This document shows, piece after piece, positions 1 through 61,902 of a stretch of 61,902 nt of DNA. The position numbers and the translations under genes were made by a program. The notes beneath the pieces are model-generated. The model was given only the letters and a program-made list of their open reading frames with translations. It was not told where the DNA came from and made no database searches. Numbering within the stretch: position 1 is the stretch's first letter; every line of letters begins with the position of its first letter. This DNA comes from a virus (lineage: Duplodnaviria; Caudoviricetes), in IMG/VR virus record IMGVR_UViG_3300048597_000042, positions 1 to 61,902 of that record, one strand, 5' to 3'.

Positions 1-127
1 TCCCTGAGCGCTGTAGAGGCTGTCCTTTACGAGGCATGGTCAACAGTCCGATAGCCGGAGCTAGAAAGGTTTCCAAATCGGACCCTTTAGATATAAATGC
101 CCTGTTTGCTTCAAACTCAGGGTATTA
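1..127. repeat. 127-bp direct end overlap (left copy); circular assembly
   Basis: 1-127 is identical to 61776-61902, and the reading frame continues across the join. Confidence 0.97.
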
Positions 128-1916
128 CGAAACTGAGGAGACCGACACTACAATTCGCGTAGGGAGCTATGAAATACTGAGACCGCCAGCGCCGTTCTTC
201 TTCAAGGACAACGGCATCTACACTACGATTGGCGAGAACATTAAGCGGATATTTGACTTTGCGGTAATGCCACTTAGCCGGTCCAAAGACGAATACACCG
301 GCCAAGAAATGGTGGAGATAGTAGCGGCGTTTCCTAAAGACGAACCGCGTGTTATACGTATGCCCATGAGTCTGACAGCGGACGACAGAAAGATGGGTAC
401 GTTTCTTGCAGATTATGGTGTGATACCAGATCGCGGTATGGCTCCACACTTCTACAGGTACATAGTCGCGCATATCAGGATGCTACAGAACGCCAAGGCA
501 GCTACCCGTCAATATTCTCAATTAGGCTGGCGCTTTCCTAACGTTAACGATATCCGTGATTGCGAGTTCGTACTTGGAGACGTGGTGTATTCTCGGGGCA
601 GGTGGTTGCAGAACACAAGCATAAGCCCGTCGCTTATACCGTCGAAGCCGTCCGCATGTGCAGCAGGGACTATAGAAGCATGGAGGAATGCGTTCAATAT
701 CTTGAACGATATCAACGACGCAGAACCTTTGATAGTCGGCGCGCTTATGGGTTTCGCTGCCCCACTTATTGAGTTCACTCCGTACAGCGGGGTGCTTGTC
801 AACTTGTATGGCGGGTCGGGGCGAGGCAAGTCTACCGCCCAAAGGTTTGCGACAAGTATATGGGGCGTACCCAACGAGCGCATGATTCTTACGCAAGACA
901 ATAGAATACCTATGCTTAACAGATTAGGTTCGATGAAGAACCTGCCTGTTACTTTCGACGAGCTTACAGAAATGGAGCCAGAAGCTCTTGGCACTCTGCT
1001 ATACGAGATATCTGGCGGGCGAGGTAAAGAGCGAGCCAACATCCAAGGCGTTACGAAGGTCAACGAAGCTACGTGGAAAACCATAGTTCTTGGCAGCTCA
1101 AACACGTCTATATACAGCAAGATAGCCAGATTGCGAACTGGTAACAATGGGCAGGCGTATCGGGTTTTAGAGTTTGAGGTATCGCCAGCAGCGCCGGAGT
1201 ACGCAGTTGCTATAGATGCAGCTAAAGCCATACTAGATTCTAACTACGGGTATGCTGGCCGGATGTACGCCGAGCGTATAGCCAACGAGGTTGTTGCCAT
1301 AAAGAATCGACTCACTGACGAAATCCCTAAACTTATGGTAGGGCTTAAAGCCCAGCCAGCGGAACGGTTTTGGGTGGCCGCTATTGCCGCTTTCAAGGTC
1401 GGGGCGGGTATAGCTAAAGACATGGGTTTGCACGACTACCCGGTTGATAGGCTAGTGCACTGGCTATTCAGAGCAGCTAAGGAGGCGCGATCCGGAGTTG
1501 CTGAATCTTACGGCAACGCTCTCGATGCCATCGGAAACTTCCTGCTAGAGAACATCAGCAGTAGCATACGTGACGATGGTAAGAGTCTTATCGTACTGCC
1601 GGCCAACGTACGAACCATAGGTGTTAGGTACTACGGTGATTCAAAGAAAGTTGCCGAGGTTGCCGTAGCTAAGAAAGTCTTACTAGACTACTGCCGCAAG
1701 TCAAGAATAGAGTACGCATGGTTGATGTCGAACTTACGTTCTTCTGGCTGTTTGATTGGATCGCGTAGAGTCAATCTTATGGAACGCACAGGGATGCCAG
1801 ATATTGAAGTGGATTGTTTCATGCTAGATATGAAGTCTCTTGGTGATATGAACTTTCATGTGATAGAAGCTGCACATGCGAGTACTGCCAACAAAACGTC
1901 GCCTTACATAAATTGA
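1..1916 (+). CDS. C-terminal part of primase-helicase (DUF927-like and P-loop helicase domains); gene starts at 60809
   Basis: Walker A GGSGRGKST and Walker B VTFDE; in frame with the ORF starting at 60809 through the overlap, 960 aa in total. Confidence 0.88.
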   Translation, partial: PERCRGCPLRGMVNSPIAGARKVSKSDPLDINALFASNSGYYETEETDTTIRVGSYEILRPPAPFFFKDNGIYTTIGENIKRIFDFAVMPLSRSKDEYTGQEMVEIVAAFPKDEPRVIRMPMSLTADDRKMGTFLADYGVIPDRGMAPHFYRYIVAHIRMLQNAKAATRQYSQLGWRFPNVNDIRDCEFVLGDVVYSRGRWLQNTSISPSLIPSKPSACAAGTIEAWRNAFNILNDINDAEPLIVGALMGFAAPLIEFTPYSGVLVNLYGGSGRGKSTAQRFATSIWGVPNERMILTQDNRIPMLNRLGSMKNLPVTFDELTEMEPEALGTLLYEISGGRGKERANIQGVTKVNEATWKTIVLGSSNTSIYSKIARLRTGNNGQAYRVLEFEVSPAAPEYAVAIDAAKAILDSNYGYAGRMYAERIANEVVAIKNRLTDEIPKLMVGLKAQPAERFWVAAIAAFKVGAGIAKDMGLHDYPVDRLVHWLFRAAKEARSGVAESYGNALDAIGNFLLENISSSIRDDGKSLIVLPANVRTIGVRYYGDSKKVAEVAVAKKVLLDYCRKSRIEYAWLMSNLRSSGCLIGSRRVNLMERTGMPDIEVDCFMLDMKSLGDMNFHVIEAAHASTANKTSPYIN

Positions 1917-1923
1917 GGTCAAC

Positions 1924-2235
1924 ATGGACAGGCTCATAGCTTTTCGTGTAACTATAGCTCCAGATTTTATAAGCGCTTTCGGCGGTAAAGATAGCCCAAT
2001 GATTCTTCTGATACGCGCTACCGATTTTATATACGAGCACGAAAGCAGTCCCGTACCGATGGTGACTTTTCAAGTCGAATACCTTACCGAGTCAGAAGAT
2101 GGCGAAGCGCCGGATTTAGACTACGTAACTGTAGCGTCTATACCTACTCGGGCGGTGGCGCTAATAGAGCGGACGTATGTTCTCGGGGACGTAGAGACTT
2201 ACTATAATAGTGTAGTAGAGAAAACACTCAGATAG
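1924..2235 (+). CDS. hypothetical protein
   Basis: 103-aa ORF with GAGG RBS, packed between primase and ligase. Confidence 0.75.
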   Translation: MDRLIAFRVTIAPDFISAFGGKDSPMILLIRATDFIYEHESSPVPMVTFQVEYLTESEDGEAPDLDYVTVASIPTRAVALIERTYVLGDVETYYNSVVEKTLR

Positions 2236-2243
2236 GCAAAGCC

Positions 2244-3125
2244 ATGATACCTTACAGCTTTAAACCCACTCTTGCAGTTAACTACGAAAAAGTAAAGTCT
2301 CAGCCGCAGACTAGATTCTGTAGCGAAAAAATAGACGGCGTTCGCGTTATATTTTTTGACGGAGTTGCATACAGTCGCGCTCTTAAACCTTTACCTAACA
2401 CTAAGCTCCAGCAGTTTGCTGCGGCCAACAAACGCGTAGTAGACGGCCTTGACGGAGAATTTGTTGTTGGCGATCTGTATGATCCAAGGCTTCTACAGAA
2501 AAGTGTGTCGGCAGCTATGTCGGTTTATGACACTAGCGATTTTTTTATACACGTCTTTGATCGATACGAAGTCCATTCGACGTGGTTTGAACGGTACTGT
2601 GCAATATCTACTATGCGCTTGCCGTCGTGCATGAACGTGCTTCCGCACTACGAAATGACGGAAGACTTTGATTTGGAGAGCTTCGAGAAACGCATTCTAG
2701 ACTTAGGCGGTGAAGGGGTAATGATCCGCAATGCTGCGGCACGCTACAAATGTGGACGTAGCGGCGTGATTAACCCCGAGTTGCAGAAGGTTAAGCGTTT
2801 TGTTGACGAAGAGTTTACAGTAGTAAACTACGCTGCACTTGAGCGTAACGATAACGAGCCCACAGTAAACGAGCTGGGGTACACTTCACGTAGTAGCAGC
2901 AAAGAAGGCAAGGTATCGCAGGAACTTTTAGGTAGTCTGGAGCTAGCGCTCCCTGACGGGCGTACATTTTGGGTAGGTTCTGGATTCACCGAAGAGCAGC
3001 GTGGGTTCTACTGGCCTGTTGCTAAAACCCTTGTCGGGCAGCGCGCTACTGTTAAGTACTTCAAAAAATCTGCTGACGGCGTACCGCTGCTTCCTTCATT
3101 TAGGACTATAAGAGGTGTGACATGA
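2244..3125 (+). CDS. lig: ATP-dependent DNA ligase
   Basis: Motif I EKIDGVR, LDGEF, motif IV EGVMIR, LQKVK and OB-fold VGSGF. Confidence 0.93.
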   Translation: MIPYSFKPTLAVNYEKVKSQPQTRFCSEKIDGVRVIFFDGVAYSRALKPLPNTKLQQFAAANKRVVDGLDGEFVVGDLYDPRLLQKSVSAAMSVYDTSDFFIHVFDRYEVHSTWFERYCAISTMRLPSCMNVLPHYEMTEDFDLESFEKRILDLGGEGVMIRNAAARYKCGRSGVINPELQKVKRFVDEEFTVVNYAALERNDNEPTVNELGYTSRSSSKEGKVSQELLGSLELALPDGRTFWVGSGFTEEQRGFYWPVAKTLVGQRATVKYFKKSADGVPLLPSFRTIRGVT

Positions 3126-3301
3126 TCGAGTTATGGTGTTGTGTATCAATTTCTGTGCTGGTTTTTTGTTTGGTTTCTTTTTAATCTCGTTTGTGGGCAG
3201 CTTGAGAAAGCGACGCTAAGACAGGAAAGCTAGAGCTATACTAGCTGCTCGTGTAAGTTCGGTAGAGAATTGAATCAAAAACTACTTAAAGGAGAATAGA
3301 T

Positions 3302-3505
3302 ATGCCGAAGTATACTTTGAACTGCGTAGTCACGGTTAGCGCGTATACGATAGTAGAAGCCGACACGTTAGAGGACGCAATCGAGCAGGCGGGCGAACGT
3401 ACCGTTGAACTTGGATTCGACGGCAGCGGAAATGATCCAGAAAACGTTTGGTGCATTGAAGAAGCGGATGGGATACCAGAAGACATTACAGGCTACGAAG
3501 AGTGA
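3302..3505 (+). CDS. small acidic hypothetical phage protein
   Basis: AAGGAG RBS; VEADTLEDAIE motif common in small phage proteins. Confidence 0.8.
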   Translation: MPKYTLNCVVTVSAYTIVEADTLEDAIEQAGERTVELGFDGSGNDPENVWCIEEADGIPEDITGYEE

Positions 3506-3550
3506 GTATAGGCTGGCAGCACGGTTTCTAACGGAGAATCGATTCTAGCT

Positions 3551-3790
3551 ATGTCAACTAACAATGCTAAATTCGGCACCGCCACCGAAGCTGGCGACCG
3601 AAGACGAAACAAAAAGCCCAGTAACTACCGACAGGCTCTACTTAAAGTAGATGGCCGTGCTATGACCTTAGAAGAAGTCGAAGCGGCTGTAGGCGTTGAA
3701 GTGTCGCTCACTAAACTTCGCGCTCTAGGAGGAAAGCGGCCTTTGACTCTTGAGAGGATACGAAATGCATACCTCGTTTCTAGTGACTGA
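3551..3790 (+). CDS. small basic hypothetical protein, possibly DNA-binding
   Basis: 79-aa ORF with upstream GGAG. Confidence 0.65.
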   Translation: MSTNNAKFGTATEAGDRRRNKKPSNYRQALLKVDGRAMTLEEVEAAVGVEVSLTKLRALGGKRPLTLERIRNAYLVSSD

Positions 3791-3951
3791 TGCAGAGAAT
3801 GCGGCCATACGCGCTAAATACGAAGCAGCAGGTTACGAAGTAACTCACATAGAAAAAGTGCTTTGCGACTGGAAGTTCACACCGTCATTAGGTGCTTACT
3901 AGAAGACGCGTACGGCAACGTTAAAGTTGTTCTGTTTTGCGCGACAACACT

Positions 3952-6900
3952 TTAGTTAAGTAGCGCGTCTGCTTGCCGCATAAGCCTAGTACGGCTACTG
4001 CGGTACTGGTTAGTCAGGGCGACCATTCTGCTTCGCTTTACTTCATCAGACATAAGTCTGTTGTCGCGTATGGCGTTAGCGTCTGCGTTGAAATCGCGGT
4101 TCAACTTATCAATCTGCGAATCTAAGTTGGCTAGCCTACGTACAGACTCCGGCAGTTGGTTTGCAGTACCGGCTATCTCCGCCTGCTTAAGCTGGAAACT
4201 AAACTTATTCAACTCCCTACGTAAAGCGTTGAACTCCACGTTATCTGAGAACTGCATATCCCGCACTGTCACTACATTTGTGACAGTCTGACTTAACGAA
4301 GCTAGGTCCGCACCGACACCGCCCACGCGCGGCTCTGAAAAGTTTTCCACATCGCCAACCATCTGCTGGTTGCGAGCATCTTCCTTCATTACAGAAGTTA
4401 TGCTACGGCCTACACCGCCCAACCAAGAGTCTACGCCGAACTGAAAAACTTCTGGCGGTACATCAAGGCCAGTGCTGTCGTACAAGCCTTCGCTCATAGA
4501 TGTGAAGAACTCGGGAGTGCCTAACTTGGGCGACGAAAACCACGGAACGCCAGCGTCTTTATACTGGTTGTAAATACTACCGACGCCGAATCGCGGGCGA
4601 TTAGCGGCTATGCCTATAGCTGTATCAGTGAGCGGATTAAACCCAGCCGCGCCCAACAACTGCGACTTTATGAAGTCGTTAGCGTCTGCTTGCGCTGGTA
4701 TGGTATACGGCTGGATAGGCGTAGTGTTTTTCTGGACATGGGTGGCTAGCTGATACGCCGCATCTTCAGGCGTTATGTAGCCTTGCATTGCCATATACCC
4801 GACAACTCCTATAGCCGGCAATAGTTGGGGCATTCCGTAACCTAACGGAATCTTATACGGCTCTCCATCTGCCGACTTTATAGGCAGTATCATGTTCATC
4901 ATGGCAGTCTCGGCCTGAACCTTGCTCAGGAGAGGCTCGTCGTCGTCGTCATCATCACCCAGCGCGCCGTCCAGTAATGCCATCCAGAGGAAGCCCATGG
5001 TAGCTCCCCAGCCTAGCAGAGCGATAGCTTTCTGCTGATTGAACGTACCGTCGGGATTCCTAGTGACTGTATAGAGCCTATCTGCGCCGGTCATGGCAGC
5101 ACGCCAGAATGGAACAAGCGAAGCGAAGTTCGCCGCTTCAGTACCAGACTGAGTAAAGTTCTGTAAGTTGCGAGAATACGTAGCAGCTTCCTGATCCCCG
5201 AGGTCTTTGCGAAGAGTATTAAATACTGCTATACGGGCGCCGTATTCTGCCATAGTGCCCATTGAGTCTAGCACCTTGACACCTAAATCGCCAAGGTTGC
5301 CAAGTCCTCTAACCAGTTTGTTAGACTTTAGCCTAGCAAGCCTTGGGTTAGTGTTAAGTTCTTCAGCGAACGACGACATCACTCCGTAGAAGTCTGCAAA
5401 CTGCGACGCTCCGCCTGCGTCTTCAAACGCAACTATATCTTGTGCGGCCTTATCACCTTTGGCTGCAAACTCTCGCATCTTCTGCGGACTAGCAAATGCC
5501 CCTTCTAGCGCAAGGTTAACGTATCGGAAGTACCCGCCGCTAGACACGTAGTTGCCTATAAATTCTACTGACTTGCCCATACCGTGGTCTATGGCAAGCA
5601 TAGTAGGCGCGTAGTTAAAGTCACGGAGTGCTTGCGTAACCAGCATGAAAACCGGGTAAGCCCATGTTTGTGCGCGCGAGTACCACCGTGTTACCGGAGC
5701 CATGTACCTGAGCAGATACTCATTCGGCGGGCGGTATTGCGTATTGATGAACGCTTGCGTCAGCGAATCGTTTTCCCCCATGTCGAAGATTATCGCCGTG
5801 CCGTCGTCTCTACGCCACAGCATCTTAAACTTATTCTTTTCTTTGTAGAGCGTCTGCCCCATAGGGAAGTCTGCGCTTGTCTCACGCTCTGTTATCCCCA
5901 GCTTAAGCTCCCCCGCCAGCCCGATCATTTGAGGCCCGAGCTGGTTCATCATCTGCGCAAACTGCATTTGCTTTACTGACCTAGCAAACTCGCGTTCTAG
6001 GTTGAGCAGCGGATTCTCAGGCGGCGTTGTACGCCCTTGCATGGGAATAACCGTACCCGTTGTAGGTAACGTTTCGTCCGAAGCTGGTTCATCAGTTGCA
6101 CTCTTGATGTCGCGGCTCGCGCGCAGCGGGACCCACCATTCAAAGTTATACGAATCGAACCGGCGCATTTGCTCCGGCGATATGTTAGAAGCGTATATGT
6201 TTGATTTTATTTGATCGGCAACCGCTTTAAGCGCAGGCTTAAGCGGCGCTATATCTTGCATAGTGATGCCCATTTCCTTAGACAGGGAATCGAACACCAC
6301 CTGTAAGTCAGCCGACCCTGCACCGGAGTAGTTCTCACCTCTCCAATTAGCTTCAGTTGCGTGTTCATCAGCTATAGCAAATAACTGACTGCGAAACTCT
6401 TCCGCAGTCATAGCGCCTTCTTTTTCGTAGGCTTCTATAAGCAAGTCTCTAAGTTGCGAACCTTCAACAGTCAAGTTAGTGTTTCGCGCAGACAGCATAG
6501 CATTGCGCTCTATACCGTGCAGCGCCCAAATCATACTGCCAAGAAAATCTACAAACTGTTTGTTGTCTTTTAGTTTGCTTTTGCCGTGTAGATCGTGTAT
6601 AATTTCTTCTACAGGACGCAGTACTTGTTCGCTTTGCACAGCGACAGTACCGGCAATTTTAGCTTTAAAATCCCCAAACGTGTTTTCAAACCGCGTCTTA
6701 AAGCCGAGCGAAACCATCACCTCGTCTACCTTGCGCGCAGGTAGAAACTCAGCGGCGGTCTTTTCCCAAAACTTCCGCAGTCCGGAAACGTTTTCTCTAC
6801 TGAACTCGTTAGGCTGTTGCGGGTTTCGTATTTGTTTTAGTATTTGCTCAGCTCTATTTTTAGGCTGTTCGATCTCGTCAGTATCTACGCTTAAGTAGCT

Positions 6901-9900
6901 AATGTTTTTGTTATTGGCATCCCACGTGCCTCTCTTGTCCACAACTTTCGAGTCGCCGAACCAAGCGCGAAACTCAGGCGAGTTAGTCTGCTCTTCAGAC
7001 AGTGCGCCTTCTTGGGTTGGCGTGTTGGGTCCGAATAAAAACGTCTTTGCTGTTACGCTGTTTGCCGTCTCATCTACAGACATGTCGAGCAAAGAGTCCG
7101 CCGTACGTAGCAGTTCTTCCAGTGCGCTCTTATATGAGCGCCCAAGCCCGAAAATACTCGCGACGATTTCTACAAACCGATCCCACAGAGTTTTTTCTCC
7201 GAGGTTTATATCGGCTAAGAAAACCTGCATTTCTCTATCGGTTAAGCCCCAAGCCAGTACCTCGTCTGGAGTTCTCAGGGCGTTTATAGACCTATTGTAT
7301 ATGTTCTTTTCAAAGTCAGTGAGGGTCCCAGCTTTTACTCTGCCGTTGAAATATTTTACTACTTCATTACGTAGGTCATTAAGTGCCTTAACTGCTGGCG
7401 AGTCTTTATTAAAAAATATATCTAAGGCGGTTGCCGCATGAAGTAGTTCATGGAGCACAGTCTGATAGCGCATACCGGAAGGGTACCCGCTCTGGTTTTC
7501 AATAACGGCAGCCCCATTGAGCGTCAGAGTTAGTACTGGCGCTTTGCTTTTTGAAACTGCCCAGTGGAGTAAGCCCCTCGCACTATACATTTTAACCAGA
7601 CGCCGTTCGCCCGATTGAAGGTCGAACACAAACTCGACACCGCGTTTTTGCATGGCATCGAGCTTGTTTTGTACCTTAGTAGCTATCTCTTTAACGTACT
7701 CGTTAGGCGCGTTATCCACCGCCCACTGGGCTAACTCGGCAAAAGTCTTGCCGGTAAGCTCGCGTTCTATACGCTGCTCTTCGGGGTCGATAGACCAACC
7801 GCCCCCTTCTGCGGCGGCTTGAAGTGTGTTGCTAGAATCACTCCCGTCGCTAGGGCGCAAGCTATTCTCACCCTCCTGCGCGGGGAGAGCTTCAGTTAAA
7901 GCTGCTTCTACTTGAGCTTCGCTGATTCCGTTCTTTACAGCAGCTTGCTTTATAGCTTCTACCCTAAGCCGAGCATAGGCTGGCTTGTTTTTAAGCAGCG
8001 CAAACTTCACTTTCGCAGAAAAAGCGTTTTTCTTAGCCTCTATATCTGTGAGCTTAGCTGCTTTATCCACCCACTTGTCGATACCAGCAGAAGTCAAATC
8101 GATAGCTTTAGGTAGCATAGCGTTCACTTGCCTAAAGTAGTCTGCCGCTACGTCAGGAGCTATGTCTGTTTCGGCGGGTGGCGCACTAGGCGTTGTCGCC
8201 GCAGTTTCGCGCGCAGGTTCCACAGGCGTAGCGGGAGCCGGGGCGGGAGCCGGGGCGGGAGCCGGGGCGGGAGCCGGGGCGGGAGCCGGGGCGGGAGCCG
8301 GGGCGGGCCGGGCTTGCGTAGGCGCGGCAGTGCGAAGAACGTCAGCCCTAGCTTGGGCTGTTTGTGTTTTTGCGGACTCAAAAGCGTTGACTATATCAAG
8401 CAACTGGGTAGCAAGCCCGCCTTGCGTTTTAGCTAGATTGTTTTGCGGTACGCCAAGAGCTGCGCCGACAAAGGCTACTTCTTCTGGAGTTACCAGATCA
8501 GGCTCTTTTGCAAGATTCTTAGCCGCATTAGCGACTCTTTCTGTCAACTCGTTTTGGGCTACTGCTCCAAGTATAGCTGGCCTAACGGCAGTCGGTCTTT
8601 TTTCGTACGCTCGCAGCAGTAATGCTTCCGCACTTAAAGAAGGCGAAGCAAGTCCGTACTTACGCAAGTTAAGGTCGTTAATCAAATTTATGGTTTCATT
8701 AAGCCCTGCTATTGTTTGCTGTAACTCAGACTCAACTTGCTTACGCGGGTCTGCCTTAGACGCTTTAAAAGCCAAAGGATTGCCTGTACCCGCAACCGTA
8801 GTAGGCGATACATTAACAAGCCGAGTAGCAAGAACGTCAGAAAGCTCTTCTATTGTACGAACTCTCTGCGTTGGCGTATTTACGTCTGTCTCTTCGCCTG
8901 AAGTTTGATCCGAAGGAGCGGCGGCTGGCGCTATAGATTCAGCACCGCTCGGGGCCGTAGCATCCACGGCAGCACTGTCAGAAGGCGGCTGTACTGTGGC
9001 ATTCCCAGTAGGAGCAGTAGGCTGCGCAGGAGGTTGTGTAGTAGGCGAGGTTTGCTGAACTGCTTCAGGCTGCGCCATAATCCCTCGGATGCCACCAGCG
9101 CCAGCACCCACTGTGCCGCCAGCCAGAGCGCCCACCAGCGCATTGAAACCGGGACGCACCTCCGCAGCCTGCTGGTCGAAGCCGCCTGCCAGTAATGCGT
9201 TCTGCGTGGCCTGAGCCTGACCGAACTCAGCCGGACCTTCCTGTGCCGCTTCGAGCGGCGCGGTAATTGCTGCTCCTTTCACGCCACGGGCAAGGGCATT
9301 CCCTCCCATCACCATTCGGTTAACATCCATCACTTTTTCAGCAATGGGGACTGCTCCGAGTACTCCGGCGCCTATTGCCAGCGGATCGGTGGTTGCGGCG
9401 CGTGCTACAGTAGTGGCTTGTTCAGGAGTAGCACCTTCTGCGATAGCTCGCTCGTAGGCTTCAATACCAGCCTGTCCGGGAATTGACGCGCCTTCAAGAA
9501 CTGCGGCCCCGGTACCAGCGCGGTTTGATATAGCTTGTCCAACTGAACCTAATGCTTTTACGCGACCAAGAACTTTTAAAGCAAGCGCTGGGCCTACGAA
9601 ACCTGCGCCCATGCCGGCAAGTTCTGACAATACGATAGGGTCAGAAATCAACGTAGCAGCGGCTGTTCCGTAGTTACCAGCATCATACTCTTGAAGGGCT
9701 TTTTGCCACGTAGCATCACGCGCTGCTTTTTCTGCCGGATCGCGGTATTGAAATAACTGCTCTCCAAACTTGTCCACCGCTGCGCCGGCAGACGGCGACA
9801 CAAGGCCGGCTATACCGCCAACAGTAGATACGCCAGCTTGCCCTGCGCTACGCAAGACATTAACGCCCATATCAATAAGGCCAAAATCGTCTCGTGCGGC

Positions 9901-10272
9901 TTGGTTCTGCGCTTCCGGAGTTTGCTCTGGTGCTTGCATACTAGGACTGCCAAGGACAGCCTGCGCAGCGTTGTTGCGACCGAAGGCATACCACTCCGAC
10001 ATAGCACGATTAGTGATGTCAGCTTGCGTGGTATTGTAAAACTGCGCTAGCGTACCAGAGCTTACGTCTCGAAGATACTCCCCGAACAGAGTATCAAACT
10101 CCGGGCTTTGGACAAACAACTGTACCGACGCTGGGTCTTGAAAGCCCTGTAGCTTAAGCCGCTGTTTAGCAAAATCCGTAAATGAAGTTAATTGCGGCGG
10201 CTGTGCAGGAGGCGCAGCTTGAGGCTGCAACTCAGGGTACAAAGACAGCGGGTCAACCGGAGGCCGAATCAT
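3952..10272 (-). CDS. large internal virion/ejection protein, polyvalent type, with a zincin-like HEXXH domain
   Basis: 2106 aa, last gene of the virion arm; Ala/Gly-rich hydrophobic N-terminal third, Pro-Ala linker, VLHELLHAAT...EVLAWGL motif, large helical C-terminus. Confidence 0.8.
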   Translation of the reverse strand: MIRPPVDPLSLYPELQPQAAPPAQPPQLTSFTDFAKQRLKLQGFQDPASVQLFVQSPEFDTLFGEYLRDVSSGTLAQFYNTTQADITNRAMSEWYAFGRNNAAQAVLGSPSMQAPEQTPEAQNQAARDDFGLIDMGVNVLRSAGQAGVSTVGGIAGLVSPSAGAAVDKFGEQLFQYRDPAEKAARDATWQKALQEYDAGNYGTAAATLISDPIVLSELAGMGAGFVGPALALKVLGRVKALGSVGQAISNRAGTGAAVLEGASIPGQAGIEAYERAIAEGATPEQATTVARAATTDPLAIGAGVLGAVPIAEKVMDVNRMVMGGNALARGVKGAAITAPLEAAQEGPAEFGQAQATQNALLAGGFDQQAAEVRPGFNALVGALAGGTVGAGAGGIRGIMAQPEAVQQTSPTTQPPAQPTAPTGNATVQPPSDSAAVDATAPSGAESIAPAAAPSDQTSGEETDVNTPTQRVRTIEELSDVLATRLVNVSPTTVAGTGNPLAFKASKADPRKQVESELQQTIAGLNETINLINDLNLRKYGLASPSLSAEALLLRAYEKRPTAVRPAILGAVAQNELTERVANAAKNLAKEPDLVTPEEVAFVGAALGVPQNNLAKTQGGLATQLLDIVNAFESAKTQTAQARADVLRTAAPTQARPAPAPAPAPAPAPAPAPAPAPAPAPATPVEPARETAATTPSAPPAETDIAPDVAADYFRQVNAMLPKAIDLTSAGIDKWVDKAAKLTDIEAKKNAFSAKVKFALLKNKPAYARLRVEAIKQAAVKNGISEAQVEAALTEALPAQEGENSLRPSDGSDSSNTLQAAAEGGGWSIDPEEQRIERELTGKTFAELAQWAVDNAPNEYVKEIATKVQNKLDAMQKRGVEFVFDLQSGERRLVKMYSARGLLHWAVSKSKAPVLTLTLNGAAVIENQSGYPSGMRYQTVLHELLHAATALDIFFNKDSPAVKALNDLRNEVVKYFNGRVKAGTLTDFEKNIYNRSINALRTPDEVLAWGLTDREMQVFLADINLGEKTLWDRFVEIVASIFGLGRSYKSALEELLRTADSLLDMSVDETANSVTAKTFLFGPNTPTQEGALSEEQTNSPEFRAWFGDSKVVDKRGTWDANNKNISYLSVDTDEIEQPKNRAEQILKQIRNPQQPNEFSRENVSGLRKFWEKTAAEFLPARKVDEVMVSLGFKTRFENTFGDFKAKIAGTVAVQSEQVLRPVEEIIHDLHGKSKLKDNKQFVDFLGSMIWALHGIERNAMLSARNTNLTVEGSQLRDLLIEAYEKEGAMTAEEFRSQLFAIADEHATEANWRGENYSGAGSADLQVVFDSLSKEMGITMQDIAPLKPALKAVADQIKSNIYASNISPEQMRRFDSYNFEWWVPLRASRDIKSATDEPASDETLPTTGTVIPMQGRTTPPENPLLNLEREFARSVKQMQFAQMMNQLGPQMIGLAGELKLGITERETSADFPMGQTLYKEKNKFKMLWRRDDGTAIIFDMGENDSLTQAFINTQYRPPNEYLLRYMAPVTRWYSRAQTWAYPVFMLVTQALRDFNYAPTMLAIDHGMGKSVEFIGNYVSSGGYFRYVNLALEGAFASPQKMREFAAKGDKAAQDIVAFEDAGGASQFADFYGVMSSFAEELNTNPRLARLKSNKLVRGLGNLGDLGVKVLDSMGTMAEYGARIAVFNTLRKDLGDQEAATYSRNLQNFTQSGTEAANFASLVPFWRAAMTGADRLYTVTRNPDGTFNQQKAIALLGWGATMGFLWMALLDGALGDDDDDDEPLLSKVQAETAMMNMILPIKSADGEPYKIPLGYGMPQLLPAIGVVGYMAMQGYITPEDAAYQLATHVQKNTTPIQPYTIPAQADANDFIKSQLLGAAGFNPLTDTAIGIAANRPRFGVGSIYNQYKDAGVPWFSSPKLGTPEFFTSMSEGLYDSTGLDVPPEVFQFGVDSWLGGVGRSITSVMKEDARNQQMVGDVENFSEPRVGGVGADLASLSQTVTNVVTVRDMQFSDNVEFNALRRELNKFSFQLKQAEIAGTANQLPESVRRLANLDSQIDKLNRDFNADANAIRDNRLMSDEVKRSRMVALTNQYRSSRTRLMRQADALLN
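8231..8307. repeat. 12-bp perfect tandem repeat (GCGGGAGCCGGG x6 plus 5 nt) encoding a (Pro-Ala)n linker
   Basis: Read directly from the sequence. Confidence 0.95.
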
Positions 10273-10601
10273 TAGACAGTATCCACAAGATCACGTAAGA
10301 ATTGACGTACTTGCGCTTTATCGATTTGCATTAGCTCAGTACGCGGGCTGTACTCCATCGGGTTGTATGCTACATAAGTAGCCCCCTCCGGGTCAAGAAC
10401 AACGCCCATCCGGTCAAGTCCGTACTTCGCTATGGCTGACGGTTCTTTGTAACGCGGTTTTTTAGGGTCGTTTGTGACCTCATACCGCAAGACTAGTTCA
10501 TCGTCAGCAAGGGCCTCTTGCGTCGCTTGTTCGTAAAACTCTTTCTGCTCTCGCGCGTTTTCTGTGAGAGTGTCATTTCCGTACAGCTTTACATAGTCCA
10601 T
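10272..10601 (-). CDS. hypothetical virion-module protein
   Basis: Fills the gap between the SLT and ejection genes; start uncertain (10601 or 10625). Confidence 0.6.
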   Translation of the reverse strand: MDYVKLYGNDTLTENAREQKEFYEQATQEALADDELVLRYEVTNDPKKPRYKEPSAIAKYGLDRMGVVLDPEGATYVAYNPMEYSPRTELMQIDKAQVRQFLRDLVDTV

Positions 10602-10608
10602 AAATAAC

Positions 10609-11805
10609 TCACTGATACATAGCAAGAGCTGCGCGAACTTTAGGTATGTAGTTTCTAGTTTCTTCGTTCAAAAGCTCTGGCATAAGCCTACCGTTATTGC
10701 TTTGCAGATGCCGCATAGTAGCAGCCGGACCCATGTTATACGCCGCTAGAGCAGTATCTAAGTCGCCGCCGAACTTTTGCAGCATGGCATTTAAGTACGC
10801 CATTCCGTACTCTTGGTTTATGACGGGATCACGTAGAAGAGCAGTTGCTGTTGCCATATCCCGAGACGGAACTTGTACTCCAAGGCTTTCTGCAAAAGTG
10901 AATATGTCGGGTAGCTGATACCCTGGGTCCATAGCCGTGCTAGGCAATATCTGCATCATACCTACTGCGCCTTTCTGACTCACCGCATTCGGGTTTCCGG
11001 CGCTTTCGACTTTAGTTATAGCTTGCCTAAGCATTTCAGGAGTGAAGTTTTCTATAGAAGCGTTAGGCTGAATTTTAAACGCACTTACATCATCCATAGT
11101 TAACTCTGGCCCACGCGGTTGGCCCACAGCGCTGCTAAGTCTGGCCATGTCAGCATTTGTGGCTGGCGTCACAGGTGCCGCAGGTGCCGCAGGTGCCGGC
11201 ATAGAGCCAGCGCTGTTACCAAGCATAGATTGCATCAAACTAGGTATTCCGGCACTGCCGGAAGCCGCCGAGTTAATGCGTGCTCCAGTCAGAGCGCGCT
11301 GCATCGCCATTTCTTGAATTACTGGATTGCTCATATTAAGCTCGTCATACCGAACAAGAGTCGGCATACCGTCGCTTCCAGTAATTACAAGGCCGTCAGG
11401 ATTCGGCGTGGCCTGCATACCCCGCGCACTAAAGAAATCTACAAGCCCTTGAAAAGAGCCTGTAGTCGCGCTCTCTCGCAAAGCGTAGTTAAGCTGGCTA
11501 TCAAGGTTTTGAAGCTCTGTATTTTGCAAAGAGCTTTCAGCCATTCGACGTGCCGGCGCGCCTTGTGGGAGCGCACTATCTTCGCCCATGCGCCAGCGTT
11601 CAAGTGCGTCTTGGTTTAAAGCAGCGTTTACTCTAAGTGGGTTTATCTGACTGTTATAGTCGTAAGACTGCTGAGTGATAGCCCTATTAAGTTCTGCTGT
11701 GCGCAGATCAGATTTTAACCGCTTGTCGCGATCTAGCATGTCATCCGCCATAGCGTACCCACTGAGGTAGCTGCTCACGGGATTTGCGTATATATTGCGG
11801 CTCAT
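10609..11805 (-). CDS. internal virion protein with C-terminal lytic transglycosylase (SLT) domain
   Basis: KVESAGNPNAVSQKGAVGMMQI and ALAAYNMG...ETRNY motifs. Confidence 0.92.
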   Translation of the reverse strand: MSRNIYANPVSSYLSGYAMADDMLDRDKRLKSDLRTAELNRAITQQSYDYNSQINPLRVNAALNQDALERWRMGEDSALPQGAPARRMAESSLQNTELQNLDSQLNYALRESATTGSFQGLVDFFSARGMQATPNPDGLVITGSDGMPTLVRYDELNMSNPVIQEMAMQRALTGARINSAASGSAGIPSLMQSMLGNSAGSMPAPAAPAAPVTPATNADMARLSSAVGQPRGPELTMDDVSAFKIQPNASIENFTPEMLRQAITKVESAGNPNAVSQKGAVGMMQILPSTAMDPGYQLPDIFTFAESLGVQVPSRDMATATALLRDPVINQEYGMAYLNAMLQKFGGDLDTALAAYNMGPAATMRHLQSNNGRLMPELLNEETRNYIPKVRAALAMYQ

Positions 11806-12461
11806 GTCGATTCCTCTCGCATACGCCTGTTAAATCCGATAGCCTGCCCGAAACCCGAACGCAAAGCTCGGAACGAATTCTGCACTTGCCTCATGGAGTT
11901 TACCGAACTAGCCGTAGCTTGACCAAAACCCGCCATGGCTTCATTCCCTGCCTGCAATCCAACATTTACAGCAGAAGCCCTTCGCGCTATGCGTCTGATA
12001 TTTTCACGCTCAGCATAAGCATAATTTACTCTGTACGCACCGACATATCCCGTGGCACGAATAAGCATCTGCTGTTTACGGCTTTCAAAGTCTATCCGCC
12101 AGCGGCGTCCGATGTGCCAAGGAGGCAGTTTATCAAGTGCACTTTGCGTTTGCTTTAAAATAGGGGGCAACCCGAAAACTTCGGCGCCTAAGTTCTCGCT
12201 GTAGTTCGGAAGAACTTCAGGTATAGCAAACGCTTCGTTTTTGAAATCGACTTCTTTGTCTTGGTATTTTGCTTTCCAAAAATCAAAGTCGCGTTTGGCA
12301 AGATCGAAATATTCTTTAGCTGTTTGTCTTTGTTTCTGTATAAGTAGAAACTCAGCAGCGCTAGCCGCAACGTAGCCGGCAACATGCAAGCCGCCGAACG
12401 ACGCGCGTTCAGTCGCGTTAAACGGTATTCCATTAGGCGGCAAAGTTTTTTGTAGCTTCAT
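11802..12461 (-). CDS. putative internal virion protein
   Basis: 219 aa, coupled to neighbouring genes in the ejection-protein position. Confidence 0.6.
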   Translation of the reverse strand: MKLQKTLPPNGIPFNATERASFGGLHVAGYVAASAAEFLLIQKQRQTAKEYFDLAKRDFDFWKAKYQDKEVDFKNEAFAIPEVLPNYSENLGAEVFGLPPILKQTQSALDKLPPWHIGRRWRIDFESRKQQMLIRATGYVGAYRVNYAYAERENIRRIARRASAVNVGLQAGNEAMAGFGQATASSVNSMRQVQNSFRALRSGFGQAIGFNRRMREEST

Positions 12462-13156
12462 TACGGCGGCATTCTGTTGACTACTAACGAACTTTTGTTT
12501 GCAATACTTGGGGCTTCTTTTGATACGCGCCCTATTAAATCAGGGTCGAATTTCTTGTCACGGCTTCTGGTGTCTAACCGACGATTGAAGCCAGCTATTG
12601 CGCTAAACTCATCGCTTACAGAGGCTAAAGCATCTGCACTATTACCTATAGTATTGTCCATAAAATCTACGGATATACTCATTCTGTTTCTTACATCTGA
12701 GGCTACGCCTAGACCTATGTTTAGCGCATTGGCCCTGTACTCCCAGCGGCGGTCATCTTCAACCCGAACCCGCTCTTCTTCAAACGCAAATAAGTAGTTA
12801 CCTATGTCCGCGTAGAGTCGGGCTTGCAGCATTACTAGTTCTGAATACTCACTAGCTTGCTCTGGATTAAGCATGTTAGCTGAACCCGGCATTGGACCTA
12901 TAAACGGATTATAGGGTATTCGATTCCGTTGTCCTATGAAGTCAAACGTCGGTGTCGGTAGTGCCCATATGTCATCTACGTAAAGCGTTTCTGCTCCGAG
13001 TTTAAATTGATTGTAATAGTGCGTTTCTTTTTCTTTATACAACTCTGCGTAGTCTTGGGAAATCTCTGCCATGCGTATAGATTCGTTTATGCTTACTACC
13101 GCAGCAAGCCCAGCAGCAAGTTCTATAGCATTGATTATCGTGGCATCGACACCCAT
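12461..13156 (-). CDS. putative internal virion protein
   Basis: 231 aa, coupled; layout resembles 11802-12461 (RR..ALNIGL versus RR..AVNVGL). Confidence 0.6.
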   Translation of the reverse strand: MGVDATIINAIELAAGLAAVVSINESIRMAEISQDYAELYKEKETHYYNQFKLGAETLYVDDIWALPTPTFDFIGQRNRIPYNPFIGPMPGSANMLNPEQASEYSELVMLQARLYADIGNYLFAFEEERVRVEDDRRWEYRANALNIGLGVASDVRNRMSISVDFMDNTIGNSADALASVSDEFSAIAGFNRRLDTRSRDKKFDPDLIGRVSKEAPSIANKSSLVVNRMPP

Positions 13157-13159
13157 AAA

Positions 13160-13651
13160 TCACCCAAAAAGCAGTTTATGCATTTCTTTCTTAGCGTTGA
13201 CGCCGTGGTTTGTAGCTAACGGATAACCGCCAAGTGCGTAAAGTATGACACTGTACACGTCTAGTATAGCTACTTTATTGACCGCAATCAAGCCCTCGGC
13301 CTGCTGATTTTTATTTGGGAAATCAGCATCCATCGTGTGGGCTTCGTTCATTTTCAAGAGCGCATTGGCAAACACAGGACTTACAAGAGCGTTTGCTTTA
13401 CGCCAGAACAAATTATCAGACATCCCACCGCATAGTATATAAAGAAGTGACGCCCGCGTGTTAGCCCGCGTAGGGTCCATGTACGCTTTAGCTATAACAG
13501 ATAACTGCACCCATATTTCGGTGGCGGCAACAGCGTCTGCCATGTATCCGGCGTCTTCGCGTAGTTCCTGCGGCTGCAAGTATTTAGTAGCTATCTCGCG
13601 AGCTTCGGCTACAAAAGTAAGATACTGTACGTTAGGGTCATTGTGCATCAT
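13160..13651 (-). CDS. hypothetical protein
   Basis: 163-aa coupled ORF. Confidence 0.7.
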   Translation of the reverse strand: MMHNDPNVQYLTFVAEAREIATKYLQPQELREDAGYMADAVAATEIWVQLSVIAKAYMDPTRANTRASLLYILCGGMSDNLFWRKANALVSPVFANALLKMNEAHTMDADFPNKNQQAEGLIAVNKVAILDVYSVILYALGGYPLATNHGVNAKKEMHKLLFG

Positions 13652-15485
13652 TGTTATACGATTCCGTAAGTTCTTCTGTGCTAGTTGCTAGATGTATTTC
13701 TTCAACTACAGACTGGCCGCAAAGTTCTATTTCCCATTCAATACCTTTTCTACTTCGCGGCAATCTAAATGGTTTGCTGTGCGAAACTTCGCGGTTGTAG
13801 GCTAAGCGCCCATCTACGTACAAGTTCATAACTAACTGCCCGCTGCCGTCGTGTACAATCTTAGCTGCACTGAAAGCGGTAGGACCCGGCATTACGAATT
13901 TTTTGGACCGCCACTTAAATGTAGATAAAACAGCCGGTCTAGCCATAGCACTAGAAAAGCCGGCGTTCCTGTGCGTTTCGTATACTCCTTCATCAAAAAC
14001 ACAATACACACCGGATGGCTGAGGCAAAGCGCAAAACGGACGTTTTACCGGCGGGCGTGTTACCGCAGGGTGCGTGAACGTAGAGACTTGCCCAAAATCT
14101 ACAGTGTGTTCTTCTTTATTTATCTGTACGCATAGTCCTGTAGTGCTGTTCAATAGTCCAACTATATAGTACCTACCGTCCCAGTAGTACGCGTACTGCG
14201 GCATTTTTCTATAAGAAGGCGTCCAAAGATCGGCACCGAATTCAAACAGCTCGCTGCTAAAAACAGACGCAGCGTTTTGGTTTACTATTACTACTCCAGA
14301 ATAACTAGTGTATATGGCCCCAAAGGGTGTACTACACAGAGTATTTGGAACGCACGGTTGGTCTATGTCTAGCTCAATAAAATCTAACATGGATGAGCTG
14401 CTAGCGCTATCGCTCACGCTTACTATTAGAGGCTTATAAGAAGTGCCTACTATTACGTTGTCTCTATAAGAAACTGCGTCAGTTACGTAGGTTGTAGATA
14501 CTGAAGCTGCTCTGAATCTTTCTAAGTTAGGTAGGTTATGCGGTGACAAAACTATCGCCGCATCTTTAGGCCATACATACTTACTGAATACGCTAGAGAC
14601 TTGGAGCACAGTGTTGTATTGAGTCGAGCCAGTATTTGGATCGACTCGGATAGCCCAATACCTACCGTTGTTTAGTTTTCCTATTGAAGTGAACACTCCC
14701 TTGGGAGCTGCATACTCTGAGCTAGTTATAGCTTTATGCTGTAGGCTTCTATCGCTGTAGCTATCTATAAAAGAGAAGGTTCTTATCCCACTTACAGGTG
14801 CAGATAGCTCCCCCATACTAACTTCTCTAACAAGCAAGAAGTCATTTAAAAGATCGTATTCTACTTGCTCTCCAGTCCGGGGCTTGCTTACAGTCCTATA
14901 CACGTTTATGTAGTTAGCTACAGAAGCTACGTCGTCTCTTATAGCACAAGACAGGGTAAGGATGTCCCCTTCAAAAAACGGCGTGTTTGAACCACCGTTC
15001 TCCACATCTAAAAGCACTGGCGGCGACTCGCCTTGGGCGGTCATTACTGTCAAAGCGTAAGCTCTCACAGTAGGGGTGTTAGTGATAAAAGTCCTAGTCC
15101 TAGTTTCTGAAACTACCGCAGCCCAAGAACTATTAGGCGGTATTGACGCAAAATCGTACACAGGTACAGGCTTAAAGACGTTACCGAAATCGGCTAAATA
15201 CTCGAATATATTGCTACCGTTTACCGATTGGCTAGATAAGCACAGATCGTTGCTTCTAGCGTACGTGTACACAGGGTTGCTACTCGGGCTACCTATGACG
15301 CCAAACAGCGTGTCTCTAAGCCCTACAAAATTGCCCGCTTGAGTTTCAGCCCAGCCGAAACTGGGGCGTAATTTGCCGTCGCGCAGGCGCACATTTTCCG
15401 CAATTTGAGCTTCGTTGTTTTGTAACAACTTCGCGCTGATTTTCGGACGTATACCGCTAAAGCTATTTATGCGGATTGAAGCCAT
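13638..15485 (-). CDS. podoviral tail nozzle/tubular protein B-like
   Basis: N-terminal INSFSGIRPKIS...AENVRL.GKLRP and C-terminal WRSKKF; size and position typical. Confidence 0.72.
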   Translation of the reverse strand: MASIRINSFSGIRPKISAKLLQNNEAQIAENVRLRDGKLRPSFGWAETQAGNFVGLRDTLFGVIGSPSSNPVYTYARSNDLCLSSQSVNGSNIFEYLADFGNVFKPVPVYDFASIPPNSSWAAVVSETRTRTFITNTPTVRAYALTVMTAQGESPPVLLDVENGGSNTPFFEGDILTLSCAIRDDVASVANYINVYRTVSKPRTGEQVEYDLLNDFLLVREVSMGELSAPVSGIRTFSFIDSYSDRSLQHKAITSSEYAAPKGVFTSIGKLNNGRYWAIRVDPNTGSTQYNTVLQVSSVFSKYVWPKDAAIVLSPHNLPNLERFRAASVSTTYVTDAVSYRDNVIVGTSYKPLIVSVSDSASSSSMLDFIELDIDQPCVPNTLCSTPFGAIYTSYSGVVIVNQNAASVFSSELFEFGADLWTPSYRKMPQYAYYWDGRYYIVGLLNSTTGLCVQINKEEHTVDFGQVSTFTHPAVTRPPVKRPFCALPQPSGVYCVFDEGVYETHRNAGFSSAMARPAVLSTFKWRSKKFVMPGPTAFSAAKIVHDGSGQLVMNLYVDGRLAYNREVSHSKPFRLPRSRKGIEWEIELCGQSVVEEIHLATSTEELTESYNNDAQ

Positions 15486-16957
15486 CAGTCTTTAACCAGT
15501 ATATGCGTTAACTGCGCTGTACTTGGAGTAAACCCTGCACCTAGTATCGTATGCCTCAGTTCTATAGTTCGGAGAGGCGATGGGCTTGACGCTATACGGG
15601 CCATCAGAGTATGCGTATTACCCGGAACAATTCGAGTTGAAGTAACTACTGTACCGTCTACAAACACAGCCATACCAAATTCGCCGACTGATGTAGTAGG
15701 CGTGGTGCTGTGGACAACTGTCATAGTGGCTAAAATCAGAAGGCTTTCTCCGGCGTTTACGTTTGTTGCCGTAGAAGCAGCAGTCACAGTATAAGCGCTA
15801 GGGCTTTCGCCTGTAGATGTACCAACAAGTCCGTTTGGGGGCGTAGGTCGCAGAGCGACCAGTGCGGCGTCTAGCCCAGCGGGGGACACCGCGCGAGTGC
15901 TGTCTCCAGCGTCCCTCGTCTCGGGCAAAGTAGGTGCGGCGAGTCGTACCACACCCCACCCGTCCGGGGCCGTAGAAGCGGCTTGCGCGCGCAATGTTAC
16001 GGTGTGTCCGGCTCTCGAAAGACTGATCGAGCCTAGCGTCTGTTGGTCACTGAACAGGGCTAAAGCCATTACTGGCCCGGAGTCCGTGCCGGGAGCGACC
16101 GGCATAGCCGTTATCCGCCCTTGGGCATCAACAGCAAAACCAGCGTAGTTACCAGATACCACACCTGTATTAGTTAAACTTACCACCGGCGTAGATGTAG
16201 GTATGCCAGTAATCGATATGCCAGCCGATCCACTGACAGATAGCACAGTTCCCGGACTACCTACAGTTCCTGTGTAGGATATAACAAAGTTAGGGTAGCT
16301 ACCGCTGACCGCTATGTTAGGACCGCCAGATATGGTAATAGGAGCGAAGTCTATGTTGTATGCTCCCGAAAGCGGATCATACGTAACATTCGCCGCTCCG
16401 CTGCCTGTGATTAACTCTCCTGACTCTAGCGGAGGTGGCTCAGGCGCTGGCGCGTTACCACAGTTAGCTCCAAGGGCACTACGGTCTAGTGCTATGCAAA
16501 AATTAGGAAACGCTCCTAGCACCTGAATAGCTTCTTCGCCTTCACAAGGCGCAATACTTACAGGAGGTGTGGTAACTACAAAATTTCTAGGCGTAGGCTG
16601 CGTGACAGTAGTAGCACCTGCGCCGGCTATAGATAGTGAGTTGTTTACCCCCGCTTGTGTTACTAGATCGAGTACAGCACTTGGGCCTAAGACAGAAACA
16701 AAGCAGTCGTTAGTGTTCCAAGTACGCGCTGTAGTACCGTCAACGCCACGGACTATGGAAGCGTTGTTTCCTGAAACAGCAGTTATGCGCACAACTTCGC
16801 GATACGAGTCTTCAGCAAAAGCCACGTATGTCCATGCTCCGCCGCTTAACTGTGCCGCAAGAAACGCGGCATCCGTAGGCGAGAGTTGCATAGTAGTAGT
16901 TGCTAGGGGTAATGTAGCAACTAGTCTGGCGGAGAACTGAGGTATAAACTTGTACAT
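15485..16957 (-). CDS. tail fibre protein
   Basis: EVVRITAV...IVRGVDGTTAR attachment domain; TGVVSGNY..VDAQGRIT fibre motif. Confidence 0.75.
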   Translation of the reverse strand: MYKFIPQFSARLVATLPLATTTMQLSPTDAAFLAAQLSGGAWTYVAFAEDSYREVVRITAVSGNNASIVRGVDGTTARTWNTNDCFVSVLGPSAVLDLVTQAGVNNSLSIAGAGATTVTQPTPRNFVVTTPPVSIAPCEGEEAIQVLGAFPNFCIALDRSALGANCGNAPAPEPPPLESGELITGSGAANVTYDPLSGAYNIDFAPITISGGPNIAVSGSYPNFVISYTGTVGSPGTVLSVSGSAGISITGIPTSTPVVSLTNTGVVSGNYAGFAVDAQGRITAMPVAPGTDSGPVMALALFSDQQTLGSISLSRAGHTVTLRAQAASTAPDGWGVVRLAAPTLPETRDAGDSTRAVSPAGLDAALVALRPTPPNGLVGTSTGESPSAYTVTAASTATNVNAGESLLILATMTVVHSTTPTTSVGEFGMAVFVDGTVVTSTRIVPGNTHTLMARIASSPSPLRTIELRHTILGAGFTPSTAQLTHILVKD

Positions 16958-17364
16958 TATTCACAGCCCTCGCACAAAGAGGCTTGGTTATTTGCAATAC
17001 TGAACCCTATCGCCTCAAGCGATTCGTCGTAGTCAAACTCAATGTACCCTACTTGCGTCTGGCCCGTAAACACTTTGCCTTGATACCTTCCGTACGGAAG
17101 GTTGTACAAAAGCTCGTCTATCGGAAAACATAGCGTATTGTGGTCTATAGAGTACTGGGAGTATTTAACTATTGGCCCCGCTATACGCGCATTTTCCACC
17201 GTAAACTTATGTACAAATAATGCAGTCTCGTCGTCACTGCAAACGATTGTTTCACAAACTTGCGATGGCCCGTTCTGCGCCGCTTTCACATTACGCACTG
17301 ACAGAGTGACGCACAGCCGCATTGTGCGGCTAGTGATTGTCGGTATTGTAAACTGCCTTATCAC
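16957..17364 (-). CDS. hypothetical virion protein
   Basis: 135-aa coupled ORF. Confidence 0.65.
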   Translation of the reverse strand: MIRQFTIPTITSRTMRLCVTLSVRNVKAAQNGPSQVCETIVCSDDETALFVHKFTVENARIAGPIVKYSQYSIDHNTLCFPIDELLYNLPYGRYQGKVFTGQTQVGYIEFDYDESLEAIGFSIANNQASLCEGCE

Positions 17365-17954
17365 ACAAACCTCGGCGCTTTCATAACCATAGATTTTTCG
17401 CTGCCTTTCTTAAGCTCGCGAGTTCTAGCTAAATTTACCGCAGAACGGAACTCACGGTCCCGCATTACAGCTATGTCTAACGAAGTAAAGATTTGATCCG
17501 GTAGTTTGTGCGCTTCTGCTAAAGCTCCAGCAGCAATGTCTTTTGCGTGGAGTTCATAAAGAGAATCTTCTAACAAAAAACAGTCTTGGTTAGGTACTAC
17601 AATAAGCTCGACTTGCCCATGCTGCTTCGTACCTACGCTTCGTGACAAACGTATGTGGTTAGGTGGGTTAAACTCTATTTTAGGGTTGATGCAATCTTTT
17701 GCAAAAGTAACCCCAACAACTCTGTCTATAACGTATAGACTCGTCGTGTGCACGTTGTAGTCTAAAACGTTGGGTTCTGCGTTTATAGTGGCTATGTCTC
17801 GAAGAACTCCCGTGTCGCGAGTAAAGCGGATAGTAGCCTGACGAACAAACTCGATAGCGAGTTCTTCTGGAAGAGTGTGCGCAAACGGCATCACATACGG
17901 GAGCACATCCGCATACGTTCTAGTCGGAGTGGAAATGTAGACTACAGACTGCAT
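17361..17954 (-). CDS. head-tail adaptor/tubular protein A-like
   Basis: 197 aa; VRQATIRF and IAAGALA pattern; position. Confidence 0.6.
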   Translation of the reverse strand: MQSVVYISTPTRTYADVLPYVMPFAHTLPEELAIEFVRQATIRFTRDTGVLRDIATINAEPNVLDYNVHTTSLYVIDRVVGVTFAKDCINPKIEFNPPNHIRLSRSVGTKQHGQVELIVVPNQDCFLLEDSLYELHAKDIAAGALAEAHKLPDQIFTSLDIAVMRDREFRSAVNLARTRELKKGSEKSMVMKAPRFV

Positions 17955-17955
17955 G

Positions 17956-18663
17956 TTACGCTCTCACCTTCGGGTCGCCCTTTTGTCCAGCGTACCAACC
18001 GCTATTAGCCCTAGACCGTTGCCTGTATTCAGCATCTAGCAGCCCCAAGAAATCGCGCATGTGGCTACGCGCTGCTTCTTTAGAGAGCTGAGACTCTGTG
18101 TTAAGTTCTTCTGCTCGCTTAAGCATGTAGCTTACTATAGGTGCTAAGTACTTAGCATCGAACACAACAGGCAAATCCCAATCAGCAAGACTAAAACCAA
18201 CCACTACTGGACGATGCCGTATCTTTACTGTGGGGGTACTTCCAATAGGAACTGGAGGCCAAACAAAAAACACGTTAGGGTCAGTAGTGTTGTAAGACAC
18301 ACTGCTTACTACATACTCCAACACGTTGCCGTCGCAGTCTAGCCTTTGCGGTATCGGGCAACAAGAGTCTTTCCTGTAGGCAGACGCTAAGACAGCATCT
18401 GCTGTTCTAACTTGTCTTCCATCGCCGCCGTCGATAATAGTGACAAACTCACCTAACTCTGGAGGGAGTTGCTGAAGGCGTCCGGGCACTAGCTGAAAAG
18501 AAGAAACGACGCTAATCGCGTCTGGACGAAGGCTCGCCAAGGCGGATATAGCGTCGTTGTAATAGTTTACAAGAAGTTGTCTAGACCACCGGGCATATTC
18601 ATACCCCGGCTCTTGGTCATTAAGCTGCTCCGAAACGTACTTTACCAATTCGCGAAGTAGCAC
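17956..18663 (-). CDS. head-tail connector/adaptor-like protein (DUF6682-like)
   Basis: QLND....RWS...LVNYYNDA....RPDA...LVPG..Q.LP...FFVWPP pattern. Confidence 0.68.
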   Translation of the reverse strand: MLLRELVKYVSEQLNDQEPGYEYARWSRQLLVNYYNDAISALASLRPDAISVVSSFQLVPGRLQQLPPELGEFVTIIDGGDGRQVRTADAVLASAYRKDSCCPIPQRLDCDGNVLEYVVSSVSYNTTDPNVFFVWPPVPIGSTPTVKIRHRPVVVGFSLADWDLPVVFDAKYLAPIVSYMLKRAEELNTESQLSKEAARSHMRDFLGLLDAEYRQRSRANSGWYAGQKGDPKVRA

Positions 18664-18681
18664 GTCGGGTTCCCATAGTTG

Positions 18682-18900
18682 TTATTCGAGTGGAGGCAGT
18701 TTGATTGTAGTAGTAGGAGGCCGTTTTATTTCATTGAGGTTTTGCGGCTTTTGGTCCACAGAAATCTCGACTTTTGCAACATCGGAACCGTCGTGAACAA
18801 AAGCCACTATTCCCGGCCTGTTTAGAAGAGCTGGAGTGGCTTGGTAAATCAAGCCACTCGCAAGCACCTTAACGTACTGGACGCCTTTAACAAGTTTCAT
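18682..18900 (-). CDS. hypothetical virion-module protein
   Basis: ATG 1 nt after the upstream stop codon. Confidence 0.65.
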   Translation of the reverse strand: MKLVKGVQYVKVLASGLIYQATPALLNRPGIVAFVHDGSDVAKVEISVDQKPQNLNEIKRPPTTTIKLPPLE

Positions 18901-18901
18901 C

Positions 18902-19507
18902 TTACGGACCACCCGCCAGCGGCGCAATTATGATCGGCGATATGCGTATGCGAGTGTCTTTAGTGAAAGCCCCGCCGAACTCGTTAGTGCCATTGCGTGC
19001 TGTAATACGCAAATCAAGAACGTTAGCAACAGGGAAATACTTAGGGCAGCAGCCCGTATCAGCATAGTCTGTCGATTGCGTCGCGTCTAAGATAGAACCG
19101 TCAGACGTTACAACAAATGACGTAGGCGTAGCTAAACTAAATGCATTTTGCTCGAACTGAGGCTGGCTTGCACTGGTGTTCCGAATGCGCAAAACGCCAG
19201 TAGCGCCGGGAGTGCCGCCAAGGATATCAACGTGGATAGCGTAAAGCAGCGTCTTTTCAGGAATAACGACCACACCTAGGTCGTCGTTGACAGCAACAGT
19301 CCGACTGGCGAAATATTGTCGAAGACTAACGCCGCCTTCTCGCTCTTTGTCGAAATGGAAATCTCGACTAAGACTAAACATAACGCTGCCACGATGGCCC
19401 GCCACCGCCGACTTAACGGCGGGGTTGAATGCGGGCATTGGGAACATTTGCCCAACTGGGTTAGTCGTGTTAGCGGGACCGCCAACGTAAAGCTCATGAA
19501 TTGCCAT
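18902..19507 (-). CDS. putative capsid decoration/minor capsid protein
   Basis: Directly follows the major capsid gene; strong AGGAG RBS; beta-rich. Confidence 0.6.
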   Translation of the reverse strand: MAIHELYVGGPANTTNPVGQMFPMPAFNPAVKSAVAGHRGSVMFSLSRDFHFDKEREGGVSLRQYFASRTVAVNDDLGVVVIPEKTLLYAIHVDILGGTPGATGVLRIRNTSASQPQFEQNAFSLATPTSFVVTSDGSILDATQSTDYADTGCCPKYFPVANVLDLRITARNGTNEFGGAFTKDTRIRISPIIIAPLAGGP

Positions 19508-19535
19508 ATTACTTTCTCCTAGTAGTTAGGTTCTA

Positions 19536-20462
19536 TTAGCCTGCGGTAACGTAGGCAACGGCGAGCCGCTCAGGGTAAAGAACCTTAGTGCCCCACAAAG
19601 CGAGACCTTGGAACAAAACGCCGAAGTAGTCTGCACTAGTGGCGTCACGAGTCTTATCTAGCTGAGCCGTAAACCCAGTAGCCGACTTAGAGCCAGCAAT
19701 GATCCACCAAGCCTGTTGGTTGACGCCTACATCCAAAACAGTCGGAACGTGGTTAGAGACGTAGACCTCAAAACCAGCGACCTTTGGTGGGGTGTAGCCT
19801 TCGATGAGCGGAGACCAAGTGGTGCAGGTCGTAAAGCAGTTCGCCAATTCCGAAGTCATCAAAAGCAACTCGATTCGAGGCGGAACGATTACGAAAAGAT
19901 CGTCTTCAGGGATACAGGCTTCCTTAAGCACCATCTTCATAGACAGCAGCAGATTGAGGATGTTTTCGCTGTCCAGTGGGAACGGCGACCCCGTTTCTCC
20001 GAGGTTGTACGCACCAGTACGCGAACCTGCGTTAGGGCCTTGGTTCTCCGGAGCGACCTCAGTAAACTGGGTTCCCATAACCTGCTCGTCGATGGTAACA
20101 CCAATCTTATAAGCCGCACGACGGAAGATTGTGTCCTGCAACTGCGAAGAGTTGCAGATTTGCTTCATGTCTACATCGTCCATCTTGACCGAGAAGTAGT
20201 AACTCTGGTCAATGTTCATGGTGACAGTAGACGTATCCGGCGTAGTATGCTCAAGCTGCTGATTCTTGACATACGGACGGATTTCAACGTCTGGCTCTTT
20301 TCGGAATATAGCCTGCGTACCGCAGTTGCTAAGTTCCGCGCGAGTCTCCGAAATATTCGGATAGATAGTAGCGCAGTAAGTCAAGTCGAGAAACTTATCG
20401 ACGTAGACTGGATCGGTAAAAACGTTAGTTAATTGCGGATAACCACTTGCTGCGGGGATCAT
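19536..20462 (-). CDS. major capsid protein (HK97 fold, P22-coat-like)
   Basis: 308 aa after the scaffold; IDQSYYFSVKMDDVD, VAGFEVYVSN and GLALWGTKVLYPE motifs; AAGGA RBS. Confidence 0.85.
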   Translation of the reverse strand: MIPAASGYPQLTNVFTDPVYVDKFLDLTYCATIYPNISETRAELSNCGTQAIFRKEPDVEIRPYVKNQQLEHTTPDTSTVTMNIDQSYYFSVKMDDVDMKQICNSSQLQDTIFRRAAYKIGVTIDEQVMGTQFTEVAPENQGPNAGSRTGAYNLGETGSPFPLDSENILNLLLSMKMVLKEACIPEDDLFVIVPPRIELLLMTSELANCFTTCTTWSPLIEGYTPPKVAGFEVYVSNHVPTVLDVGVNQQAWWIIAGSKSATGFTAQLDKTRDATSADYFGVLFQGLALWGTKVLYPERLAVAYVTAG

Positions 20463-20474
20463 AGACAGGTTCCT

Positions 20475-21443
20475 TTATTGGCCACGGATTATGCGGCCTT
20501 CTCTGACCGCCTCTTCTAACAACGCACGACGCTTTTTATACACCGTAAGGTCGATCTTTCCAGATCGAAAATCTTCGCTTAGACGCTTACTGTCAGATTC
20601 TTTAAAGAAAGGCTTCTTACCTTGCACTAATCGAGTAGACGCCGTAACTTGAGGGTTTGCTGCGGTAGTACTAGGCCCGCGCATTGAAGCTGTAGCATCG
20701 GGGACTTCAGCATTAAACCCTTCAAATATACTTACGACAGCTTCAAGATCACGGTTTTCGTGCGCAAGGTCGAAGATTTGTTTACGGCTTAAACCAGTTC
20801 CGGGAACCCGCTCGCTCAGATACCTCACAAAAGCAGGATCTTTCGTGAGAGCCCTAGCGTTTGTAACTTTAGACTGGACAGAGTTAATGAACGCTGCCAT
20901 ATCATTCTTACTAGTAACGTTAGCCAGCTCTTTAAGCTGCCCGTCAAACTGAGACCCAAATTCTTTCAGGTGTTTCTTAACTATCTTTTCAATGACAGGC
21001 AAAGATTCGCCGTACACTTGACGCTCAGCGTCAGACAGCTCAATGTCTTTGTCACTAATTTCGAGCTTTTTAGACGTAACTTGCGTTTCTTTAGCAGTCG
21101 AAAGTTTGTCTATTTTTTCGTTTAACTCAAGAATAAGTTCCGTCAGTTCACGGTTTCGCTTACGCTGATCCGCAAGCTCGGCTACGTAATCAGGAACGCT
21201 TGTAGGAGGAACAGGAGGCGCGGCAGGAGAGGCGGCGACAGGAGCAGCGGCAGGGGCCGCTGGCGCTGGCGGAGTCTCAGTAATGGCTTCAGCAGCAGCC
21301 CATGGGTCTTCATCCGGGGTCGGGGCCTCGGTAGGCGGCGTTTCCGTAATCGCGGCCTTTGGCTCTTCCTCGGTCTTCGGTTGAACCGGAGTCATTGGCG
21401 AAAGAGTCCGCATATTTCTGATTGTCGCTGGTTTACCTGCCAT
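20475..21443 (-). CDS. scaffolding protein
   Basis: Pro/Ala/Glu-rich N-terminus, coiled coil, C-terminal AVREGRI; immediately upstream of the capsid gene. Confidence 0.78.
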   Translation of the reverse strand: MAGKPATIRNMRTLSPMTPVQPKTEEEPKAAITETPPTEAPTPDEDPWAAAEAITETPPAPAAPAAAPVAASPAAPPVPPTSVPDYVAELADQRKRNRELTELILELNEKIDKLSTAKETQVTSKKLEISDKDIELSDAERQVYGESLPVIEKIVKKHLKEFGSQFDGQLKELANVTSKNDMAAFINSVQSKVTNARALTKDPAFVRYLSERVPGTGLSRKQIFDLAHENRDLEAVVSIFEGFNAEVPDATASMRGPSTTAANPQVTASTRLVQGKKPFFKESDSKRLSEDFRSGKIDLTVYKKRRALLEEAVREGRIIRGQ

Positions 21444-21627
21444 TTGATAACTCTTTTTTCATCTCGTCTAAGATCTGAGCTTTACCTTGTATTGATTGTA
21501 TAACCTTATCGCCTGCGTACTTCCAGCCATCGAGCTTGGCTTCTTTATACGATAGATACTCTAAAAAAGATTTTAGACTTGGCGACCGTCTCAATTCGTT
21601 TACAAGATCTTGCTCTTTAGTATTCAT
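21433..21627 (-). CDS. small pre-scaffold protein
   Basis: 64 aa with IQGKAQILDE motif. Confidence 0.7.
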   Translation of the reverse strand: MNTKEQDLVNELRRSPSLKSFLEYLSYKEAKLDGWKYAGDKVIQSIQGKAQILDEMKKELSNGR

Positions 21628-21782
21628 CCCTTACGCTTACCGCAAGATTTGCAGCCACCACCCGACTTCATGCTTGAAGCCTTAGACTGAGCTGCACCGT
21701 GGCTGAAAAGGCTATGCTTCATCGGCGTTGCATGTCCTGCCGTATTCGTCTTAGCTTCTTTCTTTTTGTCACCGTACTTCAT
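21624..21782 (-). CDS. 52-aa basic protein, below the ORF-track cutoff
   Basis: MKYGDKKKEAK...GGGCKSCGKRKG; fills the gap exactly, with an ATGA overlap downstream. Confidence 0.65.
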   Translation of the reverse strand: MKYGDKKKEAKTNTAGHATPMKHSLFSHGAAQSKASSMKSGGGCKSCGKRKG

Positions 21783-21783
21783 A

Positions 21784-22194
21784 TTAAGTCCCATAGTTAG
21801 TGGTTGGTTTTGAATGCCGCAGTAAATCAGAAGGGTACGCGTCTACATAGACTTCTCCGACTCGTCCGGTCAGCACGGCCCTGTAGCGACCGCTTACGGA
21901 TAGCATATGCGATGGTCGCGATGGAGTCAATACAATAGCTGCTCCCTCGGGCGTTACCGCAGGAGCGTAGTAGGTACCGGACCCCGACCCCGCGACCATT
22001 TGCAGGGCTACTTGTTCTCCAGAGAGTAAGTTAAACGCACGCACAGTGTACGGCTTATTAACTACAGCAAACACATGCGATGACAGCTCTGTACTGTCAG
22101 GACCGAACAGAATACGAGAGTCGCCGTTTAGTGCTTCTTCCGCAATTGATAGCGAGCCACCCGGCAGTGAATTAACAATCTGTCCAATACTCAT
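21784..22194 (-). CDS. virion protein; standalone copy of the N-terminal domain of the two appendage proteins
   Basis: KPYTVRAFNL...SGRYRAVLTG matches EPVKIAAFGL...SGRYRL. Confidence 0.7.
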   Translation of the reverse strand: MSIGQIVNSLPGGSLSIAEEALNGDSRILFGPDSTELSSHVFAVVNKPYTVRAFNLLSGEQVALQMVAGSGSGTYYAPAVTPEGAAIVLTPSRPSHMLSVSGRYRAVLTGRVGEVYVDAYPSDLLRHSKPTTNYGT

Positions 22195-22204
22195 ACTGCA
22201 ATCC

Positions 22205-22699
22205 TTAAGTAAGGTCCGTAACTACTGCTACGCGCTCGCTACCGTCCATAGTAGCTGTTACTCTGTTTTTCGCATCTATTAAATCTCTAAACCTTACTAC
22301 AGGGCTTGGGCCGCTTGTATCTATTACAGTCTTGCCTGCTGCTACTGAAACTAGAACGCGAAGCACTTGCTTTAGCGATACACCCGGTTCTATTTCAGCT
22401 TCTAGCACAGCACCTGTGACATCGGTTTGAGAAAGACTATTTACTTTACCTACGGCTCCCATTGTCGCTATAGCTTGCATTCTTGCTAAAGGACTAAAAG
22501 CTACGGATGCTCCTACAGCAAAAATCTTTCTGCCTTGAGTAGCCCTAGCTAGCGGACTAAAAGCAACCGCTGTACCTACCGCATCTAACCTAGCTAGTGC
22601 GCGCATTTCCGCAGGAATGGACGGCGCTATGTACGTACCTACTGCTGTCGCGCAGGCGGGACCATAAAACTGTAATGCAAATGTAGACGCCAGCGGCAT
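22205..22699 (-). CDS. putative virion/fibre accessory protein
   Basis: Internal repeat AVG..VAFSPLAR; C-terminal SLKQVLRVL..VAAGK..FRD. Confidence 0.65.
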   Translation of the reverse strand: MPLASTFALQFYGPACATAVGTYIAPSIPAEMRALARLDAVGTAVAFSPLARATQGRKIFAVGASVAFSPLARMQAIATMGAVGKVNSLSQTDVTGAVLEAEIEPGVSLKQVLRVLVSVAAGKTVIDTSGPSPVVRFRDLIDAKNRVTATMDGSERVAVVTDLT

Positions 22700-23319
22700 T
22701 AGTCAGCTTCTACTGCAAAATCGATAATCCACGTTAAAGCTCCTACGGTACCGGCACCGACTTGCTTAACTGCTACGCCTTGATCCGGACGCAGCGCCAT
22801 CGGACGGCTGTAAGGGTGCAAAGCCGGAAGAATGTTTTTATGATGCAAGTACATATTTGTATTCGTCGCCACCGCCGTATTTTCTTCTGACGATTGCACT
22901 AGCGGTAGGATTATAGTCGAGTCTGTTAATCCGGCTGTTGCGGTGTGGCCTGCAATTACATTGGCAAGTGCCGGATCGTCGCTATTGAAAGCATACGGAG
23001 TAATTGCAGTCAGAGTAGGTGTTCCAGTAACACGACGAAAATCGAATTGGTTAATGACGCCGGTAACAGAAGTTACGTTAACGTTCATCATGTACAGCCC
23101 AAGCAAGTATAGAGTTTGTGCACTGCCTGAGTTATTACGTAAGACGATATGGTACTTGTTAGCGGCTGGGACTATGTTAGCGGCGAGCACTCTGAATGTC
23201 GGCAAGCCGTCAAAAAACACGCCTTGGCTATGCAACGTATCCGATCCGGCAACGTAAGTACGCATTGCCAGTTTATCGCCAATAGAATCAGGTGGGACTT
23301 GTGTGAATGAACGGCCCAT
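22699..23319 (-). CDS. putative virion protein
   Basis: 206 aa, beta-rich, coupled. Confidence 0.65.
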   Translation of the reverse strand: MGRSFTQVPPDSIGDKLAMRTYVAGSDTLHSQGVFFDGLPTFRVLAANIVPAANKYHIVLRNNSGSAQTLYLLGLYMMNVNVTSVTGVINQFDFRRVTGTPTLTAITPYAFNSDDPALANVIAGHTATAGLTDSTIILPLVQSSEENTAVATNTNMYLHHKNILPALHPYSRPMALRPDQGVAVKQVGAGTVGALTWIIDFAVEAD

Positions 23320-23762
23320 TAATCCTCCGCAAAAACTAAAGTGCCTGCTGGAAACAGCGGTGTAATGAGCGCCGCTACTACTATAGGCACTGATAGCGAC
23401 GTTTTTCGTAGTATCTGTCCAGTACTAGGGCTACTAGTGGAGACGTGCGTTATAGTTTCTGTTCCTACAAAAGCCGGATCACATTCTGGAAACGTTATCT
23501 GCGCGGTATTTTTGTAGGCGCTACCTGTAGGACTAGCTGCGTACGGTACAGTACTGTCTGAAATAGTCCAGCCAGCGGCGTCACGAGAGACTAACACAGA
23601 TGTATACCCAAGATACGTCGCTGCGCTAGTAGCAGGTGTGCCTGCTTCGCCCGGATCGGCAGTATGTAAGTTTACCTGAAGGTTAGCCCCGTATGCCGGC
23701 ATAGCAACGGCGTTAGCTTCAAACTTAACAAAGTCGTTTTCAGTAGCGTTCGACTTACTCAT
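23319..23762 (-). CDS. putative fibre-associated virion protein
   Basis: MSKSN..EN...LHTADPGEAG...ITFPEC...FPAGTL pattern seen in phage structural proteins. Confidence 0.7.
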   Translation of the reverse strand: MSKSNATENDFVKFEANAVAMPAYGANLQVNLHTADPGEAGTPATSAATYLGYTSVLVSRDAAGWTISDSTVPYAASPTGSAYKNTAQITFPECDPAFVGTETITHVSTSSPSTGQILRKTSLSVPIVVAALITPLFPAGTLVFAED

Positions 23763-23763
23763 G

Positions 23764-24018
23764 TTACCATCCACTAGGAAAATAAGAATTACTACTGCCG
23801 CCGGTACCGGCTGTTACAGACACCACGGTTTTAGTAGGCGAATCGGAAACAGTCACGCCAGAGCCGGTAAAATTAATTACCGGCCTAGACGGCAGTGGAA
23901 CGTCGTTAAACTGTATATCATGCCCGGAAAAACTGAGAGGTAACGACAGTTTACAAAGCTCTACCAAGACATCGTAGTCTAGATTGTATGTTTTTGCTAG
24001 AGCCCGTATATCTGCCAC
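23764..24018 (-). CDS. hypothetical virion protein
   Basis: INFTGSGVTV motif; C-terminal NSYFPSGW. Confidence 0.6.
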   Translation of the reverse strand: MADIRALAKTYNLDYDVLVELCKLSLPLSFSGHDIQFNDVPLPSRPVINFTGSGVTVSDSPTKTVVSVTAGTGGSSNSYFPSGW

Positions 24019-24024
24019 AACAAA

Positions 24025-24285
24025 TTACTCCCAAATTATGTCTAAAATACGTTGCCACTTTGACTGTAACTGTTTTACATCTTCTTTATTTTTATGCGCT
24101 CGCTTACGAGCCGCTGCAACCTCAGAAGGTATAAACAATAAAGGCACCATAGCGCCAGATGTCTCTCGCAAATACGCACTAACGAGTACGTCGCTAGAAA
24201 ACAAAACTGGCGGAGCTTTATCGCTATCGACGGGTACGAACTTGTTAGGTATTGTGTCTCGTATGTCTATCACACTGCGGCTCAT
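24025..24285 (-). CDS. hypothetical protein
   Basis: 86-aa ORF in a packed operon. Confidence 0.6.
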   Translation of the reverse strand: MSRSVIDIRDTIPNKFVPVDSDKAPPVLFSSDVLVSAYLRETSGAMVPLLFIPSEVAAARKRAHKNKEDVKQLQSKWQRILDIIWE

Positions 24286-24288
24286 AAG

Positions 24289-25341
24289 TCACCTATGAAT
24301 GCGCCCACCAAAGAATTCACCAAACCAGTCTATTTCGGTTGCGGCGATGCCAACAACGCTTATGTCTGCGCGGCCTTCAGTTGTGTTAGCTTGAAGAGTG
24401 CAAGTTACGCCGCTCAGCCCCGCTTCTATGTTCGACGCTATTGTAGTTGAATGCACAAGACTCGTTGTGCTTGGGCCTGCGCCGCGCTTGAATACACACC
24501 AAAAAAGCCACCCGGCAGTTTCCCCTGTAGAGCTACGAGCTACAACCCATACAAGGCCAGACCACGTACTATTGTCTAACAAACCGTTAGTGTTTACGAC
24601 GATTTCGTCCGGCAAAAGCCTGTCACTCGTCAAGACGGTAGGTGTTGTGTCGTTAGTTTGTTTTTGGACCGGCAATCCGAAATGCTGATTATCTCCTGAT
24701 ACCGTTCGGAATGCTCCAGACCATGCGTGTGCGTGTGCGGTGTTGCCTGTTTGGGCATTAAATCCACCGGGTACCCAACTACCTACGCCTCCCGCACTGT
24801 TGAAAGCACCGCCGCTAACTGTTGCGTAGTTTCCGATAGCGGTATTATTGTAGCCGCCACCAACTGTACTAGACAAACTAGTGGCTGAGTTATTGGTGCC
24901 CCCACTAACAGTGCTGGTGTTGCCTACAGCGGCGTTGCTACTGCCGCCACCGACAGTAGCGGCAGTGTTGTTGGCAAGATTACTAAAACCTCCACCAACG
25001 GTGCTGCCGGAATCACTGGCAGTGTTAGAGCCGCCGCCGCCGACGGTGCTCCCGAAGCCGCTGGCGGTGTTGGTTTGGCCGCCGCCGACGGTGCTGAGTG
25101 GGCCGCTGGCGGTGTTTTCGGAACCGCCCGCAACAGTGGTGCTGTCGCCGCTGGCGGTGTTGTCGAAGCCGCCGCCGACGGTGCTCCAACTACCGCTGAC
25201 GGTGTTTTCGGAACCGCCACTTACGACAGCGCATTCGCCCGTGGCAGTATTGCCTTCGCAGACGCCGGGACCAAACTCGTCAGTTCCTTCGCCACCCTCG
25301 CCACCGGGATTATATATTACGCCTTTTTGAGAGACTGACAT
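24289..25341 (-). CDS. fibre/adhesin with 14-residue beta-roll repeats (YadA-head-like)
   Basis: About 12 repeats of N-T-A-S-G-x-x-S-T-V-G-G-G-x. Confidence 0.8.
   Translation of the reverse strand: MSVSQKGVIYNPGGEGGEGTDEFGPGVCEGNTATGECAVVSGGSENTVSGSWSTVGGGFDNTASGDSTTVAGGSENTASGPLSTVGGGQTNTASGFGSTVGGGGSNTASDSGSTVGGGFSNLANNTAATVGGGSSNAAVGNTSTVSGGTNNSATSLSSTVGGGYNNTAIGNYATVSGGAFNSAGGVGSWVPGGFNAQTGNTAHAHAWSGAFRTVSGDNQHFGLPVQKQTNDTTPTVLTSDRLLPDEIVVNTNGLLDNSTWSGLVWVVARSSTGETAGWLFWCVFKRGAGPSTTSLVHSTTIASNIEAGLSGVTCTLQANTTEGRADISVVGIAATEIDWFGEFFGGRIHR
24780..25245. repeat. 42-bp degenerate coding tandem repeat
   Basis: GCCGCCGCCGACGGTGCT...GCCGCTGGCGGTGTT recurs at a 42-bp period; boundaries approximate. 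Confidence 0.85.
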
Positions 25342-25694
25342 TATTTACTCTCCACAGATGTGCCAAGTACTACGCCAGCTTGCATATCTATATTCCAATC
25401 GCCATGGACCGCGGCGCGTACTTGCCATTCTCCGCCTAGTTCTATTGTGCCAGAAAACCCATTTTCGGTTTGCGTGCTTTCAGTAAACCAACCTGCTTCG
25501 TTGTCAGGCCATGGTTCGCCGTCAAAATTAAAATACGGACGGATTTGTAAGGCTACTGCGGCAGGCAGAGCTGTATACACACCCCCGACAGGTAAACCAG
25601 CAGCAAACAAAGTGGCCTGCCCGTTCACTAGCCTTAGAGGTTTTGTAGCTCGATTAGCGAGGGAGATAATTTCGTAGCTTTCATTACTGGACAT
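25341..25694 (-). CDS. hypothetical virion protein
   Basis: ATG at 25694 with AAAGGA RBS. Confidence 0.7.
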   Translation of the reverse strand: MSSNESYEIISLANRATKPLRLVNGQATLFAAGLPVGGVYTALPAAVALQIRPYFNFDGEPWPDNEAGWFTESTQTENGFSGTIELGGEWQVRAAVHGDWNIDMQAGVVLGTSVESK

Positions 25695-25704
25695 GTAGTT
25701 TCCT

Positions 25705-26292
25705 TTATAGTAGGTTGGTAAGATTACGCAAATTGTTCCTTTTAAAGTCTCGTATAGGTAACGTAGTAGTAGCGTTACCCCCATGCAAACTGCGGTGCAG
25801 GAGTTGTTCTTTTACTATTGTTCCTGTATGGTGCTTAGTAAGAGCCAGCCATAAAATTGCATCTTCCATGTATCGCGTTTTATTTAAGATAGGGTAGTAC
25901 TGTTCTACTACTTTTCTTTTTACTATTTTAAACCCTTGAAAGTAGCGTAGTCTTTTTCTAGCTATACTGTAGTTTAGCGAGTCCGGTATAATGCCTACTT
26001 CTGGAAAATTTCCGTCTATACTGTACGCAGATATTGCAAAATCGTTGTCGCCTATAGCGTCTAGTATAGTGTCTACTGCCCCCGGATAGAGGTAGTCGTC
26101 GTCATCTAAAAAAGTTACGTACTTATTACGCCCTTTAGAAAAACCCTGAACTCTTAGTTCACCAAAATGCGGGTCTTTACGCCCAGTAACTACATGGATA
26201 TTTACTTTAGGGTGTCTTAGTGAATCCGCGCATCTTTCAAACAGCTCAGGTTTAGATAACGAATGGTACCGTATTACGTGCGCGTCGATCAT
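25705..26292 (-). CDS. glycosyltransferase family 2 (GT-A fold)
   Basis: R.QGFSKG..KYVTFLDDDDYLYPGA (DxD motif) and MEDAILWL acceptor-base motif. Confidence 0.85.
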   Translation of the reverse strand: MIDAHVIRYHSLSKPELFERCADSLRHPKVNIHVVTGRKDPHFGELRVQGFSKGRNKYVTFLDDDDYLYPGAVDTILDAIGDNDFAISAYSIDGNFPEVGIIPDSLNYSIARKRLRYFQGFKIVKRKVVEQYYPILNKTRYMEDAILWLALTKHHTGTIVKEQLLHRSLHGGNATTTLPIRDFKRNNLRNLTNLL

Positions 26293-26423
26293 ACTCTTGC
26301 AGTGCAAAAACCTAAAAAGAACATCATCACTAAACACAAAGTTATGCGCCAGCCTATACAAACAGCGCAGTCTGTACCTATAGTAAAGAAGTTATACGCT
26401 AAAACTCCGATTTTATTTAGCAT
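26289..26423 (-). CDS. 44-aa small membrane protein with CxxC
   Basis: MLNKIG...TDCAVCIGWRITLCLVMMFFLGF; ATGA overlap with the GT2 start. Confidence 0.55.
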   Translation of the reverse strand: MLNKIGVLAYNFFTIGTDCAVCIGWRITLCLVMMFFLGFCTARV

Positions 26424-26425
26424 AA

Positions 26426-28051
26426 TTAAGGTGTCACAGTACCAGTTAATGTCACAGAGTTGTTTGCTGGATCGGCGTCGCCAGCACCCCACACTAAATC
26501 CTGCACACTAAACGATTGCGACCAAGGGTCTGTGTCAATACTTCGGCCCACGACTGGCATACGTATAAACACTTGTCCACCGGGCGGAATTGGCAAGAGA
26601 GTGTAAACGCCGGCAAAATCGCCGTAAGGAACAGAGACTGTAGCGCCCGTCCAACTGTACGTAACAAAGACTACCGGGCTTACGTCCGGATGTGGGTCTA
26701 AATACGGTATCGGTGCTACTGCGGATATTTGCGGTTGTGTAGCTGTGTTGTTGCCAAAGTTTGTAACTACGAAGTTAAATTCGCTTACATCAGTAGCAGC
26801 AATAGCTGCCGGATAGCTTAAAGTAACTATTGCCAAATCCAAGTAATTCACGCCAACAAACACGGTCGCGGATGCTGTGCGGTTTCCCGTAACTGTGTAT
26901 ATGTCTGGAGGCGTCGCAGTGACTACGTTATCGAAACTACCTAAAGCGCTAGAGCCGAAAGTCGTAGTGATCTGCACGGACCCGCCCGATGGGATATCAA
27001 CAAAAAACCCTCTCGAAAGCTGGTTCCTGTTGACCGTAGCAGGGCCAGATGCGCCGCCAGAGTATACTACTGGGAAAGGGCCAAACCCAACAAACGATGC
27101 CGGTATTACATCCGTAACTAAACAGTCGGTTAGTAAATCAGGCCCGCTGTTTCCTATAGTTATAGTATACGTAATCGCTTGGCCTTGAATGACCACTGGC
27201 GTATTAGCGACCTTAGTTACAGTCAGCGCAACTTCAGGAGTGCAGTCAGCAGTGCAGATATACTGCGCTACTGCATCCATGTCTACGTAGGTTAGACAGT
27301 TATCGGGGTCTAAAGCAACTAAACGTAAAGGCAGCGGATCGCGCGTTTGCTGTATATTAGCACCTAAACCACACGCAGTAAGCTCAGAACTTAGGTTAAC
27401 GTAAAGCCCGTCCGGCCTAGCTTCAACTAAGTTGCCTTCATAGCCTGATATTTTAACAGCCGATAACAGATACCGCACAACACTTGGCGGTGATGGATCA
27501 GCAACTGTATGGTCTATAGTAGTTGAATCAGAGGCATTTATTATGCCGGCGTTCGTTATTCTCCAAGTCACCCCATTGAGCTGGTTGACTTGTATGCCCG
27601 GACCGGCGACTAGCCCAAAAGGCGGGGGCTGTAAGCACTCACACAATTTACGCAAACCTTCAGCTAGGACTTCATTTGCCCACTCGTGGGTCATGCTAAA
27701 CTGCCACCAAAAGCAGTGCATGTTTCCGTGCGTGCCTTCAAACCGCAGTCTATACCTACCTGACTTACCTAAAACTAATTCATTTTTATCGGATGTAAGC
27801 CGCAAGCTACCATCGAGCGGTTTGTAGGCTTCAAAATTATCGCCCGAGCTTTCGCCGACAAGATGCAGAACTTCTATGAACTCGTCTGTGTCAAGCCCAA
27901 ACGCGATTATTTTAACCGGCTCTCTGTCTACTGCTATGTTTGCAGAAAACTCAGAGGTTGAGTTTGGCGAAAACGCCATAGCAAACGGCTGGCGTTCTGC
28001 GCCAGCCGCATACACAGTAGATGTAGGGAACGTAGACTTAGGGTTAGCCAT
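26426..28051 (-). CDS. virion appendage protein with DUF11/Ig-like domains
   Basis: LTVTK...GQAITYTITIGNSGPD...VTDVIP and DLAI...VVTNFG...DADPANNS are DUF11-type signatures. Confidence 0.78.
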   Translation of the reverse strand: MANPKSTFPTSTVYAAGAERQPFAMAFSPNSTSEFSANIAVDREPVKIIAFGLDTDEFIEVLHLVGESSGDNFEAYKPLDGSLRLTSDKNELVLGKSGRYRLRFEGTHGNMHCFWWQFSMTHEWANEVLAEGLRKLCECLQPPPFGLVAGPGIQVNQLNGVTWRITNAGIINASDSTTIDHTVADPSPPSVVRYLLSAVKISGYEGNLVEARPDGLYVNLSSELTACGLGANIQQTRDPLPLRLVALDPDNCLTYVDMDAVAQYICTADCTPEVALTVTKVANTPVVIQGQAITYTITIGNSGPDLLTDCLVTDVIPASFVGFGPFPVVYSGGASGPATVNRNQLSRGFFVDIPSGGSVQITTTFGSSALGSFDNVVTATPPDIYTVTGNRTASATVFVGVNYLDLAIVTLSYPAAIAATDVSEFNFVVTNFGNNTATQPQISAVAPIPYLDPHPDVSPVVFVTYSWTGATVSVPYGDFAGVYTLLPIPPGGQVFIRMPVVGRSIDTDPWSQSFSVQDLVWGAGDADPANNSVTLTGTVTP

Positions 28052-28060
28052 TGTGCTACC

Positions 28061-30619
28061 TTAGCAAGCCGCTTGAAGTATAGACCAGTTAAACGCTATT
28101 TGCTGAGGCGTTTTGCTGTTGGATATGTACTGTCCTGAAGCATCAACGCATCCACCGGTAACGGTTAGGTCTACGTCTATTAGTTCTGGAGGTTCTGGAT
28201 TACACGAACTTGCTTGCATAATTACAGTTACTCGCAAAGAGTTTATATTTGCAGTCCAGAAATCTACACCTCCAACACCGGGGTTAACGCCCGGAGGAAG
28301 CGGACTTCCGTCACCTCTAGCAAACGAAACACTTTGCAAAGTAAACCTTCCAGCGATATTAAACACCGGGGCCGGTATTGGATCTAAACGCAAACGGCAA
28401 GCCTGAGTTGGGGTGTTTGAAGTTATAGTTCCAACAAGCGTGACTTGACCACCTACAGGTATCGGGAACGCAGAATATTGTGGCGTTGCCTGTGTAGATT
28501 GGAAATTGCAACAATTTGGGTTTCCTACTACGCCAGTTACAGCAGGAAAGGTTAAGTTTGTTGGAAACTCCCGCGTGGAGTTTGCTATAGGAACTCCAAG
28601 ATTGTTGACGCACAAAGCTCTTACAAGCCAGTCTACGCTAACCGAGCTTTCGGTCAAAGCCGTAGCTAAGAAGGTGTACGTTGTAGTAAACTGAGTTATG
28701 TTGTTTACAAAGAAATCTATTTCCGTAGCTGTAGTATCCAGCACAGGAACTGTATCAGTTACGCTTGATATAGCCCAGCCAGCGGGTACAGCAGGCGACC
28801 CTAATGGGAATGTTCTAGTTCTGTTGTTTACGTTATTGCTGCCGAACACAGTAACAGCAAGCGTGAACGTGCTGCCGACTATAACTGGAGCCGTGGGTGG
28901 GGTAAGCACAAACTGAACGTTTATGCCGCAGTCAGCAGGTGGGGGTGGCTCACCATCGCAGTTTAACGTTACTGCTGGGAAAACTACAGGCGCGCTACCA
29001 TCTACAAACGAATCAGGCAGTTGGTTTACGAAGCTGTTAAAACACGCTCCTTGGACTGTAAGCGTCCTAGTGGCACCCGGATCGCAACTATTTGCTTTAA
29101 GGTTTATAGTGCTAGTTATGCTAGTAAGCCCGGCAGCGTTGTGGTTTATGCCAGTGCTTAACGTTTGCCCCGGTGCGGTAGAAGACAAGCTATCTACAAC
29201 CCAGCCGGTACCAGCAACGAGCGCGTTTAAAGCGGCTGTATCGACTACAAACAGACGCCCGTGGCAAGCGCTGTCAGCACGCGCTACAGATACCACTTCT
29301 ATAGTAGCTGTTTGGCCTACACTTACCGGCGCTGCTGGAAAACTAGTTGTAACAGCTATGTTCAGCCCACAGCATCCACCGGGCGGCGGAGGGAGGACAA
29401 CAGCGCAGTCTTCTGTAATAGCCGGTAGAGTAACGTTGATCGGATACACTACTCCCGATCCTTCGATAGTCTGACCGAACGCGTTCCTACAGTTACCGTC
29501 TAACGTCATAGACAGTACGCGCCCTGAAGGGTTGCAGGCTTCTGCGCTAAATATAAGGTCTAGAGTCCACGACGTGACGTTTGAAGTAAAGAAGTCTGTG
29601 TTAGTGAACGGGTTGACCCCACTAAACACAGAGTCTAAAAACCGCCAGCCGTTTACAGTCCCGAGTATGTTTGCTACGCTGACACCGTTCGTGAACGCGC
29701 GGCAAGCCGCTAAGTTGCTTCCAGTAGCGGTTATCCTAAGAGTTATCGTATCGCCAAGACCATATGGCCCTGACCCTATAACGCTGTGCGTGAACTGTAG
29801 ATTGCAGCAGTTAGATGGCGGCGGAGTTTCTTCGCAGTCAAACTCGCACATATAGTTTGCAAACGAACGTGCACGAACCCAGCGCAAGCAGTTGTTGCTA
29901 TCTAAGACTACGAACTTTAACTGGGAAACCGGCGCGCTGGCTGGCTGAACTAAAGCTCCGAGATTACACGGCGCGTTGGGGTCTGATATCGCGGCATAAA
30001 GCCCGTCATCACGAGCAAATAGCTCATTACCGGGGTCTTCTGACAGTTTAACGTGCGAATTAAGTACGCCATCTGTGATTTCATGTGCTACTGTCGGAGA
30101 CTCAAAAACTCCAAAAAGCCCGGCGTTAGAAACGCGCCAACTACCGCTACCTAGATTCTGGATTGTTATGCCGGGGCCGGCGACTATTTGAACATCTTGT
30201 GGGCTAACGCAAGTGCATAAGAACCGCAGCGCTTCTGCGATTTCATCATACCACTCATGCGTCATACTAAACGGCCACCAGAATGCTTTTACTGGGCCTT
30301 CTATGTCTGACGCCGCTAGCCTGTAGCGGCCTGATCTATGCAGAACTACTTCATTGCGCTCAGAAGTAAGCGCTATTTCTTCTCCGTTAGGTCTGTACTC
30401 TTCCGATATTTCAGAACTTCCAACATCGGCTACTTGAAGTACGGTTAATCGAGAGTCTCCTGTAAGGCCGAACGCCGCTATTTTTACAGGCTCTCGATCG
30501 ACTACGATAACAGGCGAGCTGTCTTGTACAGTAGGCGAAAACGCCGCGCTAGACAAAAGCACCGTAGACTGGCCGGAAGCCAGCGTTGGAGTAGGGCTTT
30601 TAGATATTGGGTTTGCCAT
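28061..30619 (-). CDS. virion appendage protein with four Cys-rich beta modules
   Basis: N-terminal ~265 aa paralogous to 26426-28051, followed by four ~140-aa Cys-patterned repeats. Confidence 0.72.
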   Translation of the reverse strand: MANPISKSPTPTLASGQSTVLLSSAAFSPTVQDSSPVIVVDREPVKIAAFGLTGDSRLTVLQVADVGSSEISEEYRPNGEEIALTSERNEVVLHRSGRYRLAASDIEGPVKAFWWPFSMTHEWYDEIAEALRFLCTCVSPQDVQIVAGPGITIQNLGSGSWRVSNAGLFGVFESPTVAHEITDGVLNSHVKLSEDPGNELFARDDGLYAAISDPNAPCNLGALVQPASAPVSQLKFVVLDSNNCLRWVRARSFANYMCEFDCEETPPPSNCCNLQFTHSVIGSGPYGLGDTITLRITATGSNLAACRAFTNGVSVANILGTVNGWRFLDSVFSGVNPFTNTDFFTSNVTSWTLDLIFSAEACNPSGRVLSMTLDGNCRNAFGQTIEGSGVVYPINVTLPAITEDCAVVLPPPPGGCCGLNIAVTTSFPAAPVSVGQTATIEVVSVARADSACHGRLFVVDTAALNALVAGTGWVVDSLSSTAPGQTLSTGINHNAAGLTSITSTINLKANSCDPGATRTLTVQGACFNSFVNQLPDSFVDGSAPVVFPAVTLNCDGEPPPPADCGINVQFVLTPPTAPVIVGSTFTLAVTVFGSNNVNNRTRTFPLGSPAVPAGWAISSVTDTVPVLDTTATEIDFFVNNITQFTTTYTFLATALTESSVSVDWLVRALCVNNLGVPIANSTREFPTNLTFPAVTGVVGNPNCCNFQSTQATPQYSAFPIPVGGQVTLVGTITSNTPTQACRLRLDPIPAPVFNIAGRFTLQSVSFARGDGSPLPPGVNPGVGGVDFWTANINSLRVTVIMQASSCNPEPPELIDVDLTVTGGCVDASGQYISNSKTPQQIAFNWSILQAAC

Positions 30620-30621
30620 AA

Positions 30622-30903
30622 TTACGCCGTAAAGATCGCGTTGTGGAGGCTAGTTTTGATCTGAGTAAACAAAGCCCACCTAGCATTATCTTTAGGCACC
30701 GGCAGTGCGTCAGTAGGGTCGCGCCAATACAGCGTCTTACGGTTAAAATTGCCTACTCCTTGCAGTGTATACCCTACAAATCGCTGGCCAAATCTAACAA
30801 CAAATCGCTGTTCTACGGGCTTTAGCTCGACTACCGTACCGGGTCCATACGCCACGTCATGGACACTATCGCCTAAAACTAGAGTGCTATTGTCAAATTG
30901 CAT
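30622..30903 (-). CDS. hypothetical protein, SH3/KOW-like
   Basis: LGDSVHDVAYGPGTVV....RFVVRF. Confidence 0.65.
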   Translation of the reverse strand: MQFDNSTLVLGDSVHDVAYGPGTVVELKPVEQRFVVRFGQRFVGYTLQGVGNFNRKTLYWRDPTDALPVPKDNARWALFTQIKTSLHNAIFTA

Positions 30904-30906
30904 GTG

Positions 30907-32898
30907 TCAAGCTCCCGTGGGCACGTTGACGGGTGTCGGAGCCGGAGGGTTAGTAGACGGCGGCTGGCTCTGCGGGGGTAATGATACAGGATTTGAAGCG
31001 CCTCTGTCGAGGCCGTTGACCACGCCGACTCTGCCAAGCGCCGATTGCAGATCGTTGATACGTTGAGGGTCTGGTATAATGTCGTCTACTGGCAAGCCTG
31101 TAGTTTTAAGTATCTCACGCAGGAGTGTTTTAATACTATCTGCATCAAGAACTCCTGCCTGAACGTAGGGCGTCAGCAAGTTTAGTATTTCTATTGTTCT
31201 AGTTTGAGCTAGTTCACGCTGCAATAAACCCGACGCGCCGCGCGCTACTATTTGCGCGTCAGCTTTTATGTCTTCTTCCTCGCCTACAGTCATGTTTAAA
31301 ACATAGTACGACTGTATCATCGGCTCGATGATGTCACGGTCAATGTTTAGAAGTACTTGCTTTATGCCCTTAGCGGCGTTGCCCATAAGCATAGACAACC
31401 CGCCGAGTGTACGGCCTGCGCCTGCTACTTGTGGGCTACCTAGTACATACGCCGGAACTTGGCTAAAGTCGTCCGCCAATTTCATGTAATAAGCAAAGGC
31501 TTCGAGTAACTGAGCTGCAACGTTGGGCACTAGCTTAAACTTAAGCGCCTCACCGTTCTGCCCTGAATAGTCTGGCTTAACGCTGTATATCCGAAAAGGT
31601 TCGACTTCTGTAGGATTTTCTCCTGCCTCAAACCGCTCTACTACTGCTTCTGCAATCGGACCTGCTGAATACGCAAAGTTACGTAAGGCAGCGCGCATAG
31701 ACGCGTTGGCCATGCGCTCAATATCGCGAACTAAATCTACAGTACCGTTACCGGCAAATGTGCCGGGTATCTTACTGAACGATGTACCATACACCGGCCT
31801 AACTAGTAGCGGGTGCGTGTTCAACACTGCACGTATGCATACGTCGTCTATAACCCATACTTCGCTTTCGTAATGCTGCTGAACATCTGGAATGATAACG
31901 CCGTTGTCAGCCAGTAATTCTCCCGGCACAAGACCATTCATTACAAGAACTTCAACTAAGTTGCCGCTAAAAAGCGTTTCTTCTTTCTCTTCAAGGTCGT
32001 CTCGACTGCTGTCTCCGTTAGCTTCTAACGAAAACCCGTGTCTATAACTATCGAGGACGTTTCTGATTGCTTCTTCATTGAAACCGGGGAGGCCGATACA
32101 ATTGTGCAACTGTGCGTGCCCCATCCGTGCCCGATGTATGAAATATTCACCATCCTGCGGATTTGTGGAGTCGGGGGACCAGAAACAGTCGAATGGAGAA
32201 ATTGCTTTGACACTCCATACGGGCTGTTGGGAAACTCTATACTTATCTCCGTCCCACCGTCCCACGGGCTTGGATGTAATGACAGGCGCGCGGAGTACCG
32301 AAAAGGGAAAGACAGTGAGGTTGTGTATGAACGCAGCAAACTCATTCCTCCAGCCGCCTTCAATAAGTTGGTCTTCGATATGCTTTTCCATACCAGAAGC
32401 CGCGCGCTCTGCCTGAGCTTGAGCGTACTTTAGCGTAGCGGTTTTAAGCTCTTTAGCTTTGTCTATTAGCATAGACATGTCTTGCATGTCGCCCATTGCG
32501 GCAAGCTCATCTTCAAGCATGTCTACTACTTGTTCTTTCATCCACTCAGGCAGCTCCGGAATCGGAGTAGTTTTGAGAGTGAACGGTTTATCTATAGAAC
32601 TCAGCAGGATATCAGTGATCCACGATTCCGCGCCTTTGCTTTTGAGGTCGCAGATTCCAACGTATATGTCTATCCCTTTGTGCAAGTCCAGCTCTTCTTG
32701 CGTATACTCCCGCTTTTTAGCGCGAAGGCATGCTTCGAGTCTACGCCCTAGCCCTATTTCAGTCCTGTGCTGCTCGGCTATATTAAACTTCTGCCGTACA
32801 TAACGTCCTAAAGCCTGCTCTATAGCAAGCTGAGATATGTGAGCATCATACGCCGAGAAGGCGTCATTCGACTCAGGGGTTTCGGACGTTTGCACCAT
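30907..32898 (-). CDS. portal protein
   Basis: 663 aa; ISPFDCFWSPD, RT.GGLSMLMGNAAKGIKQV..NID and IKAD.QIVARGA motifs of podoviral portals. Confidence 0.88.
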   Translation of the reverse strand: MVQTSETPESNDAFSAYDAHISQLAIEQALGRYVRQKFNIAEQHRTEIGLGRRLEACLRAKKREYTQEELDLHKGIDIYVGICDLKSKGAESWITDILLSSIDKPFTLKTTPIPELPEWMKEQVVDMLEDELAAMGDMQDMSMLIDKAKELKTATLKYAQAQAERAASGMEKHIEDQLIEGGWRNEFAAFIHNLTVFPFSVLRAPVITSKPVGRWDGDKYRVSQQPVWSVKAISPFDCFWSPDSTNPQDGEYFIHRARMGHAQLHNCIGLPGFNEEAIRNVLDSYRHGFSLEANGDSSRDDLEEKEETLFSGNLVEVLVMNGLVPGELLADNGVIIPDVQQHYESEVWVIDDVCIRAVLNTHPLLVRPVYGTSFSKIPGTFAGNGTVDLVRDIERMANASMRAALRNFAYSAGPIAEAVVERFEAGENPTEVEPFRIYSVKPDYSGQNGEALKFKLVPNVAAQLLEAFAYYMKLADDFSQVPAYVLGSPQVAGAGRTLGGLSMLMGNAAKGIKQVLLNIDRDIIEPMIQSYYVLNMTVGEEEDIKADAQIVARGASGLLQRELAQTRTIEILNLLTPYVQAGVLDADSIKTLLREILKTTGLPVDDIIPDPQRINDLQSALGRVGVVNGLDRGASNPVSLPPQSQPPSTNPPAPTPVNVPTGA

Positions 32899-33148
32899 TT
32901 GCCTTTCTCTCTAAATCTTCTAAAGCGATTATGCAACTACGGTACGCCCCAGCGGCGTAGATGTAAAACATTATAGCTTCTTCGTCAGTCTTTGATCTGC
33001 TGACCGGAGGAAACGGCAACACTGGGTTGGCCACAACTGTCGGACAAGTTTTCTCCTCGGGCAATTCGTTCCGCTTGTTCCAGTATGCACAACTCGTCAG
33101 CATCAAGCTGGCGAGGCTCACGACTGATACCGCTGCTAATTTTCGCAT
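32873..33148 (-). CDS. o-spanin (Rz1-like lipoprotein)
   Basis: MRKLAAVSVVSLASLMLTS-C lipobox; Pro-rich; overlaps the i-spanin 3' end in another frame. Confidence 0.82.
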   Translation of the reverse strand: MRKLAAVSVVSLASLMLTSCAYWNKRNELPEEKTCPTVVANPVLPFPPVSRSKTDEEAIMFYIYAAGAYRSCIIALEDLERKANGANVRNP

Positions 33149-33428
33149 TCTGCACCGCCTGTTGTAAGACTCCAAACTGGGTAGCGTATTGCCTGTCGGA
33201 CTGCGCGTTGTTCTGAAGTATCCTATCTAGACTTTGTGATTTTTCAGACTCTAGCGTAGCTTTAAAGTTAGTAAACTCTATATCTTTTTTAAGCAGTCTT
33301 GCTTCGTACCTAATGTCTTGTATAGTCCAAGCACCAACAGCTCCTGCTAGAATTCCGACAGCAGCTAGGCCAGCGCAAAGTTTCTTCATCAGACCAGCAG
33401 TAGGTACTTTTGCGACTGTTGTTATCAC
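32985..33428 (-). CDS. i-spanin (Rz-like)
   Basis: N-terminal TM segment followed by a helical domain; follows the endolysin; start may be 33389. Confidence 0.78.
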   Translation of the reverse strand: MITTVAKVPTAGLMKKLCAGLAAVGILAGAVGAWTIQDIRYEARLLKKDIEFTNFKATLESEKSQSLDRILQNNAQSDRQYATQFGVLQQAVQNAKISSGISREPRQLDADELCILEQAERIARGENLSDSCGQPSVAVSSGQQIKD

Positions 33429-33429
33429 G

Positions 33430-34143
33430 TTATACTCCCTTCTCTTTGTAGACTCTGAACCTGCCCCATGCAGCTAACGCAATGCCGGCAAGTGTCAAAA
33501 GCACAAAAACGGTTTGTATAAGTTCGCTCTTGTCCGCCAGAGGCGCCATCTGCGTTGCCATGGTGCTGGCTTCTGCGCCGAGAACGCCTACTGTAGTGAC
33601 CGCCAAGCCCGCATTAGTGGCAGACCTCACAGGGTAGCGGGGGTCTTGCTGCGGCGCGTCTCCAGACGGCTGTGGGGAGCCCATGGAGAGGAGCATGCCC
33701 TGCTCGAAGAGTCCTCGCTCTTTTGCGCGGCGAGCGACGAGACCCGGCGCGACTTCCATTTTCTTAGTGACAGGATTCCTGACATGTACCCAGCGGGTAA
33801 ACTGCTCAGCCGCTCCAACTAAATTACCAGCATTCAGTTTCTTCAATAGCGTAGAGGTAGTAAACTGCCCGCAGCCGAAATTGAACACGAAGCTAACCAG
33901 AGCATCGAATATTTGCTGGTTTATCTTTACGGTGACTTTATCGTTAACGCACTGTTCGCAGACTATTATGTCTCGGGACAGCAAGTTATCGGCCTGCTCT
34001 TGGTCTATCCGCATACCTTTCTTGGCGGTGCGAGTATGGCCGTACCCTATAGTCCATTTACCGCCCGGACACACGTACGCCGAGAGTCGCAACCCCTCGG
34101 CGTTTTTTATCATGTTACGAGCTATTTCGCTTGTTCTGTGCAT
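33430..34143 (-). CDS. endolysin, GH24 phage lysozyme with hydrophobic C-terminal extension
   Basis: EGLRLSAYVCPGGKWTIGYGHT, FDALVSFVFNFG, STLLKKLNAG and GLVARRAKE motifs. Confidence 0.94.
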   Translation of the reverse strand: MHRTSEIARNMIKNAEGLRLSAYVCPGGKWTIGYGHTRTAKKGMRIDQEQADNLLSRDIIVCEQCVNDKVTVKINQQIFDALVSFVFNFGCGQFTTSTLLKKLNAGNLVGAAEQFTRWVHVRNPVTKKMEVAPGLVARRAKERGLFEQGMLLSMGSPQPSGDAPQQDPRYPVRSATNAGLAVTTVGVLGAEASTMATQMAPLADKSELIQTVFVLLTLAGIALAAWGRFRVYKEKGV

Positions 34144-34411
34144 GGCTTATCCCGTGGCTGCTGAGAACGCCTTCTAGGTTATTTACTAAACACTCAAGCT
34201 CGTTTATGTAGTCTTCCCGTTCTTTCAGCTTTTTGACAAGTTCGTCTCTAAGCATTGTGTTAACAGTGAGTGTAGTGCGTATCTCGTTGACTACTTGAAA
34301 CACAAACTTATACGTAATGTACAGTAGTCCAAGAGTGACTATCAGTAATGTCGTATTCAGTGGAGCCCGTGCTAAAAACTCCAGCCACTCAGCGATGTCG
34401 TTCGGTTCCAT
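34115..34411 (-). CDS. putative holin
   Basis: One TM segment plus coiled coil, directly upstream of the endolysin. Confidence 0.55.
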   Translation of the reverse strand: MEPNDIAEWLEFLARAPLNTTLLIVTLGLLYITYKFVFQVVNEIRTTLTVNTMLRDELVKKLKEREDYINELECLVNNLEGVLSSHGISHAQNKRNSS

Positions 34412-34418
34412 AGCGGGC

Positions 34419-34446
34419 TTGACGGCTGTCGTGGCGTAAGTATACT
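34419..34446 (+). promoter_or_regulatory. sigma70-like promoter, antisense to the late operon
   Basis: TTGACG-N16-TATACT in an intergenic gap. Confidence 0.7.
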
Positions 34447-34451
34447 AACAA

Positions 34452-34578
34452 CGGGGCTGCACGGCTACCACGGCTTGAGGACCTTTCCCCCCGTTCTCAG
34501 CCGGCCCGCAGGTGTTCAAGGCGCTAAGCCTATCAGGGCGGACACAAGAGTAGCGCCGGACGCGTAACCGGCATTATT
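34452..34578 (+). ncRNA. candidate structured small RNA
   Basis: Follows the promoter; hairpin CGGCT(T)GAGGAC...GTTCTCAGCCG with a C/U loop, GTGTTC/GGACAC stem, terminal GCCGG/CCGGC hairpin; no ORF. Confidence 0.45.
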
Positions 34579-34807
34579 CGGCGTTTCTTTTCACGTCCGA
34601 TATGTCGTCTGCTATCACTTTAAGCACGCCCATATGGCCGAACGTGTAGCAGTCCCCAAGCACGTACGTAGTGAACCCTCCCACGTCCTCGACGATTAAC
34701 AGCACGCTTTCTGGTGCTCTTTCTCCTACATGCTCGCGCATTATATCCGTAACTTCTTCCGTAAAATCGCGTACTTTTGGATTCTTAAACTTGACGACGT
34801 TAGTCAC
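34574..34807 (-). CDS. hypothetical protein
   Basis: 77 aa, GTG start with GAGG RBS; N-terminal NVVKF. Confidence 0.7.
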   Translation of the reverse strand: MTNVVKFKNPKVRDFTEEVTDIMREHVGERAPESVLLIVEDVGGFTTYVLGDCYTFGHMGVLKVIADDISDVKRNAE

Positions 34808-34847
34808 TACGAGCCCTCATTTGTGTATGCGAAGTGGTTGAAGCATA

Positions 34848-36332
34848 TCACGCCCAAGCGTAGCCCTGTGCAACCCGTTTTTCCCCGCCTCGCTGGTTAG
34901 GTACTCCCGCAAACCCGAACCTAATATACAAGCACAGGTACTGCAAGGCGTCAGCGATGTGCGAGTAGGGATTGAGTTTGTCTGGTTTTTCACGGTGCTG
35001 CGCAGAGTTCGATAGCTTGGCGTAACAATACCCCCCAGCAAGAGCCTCTCTAAGCATACGTAGTCTAGGATCGAGTATAACACCGCTAGTCCTATTGAGG
35101 AAATAGTCTACTGCTTCTTTGCGCGTCTGAAAAGCGTTATTGCCTATCGGACGTACCATGATTCCTCTAGAGCGCACCACGTCTAGCGGCGTTCGTTTGT
35201 CAAGACCTGAGCGCCCTCGTCCTGCCGGATCACCAACAGCCTCTATCTTAAACCCATTGTACTTATTACGTAACAGCGGCACTACGTAGTCGTCCATGAA
35301 CGACTCTAAGTCTTCGTTTTCAGGGCTAAACTCATCTAGTATGTGCAGTCTGCCCATTGGACTCAGTTGAGCCGCGACCATTGCTGGGTTTAGCCCCCAG
35401 TCAAACCCTAAAATCAGCGGTATTCCTCGGTTTGGTATCAGTGGTTCTTTAGCTACATGAAGCGATTCTTGATATTGCGGGAACACTGGCAAGCCATGCC
35501 GCACCATGCCGTACTCGTTGCCAAGAAAAACTCGGATTTCATCTTCAGACAGGCGTTTTAGCTGTTCGGTGTAGTAGTCATCCGGTAAATGGCCGAGGTT
35601 TTCTGCTTCAATGTTAGGAGTCCACGTTTTTGTCTCGTAGTCGTAGTACACCGCAGGCGGGTACTTGAACAGTTTGGAGACCTTCGGATTTGGTTTTTTG
35701 TTTTCAAACTCATCGTACAGCCAGTGGCTAGTTCTTGGCGGGTTTGTGTCAGCAATTACGCCTTTCCAAGTCGGTCCATAGAGCCGTTTTCCGTTCGCGT
35801 CTTTAACTGTTTGTGGAAAACGCAGGCGAGTAAATATTCTTTCAAAGATTGCTCGGTTAATTTCAGAGGCTTCGTTCAGCCATGCCCCTGTATATTCAGA
35901 CGAAAGCAGTTTGTTAGCGTCTTCTGGCCTATCAAGCGCCATGAATATAAAACGAGCGTCTATTTTCGTACCGTCTCCGGACGGATGAGGGCAGTTTATT
36001 CGCCCTTCAATGGGGTAGTCATACGTTATTTTACATATCGAAGGCGGTACCCACTTAACAAAGGTCTCAACTGTCGTCGATTCCAGCATTGGATACGTAT
36101 TTCGGACGATTAACCACTTGCTTTCGCGCACGTCGTTGGCGTTTGGCTCTTGCGCTAGTGCACGAAACAACAGTTCCATAACGCAAGCTACGGATTTACC
36201 GCATCCCACAGGGCCAAACAGGCACCGAAAGCCGGCATCAGAGTCGTGGAACTCTGATCCTGTGGGGGTTGCCGAGTAGTTTATGGAGTTTTCGACAGGC
36301 TTTTGCGCTACTGCGTGCTTAGGCTTCGCCAT
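34848..36332 (-). CDS. terL: terminase large subunit
   Basis: Walker A GPVGCGKS, VRNTYPML, Walker B AWLNEA, DTNPP, nuclease GFDWG and HIADALQY. Confidence 0.95.
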   Translation of the reverse strand: MAKPKHAVAQKPVENSINYSATPTGSEFHDSDAGFRCLFGPVGCGKSVACVMELLFRALAQEPNANDVRESKWLIVRNTYPMLESTTVETFVKWVPPSICKITYDYPIEGRINCPHPSGDGTKIDARFIFMALDRPEDANKLLSSEYTGAWLNEASEINRAIFERIFTRLRFPQTVKDANGKRLYGPTWKGVIADTNPPRTSHWLYDEFENKKPNPKVSKLFKYPPAVYYDYETKTWTPNIEAENLGHLPDDYYTEQLKRLSEDEIRVFLGNEYGMVRHGLPVFPQYQESLHVAKEPLIPNRGIPLILGFDWGLNPAMVAAQLSPMGRLHILDEFSPENEDLESFMDDYVVPLLRNKYNGFKIEAVGDPAGRGRSGLDKRTPLDVVRSRGIMVRPIGNNAFQTRKEAVDYFLNRTSGVILDPRLRMLREALAGGYCYAKLSNSAQHREKPDKLNPYSHIADALQYLCLYIRFGFAGVPNQRGGEKRVAQGYAWA

Positions 36333-36855
36333 ATGCGTCCGCTTCTAAGTCTATCACGTTTTTCTCTTTGCGGTTAAACGAAACATTAAGCACAAAAGGT
36401 GCTGTAGTGGTGCCTTTTATTTCTCGGCGCTCGCTAAACAAGTCTTTGTTGTACGACTTGGCCATGAATCGCATATGCTCGGCCATTGCCGACGCGCGTG
36501 CAACGTCGGCTTTTGAGTGTATGTCGGCGTTTTCAAGGTCGTCAATAGCCTTAAATGCAAACTCTTCACCTGCTACTTCAAGCGCTAGGTTGTACGCTTC
36601 AAGTTTTTCAGGATCAGATTTTATCCACCTCTTCAGCGTTATAGGGCTGAGTTGTAGATAGTTTGACACGTCGCGGGTACTAACGCCATAAGCGAGCATT
36701 TCTGCTATACGGCCCATGGTGACTTCTTCTAAATACTGCTCTGGTATTAAGTGTCTAGCAGGGAAGTTATACAATCCTTCGGGCGCAAAGCCGCTTAACG
36801 TCACGTAGCTTGTGAGCGTTTTACTTGATCTGAGAGGGGCGAGTTGCTTAGCCAT
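36319..36855 (-). CDS. terS: terminase small subunit
   Basis: HTH-like region followed by helical domain; overlaps the terL start. Confidence 0.75.
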   Translation of the reverse strand: MAKQLAPLRSSKTLTSYVTLSGFAPEGLYNFPARHLIPEQYLEEVTMGRIAEMLAYGVSTRDVSNYLQLSPITLKRWIKSDPEKLEAYNLALEVAGEEFAFKAIDDLENADIHSKADVARASAMAEHMRFMAKSYNKDLFSERREIKGTTTAPFVLNVSFNRKEKNVIDLEADAYGEA

Positions 36856-36861
36856 GGCGTT

Positions 36862-36890
36862 ATATTACGCGGGCTGCTACAAAAAATCAA
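36862..36890 (-). promoter_or_regulatory. sigma70-like late promoter
   Basis: TTGATT-N17-TAATAT ending 6 nt before the terS ATG. Confidence 0.6.
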
Positions 36891-37205
36891 TAGGGTAGGG
36901 TCGCGGTCCTTGTGGGGGGTAGGTTTAGTTGGTTGATGTTTACGGTGCCGTTTTCCGGGATGTCGGAGTTATAGGGGTGTGGGTGTTGGACGCCGGCGCG
37001 CCGGGGGTGCTTGGTCCGCATAGGGGTACCAGCCGCCACCCTACAAACCGCACCACAAACGACACAACAAACGACACAACAAAACCAGCAACCAGAACAT
37101 AAATTCAATAAAGTAAAATTCTGGAAACGTCATGGCACAATCCAATGCGATCCGGTTGCCAAATGCATAGCAATTCACGTAACAGAATTCAGGTATTCAG
37201 GCAAT

Positions 37206-37236
37206 AAAAAACCCGCGCCGAATTCGGCGCGGGTTT
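37206..37236 (-). terminator. intrinsic terminator
   Basis: CCCGCGCCG-AATT-CGGCGCGGG followed by TTTTTT on the minus strand, just after the 37254-37685 gene. Confidence 0.88.
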
Positions 37237-37253
37237 GGTTGAACTACTTGCCG

Positions 37254-37685
37254 TTAAATGCGAACGCCGAGGGACTTCTCGCCGGGAGCCGCTGCGATAA
37301 CGGCAGGCGGTTTGCCTTCAAGCAATGCTTGCTTGAAACGTCGTGCCAGAGCCAGAACAACGCGCTGCCGGTCCGGATCGATCATCGCGCGCCCCTTGAC
37401 GTAGATTTCGGGCTGATTGTCGGACGTGAGTGCATCGGCCAACATCAGCACGAAGCTACGCGGAGCGAGCATTGCGCCGGTCGGCGAACGCGGAAGCTTG
37501 TCATCAGCAGCATAAACCGACGGAAGCCACGCAGAACCGGCCAGGAAGCAGGCTTTGAAACCAGTGTTGCGCGATTCGCCGAGATTGACAGTCTTAGCAT
37601 CGATCAACTTTTGGAGATTGACAGCAAGGTCGATTGGCGGTTCGCCGTCTTTGGTAACGCGGGTGAGAGTAGCGCGAGCGTTCAT
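37254..37685 (-). CDS. isolated hypothetical protein (143 aa)
   Basis: GAGGA RBS; own promoter and terminator; GC-rich third codon positions. Confidence 0.85.
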   Translation of the reverse strand: MNARATLTRVTKDGEPPIDLAVNLQKLIDAKTVNLGESRNTGFKACFLAGSAWLPSVYAADDKLPRSPTGAMLAPRSFVLMLADALTSDNQPEIYVKGRAMIDPDRQRVVLALARRFKQALLEGKPPAVIAAAPGEKSLGVRI

Positions 37686-37726
37686 GTTGACATCCTCAAC
37701 AGCGTGGCGGGATTGCCACGGAACAG

Positions 37727-37754
37727 ACTTTACCAGAACGCGCTAGCGATGCAA
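37727..37754 (-). promoter_or_regulatory. sigma70-like promoter
   Basis: TTGCAT-N16-TAAAGT with an extended TG. Confidence 0.55.
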
Positions 37755-37829
37755 CAGGGAAGCAGAATCCGTTAAGCGTCTGTTCAGGAAGCTGAACCGC
37801 CATGGTTGGCGCAGTGCGCGACTTGTAGC

Positions 37830-38800
37830 CGCCTATAACGTATTACACAATGCACGCATACATATTACGCGTTATCGAAACTATACGGCAAAATTACAGC
37901 GTCATACCAGAAGTGCAGTTCGTCATTCACACACTGTTGCCGAGTCTTCACATTACTTTAATGTAATGCCTAACCGTAGCTGAACGGCGCAAGAGGCTGT
38001 GTAATGCCTATTGTAACTGTAATTGTAATATTTATGCGTCTCTTTTAAACAACAGAAGTGCAGTACAGGCCCGCAACTTGTTGAATTTGTTCAGGAAAAA
38101 ATACATGAACTCAATTTCCCTACACGTTTCCAAGATAAACATTACATTCAGGTTCAAAATAGGCTTAAGGATCAAGTGGTTGGAAAAGTGTAATGCTTAA
38201 AAGTTGGAACACCCCCCTACATGAGCATGAAGTATTTTTCATATGATTTTTTCTTTGTCTTACTTACTATTCTATCTATAAAATTACAATAGACATTACT
38301 GGCCTCTCGGCCTCCAGCCCGCACCACTGCGCACTCGAAAATGAACAAATCCCCCACACTACGCTCATCACTGTAATACCTATTACACTCAACTCTCATC
38401 ACTCCCTTTGCGGCCCAAACTCACCCCGCTCCATCCTGTTGATTTCATTAGCATTCCATCTTCCGCGCCATCCAAGCACCGAACTCCACTTCCTACATCG
38501 TTTTCTGACGCACTCCACTTCCCATTTCCACGCGCTTTTCACACCACCTGCACATCTTCTTCACGCCCGCCGCATCTAACTCATTGATTCTATTGGCTCA
38601 CCCTTCCTCACAACTCTGGACACCTGTCTAATTCCCAATGGAGACCGAACTCGATTGCATCTGTTTGCCTAAGTCGTTGATTTCGTTGAAGTTATAGCAT
38701 TACAGTTCCAACTGGGAAATGGGACCGGAAATAGACTTCACATGAACCATGGACAACCTGATCCCGGCCTAACCCATTGATCTTGAACGCTTTCACATAT
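37830..38800. promoter_or_regulatory. non-coding control region, putative origin or packaging site
   Basis: About 1 kb without a credible ORF; more than 10 (C/T/A)ATTAA-free CATTAC/GTAATG-type repeats in both orientations; six IHF-consensus-like boxes. Confidence 0.55.
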
Positions 38801-38889
38801 TTTTAACGCATTCTTAACGGAATACACGAACCAAACTTCGTGTTACAAAGCGCAACACCTCGCGCGCAGCGCGCGCTCGCGGGGCTGGC

Positions 38890-38923
38890 GTTCAGCCGCC
38901 GTTCAGCCAAGGTCTGGCAGGAT
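38890..38923 (+). promoter_or_regulatory. GTTCAG-N5-GTTCAG direct-repeat promoter 1 (PhoP-box-like)
   Basis: GTTCAG ccgcc GTTCAG, 11 nt ending TGG, then CAGGAT. Confidence 0.65.
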
Positions 38924-38981
38924 TGCGGAGCCAGCCAATCCCTGTATAGGAAACTGTAATACAACCCACAAAGGAGCAGTC

Positions 38982-39236
38982 ATGCGTTTTTGCAATGAAC
39001 GCGTAGTCAAACACGCCACGATTAGCCCAGCTTATGGTAATGACTACTATAGTGAGCAGGACGCAATCAAGGCGTTTATGGACGGGTCTGGTTTTGTGGC
39101 ACACGATATTGACGGTACAGCGTGGATGGGTGCTTACGTCTGCGTAGCGGACTGCGATCTGGACGCGGTTATCGAGCTGCGCTACAATAAAATGAAATCG
39201 GTGACTGTGCTCTCACCCAAAGGAGTAACCAAATGA
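38982..39236 (+). CDS. hypothetical early protein
   Basis: AAGGAG RBS; PAYGNDY motif. Confidence 0.85.
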   Translation: MRFCNERVVKHATISPAYGNDYYSEQDAIKAFMDGSGFVAHDIDGTAWMGAYVCVADCDLDAVIELRYNKMKSVTVLSPKGVTK

Positions 39237-39580
39237 ACTCGCCGACACCTGAAGAGGTCGAACGTGGCTTAACGGACGAACATTTTTATGTTCGTTGCGC
39301 TTGGGTTCGCAAAACAGATTTCACTCCTACACTTGAACAAGTCGAACGCGGCTTAACTGACGAGCATCTTGGCGTTCGTCAGGCTTGGAGTTATAGAACA
39401 GATTTCACCCCAACACCCGAACAAGTCGAACGCGGCTTGACTGACGAACATTGGTTTGTTCGTTACGCTTGGGCTCTTAGGAAAGATTTCACTCCTACAC
39501 TTGAACAAGTCGAGCGTGGGTTGGCCGACAAAGACTGGCCGGTGCATCGAGCATGGCTTCGTAGAGCTGAGAACACATGA
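39233..39580 (+). CDS. 24-residue helical repeat protein (HEAT/LRV-like)
   Basis: About 4.7 copies of TPTxEQVERGLTDEHxxVRxAWxxRxDF; 72-bp DNA repeat. Confidence 0.85.
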   Translation: MNSPTPEEVERGLTDEHFYVRCAWVRKTDFTPTLEQVERGLTDEHLGVRQAWSYRTDFTPTPEQVERGLTDEHWFVRYAWALRKDFTPTLEQVERGLADKDWPVHRAWLRRAENT

Positions 39581-39837
39581 CTAACAGGTTTGTATATCTG
39601 AACGATGCCGGCTGCGTAAGCAAAATATCTTGCCCAACAGACGATTGGGCAGCACTACGCGCATACAGTGCGCTTAAAGATTGTAGGAGACATGTGCGCG
39701 TAGTCGGCGTTATTACGTATCAGATAGGTTCAAATTTCCTGACTAATAGCTCAGACATAAGATCCCGCCATAATTCGAGCTTTATCCGCGCTCACTGGGC
39801 ATCCATAGCTTTCTATCGCACGGAGGTTATCTTCTAG
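39577..39837 (+). CDS. array unit 1 (divergent)
   Basis: 86 aa, ATGA-coupled, Ser/Arg-rich. Confidence 0.65.
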   Translation: MTNRFVYLNDAGCVSKISCPTDDWAALRAYSALKDCRRHVRVVGVITYQIGSNFLTNSSDIRSRHNSSFIRAHWASIAFYRTEVIF

Positions 39838-40058
39838 TGAAGCATTCTGTGCGGTACGTGATATCTAGCTCTCCAATATCTACGGTTGATGCTTGGGCGT
39901 GGTGCAGTGTGCAATGGGAGGTAGGAGGCTCGTGCAGCGGCTGGGTCAAGTTCCACTGCTGTAGTGTAATAGAGATTAGGAAGCAAACACGCACAAACGC
40001 TGGTATTGAAGTAGGAGGTTTTTCTGTGTATGACTCGTCCCGTATGCCCCCGTACTAA
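39837..40058 (+). CDS. array unit 2 (divergent)
   Basis: 73 aa, TAGTG coupling. Confidence 0.6.
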   Translation: MKHSVRYVISSSPISTVDAWAWCSVQWEVGGSCSGWVKFHCCSVIEIRKQTRTNAGIEVGGFSVYDSSRMPPY

Positions 40059-40312
40059 TGAAAATACAAACGAAACCAGAGACAGAGACTAGGATAGTCA
40101 AGCAAGCGCGCGGTACAATTTCGGCTAGTTATCACTTAAATACCACATCTTGCATACTTCGCAACCAGAACCCGTACGCAACAAGGTCTTCAATAAGACA
40201 CGGGCGAACCACTTTCTTTACTTCATGCAGCAAACTTAAGTCAAGCATGGATACTTTGTATGGTTTCTCTTTTGGGTTCGATTTTTTCAATAAGACAAGG
40301 GTGAAGCCGTGA
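40058..40312 (+). CDS. array unit 3 (divergent)
   Basis: 84 aa, TAATG coupling. Confidence 0.65.
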   Translation: MKIQTKPETETRIVKQARGTISASYHLNTTSCILRNQNPYATRSSIRHGRTTFFTSCSKLKSSMDTLYGFSFGFDFFNKTRVKP

Positions 40313-40533
40313 AGTTCGCAGAGCCGATGGCTTATCAAGGCAGATTTTGCTTCGGAGTATCCAAGATAGGCAATAACCAACGATCCAGCGTCCTCGGCGT
40401 ACCGGCTGCTCACATGTCAAAAACAGGCTTTATATCATCGTGCGGGCCCGATATTACGTCTAAGTATGTGGAGCCAGTAGGCCACTACTATGGATATAGA
40501 TGGTTTAGGCAAGCGTGGATACTCTGTCGATGA
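40309..40533 (+). CDS. array unit 4 (divergent)
   Basis: 74 aa, GTGA coupling. Confidence 0.6.
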   Translation: MKFAEPMAYQGRFCFGVSKIGNNQRSSVLGVPAAHMSKTGFISSCGPDITSKYVEPVGHYYGYRWFRQAWILCR

Positions 40534-40766
40534 AGACACTCCATACTACATCGCTCAAGACAGGTTCGCACTCATCTGTTTGTGTAAGAAGTAGAATACG
40601 CTGTGACATAGATGGTAAACCTTTTGCTACTATAAGTAGCCAAGGCAGCGTAGGTCTGATCGCTGTAAAAAATCGATATCATATCTGCGGCCACATTAGT
40701 CTCGGTCGAAACTCCTTCAATCCCGCCCCCGTCTATGGCTATAGAAGGTCTTTGCAGAACGTATGA
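40530..40766 (+). CDS. array unit 5 (divergent)
   Basis: 78 aa, ATGA coupling. Confidence 0.65.
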   Translation: MKTLHTTSLKTGSHSSVCVRSRIRCDIDGKPFATISSQGSVGLIAVKNRYHICGHISLGRNSFNPAPVYGYRRSLQNV

Positions 40767-41035
40767 AAGCTCCGCTTAAAATAGCCCACTATTTAACTTC
40801 AGAGAGTATTTCGTATGTAGGCTTTCACATACACGCCGGCATATATACGAAATGCGCTGCGCATGCTACAGAATCGGCAATATACACCCGCGTCAACCCG
40901 AATACAGAGTCGCGGGTTTTACAAGAAGACATAGGGTCTATTTGTTTAGGCGACGTAGGGCCGTATACACAGGGCCGTAGATTTGACGTAAGCGAGTTTG
41001 ATATCGGCGACAAGGGTGATCGCTATGCCGCATAA
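40763..41035 (+). CDS. array unit 6 (divergent)
   Basis: 90 aa, ATGA coupling; FDVSEF near the C-terminus. Confidence 0.65.
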   Translation: MKAPLKIAHYLTSESISYVGFHIHAGIYTKCAAHATESAIYTRVNPNTESRVLQEDIGSICLGDVGPYTQGRRFDVSEFDIGDKGDRYAA

Positions 41036-41240
41036 GGGCTCTTCGTTTTCTACGAATATGGACGCCTCAAAAGGGTCTTATTCTTCAATAAAGGGGCATA
41101 GGCAGTCTCGCATTCATCATGTAAGTAGTGATGGAATGCATTTTCGTCGCAGCATCGTGCATGACAATTACCGTAGTTGGATAGACAATGAAGTCGTGGC
41201 AAGAATACGCCTAAAGTACAGGTCTACGATAAACCAGTGA
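41025..41240 (+). CDS. array unit 7
   Basis: 71 aa; YRSWID motif. Confidence 0.65.
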   Translation: MPHKGSSFSTNMDASKGSYSSIKGHRQSRIHHVSSDGMHFRRSIVHDNYRSWIDNEVVARIRLKYRSTINQ

Positions 41241-41248
41241 GTAAGTAA

Positions 41249-41473
41249 ATGCGGAAACTTGAAGACTACCGCTCAGGAAGATTTACAGTACTTTTTCTAC
41301 ATAAAATTATGTGGGAGTACGAGACTTCTATATACTGCGGCGTGCATCAAGGGCACTACAATGAGTCTTGGATATCGGGAAACAGAAAAACGTGGTTAAT
41401 TTGCGACGGATTTACTGTTTTTGCCTCTGATTTACAAGGCGACCGCTCACATAGTTGCAGTAGGGTAGTATAA
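41249..41473 (+). CDS. array unit 8
   Basis: 74 aa; ESWIS motif. Confidence 0.65.
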   Translation: MRKLEDYRSGRFTVLFLHKIMWEYETSIYCGVHQGHYNESWISGNRKTWLICDGFTVFASDLQGDRSHSCSRVV

Positions 41474-41474
41474 C

Positions 41475-41711
41475 ATGAAACTCGTTCTCTCAGAAGCGAA
41501 TTGCGGGGCGCTGCATGTGGTCTCGGGCATCACTTACGGGGACGGCACTATCAAGTTCCACAGACATGAGTCCCAAATACAAATAGGCCCAATAACGTCG
41601 TTAGTTTGCGCTAACATAAAAAGTAGTAGGTCAGGCAGCCGTTCATGGATACGATACCGCGATGTCACGCTAGTGCATCTGTGGGAGACTTCGGGTCTGA
41701 TGCATACGTAA
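41475..41711 (+). CDS. array unit 9 (core paralogue)
   Basis: MKLVLS...SRSWIRYRD...LWETSG. Confidence 0.8.
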   Translation: MKLVLSEANCGALHVVSGITYGDGTIKFHRHESQIQIGPITSLVCANIKSSRSGSRSWIRYRDVTLVHLWETSGLMHT

Positions 41712-41730
41712 GATTTCAGAGGTAAGTTGA

Positions 41731-41952
41731 GTGAAAATAGTACTGAGTACAGCTCGCCCGTTTAGCGTAAATAAATTTAGTACTGCTTCCGCCATCAAAA
41801 TAAGTAGAAGTATTATACTTTGCTATTCGTATAGGTCAGCACAAAAATCGCACTGCGGAAGCCATAGCAGATCGTGGGTATCAGATAGGGACCTGTGTCA
41901 GGTTGTCTCCAGTAATGGGCTTTGGGAGTCTTCGGGGATTGGCTACGTATGA
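41731..41952 (+). CDS. array unit 10 (core paralogue)
   Basis: MKIVLS...SRSWVSDRD...LWESSG. Confidence 0.8.
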   Translation: MKIVLSTARPFSVNKFSTASAIKISRSIILCYSYRSAQKSHCGSHSRSWVSDRDLCQVVSSNGLWESSGIGYV

Positions 41953-42170
41953 AACTGATCCTTAGAACGGCCGCAGGTGAGCCGCTGCCGCTGCGCGTGC
42001 GCGGTAGATCGTCCGTGCTCTATTACTCAGATTCTTGGGTGTTTGATGAGAACGGACTTGGATATATGGAAAAGTACTCTACCGCAGATTCCTATTCTAG
42101 AAGCCATATTAACGGTGCAGGTATAGTCAGTTTTAAGCTGATGGAAATATCAGAGGTAGATTGCGAATGA
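41949..42170 (+). CDS. array unit 11 (core paralogue)
   Basis: MKLILR...SRSHI...LMEISEVDCE. Confidence 0.8.
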   Translation: MKLILRTAAGEPLPLRVRGRSSVLYYSDSWVFDENGLGYMEKYSTADSYSRSHINGAGIVSFKLMEISEVDCE

Positions 42171-42385
42171 AACTGATCCTTAAATCAACTATATCTCACG
42201 ACGGCTACTGTAGCTTTTCTCACATAAATACCAAGAGTAGAGTTTCTGTTTGGGCTACTGCGGATAGAAAAAGCTATTCGTATGTAATCAATCACATCCG
42301 GTCTTTTATCGGTTCTAGAGACACTACTTGTCTTGTAAAACACCCAAGAGACAGCCTGCTAGAAATATCAGAGATAGATTGCTAA
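42167..42385 (+). CDS. array unit 12 (core paralogue)
   Basis: MKLILK...RSFIGSRD...LLEISEIDC. Confidence 0.8.
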   Translation: MKLILKSTISHDGYCSFSHINTKSRVSVWATADRKSYSYVINHIRSFIGSRDTTCLVKHPRDSLLEISEIDC

Positions 42386-42598
42386 TGAAACTGATTCTTA
42401 TATACAGCGCAGCAAGCAGAGGAAAACCGTTCTCATCAGCAAGCTACATGTCAGAAAGGCAGAGTTTACGCCGCTTCTGATATACGCAAGTGTAGCAACG
42501 GGCGATCTAGTAGGTCGTGGATCATTTTCGCAGACACGGCGTCTATCCAGCAGTCCGTGGGTTTCTATTTGGAAATCGGATCGGTAGAAAACATATGA
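42385..42598 (+). pseudogene. array unit 13, frameshifted
   Basis: MKLILIYSAAS... in one frame and ...SRSWIIFAD...YLEIGSVENI* in another; 214 nt, not a multiple of 3. Confidence 0.78.
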
Positions 42599-42843
42599 AG
42601 TATATCCTTACAACATGCCTATCTGGTGACGGCATAGCTTTCTCTATATACTATACACTGAACATGCGCGCTAGTATGTCTATTAGGTCTACTATAAACA
42701 CTGGCAGCCGGATTCATACTGCTTCTGAGACCCGCAAAATTAATTACGCGCGACGAAGTAGATCGTGGGTTAGGTCCGCAGATATAGTGTCAGTTGTACA
42801 GGCCGGTTCTCGTCTGCAAATTAGCTCAATAAAAAACATATGA
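42595..42843 (+). CDS. array unit 14 (core paralogue)
   Basis: MKYILTTCLS...SRSWVRSAD...LQISSIKNI. Confidence 0.8.
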   Translation: MKYILTTCLSGDGIAFSIYYTLNMRASMSIRSTINTGSRIHTASETRKINYARRSRSWVRSADIVSVVQAGSRLQISSIKNI

Positions 42844-43079
42844 AATATATCCTTGCAGCATGCCTATCTAATGGCATGGAGAAACGCTCCAACGTTAAAG
42901 TAAGAGACACATTTAATTCCATATCAATGATAAAGTGCGCATCTTCGTTTCACCGAGTGTCTAGATTAAATAAATTTTGCGGAAAACAGTACGATAGGTC
43001 GTGGGCTAGTTTCACAGACACAACAGGCATGCGAGTTTCGGGTTTTCGTTTAGAAATAAGCACGATGAAAGTAACATGA
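42840..43079 (+). CDS. array unit 15 (core paralogue)
   Basis: MKYILAACLS...DRSWASFTD...LEISTMKVT. Confidence 0.8.
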   Translation: MKYILAACLSNGMEKRSNVKVRDTFNSISMIKCASSFHRVSRLNKFCGKQYDRSWASFTDTTGMRVSGFRLEISTMKVT

Positions 43080-43315
43080 GCCTATATCTTGAGGCATTAT
43101 TGATGCGCGAAGCGAAGGCTTCTTCAGAACTGTACATAGGAACTACGCACTATCGTAGAGCAATACTAAAGACTCAACACGCATACCGCACCGTATCTAA
43201 GTTATGCACTCGTGGCGTAAAGATCTACGATAGGTCGTCGGCTGTTTCCACGGATACAGCAAGTATCAAAAGCAGCGGGTTCTGGATTTTAAGGCACTGC
43301 ACGATCATTTATTAG
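43076..43315 (+). CDS. array unit 16 with aberrant C-terminus
   Basis: YRTVSKL...YDRSSAVSTDT matches unit 15, but the EISS end is missing. Confidence 0.7.
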   Translation: MSLYLEALLMREAKASSELYIGTTHYRRAILKTQHAYRTVSKLCTRGVKIYDRSSAVSTDTASIKSSGFWILRHCTIIY

Positions 43316-43397
43316 AACGTGGGTTAGTTTTCGGGATATTGTCGGTATATACGCCAATAGATTCTATGTAGAAATCAGCTCAGTGAAAATTGTATGA
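43292..43397 (+). pseudogene. 3' remnant of an array unit (17)
   Basis: Start-less frame ...RTWVSFRDIVGIYANRFYVEISSVKIV*, ATGA-coupled to the next unit. Confidence 0.75.
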
Positions 43398-43633
43398 AAC
43401 TTGTTATTAGTGGATGCGGAACAAACAGAGGAAGAACTTTTGCCGTGCTGTATATAGTAGGCAAACGCTTTTCTAAGTCTTCAGTAATGGTCGGCCCAAG
43501 AAGTTACGACTGTTCTCAACTGCGAAAATACAACGCACGTCCACGTAGTATATCCTGGGTTGATGTTACGGATGTTGTTGGCATGGAAGTAAATGGGTTT
43601 CTTTTAGAAATCAGCTCAGTGAGAATTGTATGA
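43394..43633 (+). CDS. array unit 18 (core paralogue)
   Basis: MKLVISG...SISWVDVTD...LEISSVRIV. Confidence 0.8.
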   Translation: MKLVISGCGTNRGRTFAVLYIVGKRFSKSSVMVGPRSYDCSQLRKYNARPRSISWVDVTDVVGMEVNGFLLEISSVRIV

Positions 43634-43869
43634 AACTAATTATAAAAAGAGCCGCACCCGCCGATGGAGAAACTTGTTCAAGAATCTGTACGTATTGGCT
43701 CGTATGCGATGAATCAATCATTACCACTAGGCAGATACATAGAGACGCTTGCCGGATACTAATATCTAACACAGCAGCATCGGATAGAACTTGGATACGT
43801 GGCATCGATACTTTAGCCATGCGTTTAGATCGTGGGTTACGGACAGAGATTTCATCGGTGAAAATATGA
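43630..43869 (+). CDS. array unit 19 (core paralogue)
   Basis: MKLIIK...DRTWIRGID...TEISSVKI. Confidence 0.8.
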   Translation: MKLIIKRAAPADGETCSRICTYWLVCDESIITTRQIHRDACRILISNTAASDRTWIRGIDTLAMRLDRGLRTEISSVKI

Positions 43870-44102
43870 ACCCAGCGCTGAAAGAAGGCATGACAGGCTT
43901 TTCTGTAACGATTGAATCTTGGGTTTGTATAGACAAGCGTAAATTCTTATGGACTTCGAGCATAGGTCAACTACATGCGTCTGTCGCTAATGCGCGTTAC
44001 GCTGGGTATTACACGACGTATGTAGGCCGAAGTAAAACCGGTAGTTTTTTAGTTCGTAAGCACAAAACACCTATTATGGTTTGTGAAGTTTCGTGTGTTT
44101 AG
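43866..44102 (+). CDS. array unit 20
   Basis: 78 aa, ATGA-coupled; ESWV motif and C-terminal CEVSCV. Confidence 0.7.
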   Translation: MNPALKEGMTGFSVTIESWVCIDKRKFLWTSSIGQLHASVANARYAGYYTTYVGRSKTGSFLVRKHKTPIMVCEVSCV

Positions 44103-44114
44103 TAGGAGGCTTGT

Positions 44115-44219
44115 ATGCTAGACTTCTTGTGTAGTGTTCTAGGTTTCGTTTTCTACTTTATAGAATTTTTTGTAATGCTAGGGCTAGCACTCTGGCTTAT
44201 GCACAAAGAAGAGTTGTAA
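44115..44219 (+). CDS. 34-aa single-TM peptide
   Basis: AGGAGG RBS; MLDFLCSVLGFVFYFIEFFVMLGLALWLMHKEEL. Confidence 0.65.
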   Translation: MLDFLCSVLGFVFYFIEFFVMLGLALWLMHKEEL

Positions 44220-44225
44220 GCCGCT

Positions 44226-44459
44226 ATGAAAATGATATGTAAGTTCTACATAAGACGCGGATATCGTTTTTCTAAAGTAAACGACTGTAAAGATGTAGAC
44301 ATAATTGGTTTTAGCCACGGAGATTATACGTGGCGGACACGCAATTCGTTTAGAGGATGGGTTTGCCATCTTGACGCCAGAATCACTGACGTAACATCAC
44401 TGCAAATAAATGGAGAGTGGTTTGAATCGTCAAGCATTATCGAATACGATTACTTCTAA
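44226..44459 (+). CDS. array unit 21
   Basis: MKMICK...RGWVCHLD...FESSSI. Confidence 0.7.
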   Translation: MKMICKFYIRRGYRFSKVNDCKDVDIIGFSHGDYTWRTRNSFRGWVCHLDARITDVTSLQINGEWFESSSIIEYDYF

Positions 44460-44469
44460 GGAGATCGCT

Positions 44470-44661
44470 ATGGAAAACACAAGCAGTTTTGTTGTGGTAG
44501 AAAACGAGAGTTCTAACCTTGAGGTGTATCACGCATACGACAGTCTGTCTAAAGCCCGTACGGCGGCAAAGGAAGCCGCTGTAGAATTTCCTGGGCGTGA
44601 GTTTCGGGTCTATGAACTGAAGGCTACATTTTCTGCGGCGATCACAGTTAAGGAGACATGA
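44470..44661 (+). CDS. hypothetical protein
   Basis: AAGGAG RBS; AKEAA..FPGREFRVY motif. Confidence 0.8.
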   Translation: MENTSSFVVVENESSNLEVYHAYDSLSKARTAAKEAAVEFPGREFRVYELKATFSAAITVKET

Positions 44662-44662
44662 C

Positions 44663-45220
44663 GTGACTTACAGCCATGCAGAAAGCATAACTGTAGACGG
44701 CTTAGAATGCAATTTGCGTATATATCAATCCGATAACCGAAGCGTTGAGGACTACGCTTGCAAAACAAAAAGTAAGAAAGCATGCTACGAGGTAGTTATT
44801 GGAAAAGATCGCAGCGGTTCGTATGTTGTTGACGCCCGACAGATGGTTAGTGACTTTCGTGAAACGGGTATGTCTGGCTGGGAAGCGCACGTCGCAACAC
44901 TTAACCATATAAACTACCTCAAGGCTTTGTATAACGGCAACATAACAGAGTACATAATGCAGGCCGAATTTATCGACCCTCTACACAACGAGTTTATTTC
45001 AGACGATTCTGAGTTCTTTGAATACGGGCATTATTACTGCCTAGATGCGGAAGGTTTCGGTAGGACGGGGGAAGTCACGTATAACGAAAACAACGCCATC
45101 GCGCTATGCAAAGACGCGATAGGTAAAGCCATAAGAGACGCCATCGATAACAGAGCATGGCATTTATGCCACTGGTTTCGTGCCAAAATGGGCAACCGTA
45201 AATTTTTAGGATATCTATGA
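44663..45220 (+). CDS. hypothetical protein
   Basis: 185 aa with AAGGAG RBS. Confidence 0.8.
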   Translation: MTYSHAESITVDGLECNLRIYQSDNRSVEDYACKTKSKKACYEVVIGKDRSGSYVVDARQMVSDFRETGMSGWEAHVATLNHINYLKALYNGNITEYIMQAEFIDPLHNEFISDDSEFFEYGHYYCLDAEGFGRTGEVTYNENNAIALCKDAIGKAIRDAIDNRAWHLCHWFRAKMGNRKFLGYL

Positions 45221-45579
45221 AGACTTCAGCTAAAAAGGCATCCCGAGCTTTTCTGTTGCACAATTTGTTTGGCACTAAGCGGGACTCTTGCACTAGCAGA
45301 GGCAACGCACTCTATTCGTACACCACTGCAATAGCCGCATGGAAGGGGCCTATTCTGATAGTGAATGAATCGAAGTACAGCGCCACTACTTCGAGGCACC
45401 AACACGCCCTTCGTTTGGAACTATCCTATTCCGCTCCGGAATTAGTTATTAAGGTAAACGATATCAGGATGGGTTCCGACAGACACGACTTAATCAATGC
45501 AGCTCTGGAAGCCGTCGATAAGATGGACAGTAGTGCTTACGATGTAGACACGATTAAATATGACCTGATGAATGGATAA
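45217..45579 (+). CDS. conserved-type phage hypothetical protein
   Basis: LYSYTTAIA...KYSATTSRHQ motif. Confidence 0.8.
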   Translation: MKTSAKKASRAFLLHNLFGTKRDSCTSRGNALYSYTTAIAAWKGPILIVNESKYSATTSRHQHALRLELSYSAPELVIKVNDIRMGSDRHDLINAALEAVDKMDSSAYDVDTIKYDLMNG

Positions 45580-45620
45580 CGCGGGCTCGCGAGCGCGCTG
45601 CACGCAAGCGCGGGGCGTCG

Positions 45621-45654
45621 GTTCAGCGTCGGTTCAGGTGGTACGTGGGATGCT
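45621..45654 (+). promoter_or_regulatory. GTTCAG-N5-GTTCAG direct-repeat promoter 2 (PhoP-box-like)
   Basis: GTTCAG cgtcg GTTCAG, 11 nt ending TGG, then GATGCT; same geometry as 38890. Confidence 0.65.
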
Positions 45655-45703
45655 TGTCCGGTCGCTGCGGCGGCAGTAATCAACATAATCTGAGGAGATT
45701 AAT

Positions 45704-46057
45704 ATGCAGGTCTTTGTGATGGTTAGTGACGGCAGGTTTTTCTACAGCGGGTATTTTCGTCTTTCTGACGAATGGGTTGAAGAGGTCGAGATTGGCGGTA
45801 TTACCGACAAATTTGCCGCACTGCACTGCATCGGAAGTTCAGACAAAATCATACTAGAAAACGTTGCTGTACATGACACGGTTGCTGTACGGAAAGACGG
45901 GAAGTCTATCGGCAAAGTGACAATGCGCTTCGATAACATGGTAGTTAAAGCCTGTACAGCGACCACAGATTTTGAGCTGGTGTCTCACGAAGAGTTCGAT
46001 CAGATCCGTGACAGTTCGTATTCAACTACTTCAGAAGAGGGGAAGTTTCATGCTTAA
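45704..46057 (+). CDS. small beta-rich hypothetical protein
   Basis: GAGGAG RBS; VMVSDGRFFYSGYF resembles IWIDTDRFFYIGRY of 47152-47493. Confidence 0.8.
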   Translation: MQVFVMVSDGRFFYSGYFRLSDEWVEEVEIGGITDKFAALHCIGSSDKIILENVAVHDTVAVRKDGKSIGKVTMRFDNMVVKACTATTDFELVSHEEFDQIRDSSYSTTSEEGKFHA

Positions 46058-47114
46058 TGATATCACAGGTCACGCGGCGCTTATTGAGCGTCTTATGGTT
46101 GCGGCTACGGCCTGCAAGTCGCTTATTATTGCCGGCCCTAACGGTGTTGGCAAGACCAGCGCAGTGCACCAGCTTGGTTCTTTGATGGGGCGTAATGTTG
46201 AGACGTTTCTTGGGCCGGCAATTAGCCCTGAGACGTTTGGCATGAACGTTCCCAGTAAGGGTTTCGATCAGTACCGGTACGTGTTCAACAATCGGTTCAT
46301 GGATGCGCCGGAAAACACGATCTTCCTGATTGACGAATACAGTTTTATGCCGCCAACAATCCAAGCGTTGACTGGCGAGTTGACCGCCAACAAGACCATC
46401 AATGGTAAGCCGCTGCCGAAAGGCTCGATGATTGTTCTTACCGCCAATCGGGTCGGCGACACTGCCGGTGTCCACCCTGTTAGTCGGCTTATCAACACCC
46501 GCTGTCCGACGATCACATACTACGGCCCTACTGAGGCTGAGTACATCGGCGACGACAAAACGGCGGGCTACATGCGAACCCACGGCCATCCGGCTGTTGT
46601 GACGGCGCTTTCCTACAATCCTGAAATGATCCATTTTCTTAAGGGAGCGTACCCGGCTGTTGAACAGAAGGCCGATAAGCTCCCTACGCATCGTGGATGG
46701 GTCGAATGCAGCGCGGAACTTAAAGCAGCCGAACTGCTGCTTGCTGCCGGTAAGATCAAGTCTCTCAATCGCATGGGAATTATTGCTAGCCATGTCGGGG
46801 ACAAGGCGGCAGCAAAGTGCGAAGCCATCATTCGTCTCTGGCAAGAACTTCCTGATTTCGGGAAGATTGAAGTTTCGGAGCTGGGCACGATGGCTATTCC
46901 GAAGAACGCCATTGTTCGTAGTTTGATTGTAAGTCAGGTAGTAGATTTGGCAAGAGAGCCCGTTGTTGAACGGCTCTCGCCATTTATTGGCCGGTTTCCG
47001 GCTGAGGAGCAGAAAGTGATGTGGACGCAGTTGATCGCCAAGTCTACTCACTTCAGTAGCACTAATGCGTTTCAGAAGTTCAGCAGTTCAGTTGGCCAGT
47101 ACCTCAATCACTAA
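46050..47114 (+). CDS. MoxR-like AAA+ ATPase
   Basis: Walker A GPNGVGKT, Walker B IFLIDE, IVLTANR, LINTR and PTHRGW. Confidence 0.88.
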   Translation: MLNDITGHAALIERLMVAATACKSLIIAGPNGVGKTSAVHQLGSLMGRNVETFLGPAISPETFGMNVPSKGFDQYRYVFNNRFMDAPENTIFLIDEYSFMPPTIQALTGELTANKTINGKPLPKGSMIVLTANRVGDTAGVHPVSRLINTRCPTITYYGPTEAEYIGDDKTAGYMRTHGHPAVVTALSYNPEMIHFLKGAYPAVEQKADKLPTHRGWVECSAELKAAELLLAAGKIKSLNRMGIIASHVGDKAAAKCEAIIRLWQELPDFGKIEVSELGTMAIPKNAIVRSLIVSQVVDLAREPVVERLSPFIGRFPAEEQKVMWTQLIAKSTHFSSTNAFQKFSSSVGQYLNH

Positions 47115-47151
47115 CGCAGTACCTCAACCACCAACGCAGGAGTACACAAAC

Positions 47152-47493
47152 ATGCTCAAGAACATCAACGTAGGCAACGTGCAAGAAGAGATCGGTCCAC
47201 TCAACGTCGGCGACCCGAACATCGGCGACTCGATCTGGATTGACACCGATCGGTTCTTTTACATCGGTCGTTACCGCGGTCGTAGTGAGGACGGTCAGTT
47301 CTGGATTCTTGACCGTGCCAGCATGGTGATCCAGATGGGCATTGTCACCAAGGCAACTACCGAAGGTACTTCGTCCCTTAACGAAGTCCATCCGTTTGCC
47401 ACGCCGTTCTATGCCGTCCGCTACAGCACCGTTACTGGCTGGCGGGTGTTCCCGCATGAGCTGCCGAGCCAACCAATCAGCCGAAGCTCGTAA
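47152..47493 (+). CDS. small beta-barrel phage protein (DUF6948-like, from recall)
   Basis: AGGAG RBS; IG..IWIDTDRFFYIGR...WILDRASMV..MG...NEVHPF...PHELP pattern. Confidence 0.6.
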   Translation: MLKNINVGNVQEEIGPLNVGDPNIGDSIWIDTDRFFYIGRYRGRSEDGQFWILDRASMVIQMGIVTKATTEGTSSLNEVHPFATPFYAVRYSTVTGWRVFPHELPSQPISRSS

Positions 47494-47504
47494 GATCGTA
47501 GCCT

Positions 47505-47534
47505 GTATAGCGGGAGACTAGTCTCCCGCTATAC
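47505..47534. repeat. perfect 30-bp palindrome
   Basis: GTATAGCGGGAGACTAGTCTCCCGCTATAC, intergenic, no U-tract. Confidence 0.9.
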
Positions 47535-47546
47535 TTCGGAGGACGC

Positions 47547-47792
47547 ATGTGGTATACTAGCGATATTGTAGTTGAAGATGACTTCGACGGTACTAAGGTA
47601 GCCTATTGCATGTCAGCTATCTGCTACAGCGTAGCTTCTGCGGTTTCTTTTATTAGAGCCTACGACGGACTCTGCGGGGAAGCCGTGCTCGTAGATGAAC
47701 GAGGCCAACTCGATGCGCCAATTCTAGCGAAGCAAGACAACCCAGTGCCGGCAACCGGCACCGGCATCACACGCATAAGATACTGGAGCTAG
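47547..47792 (+). CDS. hypothetical protein
   Basis: GGAGG RBS, 81 aa. Confidence 0.75.
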   Translation: MWYTSDIVVEDDFDGTKVAYCMSAICYSVASAVSFIRAYDGLCGEAVLVDERGQLDAPILAKQDNPVPATGTGITRIRYWS

Positions 47793-47794
47793 TA

Positions 47795-48925
47795 ATGTAC
47801 AACGAATTTACTAAGGCTTTGTTTGCTGTGTTGCAGATCAACCCTGTCGTGTACGGGTTTTGTAAGCTGCTTCCGTTAGAAATGTCTGAGGACATTCCGA
47901 CTGCGGCCCTCAATGGCCGAGTTGTAAAAATCAACCCAAAATTCTGGAGCGATCTTGATACTGATTCAAGAGCGTTCGTCATTGCCCATGAAGCCATGCA
48001 TATCGCATGGGATTTCTTCGGGCGGTTAGGTATGCGGAACAAGATGATTTTTAATGCCGCACAAGACCTAGTCATTAACGAGTTTTTATCTGCCAACAAC
48101 TTCAAGTTCACAGGCAATTACGATTTAATTACAGCCAAAGATTTCCCTGACTTGCAGTACGACTCTAATCGGCATTCAAGCGAAGTTGTCTACGACTGGC
48201 TTATTCGCAACAGGCCGAATCTCGCGAAGCAGATGGCCGATAAGGTCTTGGATGGTTGTGGTCAAGAACCCCAGCCCGGTGATGGTGGCCCTCTCACCCC
48301 GCAGGAGGTCGAGGATTTGCGTATGGCGGTGCAGGGTGTTATCGTCGGTAGTCCTCCCGGAACGCTGCCTAGCGAGCTTGTACGGGCCGTAGAATCGGCA
48401 TGGGTGCCGGCCCACGACTGGCGCACTGAACTGTCCAGATACTTCAACCAGCTAGCGCCAGATGACTACAGCCTTAAAAAGTTCTCTATGAACAACCTAG
48501 CTGTGACAGGGGCGCTTACGCCTACGTTGAACACTCCCGGCCTTACTACTATCGGGGTTGTCTTCGATACCAGCGGGTCTATGTCAGACCTGTATAGCGA
48601 GGTAGTAGGCCATGTCCAAGAAATACTCAGTCAAATATCCGTGGCTAAAGTCATCCGGATTGACGCCGATACAAACGTCGCCTTTGAAGAAGAGACCACA
48701 GGCCCCGGCCTTGTGGCTACTGACTTTCGATTCCATGGAGGCGGCGGTACTTGTTTCAGAGAAGCTATCCAACGCATGGAGCATTATAGCCCTGACGTGG
48801 TGGTGTATATCACTGACGGTCACGGAACTTTTCCAGACAATCCTCCACCGTACCCGCTAGTCTGGCTCGACTTGTTGGGCACTGTTGAGTACCCATTCGG
48901 GGATGTGGTGCGATGCAAAACCTGA
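47795..48925 (+). CDS. HEXXH metallopeptidase-like plus VWA domain protein (DUF2201-like)
   Basis: IPTAA, FVIAHEAMH, NAAQDLVIN, MIDAS DTSGSM, GGGGTCF and YITDG. Confidence 0.9.
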   Translation: MYNEFTKALFAVLQINPVVYGFCKLLPLEMSEDIPTAALNGRVVKINPKFWSDLDTDSRAFVIAHEAMHIAWDFFGRLGMRNKMIFNAAQDLVINEFLSANNFKFTGNYDLITAKDFPDLQYDSNRHSSEVVYDWLIRNRPNLAKQMADKVLDGCGQEPQPGDGGPLTPQEVEDLRMAVQGVIVGSPPGTLPSELVRAVESAWVPAHDWRTELSRYFNQLAPDDYSLKKFSMNNLAVTGALTPTLNTPGLTTIGVVFDTSGSMSDLYSEVVGHVQEILSQISVAKVIRIDADTNVAFEEETTGPGLVATDFRFHGGGGTCFREAIQRMEHYSPDVVVYITDGHGTFPDNPPPYPLVWLDLLGTVEYPFGDVVRCKT

Positions 48926-49128
48926 AGATGGTCATAATAGAATACGTTGTTCTGTTACTTGTGGGTATCTTTGCCTACGAAGCTGTCAACAGCTTCGTAG
49001 TAGCTGTTACAACTATGGTTGTTGTGGCTTTTCTAGGCGTGGCGCACTACCTTGACGGTCGAAGTAAAGGATTTCTTGCAGGGTACAACGAAGCAATTAA
49101 CGCCATAGAAAAGAAACTAGCTAGATAA
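48913..49128 (+). CDS. small membrane protein
   Basis: Two hydrophobic segments; start may be 48928. Confidence 0.7.
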   Translation: MQNLKMVIIEYVVLLLVGIFAYEAVNSFVVAVTTMVVVAFLGVAHYLDGRSKGFLAGYNEAINAIEKKLAR

Positions 49129-49132
49129 CGTA

Positions 49133-49208
49133 GGGCCTGTAGCTCAAGGGTTAGAGCGTCCGCCTCATAAGCGGTTGGTTCTCGGTTCAAGTCCGGGCAG
49201 GCCCACCA
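49133..49208 (+). tRNA. tRNA with CAT anticodon, probably tRNA-Ile2
   Basis: GGGCCTG/CAGGCCC acceptor stem, CT-CAT-AA loop, TTCAA T-loop, encoded CCA; C4-G69 and C5-G68 favour Ile2 over Met. Confidence 0.9.
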
Positions 49209-49218
49209 TAGGTGACAC

Positions 49219-49443
49219 ATGTTCGACTGCAAGCCACCGCATTTCAAAGTGATGCGTTCTGAAATAGTAAATTCGCGGGCTTGCACTGCGAGTTCAGTAT
49301 GTTTACGGGTATCTACAGACTATTGGGAAGAGCTATACCATTCAACAGTACGGCATCGACTAACAGGCAGCCTTGCTTCGCTTCCTACCGGTTTTAAGTC
49401 TATGATTTTTACAAGATCGGGGTCATGGATAACGTACTTATGA
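49219..49443 (+). CDS. small Ser/Arg-rich protein (MFDCKP paralogue 1)
   Basis: MFDCKPPHFKVMRS...GFKSMI...GSW. Confidence 0.75.
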   Translation: MFDCKPPHFKVMRSEIVNSRACTASSVCLRVSTDYWEELYHSTVRHRLTGSLASLPTGFKSMIFTRSGSWITYL

Positions 49444-49467
49444 CGATGCAGGTGTGAGGTAGGTACT

Positions 49468-49725
49468 ATGTTCGACTGCAAGCCGGCGCACTACAACGTC
49501 TTTCGGTCTAGTATACGACTACTGCATACAAGGTCTATTTCAAGTTGTGTGACTATAAAGACTGTTAGGCAGCTCATAGTATACGGGCACTATTCAGCGA
49601 TATTGTTTGATCCTCAAACGACCAGCGGTATATCAAACACTTATGCTGGCCTTAAAAGCATAATTGTTGGAACGAATGCATCATGGAAAGCAAGCAGGCT
49701 GCTGACTCCTCCCCGACACCGGTAG
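49468..49725 (+). CDS. small Ser/Arg-rich protein (MFDCKP paralogue 2)
   Basis: MFDCKPAHYNVFRS...GLKSII...ASW. Confidence 0.75.
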   Translation: MFDCKPAHYNVFRSSIRLLHTRSISSCVTIKTVRQLIVYGHYSAILFDPQTTSGISNTYAGLKSIIVGTNASWKASRLLTPPRHR

Positions 49726-49746
49726 GGTGCCTGTACCGGTCACTAT

Positions 49747-49962
49747 ATGCCTACGGTTAAAGCGCTAGATGGGGCGTTCTTCAATGATTCACTACGGTCA
49801 GCACGCCTATCTGTATGGGTCACAAGCTACGCTTTCAACAGAAGGTACATGCTTTCAAAAGTAGACCAAGGATACACTAGAGGTAGCATAAAGCTCGTAG
49901 ACGGATTAATAGAGATAAGATCCGAAACCGACTACTCTCCGTGCACATGTATCTGCATATAA
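49747..49962 (+). CDS. small Ser/Arg-rich protein
   Basis: 71 aa; C-terminal IEIRSE resembles array ends. Confidence 0.6.
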   Translation: MPTVKALDGAFFNDSLRSARLSVWVTSYAFNRRYMLSKVDQGYTRGSIKLVDGLIEIRSETDYSPCTCICI

Positions 49963-49967
49963 TCAAT

Positions 49968-50052
49968 GGGGCTGTGATGAAATCGGTAAACATAGCAGAC
50001 TTAAAATCTGCCGGCTCCCGCCTTGAGGGTTCGAGTCCCTCCAGCCCCACCA
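49968..50052 (+). tRNA. tRNA-Leu(TAA)
   Basis: GGGGCTG/CAGCCCC acceptor stem, GCAGA-CT-TAA-AA-TCTGC anticodon arm, long variable arm, TTCGA, CCA. Confidence 0.93.
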
Positions 50053-50186
50053 CATAGGCGCTGTATGAGAAGTCGGATAGTAAAGCGGAACGGCGATAAG
50101 TCCCTACCTTTCAGCATATTTCTAGAGAGTAGGGTTGTTGGGAAGCAAGAAACGCTTATTAAATTTCATAACGAGGAGCATTTCAG

Positions 50187-50432
50187 ATGGCAATATCAGT
50201 ACATAGTTTCGAGGCTTTTAAACGAAGGGCCTCAGAAGCGTCGGACTCCAAGACGCTTGGGCAGAAATTTATGGAAGAGTTTTACGAAGCCGATCCGAGA
50301 GTTTGCAAAATGCGCGATGCGCAAGATGGGTCTAAGCTAGCAGACATACGGCGCGATATAGAAAACTGCACCAACCCAACGACTCTGTATTGGAAGTTAG
50401 TCTCAAACAATCTAGTAAGCATGGCAAGGTAA
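50187..50432 (+). CDS. hypothetical protein
   Basis: GAGGAG RBS, 81 aa. Confidence 0.78.
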   Translation: MAISVHSFEAFKRRASEASDSKTLGQKFMEEFYEADPRVCKMRDAQDGSKLADIRRDIENCTNPTTLYWKLVSNNLVSMAR

Positions 50433-50434
50433 TT

Positions 50435-50692
50435 ATGGGCATTGTTTCGTTGTCAAGCTACAAAACTTCGGCAGGAGTTTTGAGGTACAGAACGTCTATA
50501 AAAAATACTAAGAGTCGCTACGCCTACTTTGTAAATTCGAGAGCGTCCGGCCATAGCTGCGCAACCCTAGCACCAAATAATAAAAGAAATACGAAGTCGG
50601 CGTCTGCTTTTATGTCTTGTGTGATACTATCAGACTTGACGTTGTACTCTAAGCAGTTAACTGCCCGCTATATAACGCAGATACGCCTATGA
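50435..50692 (+). CDS. small Ser/Arg-rich protein
   Basis: 85 aa, array-like composition, ATGA-coupled downstream. Confidence 0.6.
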   Translation: MGIVSLSSYKTSAGVLRYRTSIKNTKSRYAYFVNSRASGHSCATLAPNNKRNTKSASAFMSCVILSDLTLYSKQLTARYITQIRL

Positions 50693-50898
50693 TATTCTGG
50701 GTTTCAGAAACTAGCCGCCATAGTAAAACTCGCGTGATCTGCCACCCACAACTATCAGTGATTAACGGTACTATGATAAAAGATAGATTTCAACTGTCTC
50801 AGTTCGTTAAACACATGAACGGTGAGATCGGATTGCGTATGTTTCGTAAAAGTTTGTATCGGAAAACCGGCAGATTCACGACTTTATATACTTCATGA
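50689..50898 (+). CDS. small basic hypothetical protein
   Basis: 69 aa, ATGA-coupled on both sides. Confidence 0.6.
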   Translation: MIFWVSETSRHSKTRVICHPQLSVINGTMIKDRFQLSQFVKHMNGEIGLRMFRKSLYRKTGRFTTLYTS

Positions 50899-51266
50899 CA
50901 CAAGACATACCTTGGGTTGAGTGGTTGAAAAAACTAGGCGCTTGCCGCTCTTATGCGGATAACGCTGACGATTCTGTATCCAGCAGAACCGCTTGGGAAC
51001 TATGCACAGAACCGCATAGGGTAGCGTGGTTTGCTGCTCGTCTTGGATATGTGCGTACAGTCGAGCAGATAACGGCTCCTGTTACAGCATGGTTAAGTCC
51101 GCAACCAGTAGCGGGCCTAGATTACTTCAAGGCTGCGGAGGTGTTAGCTGTGGCAGTTGCGCGATCATACGGCAAACCCGGCTATTGGGAGATTACAGAA
51201 AAAATAAAGCAAGCCGTGTCTTACGAAGACCTACATACAGCGATGAGGAAACTGTGCGATGAGTGA
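50895..51266 (+). CDS. hypothetical protein
   Basis: LKKLGAC...AWELC...VAWFA motif. Confidence 0.78.
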   Translation: MTQDIPWVEWLKKLGACRSYADNADDSVSSRTAWELCTEPHRVAWFAARLGYVRTVEQITAPVTAWLSPQPVAGLDYFKAAEVLAVAVARSYGKPGYWEITEKIKQAVSYEDLHTAMRKLCDE

Positions 51267-51576
51267 TGAAAGTATCGGCCCTGATACCCCTGTAATGATT
51301 GAGCCAGAAGCACTGGATGCTATGGTGTTTTTCATATGTACTGGCCTTACCCTTGCTGCGAAGCACAGGCAAGCGGGTAACGAGAGTCGAGCTTTGCAGC
51401 AGTTACAAGTGATAGCGGGCTGTATGGCGGCGTACTCTAAACTGATTCCAATAATTGTCTCAGACGGCACTATAACTTGGAGCGAAATGTCGTTTGTGAA
51501 AGAAGCGTTTGAAAGAGTTAATGGAATACTGGAGACGTTTGAAAATGACAAGCCTGATCCCTCCAGCGTACATTGA
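51259..51576 (+). CDS. hypothetical protein
   Basis: 105 aa with GAGG RBS. Confidence 0.7.
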   Translation: MSDESIGPDTPVMIEPEALDAMVFFICTGLTLAAKHRQAGNESRALQQLQVIAGCMAAYSKLIPIIVSDGTITWSEMSFVKEAFERVNGILETFENDKPDPSSVH

Positions 51577-53173
51577 CGGCAAAATATGGATCGTAGCCGA
51601 GACTTTGAAGTATTTAGAAAAGCACTTCCTTATAAGTCGCATGTTGCCGCTAGAGGAGGTACTACCGTCTCAACTTTTCTCGACGGACTACACTATAAAA
51701 GCAGTGTCGCTCCTACATTCGGCCTTTGGCATGTCACAGGAAGTATACAAGTCTCTTCCAACATTATGCGGTGTGTATCAGTCTCAACAGTTATGGACAA
51801 CCTCTGGTTCCGAACCGCCAATGGCGCATCAGAAAGTTACTTTGGAGTATATAACTCTTTATGACGATATATTTATCTTCAACGATCCCGGTACCGGAAA
51901 AACTCGCGCAGTAATTTGGGCGATAGATTTCCTCCAAAAGTTTGGCAACGTCAAAAAAGTCCTTATAGCAAGCCCAATATCTGTACAGCCAGAGTGGATG
52001 CGGGAGTTCTTCGTAGCAGCTCCGCATATACGAGTCGCTAATCTGTTCGGAGACAAGCAAGCTAAGCTGAAAGCTCTTGGCATAAACGCGGACGTAGACG
52101 TTATCAACCATCATGGACTTGCTGTCTTAAAAGACAAACTGATAGCAAAACAATACGATATGCTGGTGATTGATGAAGCCACCCGCAACTTTAAGTCCAC
52201 TAGAACAAACGTATACAAAGCAGCAATAGCTATAAGAAAGTCGAAGCCTATGCGTACTGTTTTAATGACAGGTACCCCCATGGCTAATAGCGTCTTGGAT
52301 GCATACCCTCTGCTCCACATGATGTACCCCACGTTACCAGTTGCGCGCAACAAGGATGCGTTTCAAAATGCGTTCATGCATAAGCAAGGGCCGTTTAAGT
52401 GGGTGCCAAAATTAGGAGCCATAGAGCAGATTCAAACTCTACTACATCCGGCTGTTAGATTCTCTACTCAAGAATGTCTTGATCTACCGGAAGTGGTGTA
52501 CGTCAACCGGCATGCAGAGTTGACTAAACAACAACGCGAATCGTACAATGAAATGTACGATAAGCTGGTAATAGAGTACGATAACGGCACGGTCAAAGCG
52601 AGCACAGCGGCAGTCAAGGCAACAAAACTTTTACAGATTCTAGCCGGTGCAGTGAAGCTATCCGACCAATCGGGCGGTGCTATAACACTACTGCCTGAAC
52701 CGAGACTAAACGTAGTGCTCGATATCTTGGAAGCTACAAACGGCCAAGTGTTGATCTTCTCGCCATTCGTTGCTACTATACCTCTGCTGCTGCAAGCCCT
52801 GCACAGCGCAGGATACGAAGCCAAGTCGGTCTACGGTGCCACAAGCGCCGGAGAGAGAGCGACTATCTTCAATGACTTTCGTAACGGGATGTATAAAGCG
52901 CTGGTGTGCCACCCCGATGTCGCTAGCCATGGGTTGACTTTAGTTAATGCAAAAGCTACAGTATGGTACTGCCCTGTCTATAACCAAGAGACATACGCAC
53001 AGGCCAACAAACGTATGCACCGTAAAGGGCAGACGGAGCGTACGGTAGTGTACAATGTCGGTGCCCATCCACTAGAATGGAGAGTGTATGATGCGTTGAA
53101 AAAGAAAGAGGCTGTTCAGCAAGAACTGTTTGACTTATTTCACACTTTTAAAGAGGAACTAAACAATGTATAA
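51545..53173 (+). CDS. SNF2-family (SF2) helicase
   Basis: DPGTGKT, LVIDEA, MTGTP, HGLTL and QANKRMHRKGQ. Confidence 0.93.
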   Translation: MTSLIPPAYIDGKIWIVAETLKYLEKHFLISRMLPLEEVLPSQLFSTDYTIKAVSLLHSAFGMSQEVYKSLPTLCGVYQSQQLWTTSGSEPPMAHQKVTLEYITLYDDIFIFNDPGTGKTRAVIWAIDFLQKFGNVKKVLIASPISVQPEWMREFFVAAPHIRVANLFGDKQAKLKALGINADVDVINHHGLAVLKDKLIAKQYDMLVIDEATRNFKSTRTNVYKAAIAIRKSKPMRTVLMTGTPMANSVLDAYPLLHMMYPTLPVARNKDAFQNAFMHKQGPFKWVPKLGAIEQIQTLLHPAVRFSTQECLDLPEVVYVNRHAELTKQQRESYNEMYDKLVIEYDNGTVKASTAAVKATKLLQILAGAVKLSDQSGGAITLLPEPRLNVVLDILEATNGQVLIFSPFVATIPLLLQALHSAGYEAKSVYGATSAGERATIFNDFRNGMYKALVCHPDVASHGLTLVNAKATVWYCPVYNQETYAQANKRMHRKGQTERTVVYNVGAHPLEWRVYDALKKKEAVQQELFDLFHTFKEELNNV

Positions 53174-53531
53174 CTTCCAGCTTTTCAGCGGTATCGAGGT
53201 CCCGAAGGTTCATCGTGATACTACCCACCTGACTGGTGGTGGCCGTAAGTCCGCGTATCCATTTGCTCAGGTTGACGAACCCGGCAAGGCGGCTTTCATC
53301 CCGCTGGCCGATTCAAAGGGTCTCAAGGCGGTTCAGAGTGCGGCCAATGCCTACTCGAAGCGTACGAAGCATTATCTGTATATTCGAGTCATCGACGAAG
53401 AGCTTGCGAGCCGAGACGCTAATGCGGCTCACATTTTCAACCACTTCGGCGCGCCGCAAATCGGAATCTTCTACCGCGATCCGGCAACTGTCAAGCCACG
53501 GAAGCCCCGTACACCCAAGGCTGATGTCTGA
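53166..53531 (+). CDS. small putative DNA-binding protein
   Basis: GIEVP...GRKSAYPF...GKAAFIP pattern, basic tail, GAGGA RBS. Confidence 0.7.
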   Translation: MYNFQLFSGIEVPKVHRDTTHLTGGGRKSAYPFAQVDEPGKAAFIPLADSKGLKAVQSAANAYSKRTKHYLYIRVIDEELASRDANAAHIFNHFGAPQIGIFYRDPATVKPRKPRTPKADV

Positions 53532-53603
53532 TACGCCTTACGGGGCAGAGAAACTACGGCGCCGCAGCGTAGCTACAACTGCGGCTTTACTTTGCAGGTA
53601 GAT

Positions 53604-53951
53604 ATGGAAAGACCTGTGAGACTTAGTGGCAAGACGTACAAGCTGCGTTCGCCATACGTTCAAGGGGCAGTTTACGTCACTATAAACAACGACAGTGACG
53701 GCAAGCCTATAGAGTTGTTTGCTAATACCAAAAATGCAGATAGTGTAGCTTGGCTTAACGCCGTTACGCGGCTAGCAACAATGGCTCTAAAACTAGGTGC
53801 AGACCCTAATCAAGTAGCCGAAGAACTTAGAGCCTCGTTTGACCCGCGCGGTGGTTACATGGGCATGGGCGGTAATATGTCGCTGTCGCTTGTGTCTGAA
53901 CTCGGTATCGTTATGCGACGCCACATTGGAGAAGACAATGAACGACCTTAG
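53604..53951 (+). CDS. standalone TSCPD/NrdJb-like domain protein
   Basis: ERP..LSGKTYKL.SP....VYVTIN...KPIELFAN...AVTRL...EEL..FDPRGGY...SLVSELG. Confidence 0.8.
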   Translation: MERPVRLSGKTYKLRSPYVQGAVYVTINNDSDGKPIELFANTKNADSVAWLNAVTRLATMALKLGADPNQVAEELRASFDPRGGYMGMGGNMSLSLVSELGIVMRRHIGEDNERP

Positions 53952-54492
53952 CAATCCTAGTAATGCTGCTATTATGCAGCGTCTTAACGAAATCGAAGCG
54001 AACCTTACGTCTCAGCTTAAGGAGCTTTGCGGAAGTCCTGTCGAGAACCAAGTTCCTGAATATCTTTCAGCGGTGCTAGGTGAGGGTGGGCTTTACTCGC
54101 CAAGCTATTTGACGCAACTGAACAATCTGGTTAGGGAAAAACATCCTTCTGGTTTTCTTATCCCAGCGCATTCCCATCACATAAACAACTCGCCTATCAC
54201 TCTGATCGGCGGTATTTACTGGTGGAAGATTTTTGAAGACCGCGATGATATTTCGCTCGATGCTATCGTGGCGTTCAAGGAACTCAAGACCGATACGTGG
54301 GGTACAGCCCAACAGTACTACGCTTCCAACACATTCTTGATTCCTGTCGGCGGTACTGCTCCAGCTCCTTTCGCGCTGTACACTGCTATTTGTCCCGGCC
54401 AGTACGCGCCGAATACAGAGCCGCCAGTCCAGACTGATGCCGAACTCGAAGCCCAAATCCGTAGGCTGTACGAACGGCACGGGTACCTGTGA
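53938..54492 (+). CDS. hypothetical protein
   Basis: 184 aa from ATG 53938 with GGAG RBS. Confidence 0.75.
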   Translation: MNDLSNPSNAAIMQRLNEIEANLTSQLKELCGSPVENQVPEYLSAVLGEGGLYSPSYLTQLNNLVREKHPSGFLIPAHSHHINNSPITLIGGIYWWKIFEDRDDISLDAIVAFKELKTDTWGTAQQYYASNTFLIPVGGTAPAPFALYTAICPGQYAPNTEPPVQTDAELEAQIRRLYERHGYL

Positions 54493-54505
54493 TCTAGTAG
54501 CTAAT

Positions 54506-54531
54506 GTACGGGGCGGAATTCCGCCCCGTAC
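54506..54531. repeat. perfect 26-bp palindrome
   Basis: GTACGGGGCGGAATTCCGCCCCGTAC, intergenic, no U-tract. Confidence 0.9.
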
Positions 54532-54563
54532 TACACTGACACTCACTTAATAAGGAATCAGAA

Positions 54564-54719
54564 ATGTCAAACAGCGTTAACAGCAGTGGTGGTATCGGGG
54601 TACTGGGTTTACTTGGCGTCGTGTTTGTAGTTTTGAAGTTGACAGGTGTCATCGACTGGTCATGGTGGGTGACGCTTCCGTTTTGGGTGGGTTTGCTGTG
54701 TTCATTATTCTATTTCTAG
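54564..54719 (+). CDS. 51-aa phage membrane protein
   Basis: TAAGGA RBS; GGIGVLGLLGVVFVVLKLTGVIDWSWW motif. Confidence 0.8.
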   Translation: MSNSVNSSGGIGVLGLLGVVFVVLKLTGVIDWSWWVTLPFWVGLLCSLFYF

Positions 54720-54796
54720 TCTTCTATTGCATAGTTGTGTTTACTGCTAGCGGGCCGAACCGATGGAAGCTGTAAGCAAACTGGTTGGAGGGTTAA

Positions 54797-55087
54797 ATGC
54801 CACGACGAAAAGCGCCGGTAACTTTACCGGCACGGATAGCTAACTACCTACGTGTCATAAAGCATCGAATCACTAAAGGCGAAATACTACTGCCTATTAT
54901 TTTGTATATAGATAGTAACGGAACAAAGGTATCCACAATGAACTACAACGGCTGGAAGCCGTTAGTGCAAGTAAGAAGCACTGAAGATATAGACTTTGAA
55001 GTACTAGCGTATGACGTGGCTGTTATACGGAACGAAAGTATCCCATCGGCTAGGGAGGCCGTACCCAGTGCAGTGTTTAGTGGTTGA
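54797..55087 (+). CDS. hypothetical protein
   Basis: GGAGG RBS, 96 aa. Confidence 0.7.
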   Translation: MPRRKAPVTLPARIANYLRVIKHRITKGEILLPIILYIDSNGTKVSTMNYNGWKPLVQVRSTEDIDFEVLAYDVAVIRNESIPSAREAVPSAVFSG

Positions 55088-56921
55088 CTTTGAAACTTAC
55101 TACGATGACAGGTACTCGCTCAAATCGTTAGCTACACAAGAGTACGTTCACTCAGATAAGTTTCACATACATGGCGTTGGCGTAGCTCTGATAGATCTAT
55201 TCAGCAAGTCTGAAATAGAAACATACTACTTCCATAACGCTGATCTTGACGGATTCAAAACCATTCTGCAAACGCTTAAGTCCGAAGGCCGCCTATACGT
55301 TATATGCCATAACGCGATATTTGAGGGGAACATACTAGCTAAGTTAGGGTATGTTCCGGACTTAGTTATAGATACCGCTTCTATGTCCCGCGCTCTATTG
55401 GGCAATACGCAGCGACGGCATAGCCTTGACGCTGTGGCTACTAGACTACTAGGTTACACAAAAACAGACGGGCTTGCTGCGACGAAGGGATTACAGGTAC
55501 TACCGCCAGACATTGCGCATAAGCTGGCAGAATATTGCATGCGTGACGTAGAGCTTACGGCTAAGATAGCTAGAAAGCTAGCTCCGTTTTTTCCGACAAA
55601 AGAGTTTGTAGTGTGCGATATGGTGTCGCGCATGGCTTACGATAACAGCATCCAGCTTGATGCCGAACGTATACAGAATTACTATAGCACTGTAGTAGAG
55701 CGTAAGAAAACCGCGCTTGTACGGGCCGGCATACAAGACGCTAAAGAACTTCGTAGCCGGGGGAAGTTTGCTGAAACGCTACTTAAGTTTGGCGTAGTAC
55801 CGCCGACTAAGATATCCCCTAGGACAGGCAAAGAGACCTACGCTTTTGCTAAGAACGATAAAGAAATAAAAGCATTGCTGGAGCACCCGAATCCTGACAT
55901 CCAAGCTCTAGTAGCTGCCAAGCTAGAAGCGTCTTCCACCATCGAAGAAACAAGAGCCGCGCGGTTTGTGAGACTGGCGCAGTTCAGCCAGCTCGGAGTA
56001 CCCTACCGCTATTCTGGCGCTGTCCAGACCCACAGGATCAGCGGGACCGACAGCCTGAACATGCAGAACCTTCCCCGTGGTGGCGGGCTCAGAGGGGCTA
56101 TCAGGGCTCCTTCCGGGCATTCGCTGGTTGTGTCTGACTTGTCGCAGATCGAGCTTAGGATCACTCTGGCCATGGCTGGGCACGACGACGCATTGGATAT
56201 TTTGCGGAGAGGACAGGACTTGTACTGTTGGTTTGCAAGTAAGATGTACGGGAAAGATATAAACGAGAAGGACCATCCGGATGAGCGACAGGTTGCTAAA
56301 TCAGCGGTCCTCGGCTGTGGTTTCGGTATGGGAGCCGCAAGATTCATGGAGTACGCTAGCTCCATGGGAGTTAAGATTACGCAAAGTGAAGCAGATGCAA
56401 TCGTCGCAAGTTTTCGTACCACATTTGGCAGGATACCTAAGCTCTGGAAGAATCTTGAAAGACTATTCACTCAAGCAAGCACCGGATCGTACGATTCGAT
56501 TCCTGTTACATTCGGCTTTTCAGACGGACCAGACAGAAGTTGTTCTGAATCCTACGGTTTCACGTTACCATGTGGTTTACGAGTGCAGTATCCAGAACTC
56601 CAAACCGGGCAAACCGGTATGCGGTTTACCACCGCAATGGGAACAGAACATTTGTTCGGCGGTAAGATCACAGAAAATTTAGCGCAAGCCCTTGCGCGCA
56701 ACGTTCTGTTTGATAAAGCCTATGAGATAGCACTGATTGCGCGTGAAGCAAAACTAAGTATGACGACGCATGACGAACTTGTATACGTCGTTCCGAACTC
56801 TGTGCTGGAAGAGACGGCACAGGCTATCGACTCTGTTATGAACAAGTCGGTTGAGTGGTGGCCCAGCATACCGCTGGCGTCGAAGACGAAGTATGGACTC
56901 TACTACGGAGATATAAAATGA
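55011..56921 (+). CDS. family A DNA polymerase with 3'-5' exonuclease
   Basis: ExoI VDFETY, ExoII HNAIFE, ExoIII YCMRD; motif A DLSQIELR, motif B RQVAKSAVLGCGFG, motif C HDE. Confidence 0.95.
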   Translation: MTWLLYGTKVSHRLGRPYPVQCLVVDFETYYDDRYSLKSLATQEYVHSDKFHIHGVGVALIDLFSKSEIETYYFHNADLDGFKTILQTLKSEGRLYVICHNAIFEGNILAKLGYVPDLVIDTASMSRALLGNTQRRHSLDAVATRLLGYTKTDGLAATKGLQVLPPDIAHKLAEYCMRDVELTAKIARKLAPFFPTKEFVVCDMVSRMAYDNSIQLDAERIQNYYSTVVERKKTALVRAGIQDAKELRSRGKFAETLLKFGVVPPTKISPRTGKETYAFAKNDKEIKALLEHPNPDIQALVAAKLEASSTIEETRAARFVRLAQFSQLGVPYRYSGAVQTHRISGTDSLNMQNLPRGGGLRGAIRAPSGHSLVVSDLSQIELRITLAMAGHDDALDILRRGQDLYCWFASKMYGKDINEKDHPDERQVAKSAVLGCGFGMGAARFMEYASSMGVKITQSEADAIVASFRTTFGRIPKLWKNLERLFTQASTGSYDSIPVTFGFSDGPDRSCSESYGFTLPCGLRVQYPELQTGQTGMRFTTAMGTEHLFGGKITENLAQALARNVLFDKAYEIALIAREAKLSMTTHDELVYVVPNSVLEETAQAIDSVMNKSVEWWPSIPLASKTKYGLYYGDIK

Positions 56922-57283
56922 TTAAAGCCAAGCCTAGACCGAAGAATACCCCCAAGCGTGAGCCCAAGCCAACTGTTTCGGAAGCGTTAAACGCGCTTCG
57001 CGAATCGATACCGGAGTTTGACCCTAACGACTATGCACAGAAGCCGCTTCTAGAACTTAATGTCAAAGTTCAGGCGTTTGATTGTATTGCAGGCACAAGT
57101 CCTAACTCGTACGAAGCGGTTTCGATTCAGACCGAAGGCCGAGTTCTTGCTTTGATTAGGCACACTTTTGGCGATGGGTTATGGCGCTGCGAGAATAGGG
57201 TGTACAACACCAAGGAAGCAGCCACCGAACATGAAATGGGGCGCCTTTTAGCTAAAGCATTTGACGACCATTGCATTGTCTGA
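56918..57283 (+). CDS. hypothetical protein
   Basis: ATG at 56918 with GGAG RBS. Confidence 0.72.
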   Translation: MIKAKPRPKNTPKREPKPTVSEALNALRESIPEFDPNDYAQKPLLELNVKVQAFDCIAGTSPNSYEAVSIQTEGRVLALIRHTFGDGLWRCENRVYNTKEAATEHEMGRLLAKAFDDHCIV

Positions 57284-57284
57284 T

Positions 57285-57962
57285 ATGAAGAAGCCGCTCG
57301 CTTACTCGTACAGTCTGTTCAACGCATTTGAAACCTGCCCGCGTCAGTGCAACGAAGTTCGTGTCTTAAAGAACTTTGTAGAACCGGAGACAGAGTATTC
57401 ACGTTGGGGCAACTATGTACACAAATGCATGGAGGACCGTGTAGGTAAGCGGGCGGCGCTTCCTGAGAACGTGCGGCACCTTGAGAGTTTAGCGGCGTAT
57501 TTAGAATCGTTACCGGGTACTAACTATGTGGAGCTTGCTTTAGGTATCGACGAAGATTTTGCGCCGGTAGACTTTTTTGCAAAGAACGTATGGTTCCGGG
57601 GTAAGGTAGACTTACTTCATAAAGAACCGTGTCAGACTATTGGCACAGCCTACGACTATAAAACAGGTAAGCCAGTTAAAGATTCAGTTCAACTAATGGA
57701 CATGGCTTTGCTCTCATTCATCCACTATCCGGAACTTGAGACTATCAAAGCTGTTTTTGTATTCTTGAAATTCGACGACGTAGCTACGGAAGTGTTTAAA
57801 AGAAGCGACATGCCGCATATGATGGACAGTTTAATGCAAAGAACTAAAGCCTTCAAGAAAGCGTTTGACAGCAATACTTGGTACCCAAGACCCAGCGGAC
57901 TATGCAAGAGGCATTGCGTCGTTACGACTTGCGAGTACAACGGAAGAAGGACACCGCTGTAG
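57285..57962 (+). CDS. PD-(D/E)XK exonuclease (RecB/Cas4-like, Cys cluster)
   Basis: SYS..AFETCP, GNYVH, RGKVD, DYKTGK and LCKRHC...C. Confidence 0.9.
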   Translation: MKKPLAYSYSLFNAFETCPRQCNEVRVLKNFVEPETEYSRWGNYVHKCMEDRVGKRAALPENVRHLESLAAYLESLPGTNYVELALGIDEDFAPVDFFAKNVWFRGKVDLLHKEPCQTIGTAYDYKTGKPVKDSVQLMDMALLSFIHYPELETIKAVFVFLKFDDVATEVFKRSDMPHMMDSLMQRTKAFKKAFDSNTWYPRPSGLCKRHCVVTTCEYNGRRTPL

Positions 57963-57981
57963 CCAAAACAAGGATCAGGTT

Positions 57982-58218
57982 ATGGTATTTAATTTACCGA
58001 AAGCCGAATCATCTACGCATCGCTACGACGTTAACGCAAAGGACTTAGGGATAGCCCGTGAGAAATTAGCGATACGTGGGCACGATGTAAGCAAAGTGCT
58101 GAAGATTGATAGGATTTTGTCAGAGAGCGAACACGCGCCAGACCATCCGGTGACTAGGGTGCTTTGGGAGTCGCCTACGGGCGAGCGATACTTGACCTTT
58201 GTTGATACAGGAGAGTAA
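57982..58218 (+). CDS. hypothetical protein
   Basis: AAGGA RBS. Confidence 0.65.
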   Translation: MVFNLPKAESSTHRYDVNAKDLGIAREKLAIRGHDVSKVLKIDRILSESEHAPDHPVTRVLWESPTGERYLTFVDTGE

Positions 58219-58219
58219 C

Positions 58220-58411
58220 GTGAGTGATGTATGTCCGTGTTGCGGCAAGAAAATCGAACTGCACCAAGTAGCCATAGCGTATTTAGCCCGACATCTTAAC
58301 CCTGTAAACGCTAGGACTAATTGTTGCAACAAGATAGTTCGAGTAGTTCCTAGAATAGTTTTAGACTACTTGGCACAGCCCGATAAAGACACAGATAGTT
58401 GGGGACAGTGA
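58220..58411 (+). CDS. small Zn-ribbon-like protein
   Basis: CPCC...CC; AGGAG RBS, GTG start. Confidence 0.65.
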   Translation: MSDVCPCCGKKIELHQVAIAYLARHLNPVNARTNCCNKIVRVVPRIVLDYLAQPDKDTDSWGQ

Positions 58412-58668
58412 TGGCTAGTTGGAAGCAGCTTGTGCTATCTAGGATGGCAGCGGAAAGTGAATGCTTAAGCGACATAGTATCTAGCACTCTCAGTGAGGAA
58501 GAGTTTAATTTAGATTTTAATGACGGCCCCGGATTGCCGTACGGCACACCGTTCACGATATGGACTACAAACAGAGTGTACTTTCCTGTTACGCACGCTG
58601 GTCTAGAATGGGTCGAAAGTGTTGCCCGCAATCCTGACGGGAAACCGACAGAACATAAAGGGTACTGA
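58411..58668 (+). CDS. conserved-type phage hypothetical protein
   Basis: YGTPFTIWTTNRVYFP...EWVESVARNP. Confidence 0.8.
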   Translation: MASWKQLVLSRMAAESECLSDIVSSTLSEEEFNLDFNDGPGLPYGTPFTIWTTNRVYFPVTHAGLEWVESVARNPDGKPTEHKGY

Positions 58669-58670
58669 TC

Positions 58671-58979
58671 GTGAGTGAGAAAGACGTTAAAGATAAAATA
58701 AAAAAGCTGTTAGATTCGTTTGCGCCTGACGTTTGGTATTTCATGCCGTATATGTCGGGCATGGGTAGAGCCGGGATTCCAGACATAATCATATGCTGCC
58801 GTGGTTTGTTCATTGCAGTTGAAGTTAAAGCAGACCCTAAGAAGAAAACAACAGTGCTCCAAGACCGGGAGCTTGCCGCCATCCGCGCTGCTGATGGCGA
58901 AGCCAGCGTGGTCCATTCAGAGAGCATTCAGGAACTGTCCGCTATGCTCCATGCGATTCTAGCGAAGGAGTACCCATGA
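58671..58979 (+). CDS. VRR-NUC nuclease (possible resolvase)
   Basis: EKDVKDKI...GIPDII...FIAVEVKA...LQ. Confidence 0.9.
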   Translation: MSEKDVKDKIKKLLDSFAPDVWYFMPYMSGMGRAGIPDIIICCRGLFIAVEVKADPKKKTTVLQDRELAAIRAADGEASVVHSESIQELSAMLHAILAKEYP

Positions 58980-59170
58980 AATTCAGATTCTATATAATAG
59001 ACCTGCCTGAAGGCTACGTTAAAGGAACTAACTCTATGAGAATCGCAGAAGAATATAGCGCTATTGAAGACTATTTCGTAGTAGACGCTGAGTTAGGTCA
59101 GTGGCTGACAGTTTCTGGAGATTACTGCGATGTAATAGAAGCCTTTGGTTTTTCTGCTGAGGGACGCTAA
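58976..59170 (+). CDS. hypothetical protein
   Basis: AAGGAG RBS, ATGA-coupled. Confidence 0.75.
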   Translation: MKFRFYIIDLPEGYVKGTNSMRIAEEYSAIEDYFVVDAELGQWLTVSGDYCDVIEAFGFSAEGR

Positions 59171-59172
59171 TC

Positions 59173-59565
59173 ATGACAAACGAAGTTTCTACCGACGAAT
59201 TGATTAGTGCTTTCATTGATCTTCGCGGCATTCGATCCGATCTTAAGAAGAAGTTTGAGGCTGACGATGCGGTGTACCGCGCTCAGATGGAAACTATAGA
59301 GACCGAACTACATCGCCGCTTGTTAGCTGAGAACATTAAGAGTTTCGGCGGTACTCGTGGTACTACTTACCTTGAGCTTAAAACTCGGGCTAAGGCCGAA
59401 GACTGGGGCCTCGCTCACCAGTTCATGGCCGAGCATGGCAGACTGGACATGCTGCAACGTAGGTTAAGCGACGCTGCTATAAAACAGTTTATTGAAGACA
59501 CCGGTATGACACCGCCGGGTATTTCGGTGTTCCAAGAGTACGAAGTCGTAGTGAGGGTCAAATGA
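59173..59565 (+). CDS. coiled-coil replication/recombination accessory protein
   Basis: Coiled coil followed by GTTY...DW...LQRRLS...PPGI. Confidence 0.7.
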   Translation: MTNEVSTDELISAFIDLRGIRSDLKKKFEADDAVYRAQMETIETELHRRLLAENIKSFGGTRGTTYLELKTRAKAEDWGLAHQFMAEHGRLDMLQRRLSDAAIKQFIEDTGMTPPGISVFQEYEVVVRVK

Positions 59566-59744
59566 CATACAGCAACAAGGTTGTGCGAAGCAAGAGTATT
59601 ACAAACGGATTTATTGTTGAAATATGCGGCGATGTGGTGGACGAGAAGGGTGTTGTCCACTATGTTACTAACGAAGTATTCTGCAAAGATATCGAGCAAG
59701 TATGTAGTGTTACTACGCAGTTTCTTGATGGAGAAAACCGATGA
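59562..59744 (+). CDS. hypothetical protein
   Basis: ATGA-coupled on both sides. Confidence 0.6.
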   Translation: MTYSNKVVRSKSITNGFIVEICGDVVDEKGVVHYVTNEVFCKDIEQVCSVTTQFLDGENR

Positions 59745-60724
59745 GCGATATGACTTTGTTTGATCCGGGTAACGCAATCGCGCTGCCTGACTACCTGAAT
59801 TTTGATGTTAAGCCTATTGCTCGTGAGCTTGTTCCGGCTCAGGGTGCAGACTACATAAGTCTGAAAGGTAGCAGGTTTCGTTGTGTTGTTGGGGGTCAAG
59901 AACTTGATCCGTTCGATACGACGTATCTCGATGTCGTTATTATAGGGACTGCGCCTTCGATTAGTCGAGTCTACTACGCTAGTAAGTACGATCCTAACGC
60001 CGATGCTGTTGCCCCAACCTGTTACAGCTCCGATGGTAAGAAGCCAGCCGACAACGTAGTCAACAAGCAAGCGACTCAGTGCGACCTGTGTCCGCAGAAT
60101 GTCAAAGGCTCTTCTCTTAATGGAGACGGAGTAGGTAAGGCTTGCGGCTACTTCCACCGGTTGGCTGTCATGCTTGTTGGCGACCCTGAAGGTCGCATAT
60201 GGCGTATGGACGTTAAGTCCATGGGGCTGTACGGAGCTTCGTATGCACAGGCTAGGAAGTTCAACCTGAACGACTACGCTCGTGCTGTGTCTCGCACCCA
60301 GTTCGAGTTTCAGCAACTGGTAACTCGACTTTCGTTTGACTCAAACGAGTCTGTACCTAAGCTGTTGTTTGAAGCTCGTAGCGTAATCGGGCCGGATACT
60401 GCGGAGCTTGTCAAGCGTACTTTGACAAACTACACTGTAGTCGAGGATGCATACAAAGTCGAGTACGGATCAGGCAAAGCGGCGGCTCTCCCTGCGCCCG
60501 CTGCGGTGCCCAGTGCCCCGGCCAAAGTTGTAGTAATGCAAACTCCAGCCCCGGTTGCGGCCCCGGTTGCGGCCCCGGTACCGGTCCAGACGCCGCTTCC
60601 GCTTGCAGTGCCCGCACAGCCTGCTACTATACCAGTCCAGCCTTCCTCCGGGCCGGCTGCTGGCACGACTGCAAACATCCAAGCTATACTCAGTAAACTC
60701 CATAGCGCTAAGCAATCTGGTTAA
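59741..60724 (+). CDS. putative ssDNA-binding/annealing protein with Cys motif
   Basis: ISLKGSRF, PTCYSSDG.P, CDLCPQN, GKAC..RLAV; Pro/Ala-rich tail. Confidence 0.65.
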   Translation: MSDMTLFDPGNAIALPDYLNFDVKPIARELVPAQGADYISLKGSRFRCVVGGQELDPFDTTYLDVVIIGTAPSISRVYYASKYDPNADAVAPTCYSSDGKKPADNVVNKQATQCDLCPQNVKGSSLNGDGVGKACGYFHRLAVMLVGDPEGRIWRMDVKSMGLYGASYAQARKFNLNDYARAVSRTQFEFQQLVTRLSFDSNESVPKLLFEARSVIGPDTAELVKRTLTNYTVVEDAYKVEYGSGKAAALPAPAAVPSAPAKVVVMQTPAPVAAPVAAPVPVQTPLPLAVPAQPATIPVQPSSGPAAGTTANIQAILSKLHSAKQSG

Positions 60725-60729
60725 GTACA

Positions 60730-60790
60730 GTTCGGCGTACCCTCCCGCGTCGTTTGCCCCCCGACGTGCCGAACATGGGGGCTTTTCTTT
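60730..60790 (+). terminator. structured element: terminator and/or pseudoknot
   Basis: GCCCCC/GGGGGC followed by TTTTCTTT, interleaved with a GTTCGGC/GCCGAAC stem. Confidence 0.55.
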
Positions 60791-60808
60791 GCGACAGGGA
60801 CGCAAAGC

Positions 60809-61902
60809 ATGGACTTTTTTGAATCTGTATTGCCCACGAAGGGCTTGTATTGCCTTGCAAGTGCTACATACAATAGGCTACTTAAGAACCTGTCTAATGT
60901 AAAGCACTATAAGTTCAACACGCTCCAAGAACTTGTAGAAGGCGCTAACGAACTTATACGTACAAACGACGGCTTAGAGCTGTACGTATCACCTAGCTCA
61001 TACGCTACGTGTAAGACTCCCAACAAAGGGTTTCGCGCGTCGAAGAACTGTGCGTGGGTGAAAAGTCTGTTTATCGACGTAGACATTAGGTCGCTTCCTC
61101 AGTATTGCCAGTCAGTAGAAGAAGCTCTAGAAGAGCTTAATAAACTGTGCGCTAGTACTAACTGGCCTAGCCCTTGGGTAATCAACTCGGGTGGGGGTCT
61201 GCACTTATATTGGCCTCTTACAGAAGATACTGAGCCAGAAGCATGGCACAGTATGGCTACAAAATTTCTAGACGTTGTAGCTACGTACGCTCCAAAACTG
61301 GTTGCGGATTCTGCTCGGACCAAAGACCGCGCCGCTCTATTGCGTTTGCCTGCTTCGTTCAACCACAAGCGGCTTCCCCCTACCCAAGTCCAGATAGTAT
61401 CAGAAGCTACTGGCACCCTCGATCCTTCGATACTCGACTCCGATCTTGCAAGGCGGCTAGAAGTAGACCGCGAGATACCATGCGGAGAAGTCAAGGATAA
61501 AGATAAAATCCACATTGACGATGTAGTTACTTCGTGCAATTGGATGCGCCAGTACGTAGAAAACCAAGAGAACGCATCAGAGCCGGAGTGGTACGCGGCT
61601 ATGTCTCTTGCGCGGTTTATATACATCGACCACCCGTCAGAGAAAGCTAACACTGCGGGCGTTGCTCTGTCACTTGGGCATCCGGGCTATTCACCGTCTG
61701 GAGTTGAGAAGAAGATAGCTCAACTAGAAAAGCAAGCTATAGGGCCTGCTACATGCCATCGGCTTAGCGGTATGTTCCCTGAGCGCTGTAGAGGCTGTCC
61801 TTTACGAGGCATGGTCAACAGTCCGATAGCCGGAGCTAGAAAGGTTTCCAAATCGGACCCTTTAGATATAAATGCCCTGTTTGCTTCAAACTCAGGGTAT
61901 TA
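60809..61902 (+). CDS. N-terminal part of primase-helicase (AEP/RepB-like primase and Cys-rich domain); continues to 1916
   Basis: Open frame translated by hand: LFIDVD, INSGGGLHLYW, LRLPASFNHK, SEPEWY and CHR..C..CP; missed by the ORF track because no stop occurs before the window end. Confidence 0.9.
   Translation, partial: MDFFESVLPTKGLYCLASATYNRLLKNLSNVKHYKFNTLQELVEGANELIRTNDGLELYVSPSSYATCKTPNKGFRASKNCAWVKSLFIDVDIRSLPQYCQSVEEALEELNKLCASTNWPSPWVINSGGGLHLYWPLTEDTEPEAWHSMATKFLDVVATYAPKLVADSARTKDRAALLRLPASFNHKRLPPTQVQIVSEATGTLDPSILDSDLARRLEVDREIPCGEVKDKDKIHIDDVVTSCNWMRQYVENQENASEPEWYAAMSLARFIYIDHPSEKANTAGVALSLGHPGYSPSGVEKKIAQLEKQAIGPATCHRLSGMFPERCRGCPLRGMVNSPIAGARKVSKSDPLDINALFASNSGY
61776..61902. 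repeat. 127-bp direct end overlap (right copy)
   Basis: Identical to 1-127. Confidence 0.97.

What the first reader, a model, noticed from the sequence alone, without database searches (positions are those of the whole stretch)
39577..44459. Tandem array of about 20 coupled, hypervariable small paralogues: candidate undescribed phage system
Seen: about 4.9 kb (8% of the genome) is tiled by 70-90 aa ORFs, mostly joined by ATGA, TAATG or GTGA overlaps. Units 9-19 and 21 share one scaffold: N-terminal MK(L/Y/I)(I/V)(L/I), a central (S/D)R(S/T)W(V/I)xxxD, and C-terminal (L)E(I/S)S(S/E)(V/I). The residues between these motifs differ almost completely. All units are Ser/Arg/Ile/Cys-rich with recurring Ser-x-hydrophobic strands, and units 1-8 share size, composition and coupling but only partial motifs. 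Neighbours resemble each other most (9/10, 11/12, 14/15/16, 17/18/19), as expected from serial local duplication. Inference: a fixed beta scaffold displaying diversified surfaces, for example a library of anti-defence inhibitors or decoys, exclusion factors, or variable subunits for a constant partner. I see no reverse transcriptase or recombinase to drive the diversification.
Basis: partly seen in the sequence, partly recalled or inferred. Interest (0 to 1): 0.92.

Follow-up and report, generated by a model that had tools for sequence, protein, structure and literature searches.

The report
Tandem orphan small-gene array in phage
An uncultured 62-kb phage fills 8% of its genome, at the very start of its early genes, with about 19 tightly packed tiny genes, 12 of them diverged copies of one unit seen nowhere else; their function is unknown, but they may show how phages make new genes.

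Summary
The ORF tiling is real. 95.8% of the + strand of 39577-44459 lies in open frames of at least 60 codons, against a mean of 30% and a maximum of 61% in 300 shuffles. It is not an RNA array: there are no tRNA or Rfam matches, and the junctions fold less stably than shuffles.

Only part of it is one family. U1-U8 and U19 are unrelated small ORFs.

The family has no homologue among 1.84 billion representative proteins, in PDB, Pfam or PHROGs, or in 53 related phage loci. Every unit is a singleton on this one contig. The nearest relatives lack about 5.5 kb here. The block sits between a conserved regulatory element and the conserved first early genes.

The ORFs look odd. Amino-acid composition is near random, codon-based coding potential is weak, and no confident fold was obtained (pLDDT 45-47). 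Ungapped pN/pS gives omega of about 0.6. Motif codons, RBS enrichment and exact 236-nt unit lengths still indicate translation.

There is no reverse transcriptase and no adenine-biased change. The paralogues are old, not actively hypermutated.

Best reading: lineage-specific accessory early genes expanded by tandem duplication, probably acting on the host. Function is unproven.

The parts
38858..38906 (+). Regulatory element E1: a GC-rich palindrome followed by the tandem 11-mer GTTCAG-N5-GTTCAG, about 75 nt upstream of the first gene of the block. It is the presumed start of the first early transcription unit (inferred).
   Evidence: Sequence read. The pattern occurs 2 times in the window and 0 times in 100 shuffles. 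It is conserved upstream of the first early gene in relatives L002, L003 and L005.
38982..39236 (+). 84-aa ORF, the first gene of the window-specific block. It has gene-like codon statistics and a strong AAGGAG RBS.
   Evidence: It is a singleton and is absent from L003/L005.
39233..39580 (+). 115-aa HEAT-like repeat protein built from 84-nt tandem repeats. It is also window-specific.
   Evidence: TRF finds period 84 with 3.2 copies. Pfam HEAT matches at 5.3e-5, exactly at the cut-off. It is absent from relatives.
39577..41473 (+). U1-U8: eight coupled small ORFs of 71-90 aa. Coordinates: 39577-39837, 39837-40058, 40058-40312, 40309-40533, 40530-40766, 40763-41035, 41025-41240, 41249-41473. 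They are unrelated to each other and to the family.
   Evidence: U6 has no homologue apart from itself. U1, U6 and U7 are singletons.
41475..41711 (+). U9, family member (78 aa).
   Evidence: Leave-one-out E=1.6e-4.
41731..41952 (+). U10, family member (73 aa, GTG start).
   Evidence: Leave-one-out E=9.4e-5.
41949..42170 (+). U11, family member (73 aa) with a degenerate central motif (RSHI).
   Evidence: Leave-one-out E=3.6e-3.
42167..42385 (+). U12, family member (72 aa).
   Evidence: Leave-one-out E=7.3e-5.
42385..42598 (+). U13, a decayed member. The N-terminal MKLIL ORF stops at 42480. The C-terminal RSW...EIGSV half is in another frame (42395-42598).
   Evidence: E=4.4e-9; E=4.1e-9.
42595..42843 (+). 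U14, family member (82 aa).
   Evidence: Leave-one-out E=1.1e-15. AF2 mean pLDDT 46.7.
42840..43079 (+). U15, family member (79 aa; 236-nt unit).
   Evidence: Leave-one-out E=3.1e-13. ESM Atlas model pLDDT 0.35.
43076..43315 (+). U16, a divergent family member (79 aa) whose N- and C-terminal motifs are eroded.
   Evidence: Leave-one-out E=0.062, but phmmer to U15 gives 4e-5.
43290..43394 (+). U16b, a remnant of the C-terminal third of a unit (RSW block plus junction) with an internal TAA.
   Evidence: E=1.6e-7, 1 TAA; nhmmer E=1.4e-5, not in the training set.
43394..43633 (+). U17, family member (79 aa).
   Evidence: Leave-one-out E=1.4e-8. AF2 mean pLDDT 45.0.
43630..43869 (+). U18, family member (79 aa). 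Its tail holds a second, out-of-frame copy of the 12-mer AGATCGTGGGTT near 43827.
   Evidence: Leave-one-out E=2.4e-7.
43866..44102 (+). U19, a coupled 78-aa ORF that is not a detectable family member.
   Evidence: Leave-one-out E=57; hhalign probability 0.2; no BLASTP alignment to U16.
44226..44459 (+). U21, a borderline family member (77 aa) that follows a 123-nt gap.
   Evidence: Leave-one-out E=0.056; nhmmer E=1.8e-7, but it was in the training set.
45582..45638 (+). Regulatory element E2, with the same architecture as E1. It lies after the 120-aa gene and is the presumed end of this unit and start of the next (inferred).
   Evidence: It is conserved before the AAA-ATPase gene in L003.

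Best explanation
The region is a lineage-specific block of translated small genes. It lies between a conserved early regulatory element (E1) and the conserved first early genes, in an uncultured 62-kb phage with divergent early and structural arms.

The second half, 41475-44459, is a birth-and-death gene family. A unit of about 236 nt has its stop overlapping the next start (ATGA), so every copy is automatically coupled to the one before it. This unit was amplified by tandem and possibly block duplication. The copies then diverged until synonymous sites were saturated. Ten copies stay intact and two have decayed.

The products are basic peptides of about 75-80 aa that are probably all-beta. 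They keep a few anchor residues: MK-hydrophobic at the start, R-S-W-(V/I)-x3-D in the centre, and G-x2-(L)-E-I-S at the end.

Most likely role (inferred, not shown): accessory early proteins made first on infection that act on host factors, in counter-defence or host take-over. On this reading the copy number and divergence reflect past amplification under selection, followed by sub-functionalisation.

My odds: about 0.8 that these are translated genes and that U9-U21 are true paralogues; about 0.35-0.4 that their role is host-directed or anti-defence.
For: Shown:
- ORF tiling is far beyond chance (95.8% against at most 61% in 300 shuffles).
- RBS-like complementarity is enriched before unit starts. 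Mean dG is -3.70, against -2.35 at 300 random positions (P about 0.01) and -4.22 at 34 bona fide genes.
- Junction RNA folds no more stably than shuffles (z from -0.50 to +2.55 in 6 of 6 junctions).
- Paralogy is supported by leave-one-out profiles and by two untrained decayed copies.
- The RSW block shows codon periodicity (information 0.66/0.62/0.45 by codon position). Arg uses CGN and AGR codons, and Ser uses TCN and AGC codons, at conserved columns.
- pN is below the unrelated null without any alignment optimisation (0.573 against 0.731 +/- 0.013).
- Unit length is conserved exactly. U15-U18 align with 0-6 gap columns (0-1 for U15-U16 and U15-U17) at 46-48% nt identity, and the RSW block is 80 nt from the next start in 6 units.
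- Position: E1 and E2 are conserved in relatives, but E1 to E2 spans about 1.2 kb in L003 and 6.7 kb here.

Analogy: T4 gains segmental amplifications of the counter-defence gene tifA under selection (PMC9391042, abstract read).

Inferred: keeping 10 intact copies and 8% of a capsid-limited genome after saturating divergence implies selection on the copies.
Against: - Amino-acid composition is closer to random-sequence expectation (distance 0.070) than to the phage's own genes (0.115).
- Codon-usage coding potential is weak. Mean LLR per codon is 0.086/0.058, against 0.25/0.24 for long genes and at least 0.13 for 8 of 8 genuine small genes. Only 12 of 19 units favour their own frame on both comparisons.
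- In the ungapped register, nt identity in the middle of the units is flat across codon positions (0.37/0.33/0.39). Omega is high (pooled 0.62; U17-U18 0.95).
- Much of the apparent pN<pS from protein-guided alignment is artefact. A codon-shuffled control gives pN 0.589, against 0.537 observed.
- No confident fold was obtained in 2 of 2 AF2 models or in the ESM Atlas model.
- There are no orthologues. All looked-up units are singletons on one metagenomic contig, so translation, selection and function cannot be checked independently.
- The functional assignment rests on genome position only.
Confidence: 0.55

Rival explanations
1. Proto-gene or translated filler. The ORFs are translated, but the peptides have little or no specific function. 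A non-genic or foreign 236-nt cassette with a self-overlapping stop/start was amplified. Selection then keeps only open, coupled frames and the initiation regions, for example to keep the long early transcript covered by ribosomes and so protected from premature termination or decay before it reaches the conserved early genes. Alternatively the DNA serves as spacer. The family would be an example of gene birth in progress.
For: - Composition is near random, coding potential is weak, and trinucleotide composition is an outlier (JS 0.0151 against 0.0036 +/- 0.0010 for gene chunks of equal size).
- Conservation is flat across codon positions outside the motifs, and omega is 0.6-1.
- The strongest conservation is at the stop/start junction.
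- There is no fold and no homologue anywhere.
- Similar odd small-ORF runs occur at a second variable site in this phage and in relative L003.
- Analogy: strain-specific pandoravirus ORFans with intergenic-like statistics (PMC5995976, abstract read).
Against: - The internal RSW...D block lies 80 nt from the next start, outside any initiation region, and shows codon periodicity with Arg and Ser codon-family switches.
- pN is 6-12 SD below the unrelated null.
- Untranslated gaps of 78-209 nt are tolerated inside the array, so continuous translation is not strictly required.
- No non-genic precursor was found in the relatives or elsewhere in the genome (nhmmer).
- The array is not closer in composition to the one large intergenic region than gene chunks are.
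Confidence: 0.27
2. One reading: a fixed beta scaffold displaying actively diversified surfaces, that is, a library of inhibitors, decoys or variable subunits kept diverse by diversifying selection or a dedicated mutator.
For: - Termini and a central motif are conserved, with only 13% identity between them.
- Both AF2 models, though of low confidence, place five beta strands at similar positions.
- The array sits in an early-gene position.
Against: - There is no RT, mismatches are not adenine-biased, and no template/variable repeat pair exists (best nt identity 50%).
- Synonymous sites are saturated, so the differences are old.
- Omega is below 1 and change is uniform over codon positions, not concentrated in patches.
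- The distance from the N-terminus to the RSW motif varies from 43 to 56 residues among units (sequences).
- No confident fold was obtained.
Confidence: 0.12
3. A non-coding repeat array: structured RNAs, tRNA-like remnants, promoter/terminator cassettes or protein-binding DNA repeats. On this reading the ORFs are incidental.
For: - Conserved 12- to 30-nt DNA motifs recur at a spacing of 218-248 nt.
- One exact copy of the 12-mer lies out of frame in U18.
- Conservation across codon positions is flat among U15-U18.
Against: - ARAGORN finds no tRNA in the array. Rfam gives no match at gathering thresholds, and only two chance-level matches at E<=5.
- Junctions are not more stable than shuffles.
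- Promoter-like and terminator-like sites are not enriched (11 against 13.7 +/- 3.8; 9 against 8.0 +/- 2.1).
- Incidental ORFs cannot explain 95.8% open-frame coverage with 0.08 off-frame stops per codon.
Confidence: 0.04
4. A metagenome assembly chimera: foreign DNA joined into the phage contig.
For: - The block is known from a single contig.
- Its GC (0.44 against 0.495) and trinucleotide usage differ from the rest of the genome.
- No public sequencing run was listed for it, which is no evidence either way.
Against: - Both flanks are syntenic with relatives, and the block sits exactly between the conserved E1 element and the conserved first early gene, on the same strand and tightly coupled to the neighbours on both sides.
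- Diverged repeats are not an assembly product.
Confidence: 0.02

Closest known systems
Hyperplastic regions of T4-type phages, with ORFans flanked by PeSL cassettes (Arbiol et al. 2010, PMC2839356, abstract read; Comeau et al. 2014, PMC4122927, search listing only)
   Same: Both are clusters of small, non-essential-looking, lineage-specific early ORFs that differ between related phages. In both, a short conserved junction sequence recurs between variable gene bodies, and recombination between repeated junctions is a plausible driver.
   Different: PeSLs are sigma70-like promoters plus terminator stem-loops, so they are transcriptional cassettes, and the ORFs between them are unrelated to one another. 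Here the junction is a stop/start overlap, a translational coupling. No stem-loop is present (z from -0.50 to +2.55) and promoters are not enriched. At least 12 of the gene bodies are paralogues.
Segmental (accordion-like) amplification of a phage counter-defence gene: T4 tifA against toxIN (Srikant et al. 2022, PMC9391042, abstract read)
   Same: Both involve tandem amplification of a small accessory gene in a phage genome by recombination, at a cost in capsid-limited genome space.
   Different: The tifA amplifications are recent, near-identical copies obtained in the laboratory, and their function is known. Here the copies have diverged to 46-50% nt identity with saturated synonymous sites. 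Two have decayed, and no target is known.
'ORFanage' region of cyanophage S-PM2 (Puxty et al. 2015, PMC4503421, abstract read)
   Same: Both are one locus holding a large share of the ORFs (13% there, 8% of the genome here) with no homologues in sequenced organisms. Both look like flexible, dispensable gene content.
   Different: As far as the abstract says, that locus is not described as a tandem paralogue family. It is in a myovirus, and dispensability and a fitness cost were shown by experiment there but not here.
De novo created strain-specific genes of pandoraviruses (Legendre et al. 2018, PMC5995976, abstract read)
   Same: In both, lineage-restricted ORFs have no homologue, and their sequence statistics depart from those of established genes.
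   Different: Pandoraviruses are giant eukaryotic viruses, and the genes there resemble intergenic DNA. Here the array is not closer to the phage's one large intergenic region than ordinary genes are, and no non-genic precursor was found.
Diversity-generating retroelements (named from my own knowledge; no paper read)
   Same: Only the idea of variable protein segments on a constant frame in phages.
   Different: There is no reverse transcriptase, no template/variable repeat pair and no adenine-specific substitutions.

Membership tests
Diversity-generating retroelement (DGR) | A reverse transcriptase gene in the element or genome | tested here: not met
   PF00078 gives no match in the six frames of the complete 61.9-kb genome at E<=1. 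The same search found matches in 4 of 14 control genomes.
Diversity-generating retroelement (DGR) | A near-identical template/variable repeat pair that differs mainly at adenines | tested here: not met
   The best unit pairs are only 46-50% identical in nt. Mismatches involve A, C, G and T about equally (for example 63/54/65/56 for U14-U17).
tRNA or other described structured-RNA array | A match to a tRNA or Rfam covariance model, or folding more stable than shuffles | tested here: not met
   ARAGORN finds only 2 tRNAs, at 49133 and 49968, and none in the array. Rfam gives no match at gathering thresholds. At E<=5 there are only 2 matches (17.3 and 15.4 bits, against gathering thresholds of 90 and 98). 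Six of six junction windows have z from -0.50 to +2.55.
Bacterial Ig-like domain, group 2 (Big_2, PF02368) | A match to the Pfam Big_2 profile, or profile-profile similarity to Big_2 repeats | tested here: not met
   The lead came from a weak hit to a Big_2 repeat protein (P0012), which is 4 identical stretches of 6.3 bits each. PF02368 against the window's six frames gives no match at E<=10. hhalign of the family against 11 distinct Ig-like repeats of P0012 gives probability 0.1.
T4-type PeSL-flanked hyperplastic region | A promoter plus terminator stem-loop cassette at the gene junctions | tested here: not met
   Promoter-like sites number 11, against 13.7 +/- 3.8 in shuffles. Terminator-like sites number 9, against 8.0 +/- 2.1. 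No stable junction structure was found.
T4-type PeSL-flanked hyperplastic region | Small lineage-specific early ORFs that differ between related phages | tested here: met
   L003 and L005 lack about 5.0-5.5 kb at this site and carry other small genes there. A second variable site lies next to the tRNAs.
Tandem paralogous gene family (birth-and-death evolution) | Significant, non-circular sequence similarity among adjacent genes | tested here: met
   In the leave-one-out test 8 of 11 units reach E<0.01 and 2 are borderline. Two untrained decayed copies are detected.
Tandem paralogous gene family (birth-and-death evolution) | Pseudogenised copies present among intact ones | tested here: met
   U13 is frameshifted, and U16b is truncated with an internal TAA.
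Anti-defence (anti-CRISPR-like) gene cluster | Small promoter-proximal early genes with a patchy distribution among relatives | tested here: met
   The block lies directly after the conserved E1 element and is absent from relatives.
Anti-defence (anti-CRISPR-like) gene cluster | Homology to a known anti-defence protein, or an associated HTH regulator (Aca-like) | not testable with these tools
   No anti-defence library is on offer. Pfam and PHROGs give nothing for the 10 units scanned. I did not scan specifically for an HTH regulator.
De novo originated gene family | No homologue outside the lineage | tested here: met
   Of 13 hits at E<=0.001 among 1.84 billion representatives, 10 are the window's own units and 3 are repeat artefacts. 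There are no PDB matches at E<=10.
De novo originated gene family | A homologous non-genic sequence at the syntenic site in an outgroup | tested here: inconclusive
   An nhmmer DNA profile finds nothing in the 53 related loci or in the rest of the genome. However, the nearest relatives are already saturated at synonymous sites (pS 0.70-0.93), so a precursor would not be recognisable.

The most novel reading that the evidence does not exclude
The array is gene birth by amplification caught in the act. A 236-nt cassette has its stop overlapping the next start, so each duplication adds a ready-coupled cistron. The cassette arose from non-genic or foreign DNA in the first-expressed part of a phage genome and was amplified to at least 12 copies. 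Selection is now sorting the copies: 10 are intact, 2 are decaying, and omega is about 0.6. The result would be a diversified set of small beta-rich peptides that bind variable host targets. The same process would explain the other lineage-restricted tandem small-ORF families in this phage group (X1/X2 here; Y2/Y3 and Y4-Y7 in L003).
Probability: 0.2. Interest if true: 0.8.

Novelty: new variant of a known kind. Interest (0 to 1): 0.5.

Why it matters
Phage early regions are full of small orphan genes. Where they come from and what they do are long-standing open questions.

This locus offers one genome with at least 12 copies of one orphan unit at different stages: intact, eroded, frameshifted and truncated. 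Beside them are unrelated orphans with the same odd, near-random composition, all at the promoter-proximal end of the first early operon.

If the peptides are functional, the array is a candidate multi-copy counter-defence or host-take-over family of a new fold.

If they are not, it is a rare natural example of how tandem amplification of a self-coupling cassette can create raw material for new genes in a virus whose genome size is limited by its capsid.

Either outcome can be tested with synthetic DNA.

The caveat is that the locus is known from a single metagenomic contig with no close relatives.

Tried and rejected
1. tRNA-like array. This was my first suspicion, because motifs such as WFESSS resemble translated T-arms. 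ARAGORN and Rfam rejected it.

2. Structured RNA at the junctions. Folding z-scores rejected it.

3. Ig-like Big_2 domain. Rejected.

4. DGR. Rejected.

5. Outside hits of the profile search. P0001 and P0013 are translations of perfect tandem repeats. P0012 is a repetitive Ig-like protein with 4 stretches of 6.3 bits each. I treated all three as artefacts.

6. pN<pS from protein-guided alignments. I first read this as purifying selection. A codon-shuffle control showed most of it is alignment artefact, so I replaced it with ungapped estimates.

7. Hydropathy correlation in the variable middle (r=0.295; 0 of 5000 permutations reach it). I first read this as fold conservation. I withdrew that reading because nt identity is flat across codon positions, so residual ancestry explains the correlation.

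8. Structure. Two of two AF2 jobs had low confidence, so no fold search was run. ESM Atlas gave no usable feature hit, and structure hits were all below TM 0.5.

9. Complex prediction on U17+U18 returned no verdict (score 0.01). This is not evidence either way.

10. The look-up of sequencing runs listed no run and no RNA holder. This is not evidence either way.

11. Relatives.
- Single-protein scans with the 185-aa neighbour and with U18 found nothing.
- TerL found 2 loci and then 53. None carries the family.
- megablast and blastn against GenBank phages gave no match.
- tblastn with TerL found at most 37% identity to cultured phages.

12. Block duplication (U14,U15,U16) to (U17,U18,U19). This was suggested by U14~U17 and U15~U18, but U16 and U19 show no similarity. 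It stays unresolved.

13. Literature. Searches (listings, plus four abstracts) turned up no description of a comparable tandem paralogue array of small early genes in a phage. These were word searches of open-access text only. Supplementary files were not consulted because they are closed.

Full report
WHAT THE WINDOW IS

The window is a complete IMG/VR virus record of 61,902 nt with direct terminal repeats. Gene content points to a tailed phage with two divergent arms.
- A leftward structural arm runs from about 36.9 kb to 3.9 kb. It holds TerS, TerL, a head-tail adaptor, internal virion proteins and a 2106-aa protein with an LPD38 domain.
- A rightward early/replication arm starts near 38.9 kb. 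It holds an AAA ATPase, a DUF2201 metallopeptidase/VWA protein, 2 tRNAs, a helicase, a DNA polymerase, a primase/helicase and a ligase.

No GenBank phage matches at DNA level. The best TerL identity to a cultured phage is 37%. The lineage is uncultured and the host is unknown.

THE OBSERVATION

On the + strand, 39577-44459 is tiled by 19 intact ORFs of 71-90 aa.
- Open frames of at least 60 codons cover 95.8% of the strand. In 300 dinucleotide-preserving shuffles the mean is 30% and the maximum 61%. The opposite strand is at 44%.
- Stops occur at about 0.08 per codon in the two other frames, so the open frames are specific to one frame.
- Nine of 18 junctions are 4-nt ATGA/GTGA overlaps, two are 1-nt overlaps, and one is an 11-nt overlap.

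HOW MANY UNITS ARE RELATED

A profile of U9-U21 finds nothing else in six-frame ORFs of the window except the frameshifted C-terminal half of U13.

Leave-one-out profiles give:
- E = 1e-15 to 4e-3 for U9, U10, U11, U12, U14, U15, U17 and U18.
- 0.06 for U16, which matches U15 pairwise at 4e-5.
- 0.056 for U21.
- 57 for U19.

A six-frame search of the genome returns 12 places: the ten intact members, U13 (E=4e-9) and a fragment at 43290-43394 with an internal TAA (E=1.6e-7). A DNA profile not trained on that fragment finds it too.

U1-U8, U19 and the other odd small ORFs of the genome show no relation by phmmer or hhalign. The best is U7 at P=0.016 among 24 tests, and shuffled controls reach similar values.

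So the family has 10 intact and 2 decayed members. The other 9 ORFs are unrelated.

Adjacent members are somewhat more alike than non-adjacent ones (P=0.02), but the best pair, U14-U17, is not adjacent.

RNA OR PROTEIN

I first suspected translated tRNA-like repeats. That idea failed.
- ARAGORN and Rfam find nothing in the array.
- Six junction windows fold no better than shuffles, and mostly worse (z from -0.50 to +2.55).
- Promoter-like and terminator-like sites are at chance level.

Evidence for translation:
- The open frames themselves.
- Anti-Shine-Dalgarno complementarity is enriched before unit starts. Mean dG is -3.70, against -2.35 at random positions (P about 0.01). This is not significantly weaker than at 34 bona fide genes (-4.22).
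- In the central block anchored on R-S-W, information content by codon position is 0.66/0.62/0.45.
- Conserved Arg uses CGT, CGG, AGA and AGG. Conserved Ser uses TCN and AGC.
- Length is conserved. U15-U18 align with 0-6 gap columns at 46-48% nt identity (0-1 for U15-U16 and U15-U17), and the R-S-W block lies exactly 80 nt before the next start in 6 units.

HOW STRONG IS SELECTION ON THE PEPTIDES

It is weak, and several of my early readings had to be corrected.
- Protein-guided alignments gave pN 0.45-0.54 against pS 0.58-0.87. A codon-shuffled partner aligned the same way already gives pN 0.589 and pS 0.757, against 0.537 and 0.762 observed. Only 5 of 45 pairs beat every control.
- I then used the ungapped register of the four 79-codon units, so no alignment optimisation is involved. 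Nt identity in codons 7-50 is 0.37/0.33/0.39 for codon positions 1/2/3, against a chance level of 0.25-0.28.
- In the same register, pooled pS/pN is 0.684/0.618 in the middle (omega about 0.72), 0.675/0.515 in the C-terminal third (omega about 0.50), and 0.676/0.573 overall (omega about 0.62). U17-U18 is about 0.95. The unrelated null is 0.73-0.76 for both pS and pN.
- The hydropathy correlation in the middle (r=0.295) is therefore explained by residual ancestry.

Other statistics also depart from normal genes.
- Amino-acid composition is nearer to random-sequence expectation than to the phage's genes.
- Codon-usage log-likelihood per codon is 0.086/0.058. Long genes give 0.25/0.24, and 8 of 8 genuine small genes, including the fast-evolving neighbours, give at least 0.13.
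- Most units are basic, with pI 9-11.
- GC is 0.44 against 0.495, and trinucleotide usage is an outlier among gene chunks of the same size. It is not closer to the one large intergenic region, though.

NO RELATIVES, NO FOLD

- The family profile scored against 1.84 billion representative proteins returns 13 hits at E<=0.001. Ten are the window's own units. Three are artefacts: two translations of perfect tandem repeats, and one giant Ig-like repeat protein in which four identical stretches of 6.3 bits add up.
- All ten units are singletons on this one contig. Five of ten further look-ups in the block are singletons too, and the other five exact sequences are not in the collection. U6 has no homologue apart from itself.
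- Pfam and PHROGs, PDB sequences at E<=10 and the ESM Atlas give nothing.
- AlphaFold2 with the 10-row paralogue alignment gives mean pLDDT 45.0 for U17 and 46.7 for U14. Both models have five beta strands at similar positions but low confidence. The Atlas model of U15 has pLDDT 0.35.
- The Big_2 lead failed a direct Pfam search (no match at E<=10) and hhalign (probability 0.1).

GENOMIC CONTEXT

- TerL-based searches found relatives with 83% TerL identity (L002/L003/L004/L005) and, in total, 53 related loci. None encodes a family member; the best E is 0.54 among 7216 ORFs.
- In L003 and L005 the conserved genes downstream of the array follow the divergent intergenic region directly: the 63-aa, 185-aa and 120-aa genes, then the AAA ATPase. 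The window has about 5.0-5.5 kb extra.
- A conserved element (GC-rich palindrome plus GTTCAG-N5-GTTCAG) occurs twice in the window, at 38858-38906 and 45582-45638, and 0 times in 100 shuffles. It occurs at the equivalent places in the relatives.
- E1 to E2 spans about 1.2 kb in L003 and 6.7 kb here. I infer that E1 and E2 bound the first early transcription unit, and that the 84-aa gene, the HEAT-like gene and the array (38982-44459) are a lineage-specific expansion at its promoter-proximal end.
- Calibration: between this phage and these relatives, synonymous sites are saturated in every gene (pS 0.70-0.93). The neighbouring small early genes are only 28-43% identical (pN about 0.47).
- The 'close' relatives are therefore distant. 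Their lack of the array says little about its age, and the paralogue divergence (pN 0.52-0.62) is not far beyond ordinary early-gene divergence in this lineage.

MECHANISM OF DIVERSIFICATION

There is no reverse transcriptase and no tyrosine integrase in the genome. Mismatches between units involve all four bases about equally. The pattern is ordinary duplication and divergence with occasional decay (U13, U16b). The repeated junction and the 12-mer, one copy of which lies out of frame inside U18, could serve as substrates for unequal recombination. That last point is inferred.

INTERPRETATION

My best reading, with confidence 0.55 for the whole statement, is that the array consists of translated, lineage-specific accessory early genes. 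The U9-U21 family was expanded by tandem duplication of a self-coupling 236-nt cassette, and the most probable role is action on host factors early in infection. The T4 tifA case shows that phages amplify small counter-defence genes in tandem under selection (PMC9391042, abstract). Keeping 10 intact copies after saturating divergence in a capsid-limited genome argues that the copies matter.

The main rival (0.27) is that these are proto-genes or translated filler with little peptide-specific function. The near-random statistics, the high omega and the lack of a fold fit that rival. The internal R-S-W...D block and the pN deficit argue against it.

COMPARISON WITH WHAT IS KNOWN

The locus behaves like a hyperplastic or 'ORFanage' region of other phages (PMC2839356 and PMC4503421, abstracts read). 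It differs in that its repeated junction is a translational coupling rather than a promoter-terminator cassette, and in that a dozen of its genes are paralogues. Five word searches of the open literature turned up no description of such an array. I rate it a new variant of a known kind, with interest 0.5. It is unusual and testable, but it is known from a single contig, has no function assigned, and rests on statistics that leave the proto-gene reading open.

TOOLS THAT GAVE NOTHING

Supplementary files of papers were not consulted.

Noticed in passing
window 38858-38906 and 45582-45638; L003 7058-7074 and 5822-5838 (-); L005 7555-7571 (-); L002 921-937 (-): A conserved regulatory-looking element: a GC-rich palindrome followed by the tandem 11-mer GTTCAG-N5-GTTCAG. 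It lies upstream of the first early gene and again before the AAA-ATPase gene, in this phage and in its relatives. It may be an early promoter, operator or terminator of an uncharacterised phage lineage.
   Followed up: partly
window 49219-49962 (X1 49219-49443, X2 49468-49725, X3 49747-49962): Three odd small ORFs are inserted between tRNA-Met and tRNA-Leu, which are only 5 nt apart in relative L003. X1 and X2 are paralogues (E=2e-6) that both start MFDCKP. They show the same near-random composition and weak coding potential as the array. X4 and X5 (50390-50898) are similar in character.
   Followed up: partly
L003 1184-2739 (- strand): The relative carries its own tile of 7 coupled small ORFs of 64-85 aa at the variable site between tRNA-Leu and the conserved 126-aa gene. 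It contains two local paralogue families, Y4-Y7 and Y2/Y3, unrelated to the window's family. A profile search of Y4-Y7 found only 3 proteins, each on 1-3 contigs. Tandem orphan families seem to recur in this phage group.
   Followed up: partly
window 39233-39580: A 115-aa protein made of about 4 copies of a 28-aa (84-nt) HEAT-like repeat (ERGLTDEHxxVRxAW) lies directly upstream of the array. It is also absent from the relatives. It is a second product of local tandem duplication at this site.
   Followed up: partly
window about 43827-43838, inside U18: An exact second copy of the family's central 12-mer AGATCGTGGGTT lies 41 nt downstream of U18's own copy. It is in a different reading frame and only 39 nt from the next start. 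It may be a scar of unequal recombination.
   Followed up: no
window 42831-42837 (U14/U15 junction): The heptamer A_AAA_AAC sits in the canonical X_XXY_YYZ phase of U14, just before its stop. A -1 slip there would read into the frame of U15 and fuse the two units. It is a single instance, and I did not look for a stimulatory structure.
   Followed up: no
window 45972-47114 and 47795-48925: A MoxR-like AAA ATPase and a DUF2201 metallopeptidase/VWA-like protein form a conserved early-gene pair, also present in L003 and L005. PHROGs labels the second one 'HNH endonuclease', which Pfam does not support.
   Followed up: partly
window 3952-10272 (- strand): A 2106-aa protein with a C-terminal LPD38 domain ('large polyvalent protein') sits at the distal end of the structural arm. 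It has no PHROG match.
   Followed up: no
L002 2991-3320 and L003 7653-7907 (intergenic regions of the relatives): The divergent intergenic regions of the relatives contain short tandem DNA repeats. These show up as repetitive pseudo-ORFs such as ...YLRDYTAN... and ...CQYRFAD....
   Followed up: no

Follow-up and report, generated by a model that had tools for sequence, protein, structure and literature searches.

At the start of the rightward (early/replication) operon of this phage, small protein-coding paralogs stand in tandem and are translationally coupled; they form a previously unseen gene family, the evolution of which is of an ordinary kind. Our results favor, with moderate confidence, an old array of tandem paralogs in which the junctions of neighboring genes were recently homogenized by short-tract recombination. 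The window that we analyzed (61,902 nucleotides) is an entire IMG/VR-type virus record, derived from a metagenome, carrying direct terminal repeats and rated 100% complete; its ends overlap exactly over 127 nt, and the complete phage genome is about 61.8 kb. A profile trained on 10 ORFs finds 12 family members in a row between 41475 and 44459, all on the + strand and head to tail, as in a tandem paralogous gene family. They comprise the 10 open ORFs and two fragments from outside the training set, namely, a frameshifted unit (42385-42598; its C-terminal part matches profile positions 29-77, E 1e-9) and a C-terminal remnant (43293-43397; positions 47-78, E 3.5e-8), and a six-frame profile scan of the window yielded nothing else at E < 0.4. 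The array and the ORFs lying within it are as follows.

41475-41711, + strand: family unit 1 (profile E for units 1-4, 1e-25 to 6e-17)
41731-41952, + strand: family unit 2
41949-42170, + strand: family unit 3
42167-42385, + strand: family unit 4
42385..42598, + strand: broken family unit of 214 nt, a length not divisible by 3; the frame of its N-part ends at 42480
42595-42843, + strand: family unit (profile E 1e-24)
42840-43079, + strand: family unit (profile E 4e-32)
43076..43397, + strand: unit with a degenerate C-terminus (ORF 43076-43315) plus an out-of-frame remnant of a C-terminal third (43293-43397)
43394-43633, + strand: family unit (profile match)
43630-43869, + strand: family unit (profile match)
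43866-44102, + strand: ORF of the same size, not significantly a family member by profile or shuffle test
44115-44219, + strand: 34-codon hydrophobic ORF with an AGGAGG site
44226..44459, + strand: outlying family unit, last of the array (profile E 3e-16)

The array ORFs are about 72-82 codons long, are joined by (A/G)TGA stop/start overlaps, and share three conserved protein parts: an N-terminus MK[LY][IV]L, a mid block RSW[VI]..D, and a C-terminus G..LEISS[VI]K[IV]. Over 39577-44102, 21 open frames of at least 60 codons on the + strand cover 98% of the sequence, compared with a mean of 31% and a maximum of 57% in 500 shuffles; 14 of the first 20 junctions are 4-nt (A/G)TGA overlaps, and three are 1-nt overlaps. 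Some 8 to 9% of the phage genome consists of 12 to 21 such coupled mini-genes, with reading frames that are clearly maintained.

Conservation across the family is at the protein level, and the copies are old, their synonymous sites and interiors being saturated. The value of pS is 0.745 in the conserved blocks and 0.748 elsewhere, against 0.768 for random codon pairs, and that of pN is 0.470 in the blocks, 0.649 elsewhere, and 0.734 for random pairs. At conserved residues, codon identity between units that are not neighbors equals expectation: identical codons are used in 37 of 128 comparisons in the RSW block (37.4 expected), 30 of 95 at the C-terminus (30.3 expected), and 37 of 75 at the N-terminus (26.1 expected). 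The EISSV codons are GAA ATC AGC TCA GTG in unit 43394 and GAG ATT TCA TCG GTG in unit 43630. The interiors, which the initial annotation had called variable, are indeed no more alike than shuffled DNA. The "genomic accordion" of segmental tandem amplification, reportedly described in poxviruses by Elde et al. in 2012, has in common with the array its tandem head-to-tail copies, for which later divergence is the expected outcome. Accordions, however, are recent, their copies being near-identical and variable in number, whereas this array is old (pS of 0.75, about random; interior z of about 0) and only patches of 33-41 nt in it are young.

The products of the array ORFs scarcely resemble ordinary proteins. 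The ORFs have codon-usage scores of -0.04 to 0.22 bits per codon (long genes, 0.32 +/- 0.075), and their amino-acid composition correlates with a random translation of the array DNA at r = 0.83 and with the long genes of the phage at r = 0.49. Two AlphaFold2 runs gave mean pLDDT values of 43.3 and 45.3, too poor for a fold search, and the ESM Atlas (model pLDDT 0.35) held no usable look-alike. Given the weak codon usage, near-random composition, and low pLDDT, a protein function of the units stays putative. Most array proteins are basic, with a pI above 7.5 in 17 of the 21 array-region ORFs examined. Near-random composition, a weak codon-usage signal, and the lack of a confident fold would also suit ORFs without folded products that stay open only so that ribosomes cover the mRNA from the early promoter region to the replication genes (to prevent transcriptional polarity, for instance), with the conserved motifs as relics. 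The strong selection for openness, the C-poor mRNA strand (C 19.8%, G 23.3%), and the failure to find a homolog in 1.84 billion representative proteins fit such translated filler as well, and we nevertheless consider it very improbable: in the blocks, pN (0.47) is well below both pS (0.745) and the random value (0.73), and some residues are therefore under protein-level selection. Moreover, the array persists with two breaks that leave 79-115 nt untranslated, and related phages do without the whole block, so that a filler appears unneeded.

The strongest self-matches inside the array are three pairs of direct repeats.

42144-42182 versus 42362-42400, + strand: patch A, 36/39 identical, flanking unit 42167-42385
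42585-42625 versus 42830-42870, + strand: patch B, 36/41 identical, flanking unit 42595-42843
43369-43401 versus 43605-43637, + strand: patch C, 32/33 identical, flanking unit 43394-43633

The initial annotation had located these pairs correctly, at gene junctions and with a period of about 220-245 bp: a stop/start overlap lies inside each pair, and the pair spacings are 218, 245, and 236 nt for A, B, and C. In a self dot plot of 38900-44600, 568 windows reach an identity of 21/30 or more, far above the 2-18 obtained in five shuffles, and the best diagonals within 41475-44459 are the three junction patches (maxima of 29, 28, and 27 of 30). The proposal that junctions are the best-conserved DNA thus holds for the top self-matches and has to be widened to an interior RSW block that is also conserved, while the description as repeat/spacer-like overstated the regularity of what is an array of protein-coding paralogs. 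The three pairs are three different sequences, and one common junction repeat is absent: averaged over 11 junctions (one of them entered one base off register, at 42386 for 42385), pairwise identity exceeds about 65% only at ATGAAA and a few scattered positions. Three junction sequences, each in two good copies, within DNA that is 98% open frames do not make a CRISPR-like array.

Within the patches, identity extends to synonymous sites. Leaving out M and W, 25 of the 27 residues that are identical use the same codon, compared with 10.1 expected from genome codon usage (9/10 in patch A, 3.9 expected; 8/9 in B, 3.5; 8/8 in C, 2.7), although the patches were chosen as the most similar stretches and the P values of this test are hence post hoc. 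Six of the eight codon differences in the patches are nonsynonymous or nonsense, and the interiors of the unit pairs that share patches are at shuffle level (z = 0.2, 0.7, -0.5, and -0.7). The excess of codon identity and the protein-changing differences therefore point to recent short recombination tracts, not purifying selection, as the source of the patches, and because young patches lie in an old array, recombination by gene conversion or template switching would be needed.

Purifying selection on the protein termini, which had been offered as the alternative, does describe the family as a whole, where synonymous sites are saturated and pN is lower in the blocks, but not the three patches, within which synonymous sites are shared. 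As the sole cause, acting with the nucleotide constraints of translational coupling (start context and SD-like GTGA/GAGGT inside the last codons) and without recombination, it is distinctly unlikely. The termini are conserved as protein across the family, ATGAAA is nearly universal at starts, and at most junctions the genes overlap by 4 nt with no canonical AGGAGG site, so that reinitiation probably matters; the junction windows show, if anything, less structure than their shuffles do (z from -0.24 to +2.16, mostly positive). Selection alone nevertheless leaves unexplained the pair-specific identity, with three sequences for three pairs, and the use of identical codons at 25/27 positions within pairs when other units encode the same motif with other codons, and most differences in the patches change the protein. 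An RNA element was rejected as well, since the Rfam search gave two tRNAs only and folding energies are ordinary (z of -1.7 to +2.2 for units and junctions). No promoter-like or terminator-like sites were found at the three junction pairs, and none of the nine inverted-repeat pairs found lies at one of them.

A fourth patch lies in the interior RSW block, whose DNA (consensus TAG(A/G)TCGTGGG(T/C)TA...) is present in six copies, 68-100% over 25 nt; with up to two mismatches allowed, the array has four + strand matches to it, where 0.26 would be expected over the entire window. Between units 42840 and 43076, 6/8 codons of the block are identical (2.7 expected), and the interior z is 4.0. Unit 43630-43869 holds an extra, out-of-frame copy of the block (43826-43850), and the 14-mer TAGATCGTGGGTTA recurs unchanged at 42759, where it is in frame, and at 43826, where it is not. 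In the broken unit 42385..42598, the C-terminal part keeps its RSW block and C-terminal motif in a different open frame and still has an ATGA overlap with the next gene. The pair at 43076..43397 spans 318 nt instead of 236, and its remnant matches the C-terminal part of unit 43394 with 72% identity over 109 nt. These two broken units could be assembly errors, as may occur in a metagenome-derived record; that the array itself is an artifact, from collapsed or chimeric repeats in the contig, is barely credible, as repeat collapse would call for units much more alike than these, the ORFs keep a regular pattern of tiling and coupling over 5 kb, and the shared patches measure only 33-41 nt.

At least 12 units (41475-43869 and 44226-44459) go back to a single ancestral gene of about 75 codons, with nine neighboring ORFs of the same size perhaps being older members past recognition. 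The copies have diverged to saturation, with only three short protein motifs surviving and keeping the DNA of neighboring units partly alike. From these observations, we infer that short-tract recombination between neighbors, by gene conversion or replication template switching, recently homogenized three adjacent junction pairs and one RSW block, which would have left near-identical patches of 33-41 nt, and the same sloppy recombination may have damaged the array, giving the frameshifted unit, the truncated unit with its orphan remnant, and the out-of-frame RSW copy. Gene conversion normally depends on longer initial homology than is supplied by protein motifs of 5-8 residues, and the short-tract explanation accounts only qualitatively for the tracts lying mainly at junctions. 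In concerted evolution by short-tract gene conversion, identity is patchy where selection keeps segments similar, and neighbors are most affected; unlike in the usual case, the tracts here are unusually short and run across the overlapping stop/start codons of separate genes. In T4, as set out in the relevant part of Srikant et al. (2022; PMC9391042), recombination at short homologies amplifies or deletes genes under host-defense selection. As matters stand, the array is a well-documented, though unsurprising, instance of paralog-array evolution.

The initial annotation had gone further and proposed that whole cassettes could be gained, lost, or swapped at the junctions with the help of a phage exonuclease/SSB pair. 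Recombination is supported to the extent that the patch identity (25/27 codons) does not come from selection on the termini, but no gain, loss, or swap of a whole cassette is visible and no two units have similar interiors; a PD-(D/E)XK exonuclease is encoded at 57261-57962, whereas no SSB was found among the proteins scanned, which are part of the proteome. Working recombination sites at the junction patches, where whole units would be excised, duplicated, and inserted, possibly via small circles, with frame and translational coupling kept as in PeSL-mediated shuffling or integron cassettes, are thus a conceivable but doubtful explanation. Direct repeats of 33-41 nt with 88-97% identity lie on both sides of units 42167, 42595, and 43394, a topology that is both the product of a Campbell-type insertion and the substrate for precise excision, and the reach of identity into synonymous sites, the absence of the whole block from relatives, and the encoded exonuclease would all fit. 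In the sections of Arbiol et al. (2010; PMC2839356) that concern the T4-type phages RB49 and phi1, recombination between the repeats of promoter-early stem-loop (PeSL) cassettes deletes or inserts ORFs, and mini-circles form via recombination of the flanking conserved elements; the same sections describe T4-type phages as shuffling ORFans at short homologies and the PeSL-flanked ORFans as nonessential and located in a hyperplastic early region. In our array, however, the product of such an event is nowhere to be seen; interior sequence is not shared between any two units, so that there was no recent duplication, and no donor array was found in 1.84 billion representative proteins, 50,697 phage records, or IMG/VR pattern scans. 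The junction sequences differ between pairs, so that most junctions would be unable to recombine mutually, and the visible scars (42385 and 43076/43293) are out of register and frame-breaking, not clean junction exchanges.

The likeness to the PeSL system, as far as those sections portray it, is that short conserved sequences or direct repeats flank single small ORFs in an early region. PeSLs are there intergenic regulatory elements of about 100 bp, combining a sigma-70-like promoter with a terminator stem-loop, whereas the repeats of the array are coding termini across a 4-nt overlap: at 17 of the first 20 junctions, the genes overlap by 1-4 nt and leave no intergenic space, and no promoter-like or terminator-like hit falls at the three junction pairs. 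Unlike in the PeSL system, the flanked ORFs are mutual paralogs, and neither shuffled products nor circles are on record for the array. Integron cassettes are no better a match, as there is no attC-type inverted repeat at the junction pairs and no integrase among the roughly 40 proteins scanned (part of the proteome); no reverse transcriptase, as in DGR-like mutagenesis, was found among the proteins scanned either. It is unlikely that the array is a self-shuffling cassette system, with recombination sites built into overlapping coding termini and interiors that are near-random, fast-turnover peptides. If it were, junction exchange would add, remove, or import units with frame and coupling kept, as a coding-embedded counterpart of PeSLs and integrons, and the array would be a testing ground for new small proteins, such as counter-defense or injected ones.

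Internal proteins (IPs), which are packaged into the virion and cleaved by a prohead protease, are very divergent, with a short conserved N-terminal leader that targets them to the capsid and atypical codon usage, and the IP loci of T-even phages have reportedly been studied by Repoila et al. in 1994 and by Comeau et al. in 2007. Like these loci, the array is a cluster of small genes, with a conserved 5-residue N-terminus and mostly basic proteins, but there is no sequence similarity, and the array conserves the mid block and C-terminus too. IP loci are treated in part of PMC2839356 as small-gene clusters that differ between phages, where IP-associated elements may drive locus plasticity. The relatives of our phage lack the locus altogether instead of carrying alternative genes, as at IP loci.

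An exhaustive HMMER search of 1.84 billion representative proteins revealed no credible homolog of the family, only 10 of the phage's own proteins and three foreign matches. Two of the latter (P0008 and P0013) were rejected as perfect or near-perfect tandem-repeat translations in which many weak stretches sum, and the third (P0012) was rejected as a giant Ig-like-repeat protein with an hhalign probability of 2%; a Big_2 (bacterial Ig-like) domain was discarded on that same comparison and on finding no Pfam match at E <= 1. A word-indexed search of 5.8 billion proteins returned only seven of the window's own proteins, 10 units gave nothing below E 0.05 in Pfam and PHROGs, and there was no match in blastn and tblastn searches of 50,697 phage records or in IMG/VR scans with one unit and with the junction C pattern. 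Scanning with the 185-aa neighbor gene and comparing the ATPase with genome contigs likewise gave no match. The family was found in none of four related phage records, including one complete 54.2-kb genome, in a search whose own-genome positive control worked, and the array is absent from all four related loci (L001-L004). The distant phage KPP25 (DNA polymerase 32% identical) has an ordinary early region of mixed gene sizes, without a comparable array. Judging by position, variability, and absence from relatives only, the array proteins are probably a dispensable early set for host takeover or counter-defense. If made and used, they would constitute a new family of early phage proteins and a natural example of tandem copies diverging to saturation while short tracts keep their borders compatible; if exchange turned out to be active at the borders, the concept of targeted modular shuffling known from PeSLs would extend into coding sequence.

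The surroundings of the array are as follows.

37700..38981, no strand: noncoding region of about 1.3 kb between the leftward (structural/packaging) and rightward (early/replication) blocks
38982..39580, + strand: two genes that open the rightward operon (84 aa and 115 aa), each with an AAGGAG ribosome-binding site; nonfamily
39577..41473, + strand: eight ORFs of 73-90 codons, mostly with 4-nt or 1-nt stop/start overlaps
44470..44661, + strand: first gene matched by eye (ORF translations) to one in related phages; right-hand end of the lineage-specific block

The noncoding region is without an ORF of at least 60 aa having a plausible start and carries TGTAAT(G/A)C(C/T)TA in four + strand copies (37962, 38000, 38189, and 38372), found nowhere else in the window. 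A domain search with the first two genes of the operon gave only subthreshold HEAT-like matches; the second of them, the 115-aa gene, contains an internal tandem repeat of 84 nt (28 aa). The eight ORFs of 39577..41473 have the same odd composition as the family and may be older, unrecognizable members; their membership is nonsignificant by profile (E >= 1), and in a shuffle test four of the eight lie weakly above their own shuffles (39577, 18/300; 40763, 7/300; 40998, 16/300; 41249, 19/300). At the other end of the block, an ORF of 64-65 aa resembling 44470-44661 immediately follows the regulatory region of L003 and L004, whose early operon begins with it, and such ORFs occur also in L001 and L002, all matched by eye. 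A hydrophobic 70-aa ORF, its likeness likewise judged by eye, occupies the place corresponding to 44115-44219 in L001 and L002.

The plus strand from 38982 to 44459 is tiled with small ORFs; open frames of at least 60 codons span 98% of 39577-44102, compared with a mean of 31% and a maximum of 57% in shuffles, and 0 of 500 shuffles reached the real value. The first 20 junctions comprise 14 4-nt (A/G)TGA overlaps, three 1-nt overlaps, one 11-nt overlap, and three gaps (of 1, 8, and 19 nt). Canonical AAGGAG/AGGAGG sites are restricted to the first two genes and, later, to 44115 and 44470; translation of the mini-genes probably depends on termination-reinitiation.

The array qualifies as a tandem paralogue family whose concerted evolution is patchy. 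Ten ORFs (alignment A2) served to build a profile, which, run on the six-frame translation, recovered all ten along with two pieces from outside the training set; a second run gave the same result. One of these pieces (42395-42595; E, 1e-9) is the C-terminal part of a unit that carries a frameshift, and the other (43293-43394; E, 3.5e-8) is an orphan, the C-terminal third of a unit. Common motifs are MK[LY][IV]L at the N terminus, RSW[VI]..D in the middle (the RSW block), and G..LEISS[VI]K[IV] at the C terminus, and pairwise identity among family units is 13 to 33%. Eight ORFs in 39577-41473 and the ORF at 43866-44102 share the size and composition of the family without a significant profile match; four of the eight weakly beat their own shuffles (7 to 19 of 300).

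The initial annotation described DNA repeats at the stop/start junctions, and this observation is confirmed. Three repeat pairs are present:

42144-42182 and 42362-42400 (patch A): 36/39 identical, spacing 218 nt
42585-42625 and 42830-42870 (patch B): 36/41 identical, spacing 245 nt
43369-43401 and 43605-43637 (patch C): 32/33 identical, spacing 236 nt

In a self dot plot of 38900-44600, 568 windows reached 21/30 identity or more, compared with 2 to 18 in five shuffles, and the strongest diagonals within the array were these three pairs (maxima of 29, 28, and 27 of 30). A fourth conserved DNA block (repeated family D2; six copies) is unit-interior rather than junctional. No junction sequence is common to all: only ATGAAA and a few other positions stand out in the mean over 11 junctions, one of which had been entered with a one-base shift.

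Two readings of the repeats had been put forward, cassette exchange at the junctions and purifying selection on the protein termini. Across the family, the latter is correct. Nonsynonymous differences are reduced in the conserved blocks, while pS is close to that of random codon pairs throughout:

Nei-Gojobori proportions, summed over all 45 unit pairs
Conserved blocks: pS 0.745, pN 0.470
Rest of unit: pS 0.748, pN 0.649
Random codon pairs: pS 0.768, pN 0.734

Codon identity in non-neighbour pairs supports the same conclusion, since it lies at the level expected from codon usage in the RSW block (37/128 conserved residues, compared with 37.4 expected) and at the C terminus (30/95, compared with 30.3), and only slightly above it at the N terminus (37/75, compared with 26.1).

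The three patches behave differently from this family-wide pattern. Among their 27 identical residues (M and W excluded), the same codon is used in 25, compared with 10.1 expected; of the eight differing codons, two are synonymous and six are nonsynonymous or nonsense. Similarity was the criterion for choosing the patches, so their P values are post hoc. In their interiors, the unit pairs that share patches resemble each other no more than shuffled DNA does (z = 0.2, 0.7, -0.5, and -0.7). Patch edges are sharp: by eye from the codon listing, the same codon occurs at 3/6 conserved residues upstream of patch C (about 2.4 expected), compared with 8/8 inside. Units 42840 and 43076 share a patch of this kind in their RSW block (6/8 identical codons, compared with 2.7 expected; z = 4.0). 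Selection for coupling fails to explain such patches, because the three pairs have three different sequences and other units spell the same motif with other codons. Young tracts within saturated genes require DNA exchange, and the patches were made by recombination. The exchange hypothesis is partly supported; traffic of whole cassettes is possible, and none was seen.

The array carries three scars. In unit 42385-42598 (214 nt), the N-terminal part stops at 42480 and the C-terminal part runs on in another frame. Unit 43076 lacks the C-terminal motif; the remnant after it is out of frame and shares 72% identity over 109 nt with the end of unit 43394 (repeated family D3). The RSW block supplies a 14-mer that occurs unchanged at 42759, in frame, and at 43826, out of frame. 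In each case the event was out of register and not a clean exchange between junctions; assembly errors could also be the source. The out-of-frame RSW copy (43826-43850) is located in unit 43630, close to its 3' end, and leaves the 236-nt period unchanged; no explanation considered accounts for its arrival.

The proposed exchange mechanism has a real precedent: PeSL elements, which flank ORFans in RB49 and phi1, undergo recombination that deletes or inserts genes and forms mini-circles (PMC2839356). T4 uses short homologies to amplify and delete genes (PMC9391042). In the defining features examined, the array fails to match PeSLs, CRISPR-like arrays, integron cassettes, or recent accordions.

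The window is the entire record, which is classed as viral, with direct terminal repeats and a completeness rating of 100%. At the contig ends, an exact direct repeat of 127 nt (1-127 and 61776-61902) lies inside a primase-helicase gene split across them (60809-61900 and 3-1916) and looks like a circular-assembly overlap, giving a unique genome length of about 61.8 kb. The setting of the array is as follows:

Minus strand: structural and packaging genes, including the large terminase (34848-36332), a portal/adaptor-like protein, and a 2106-aa ORF
37700-38981: about 1.3 kb without coding sequence (the non-coding region), preceding the early operon
Plus strand: early/replication block, with ATPase, HNH endonuclease, two tRNAs, helicase, and PolA-type polymerase
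Plus strand, further genes of this block: PD-(D/E)XK exonuclease, primase-helicase spanning the contig ends, and ligase

The closest named phages, KPP25 and the Rhizobium RHph_TM phages, are distant (polymerase identity, 32%). Four copies of TGTAAT(G/A)C(C/T)TA (plus strand; 37962, 38000, 38189, and 38372) are confined to the non-coding region and may be regulatory or promoter sites. A strong terminator-like hairpin (37209-37236, minus strand; 12 pairs, 9 of them G-C, then a T run) lies just downstream of a leftward 143-aa gene (37254-37685). The tRNAs, tRNA-Met (CAT; 49133-49208) and tRNA-Leu (TAA; 49968-50052), sit amid small ORFs downstream of the HNH endonuclease gene (47795-48925).

The window was compared with four loci on related contigs of three kinds (ATPase identity, 63 to 65%; terminase, 83%). 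In all four, the regulatory region leads, directly or via unrelated genes, to an ORF whose correspondence to 44470-44661 was judged by eye. The family profile, with the window as positive control, matched none of the four related records, including a complete 54.2-kb genome, which indicates that the block 38982-44459 is lineage-specific and, as judged from these comparisons, dispensable for this phage type. In two of the loci (L001, 1734-2225; L002, about 3398-3650), a protein of about 163 aa with a P-loop (GSGKT) takes the place of the array, which shows that the start of the early operon is a variable slot; the L002 gene appears disrupted.

Family, homologue, and structure searches found no family, homologue, or confident fold for the array proteins. 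Most are basic (pI above 7.5 in 17 of the 21 array-region ORFs examined), enriched in S, R, I, C, H, Y, and W and depleted in A, P, Q, E, and L. Their composition correlates with random translation of the array's own DNA at r = 0.83, compared with r = 0.49 for the long genes of the phage. GC content is about 43% in core units and about 50% in long genes, and codon-usage scores are -0.04 to 0.22 bits per codon, compared with 0.32 +/- 0.075 in long genes. Accessory proteins for host takeover or counter-defence would fit their place at the start of the early operon, their absence from relatives, and their rapid divergence. Within the block 38982-44459, the 115-aa gene at 39233-39580, which has only sub-threshold HEAT-like matches and no counterpart in the related loci examined, is made up of an 84-nt (28-aa) unit present four times in tandem (DNA identity, 79 to 81%), and the ORF at 40058-40312 contains an 18/20 direct repeat (40189-40208 and 40286-40305, 97 nt apart).
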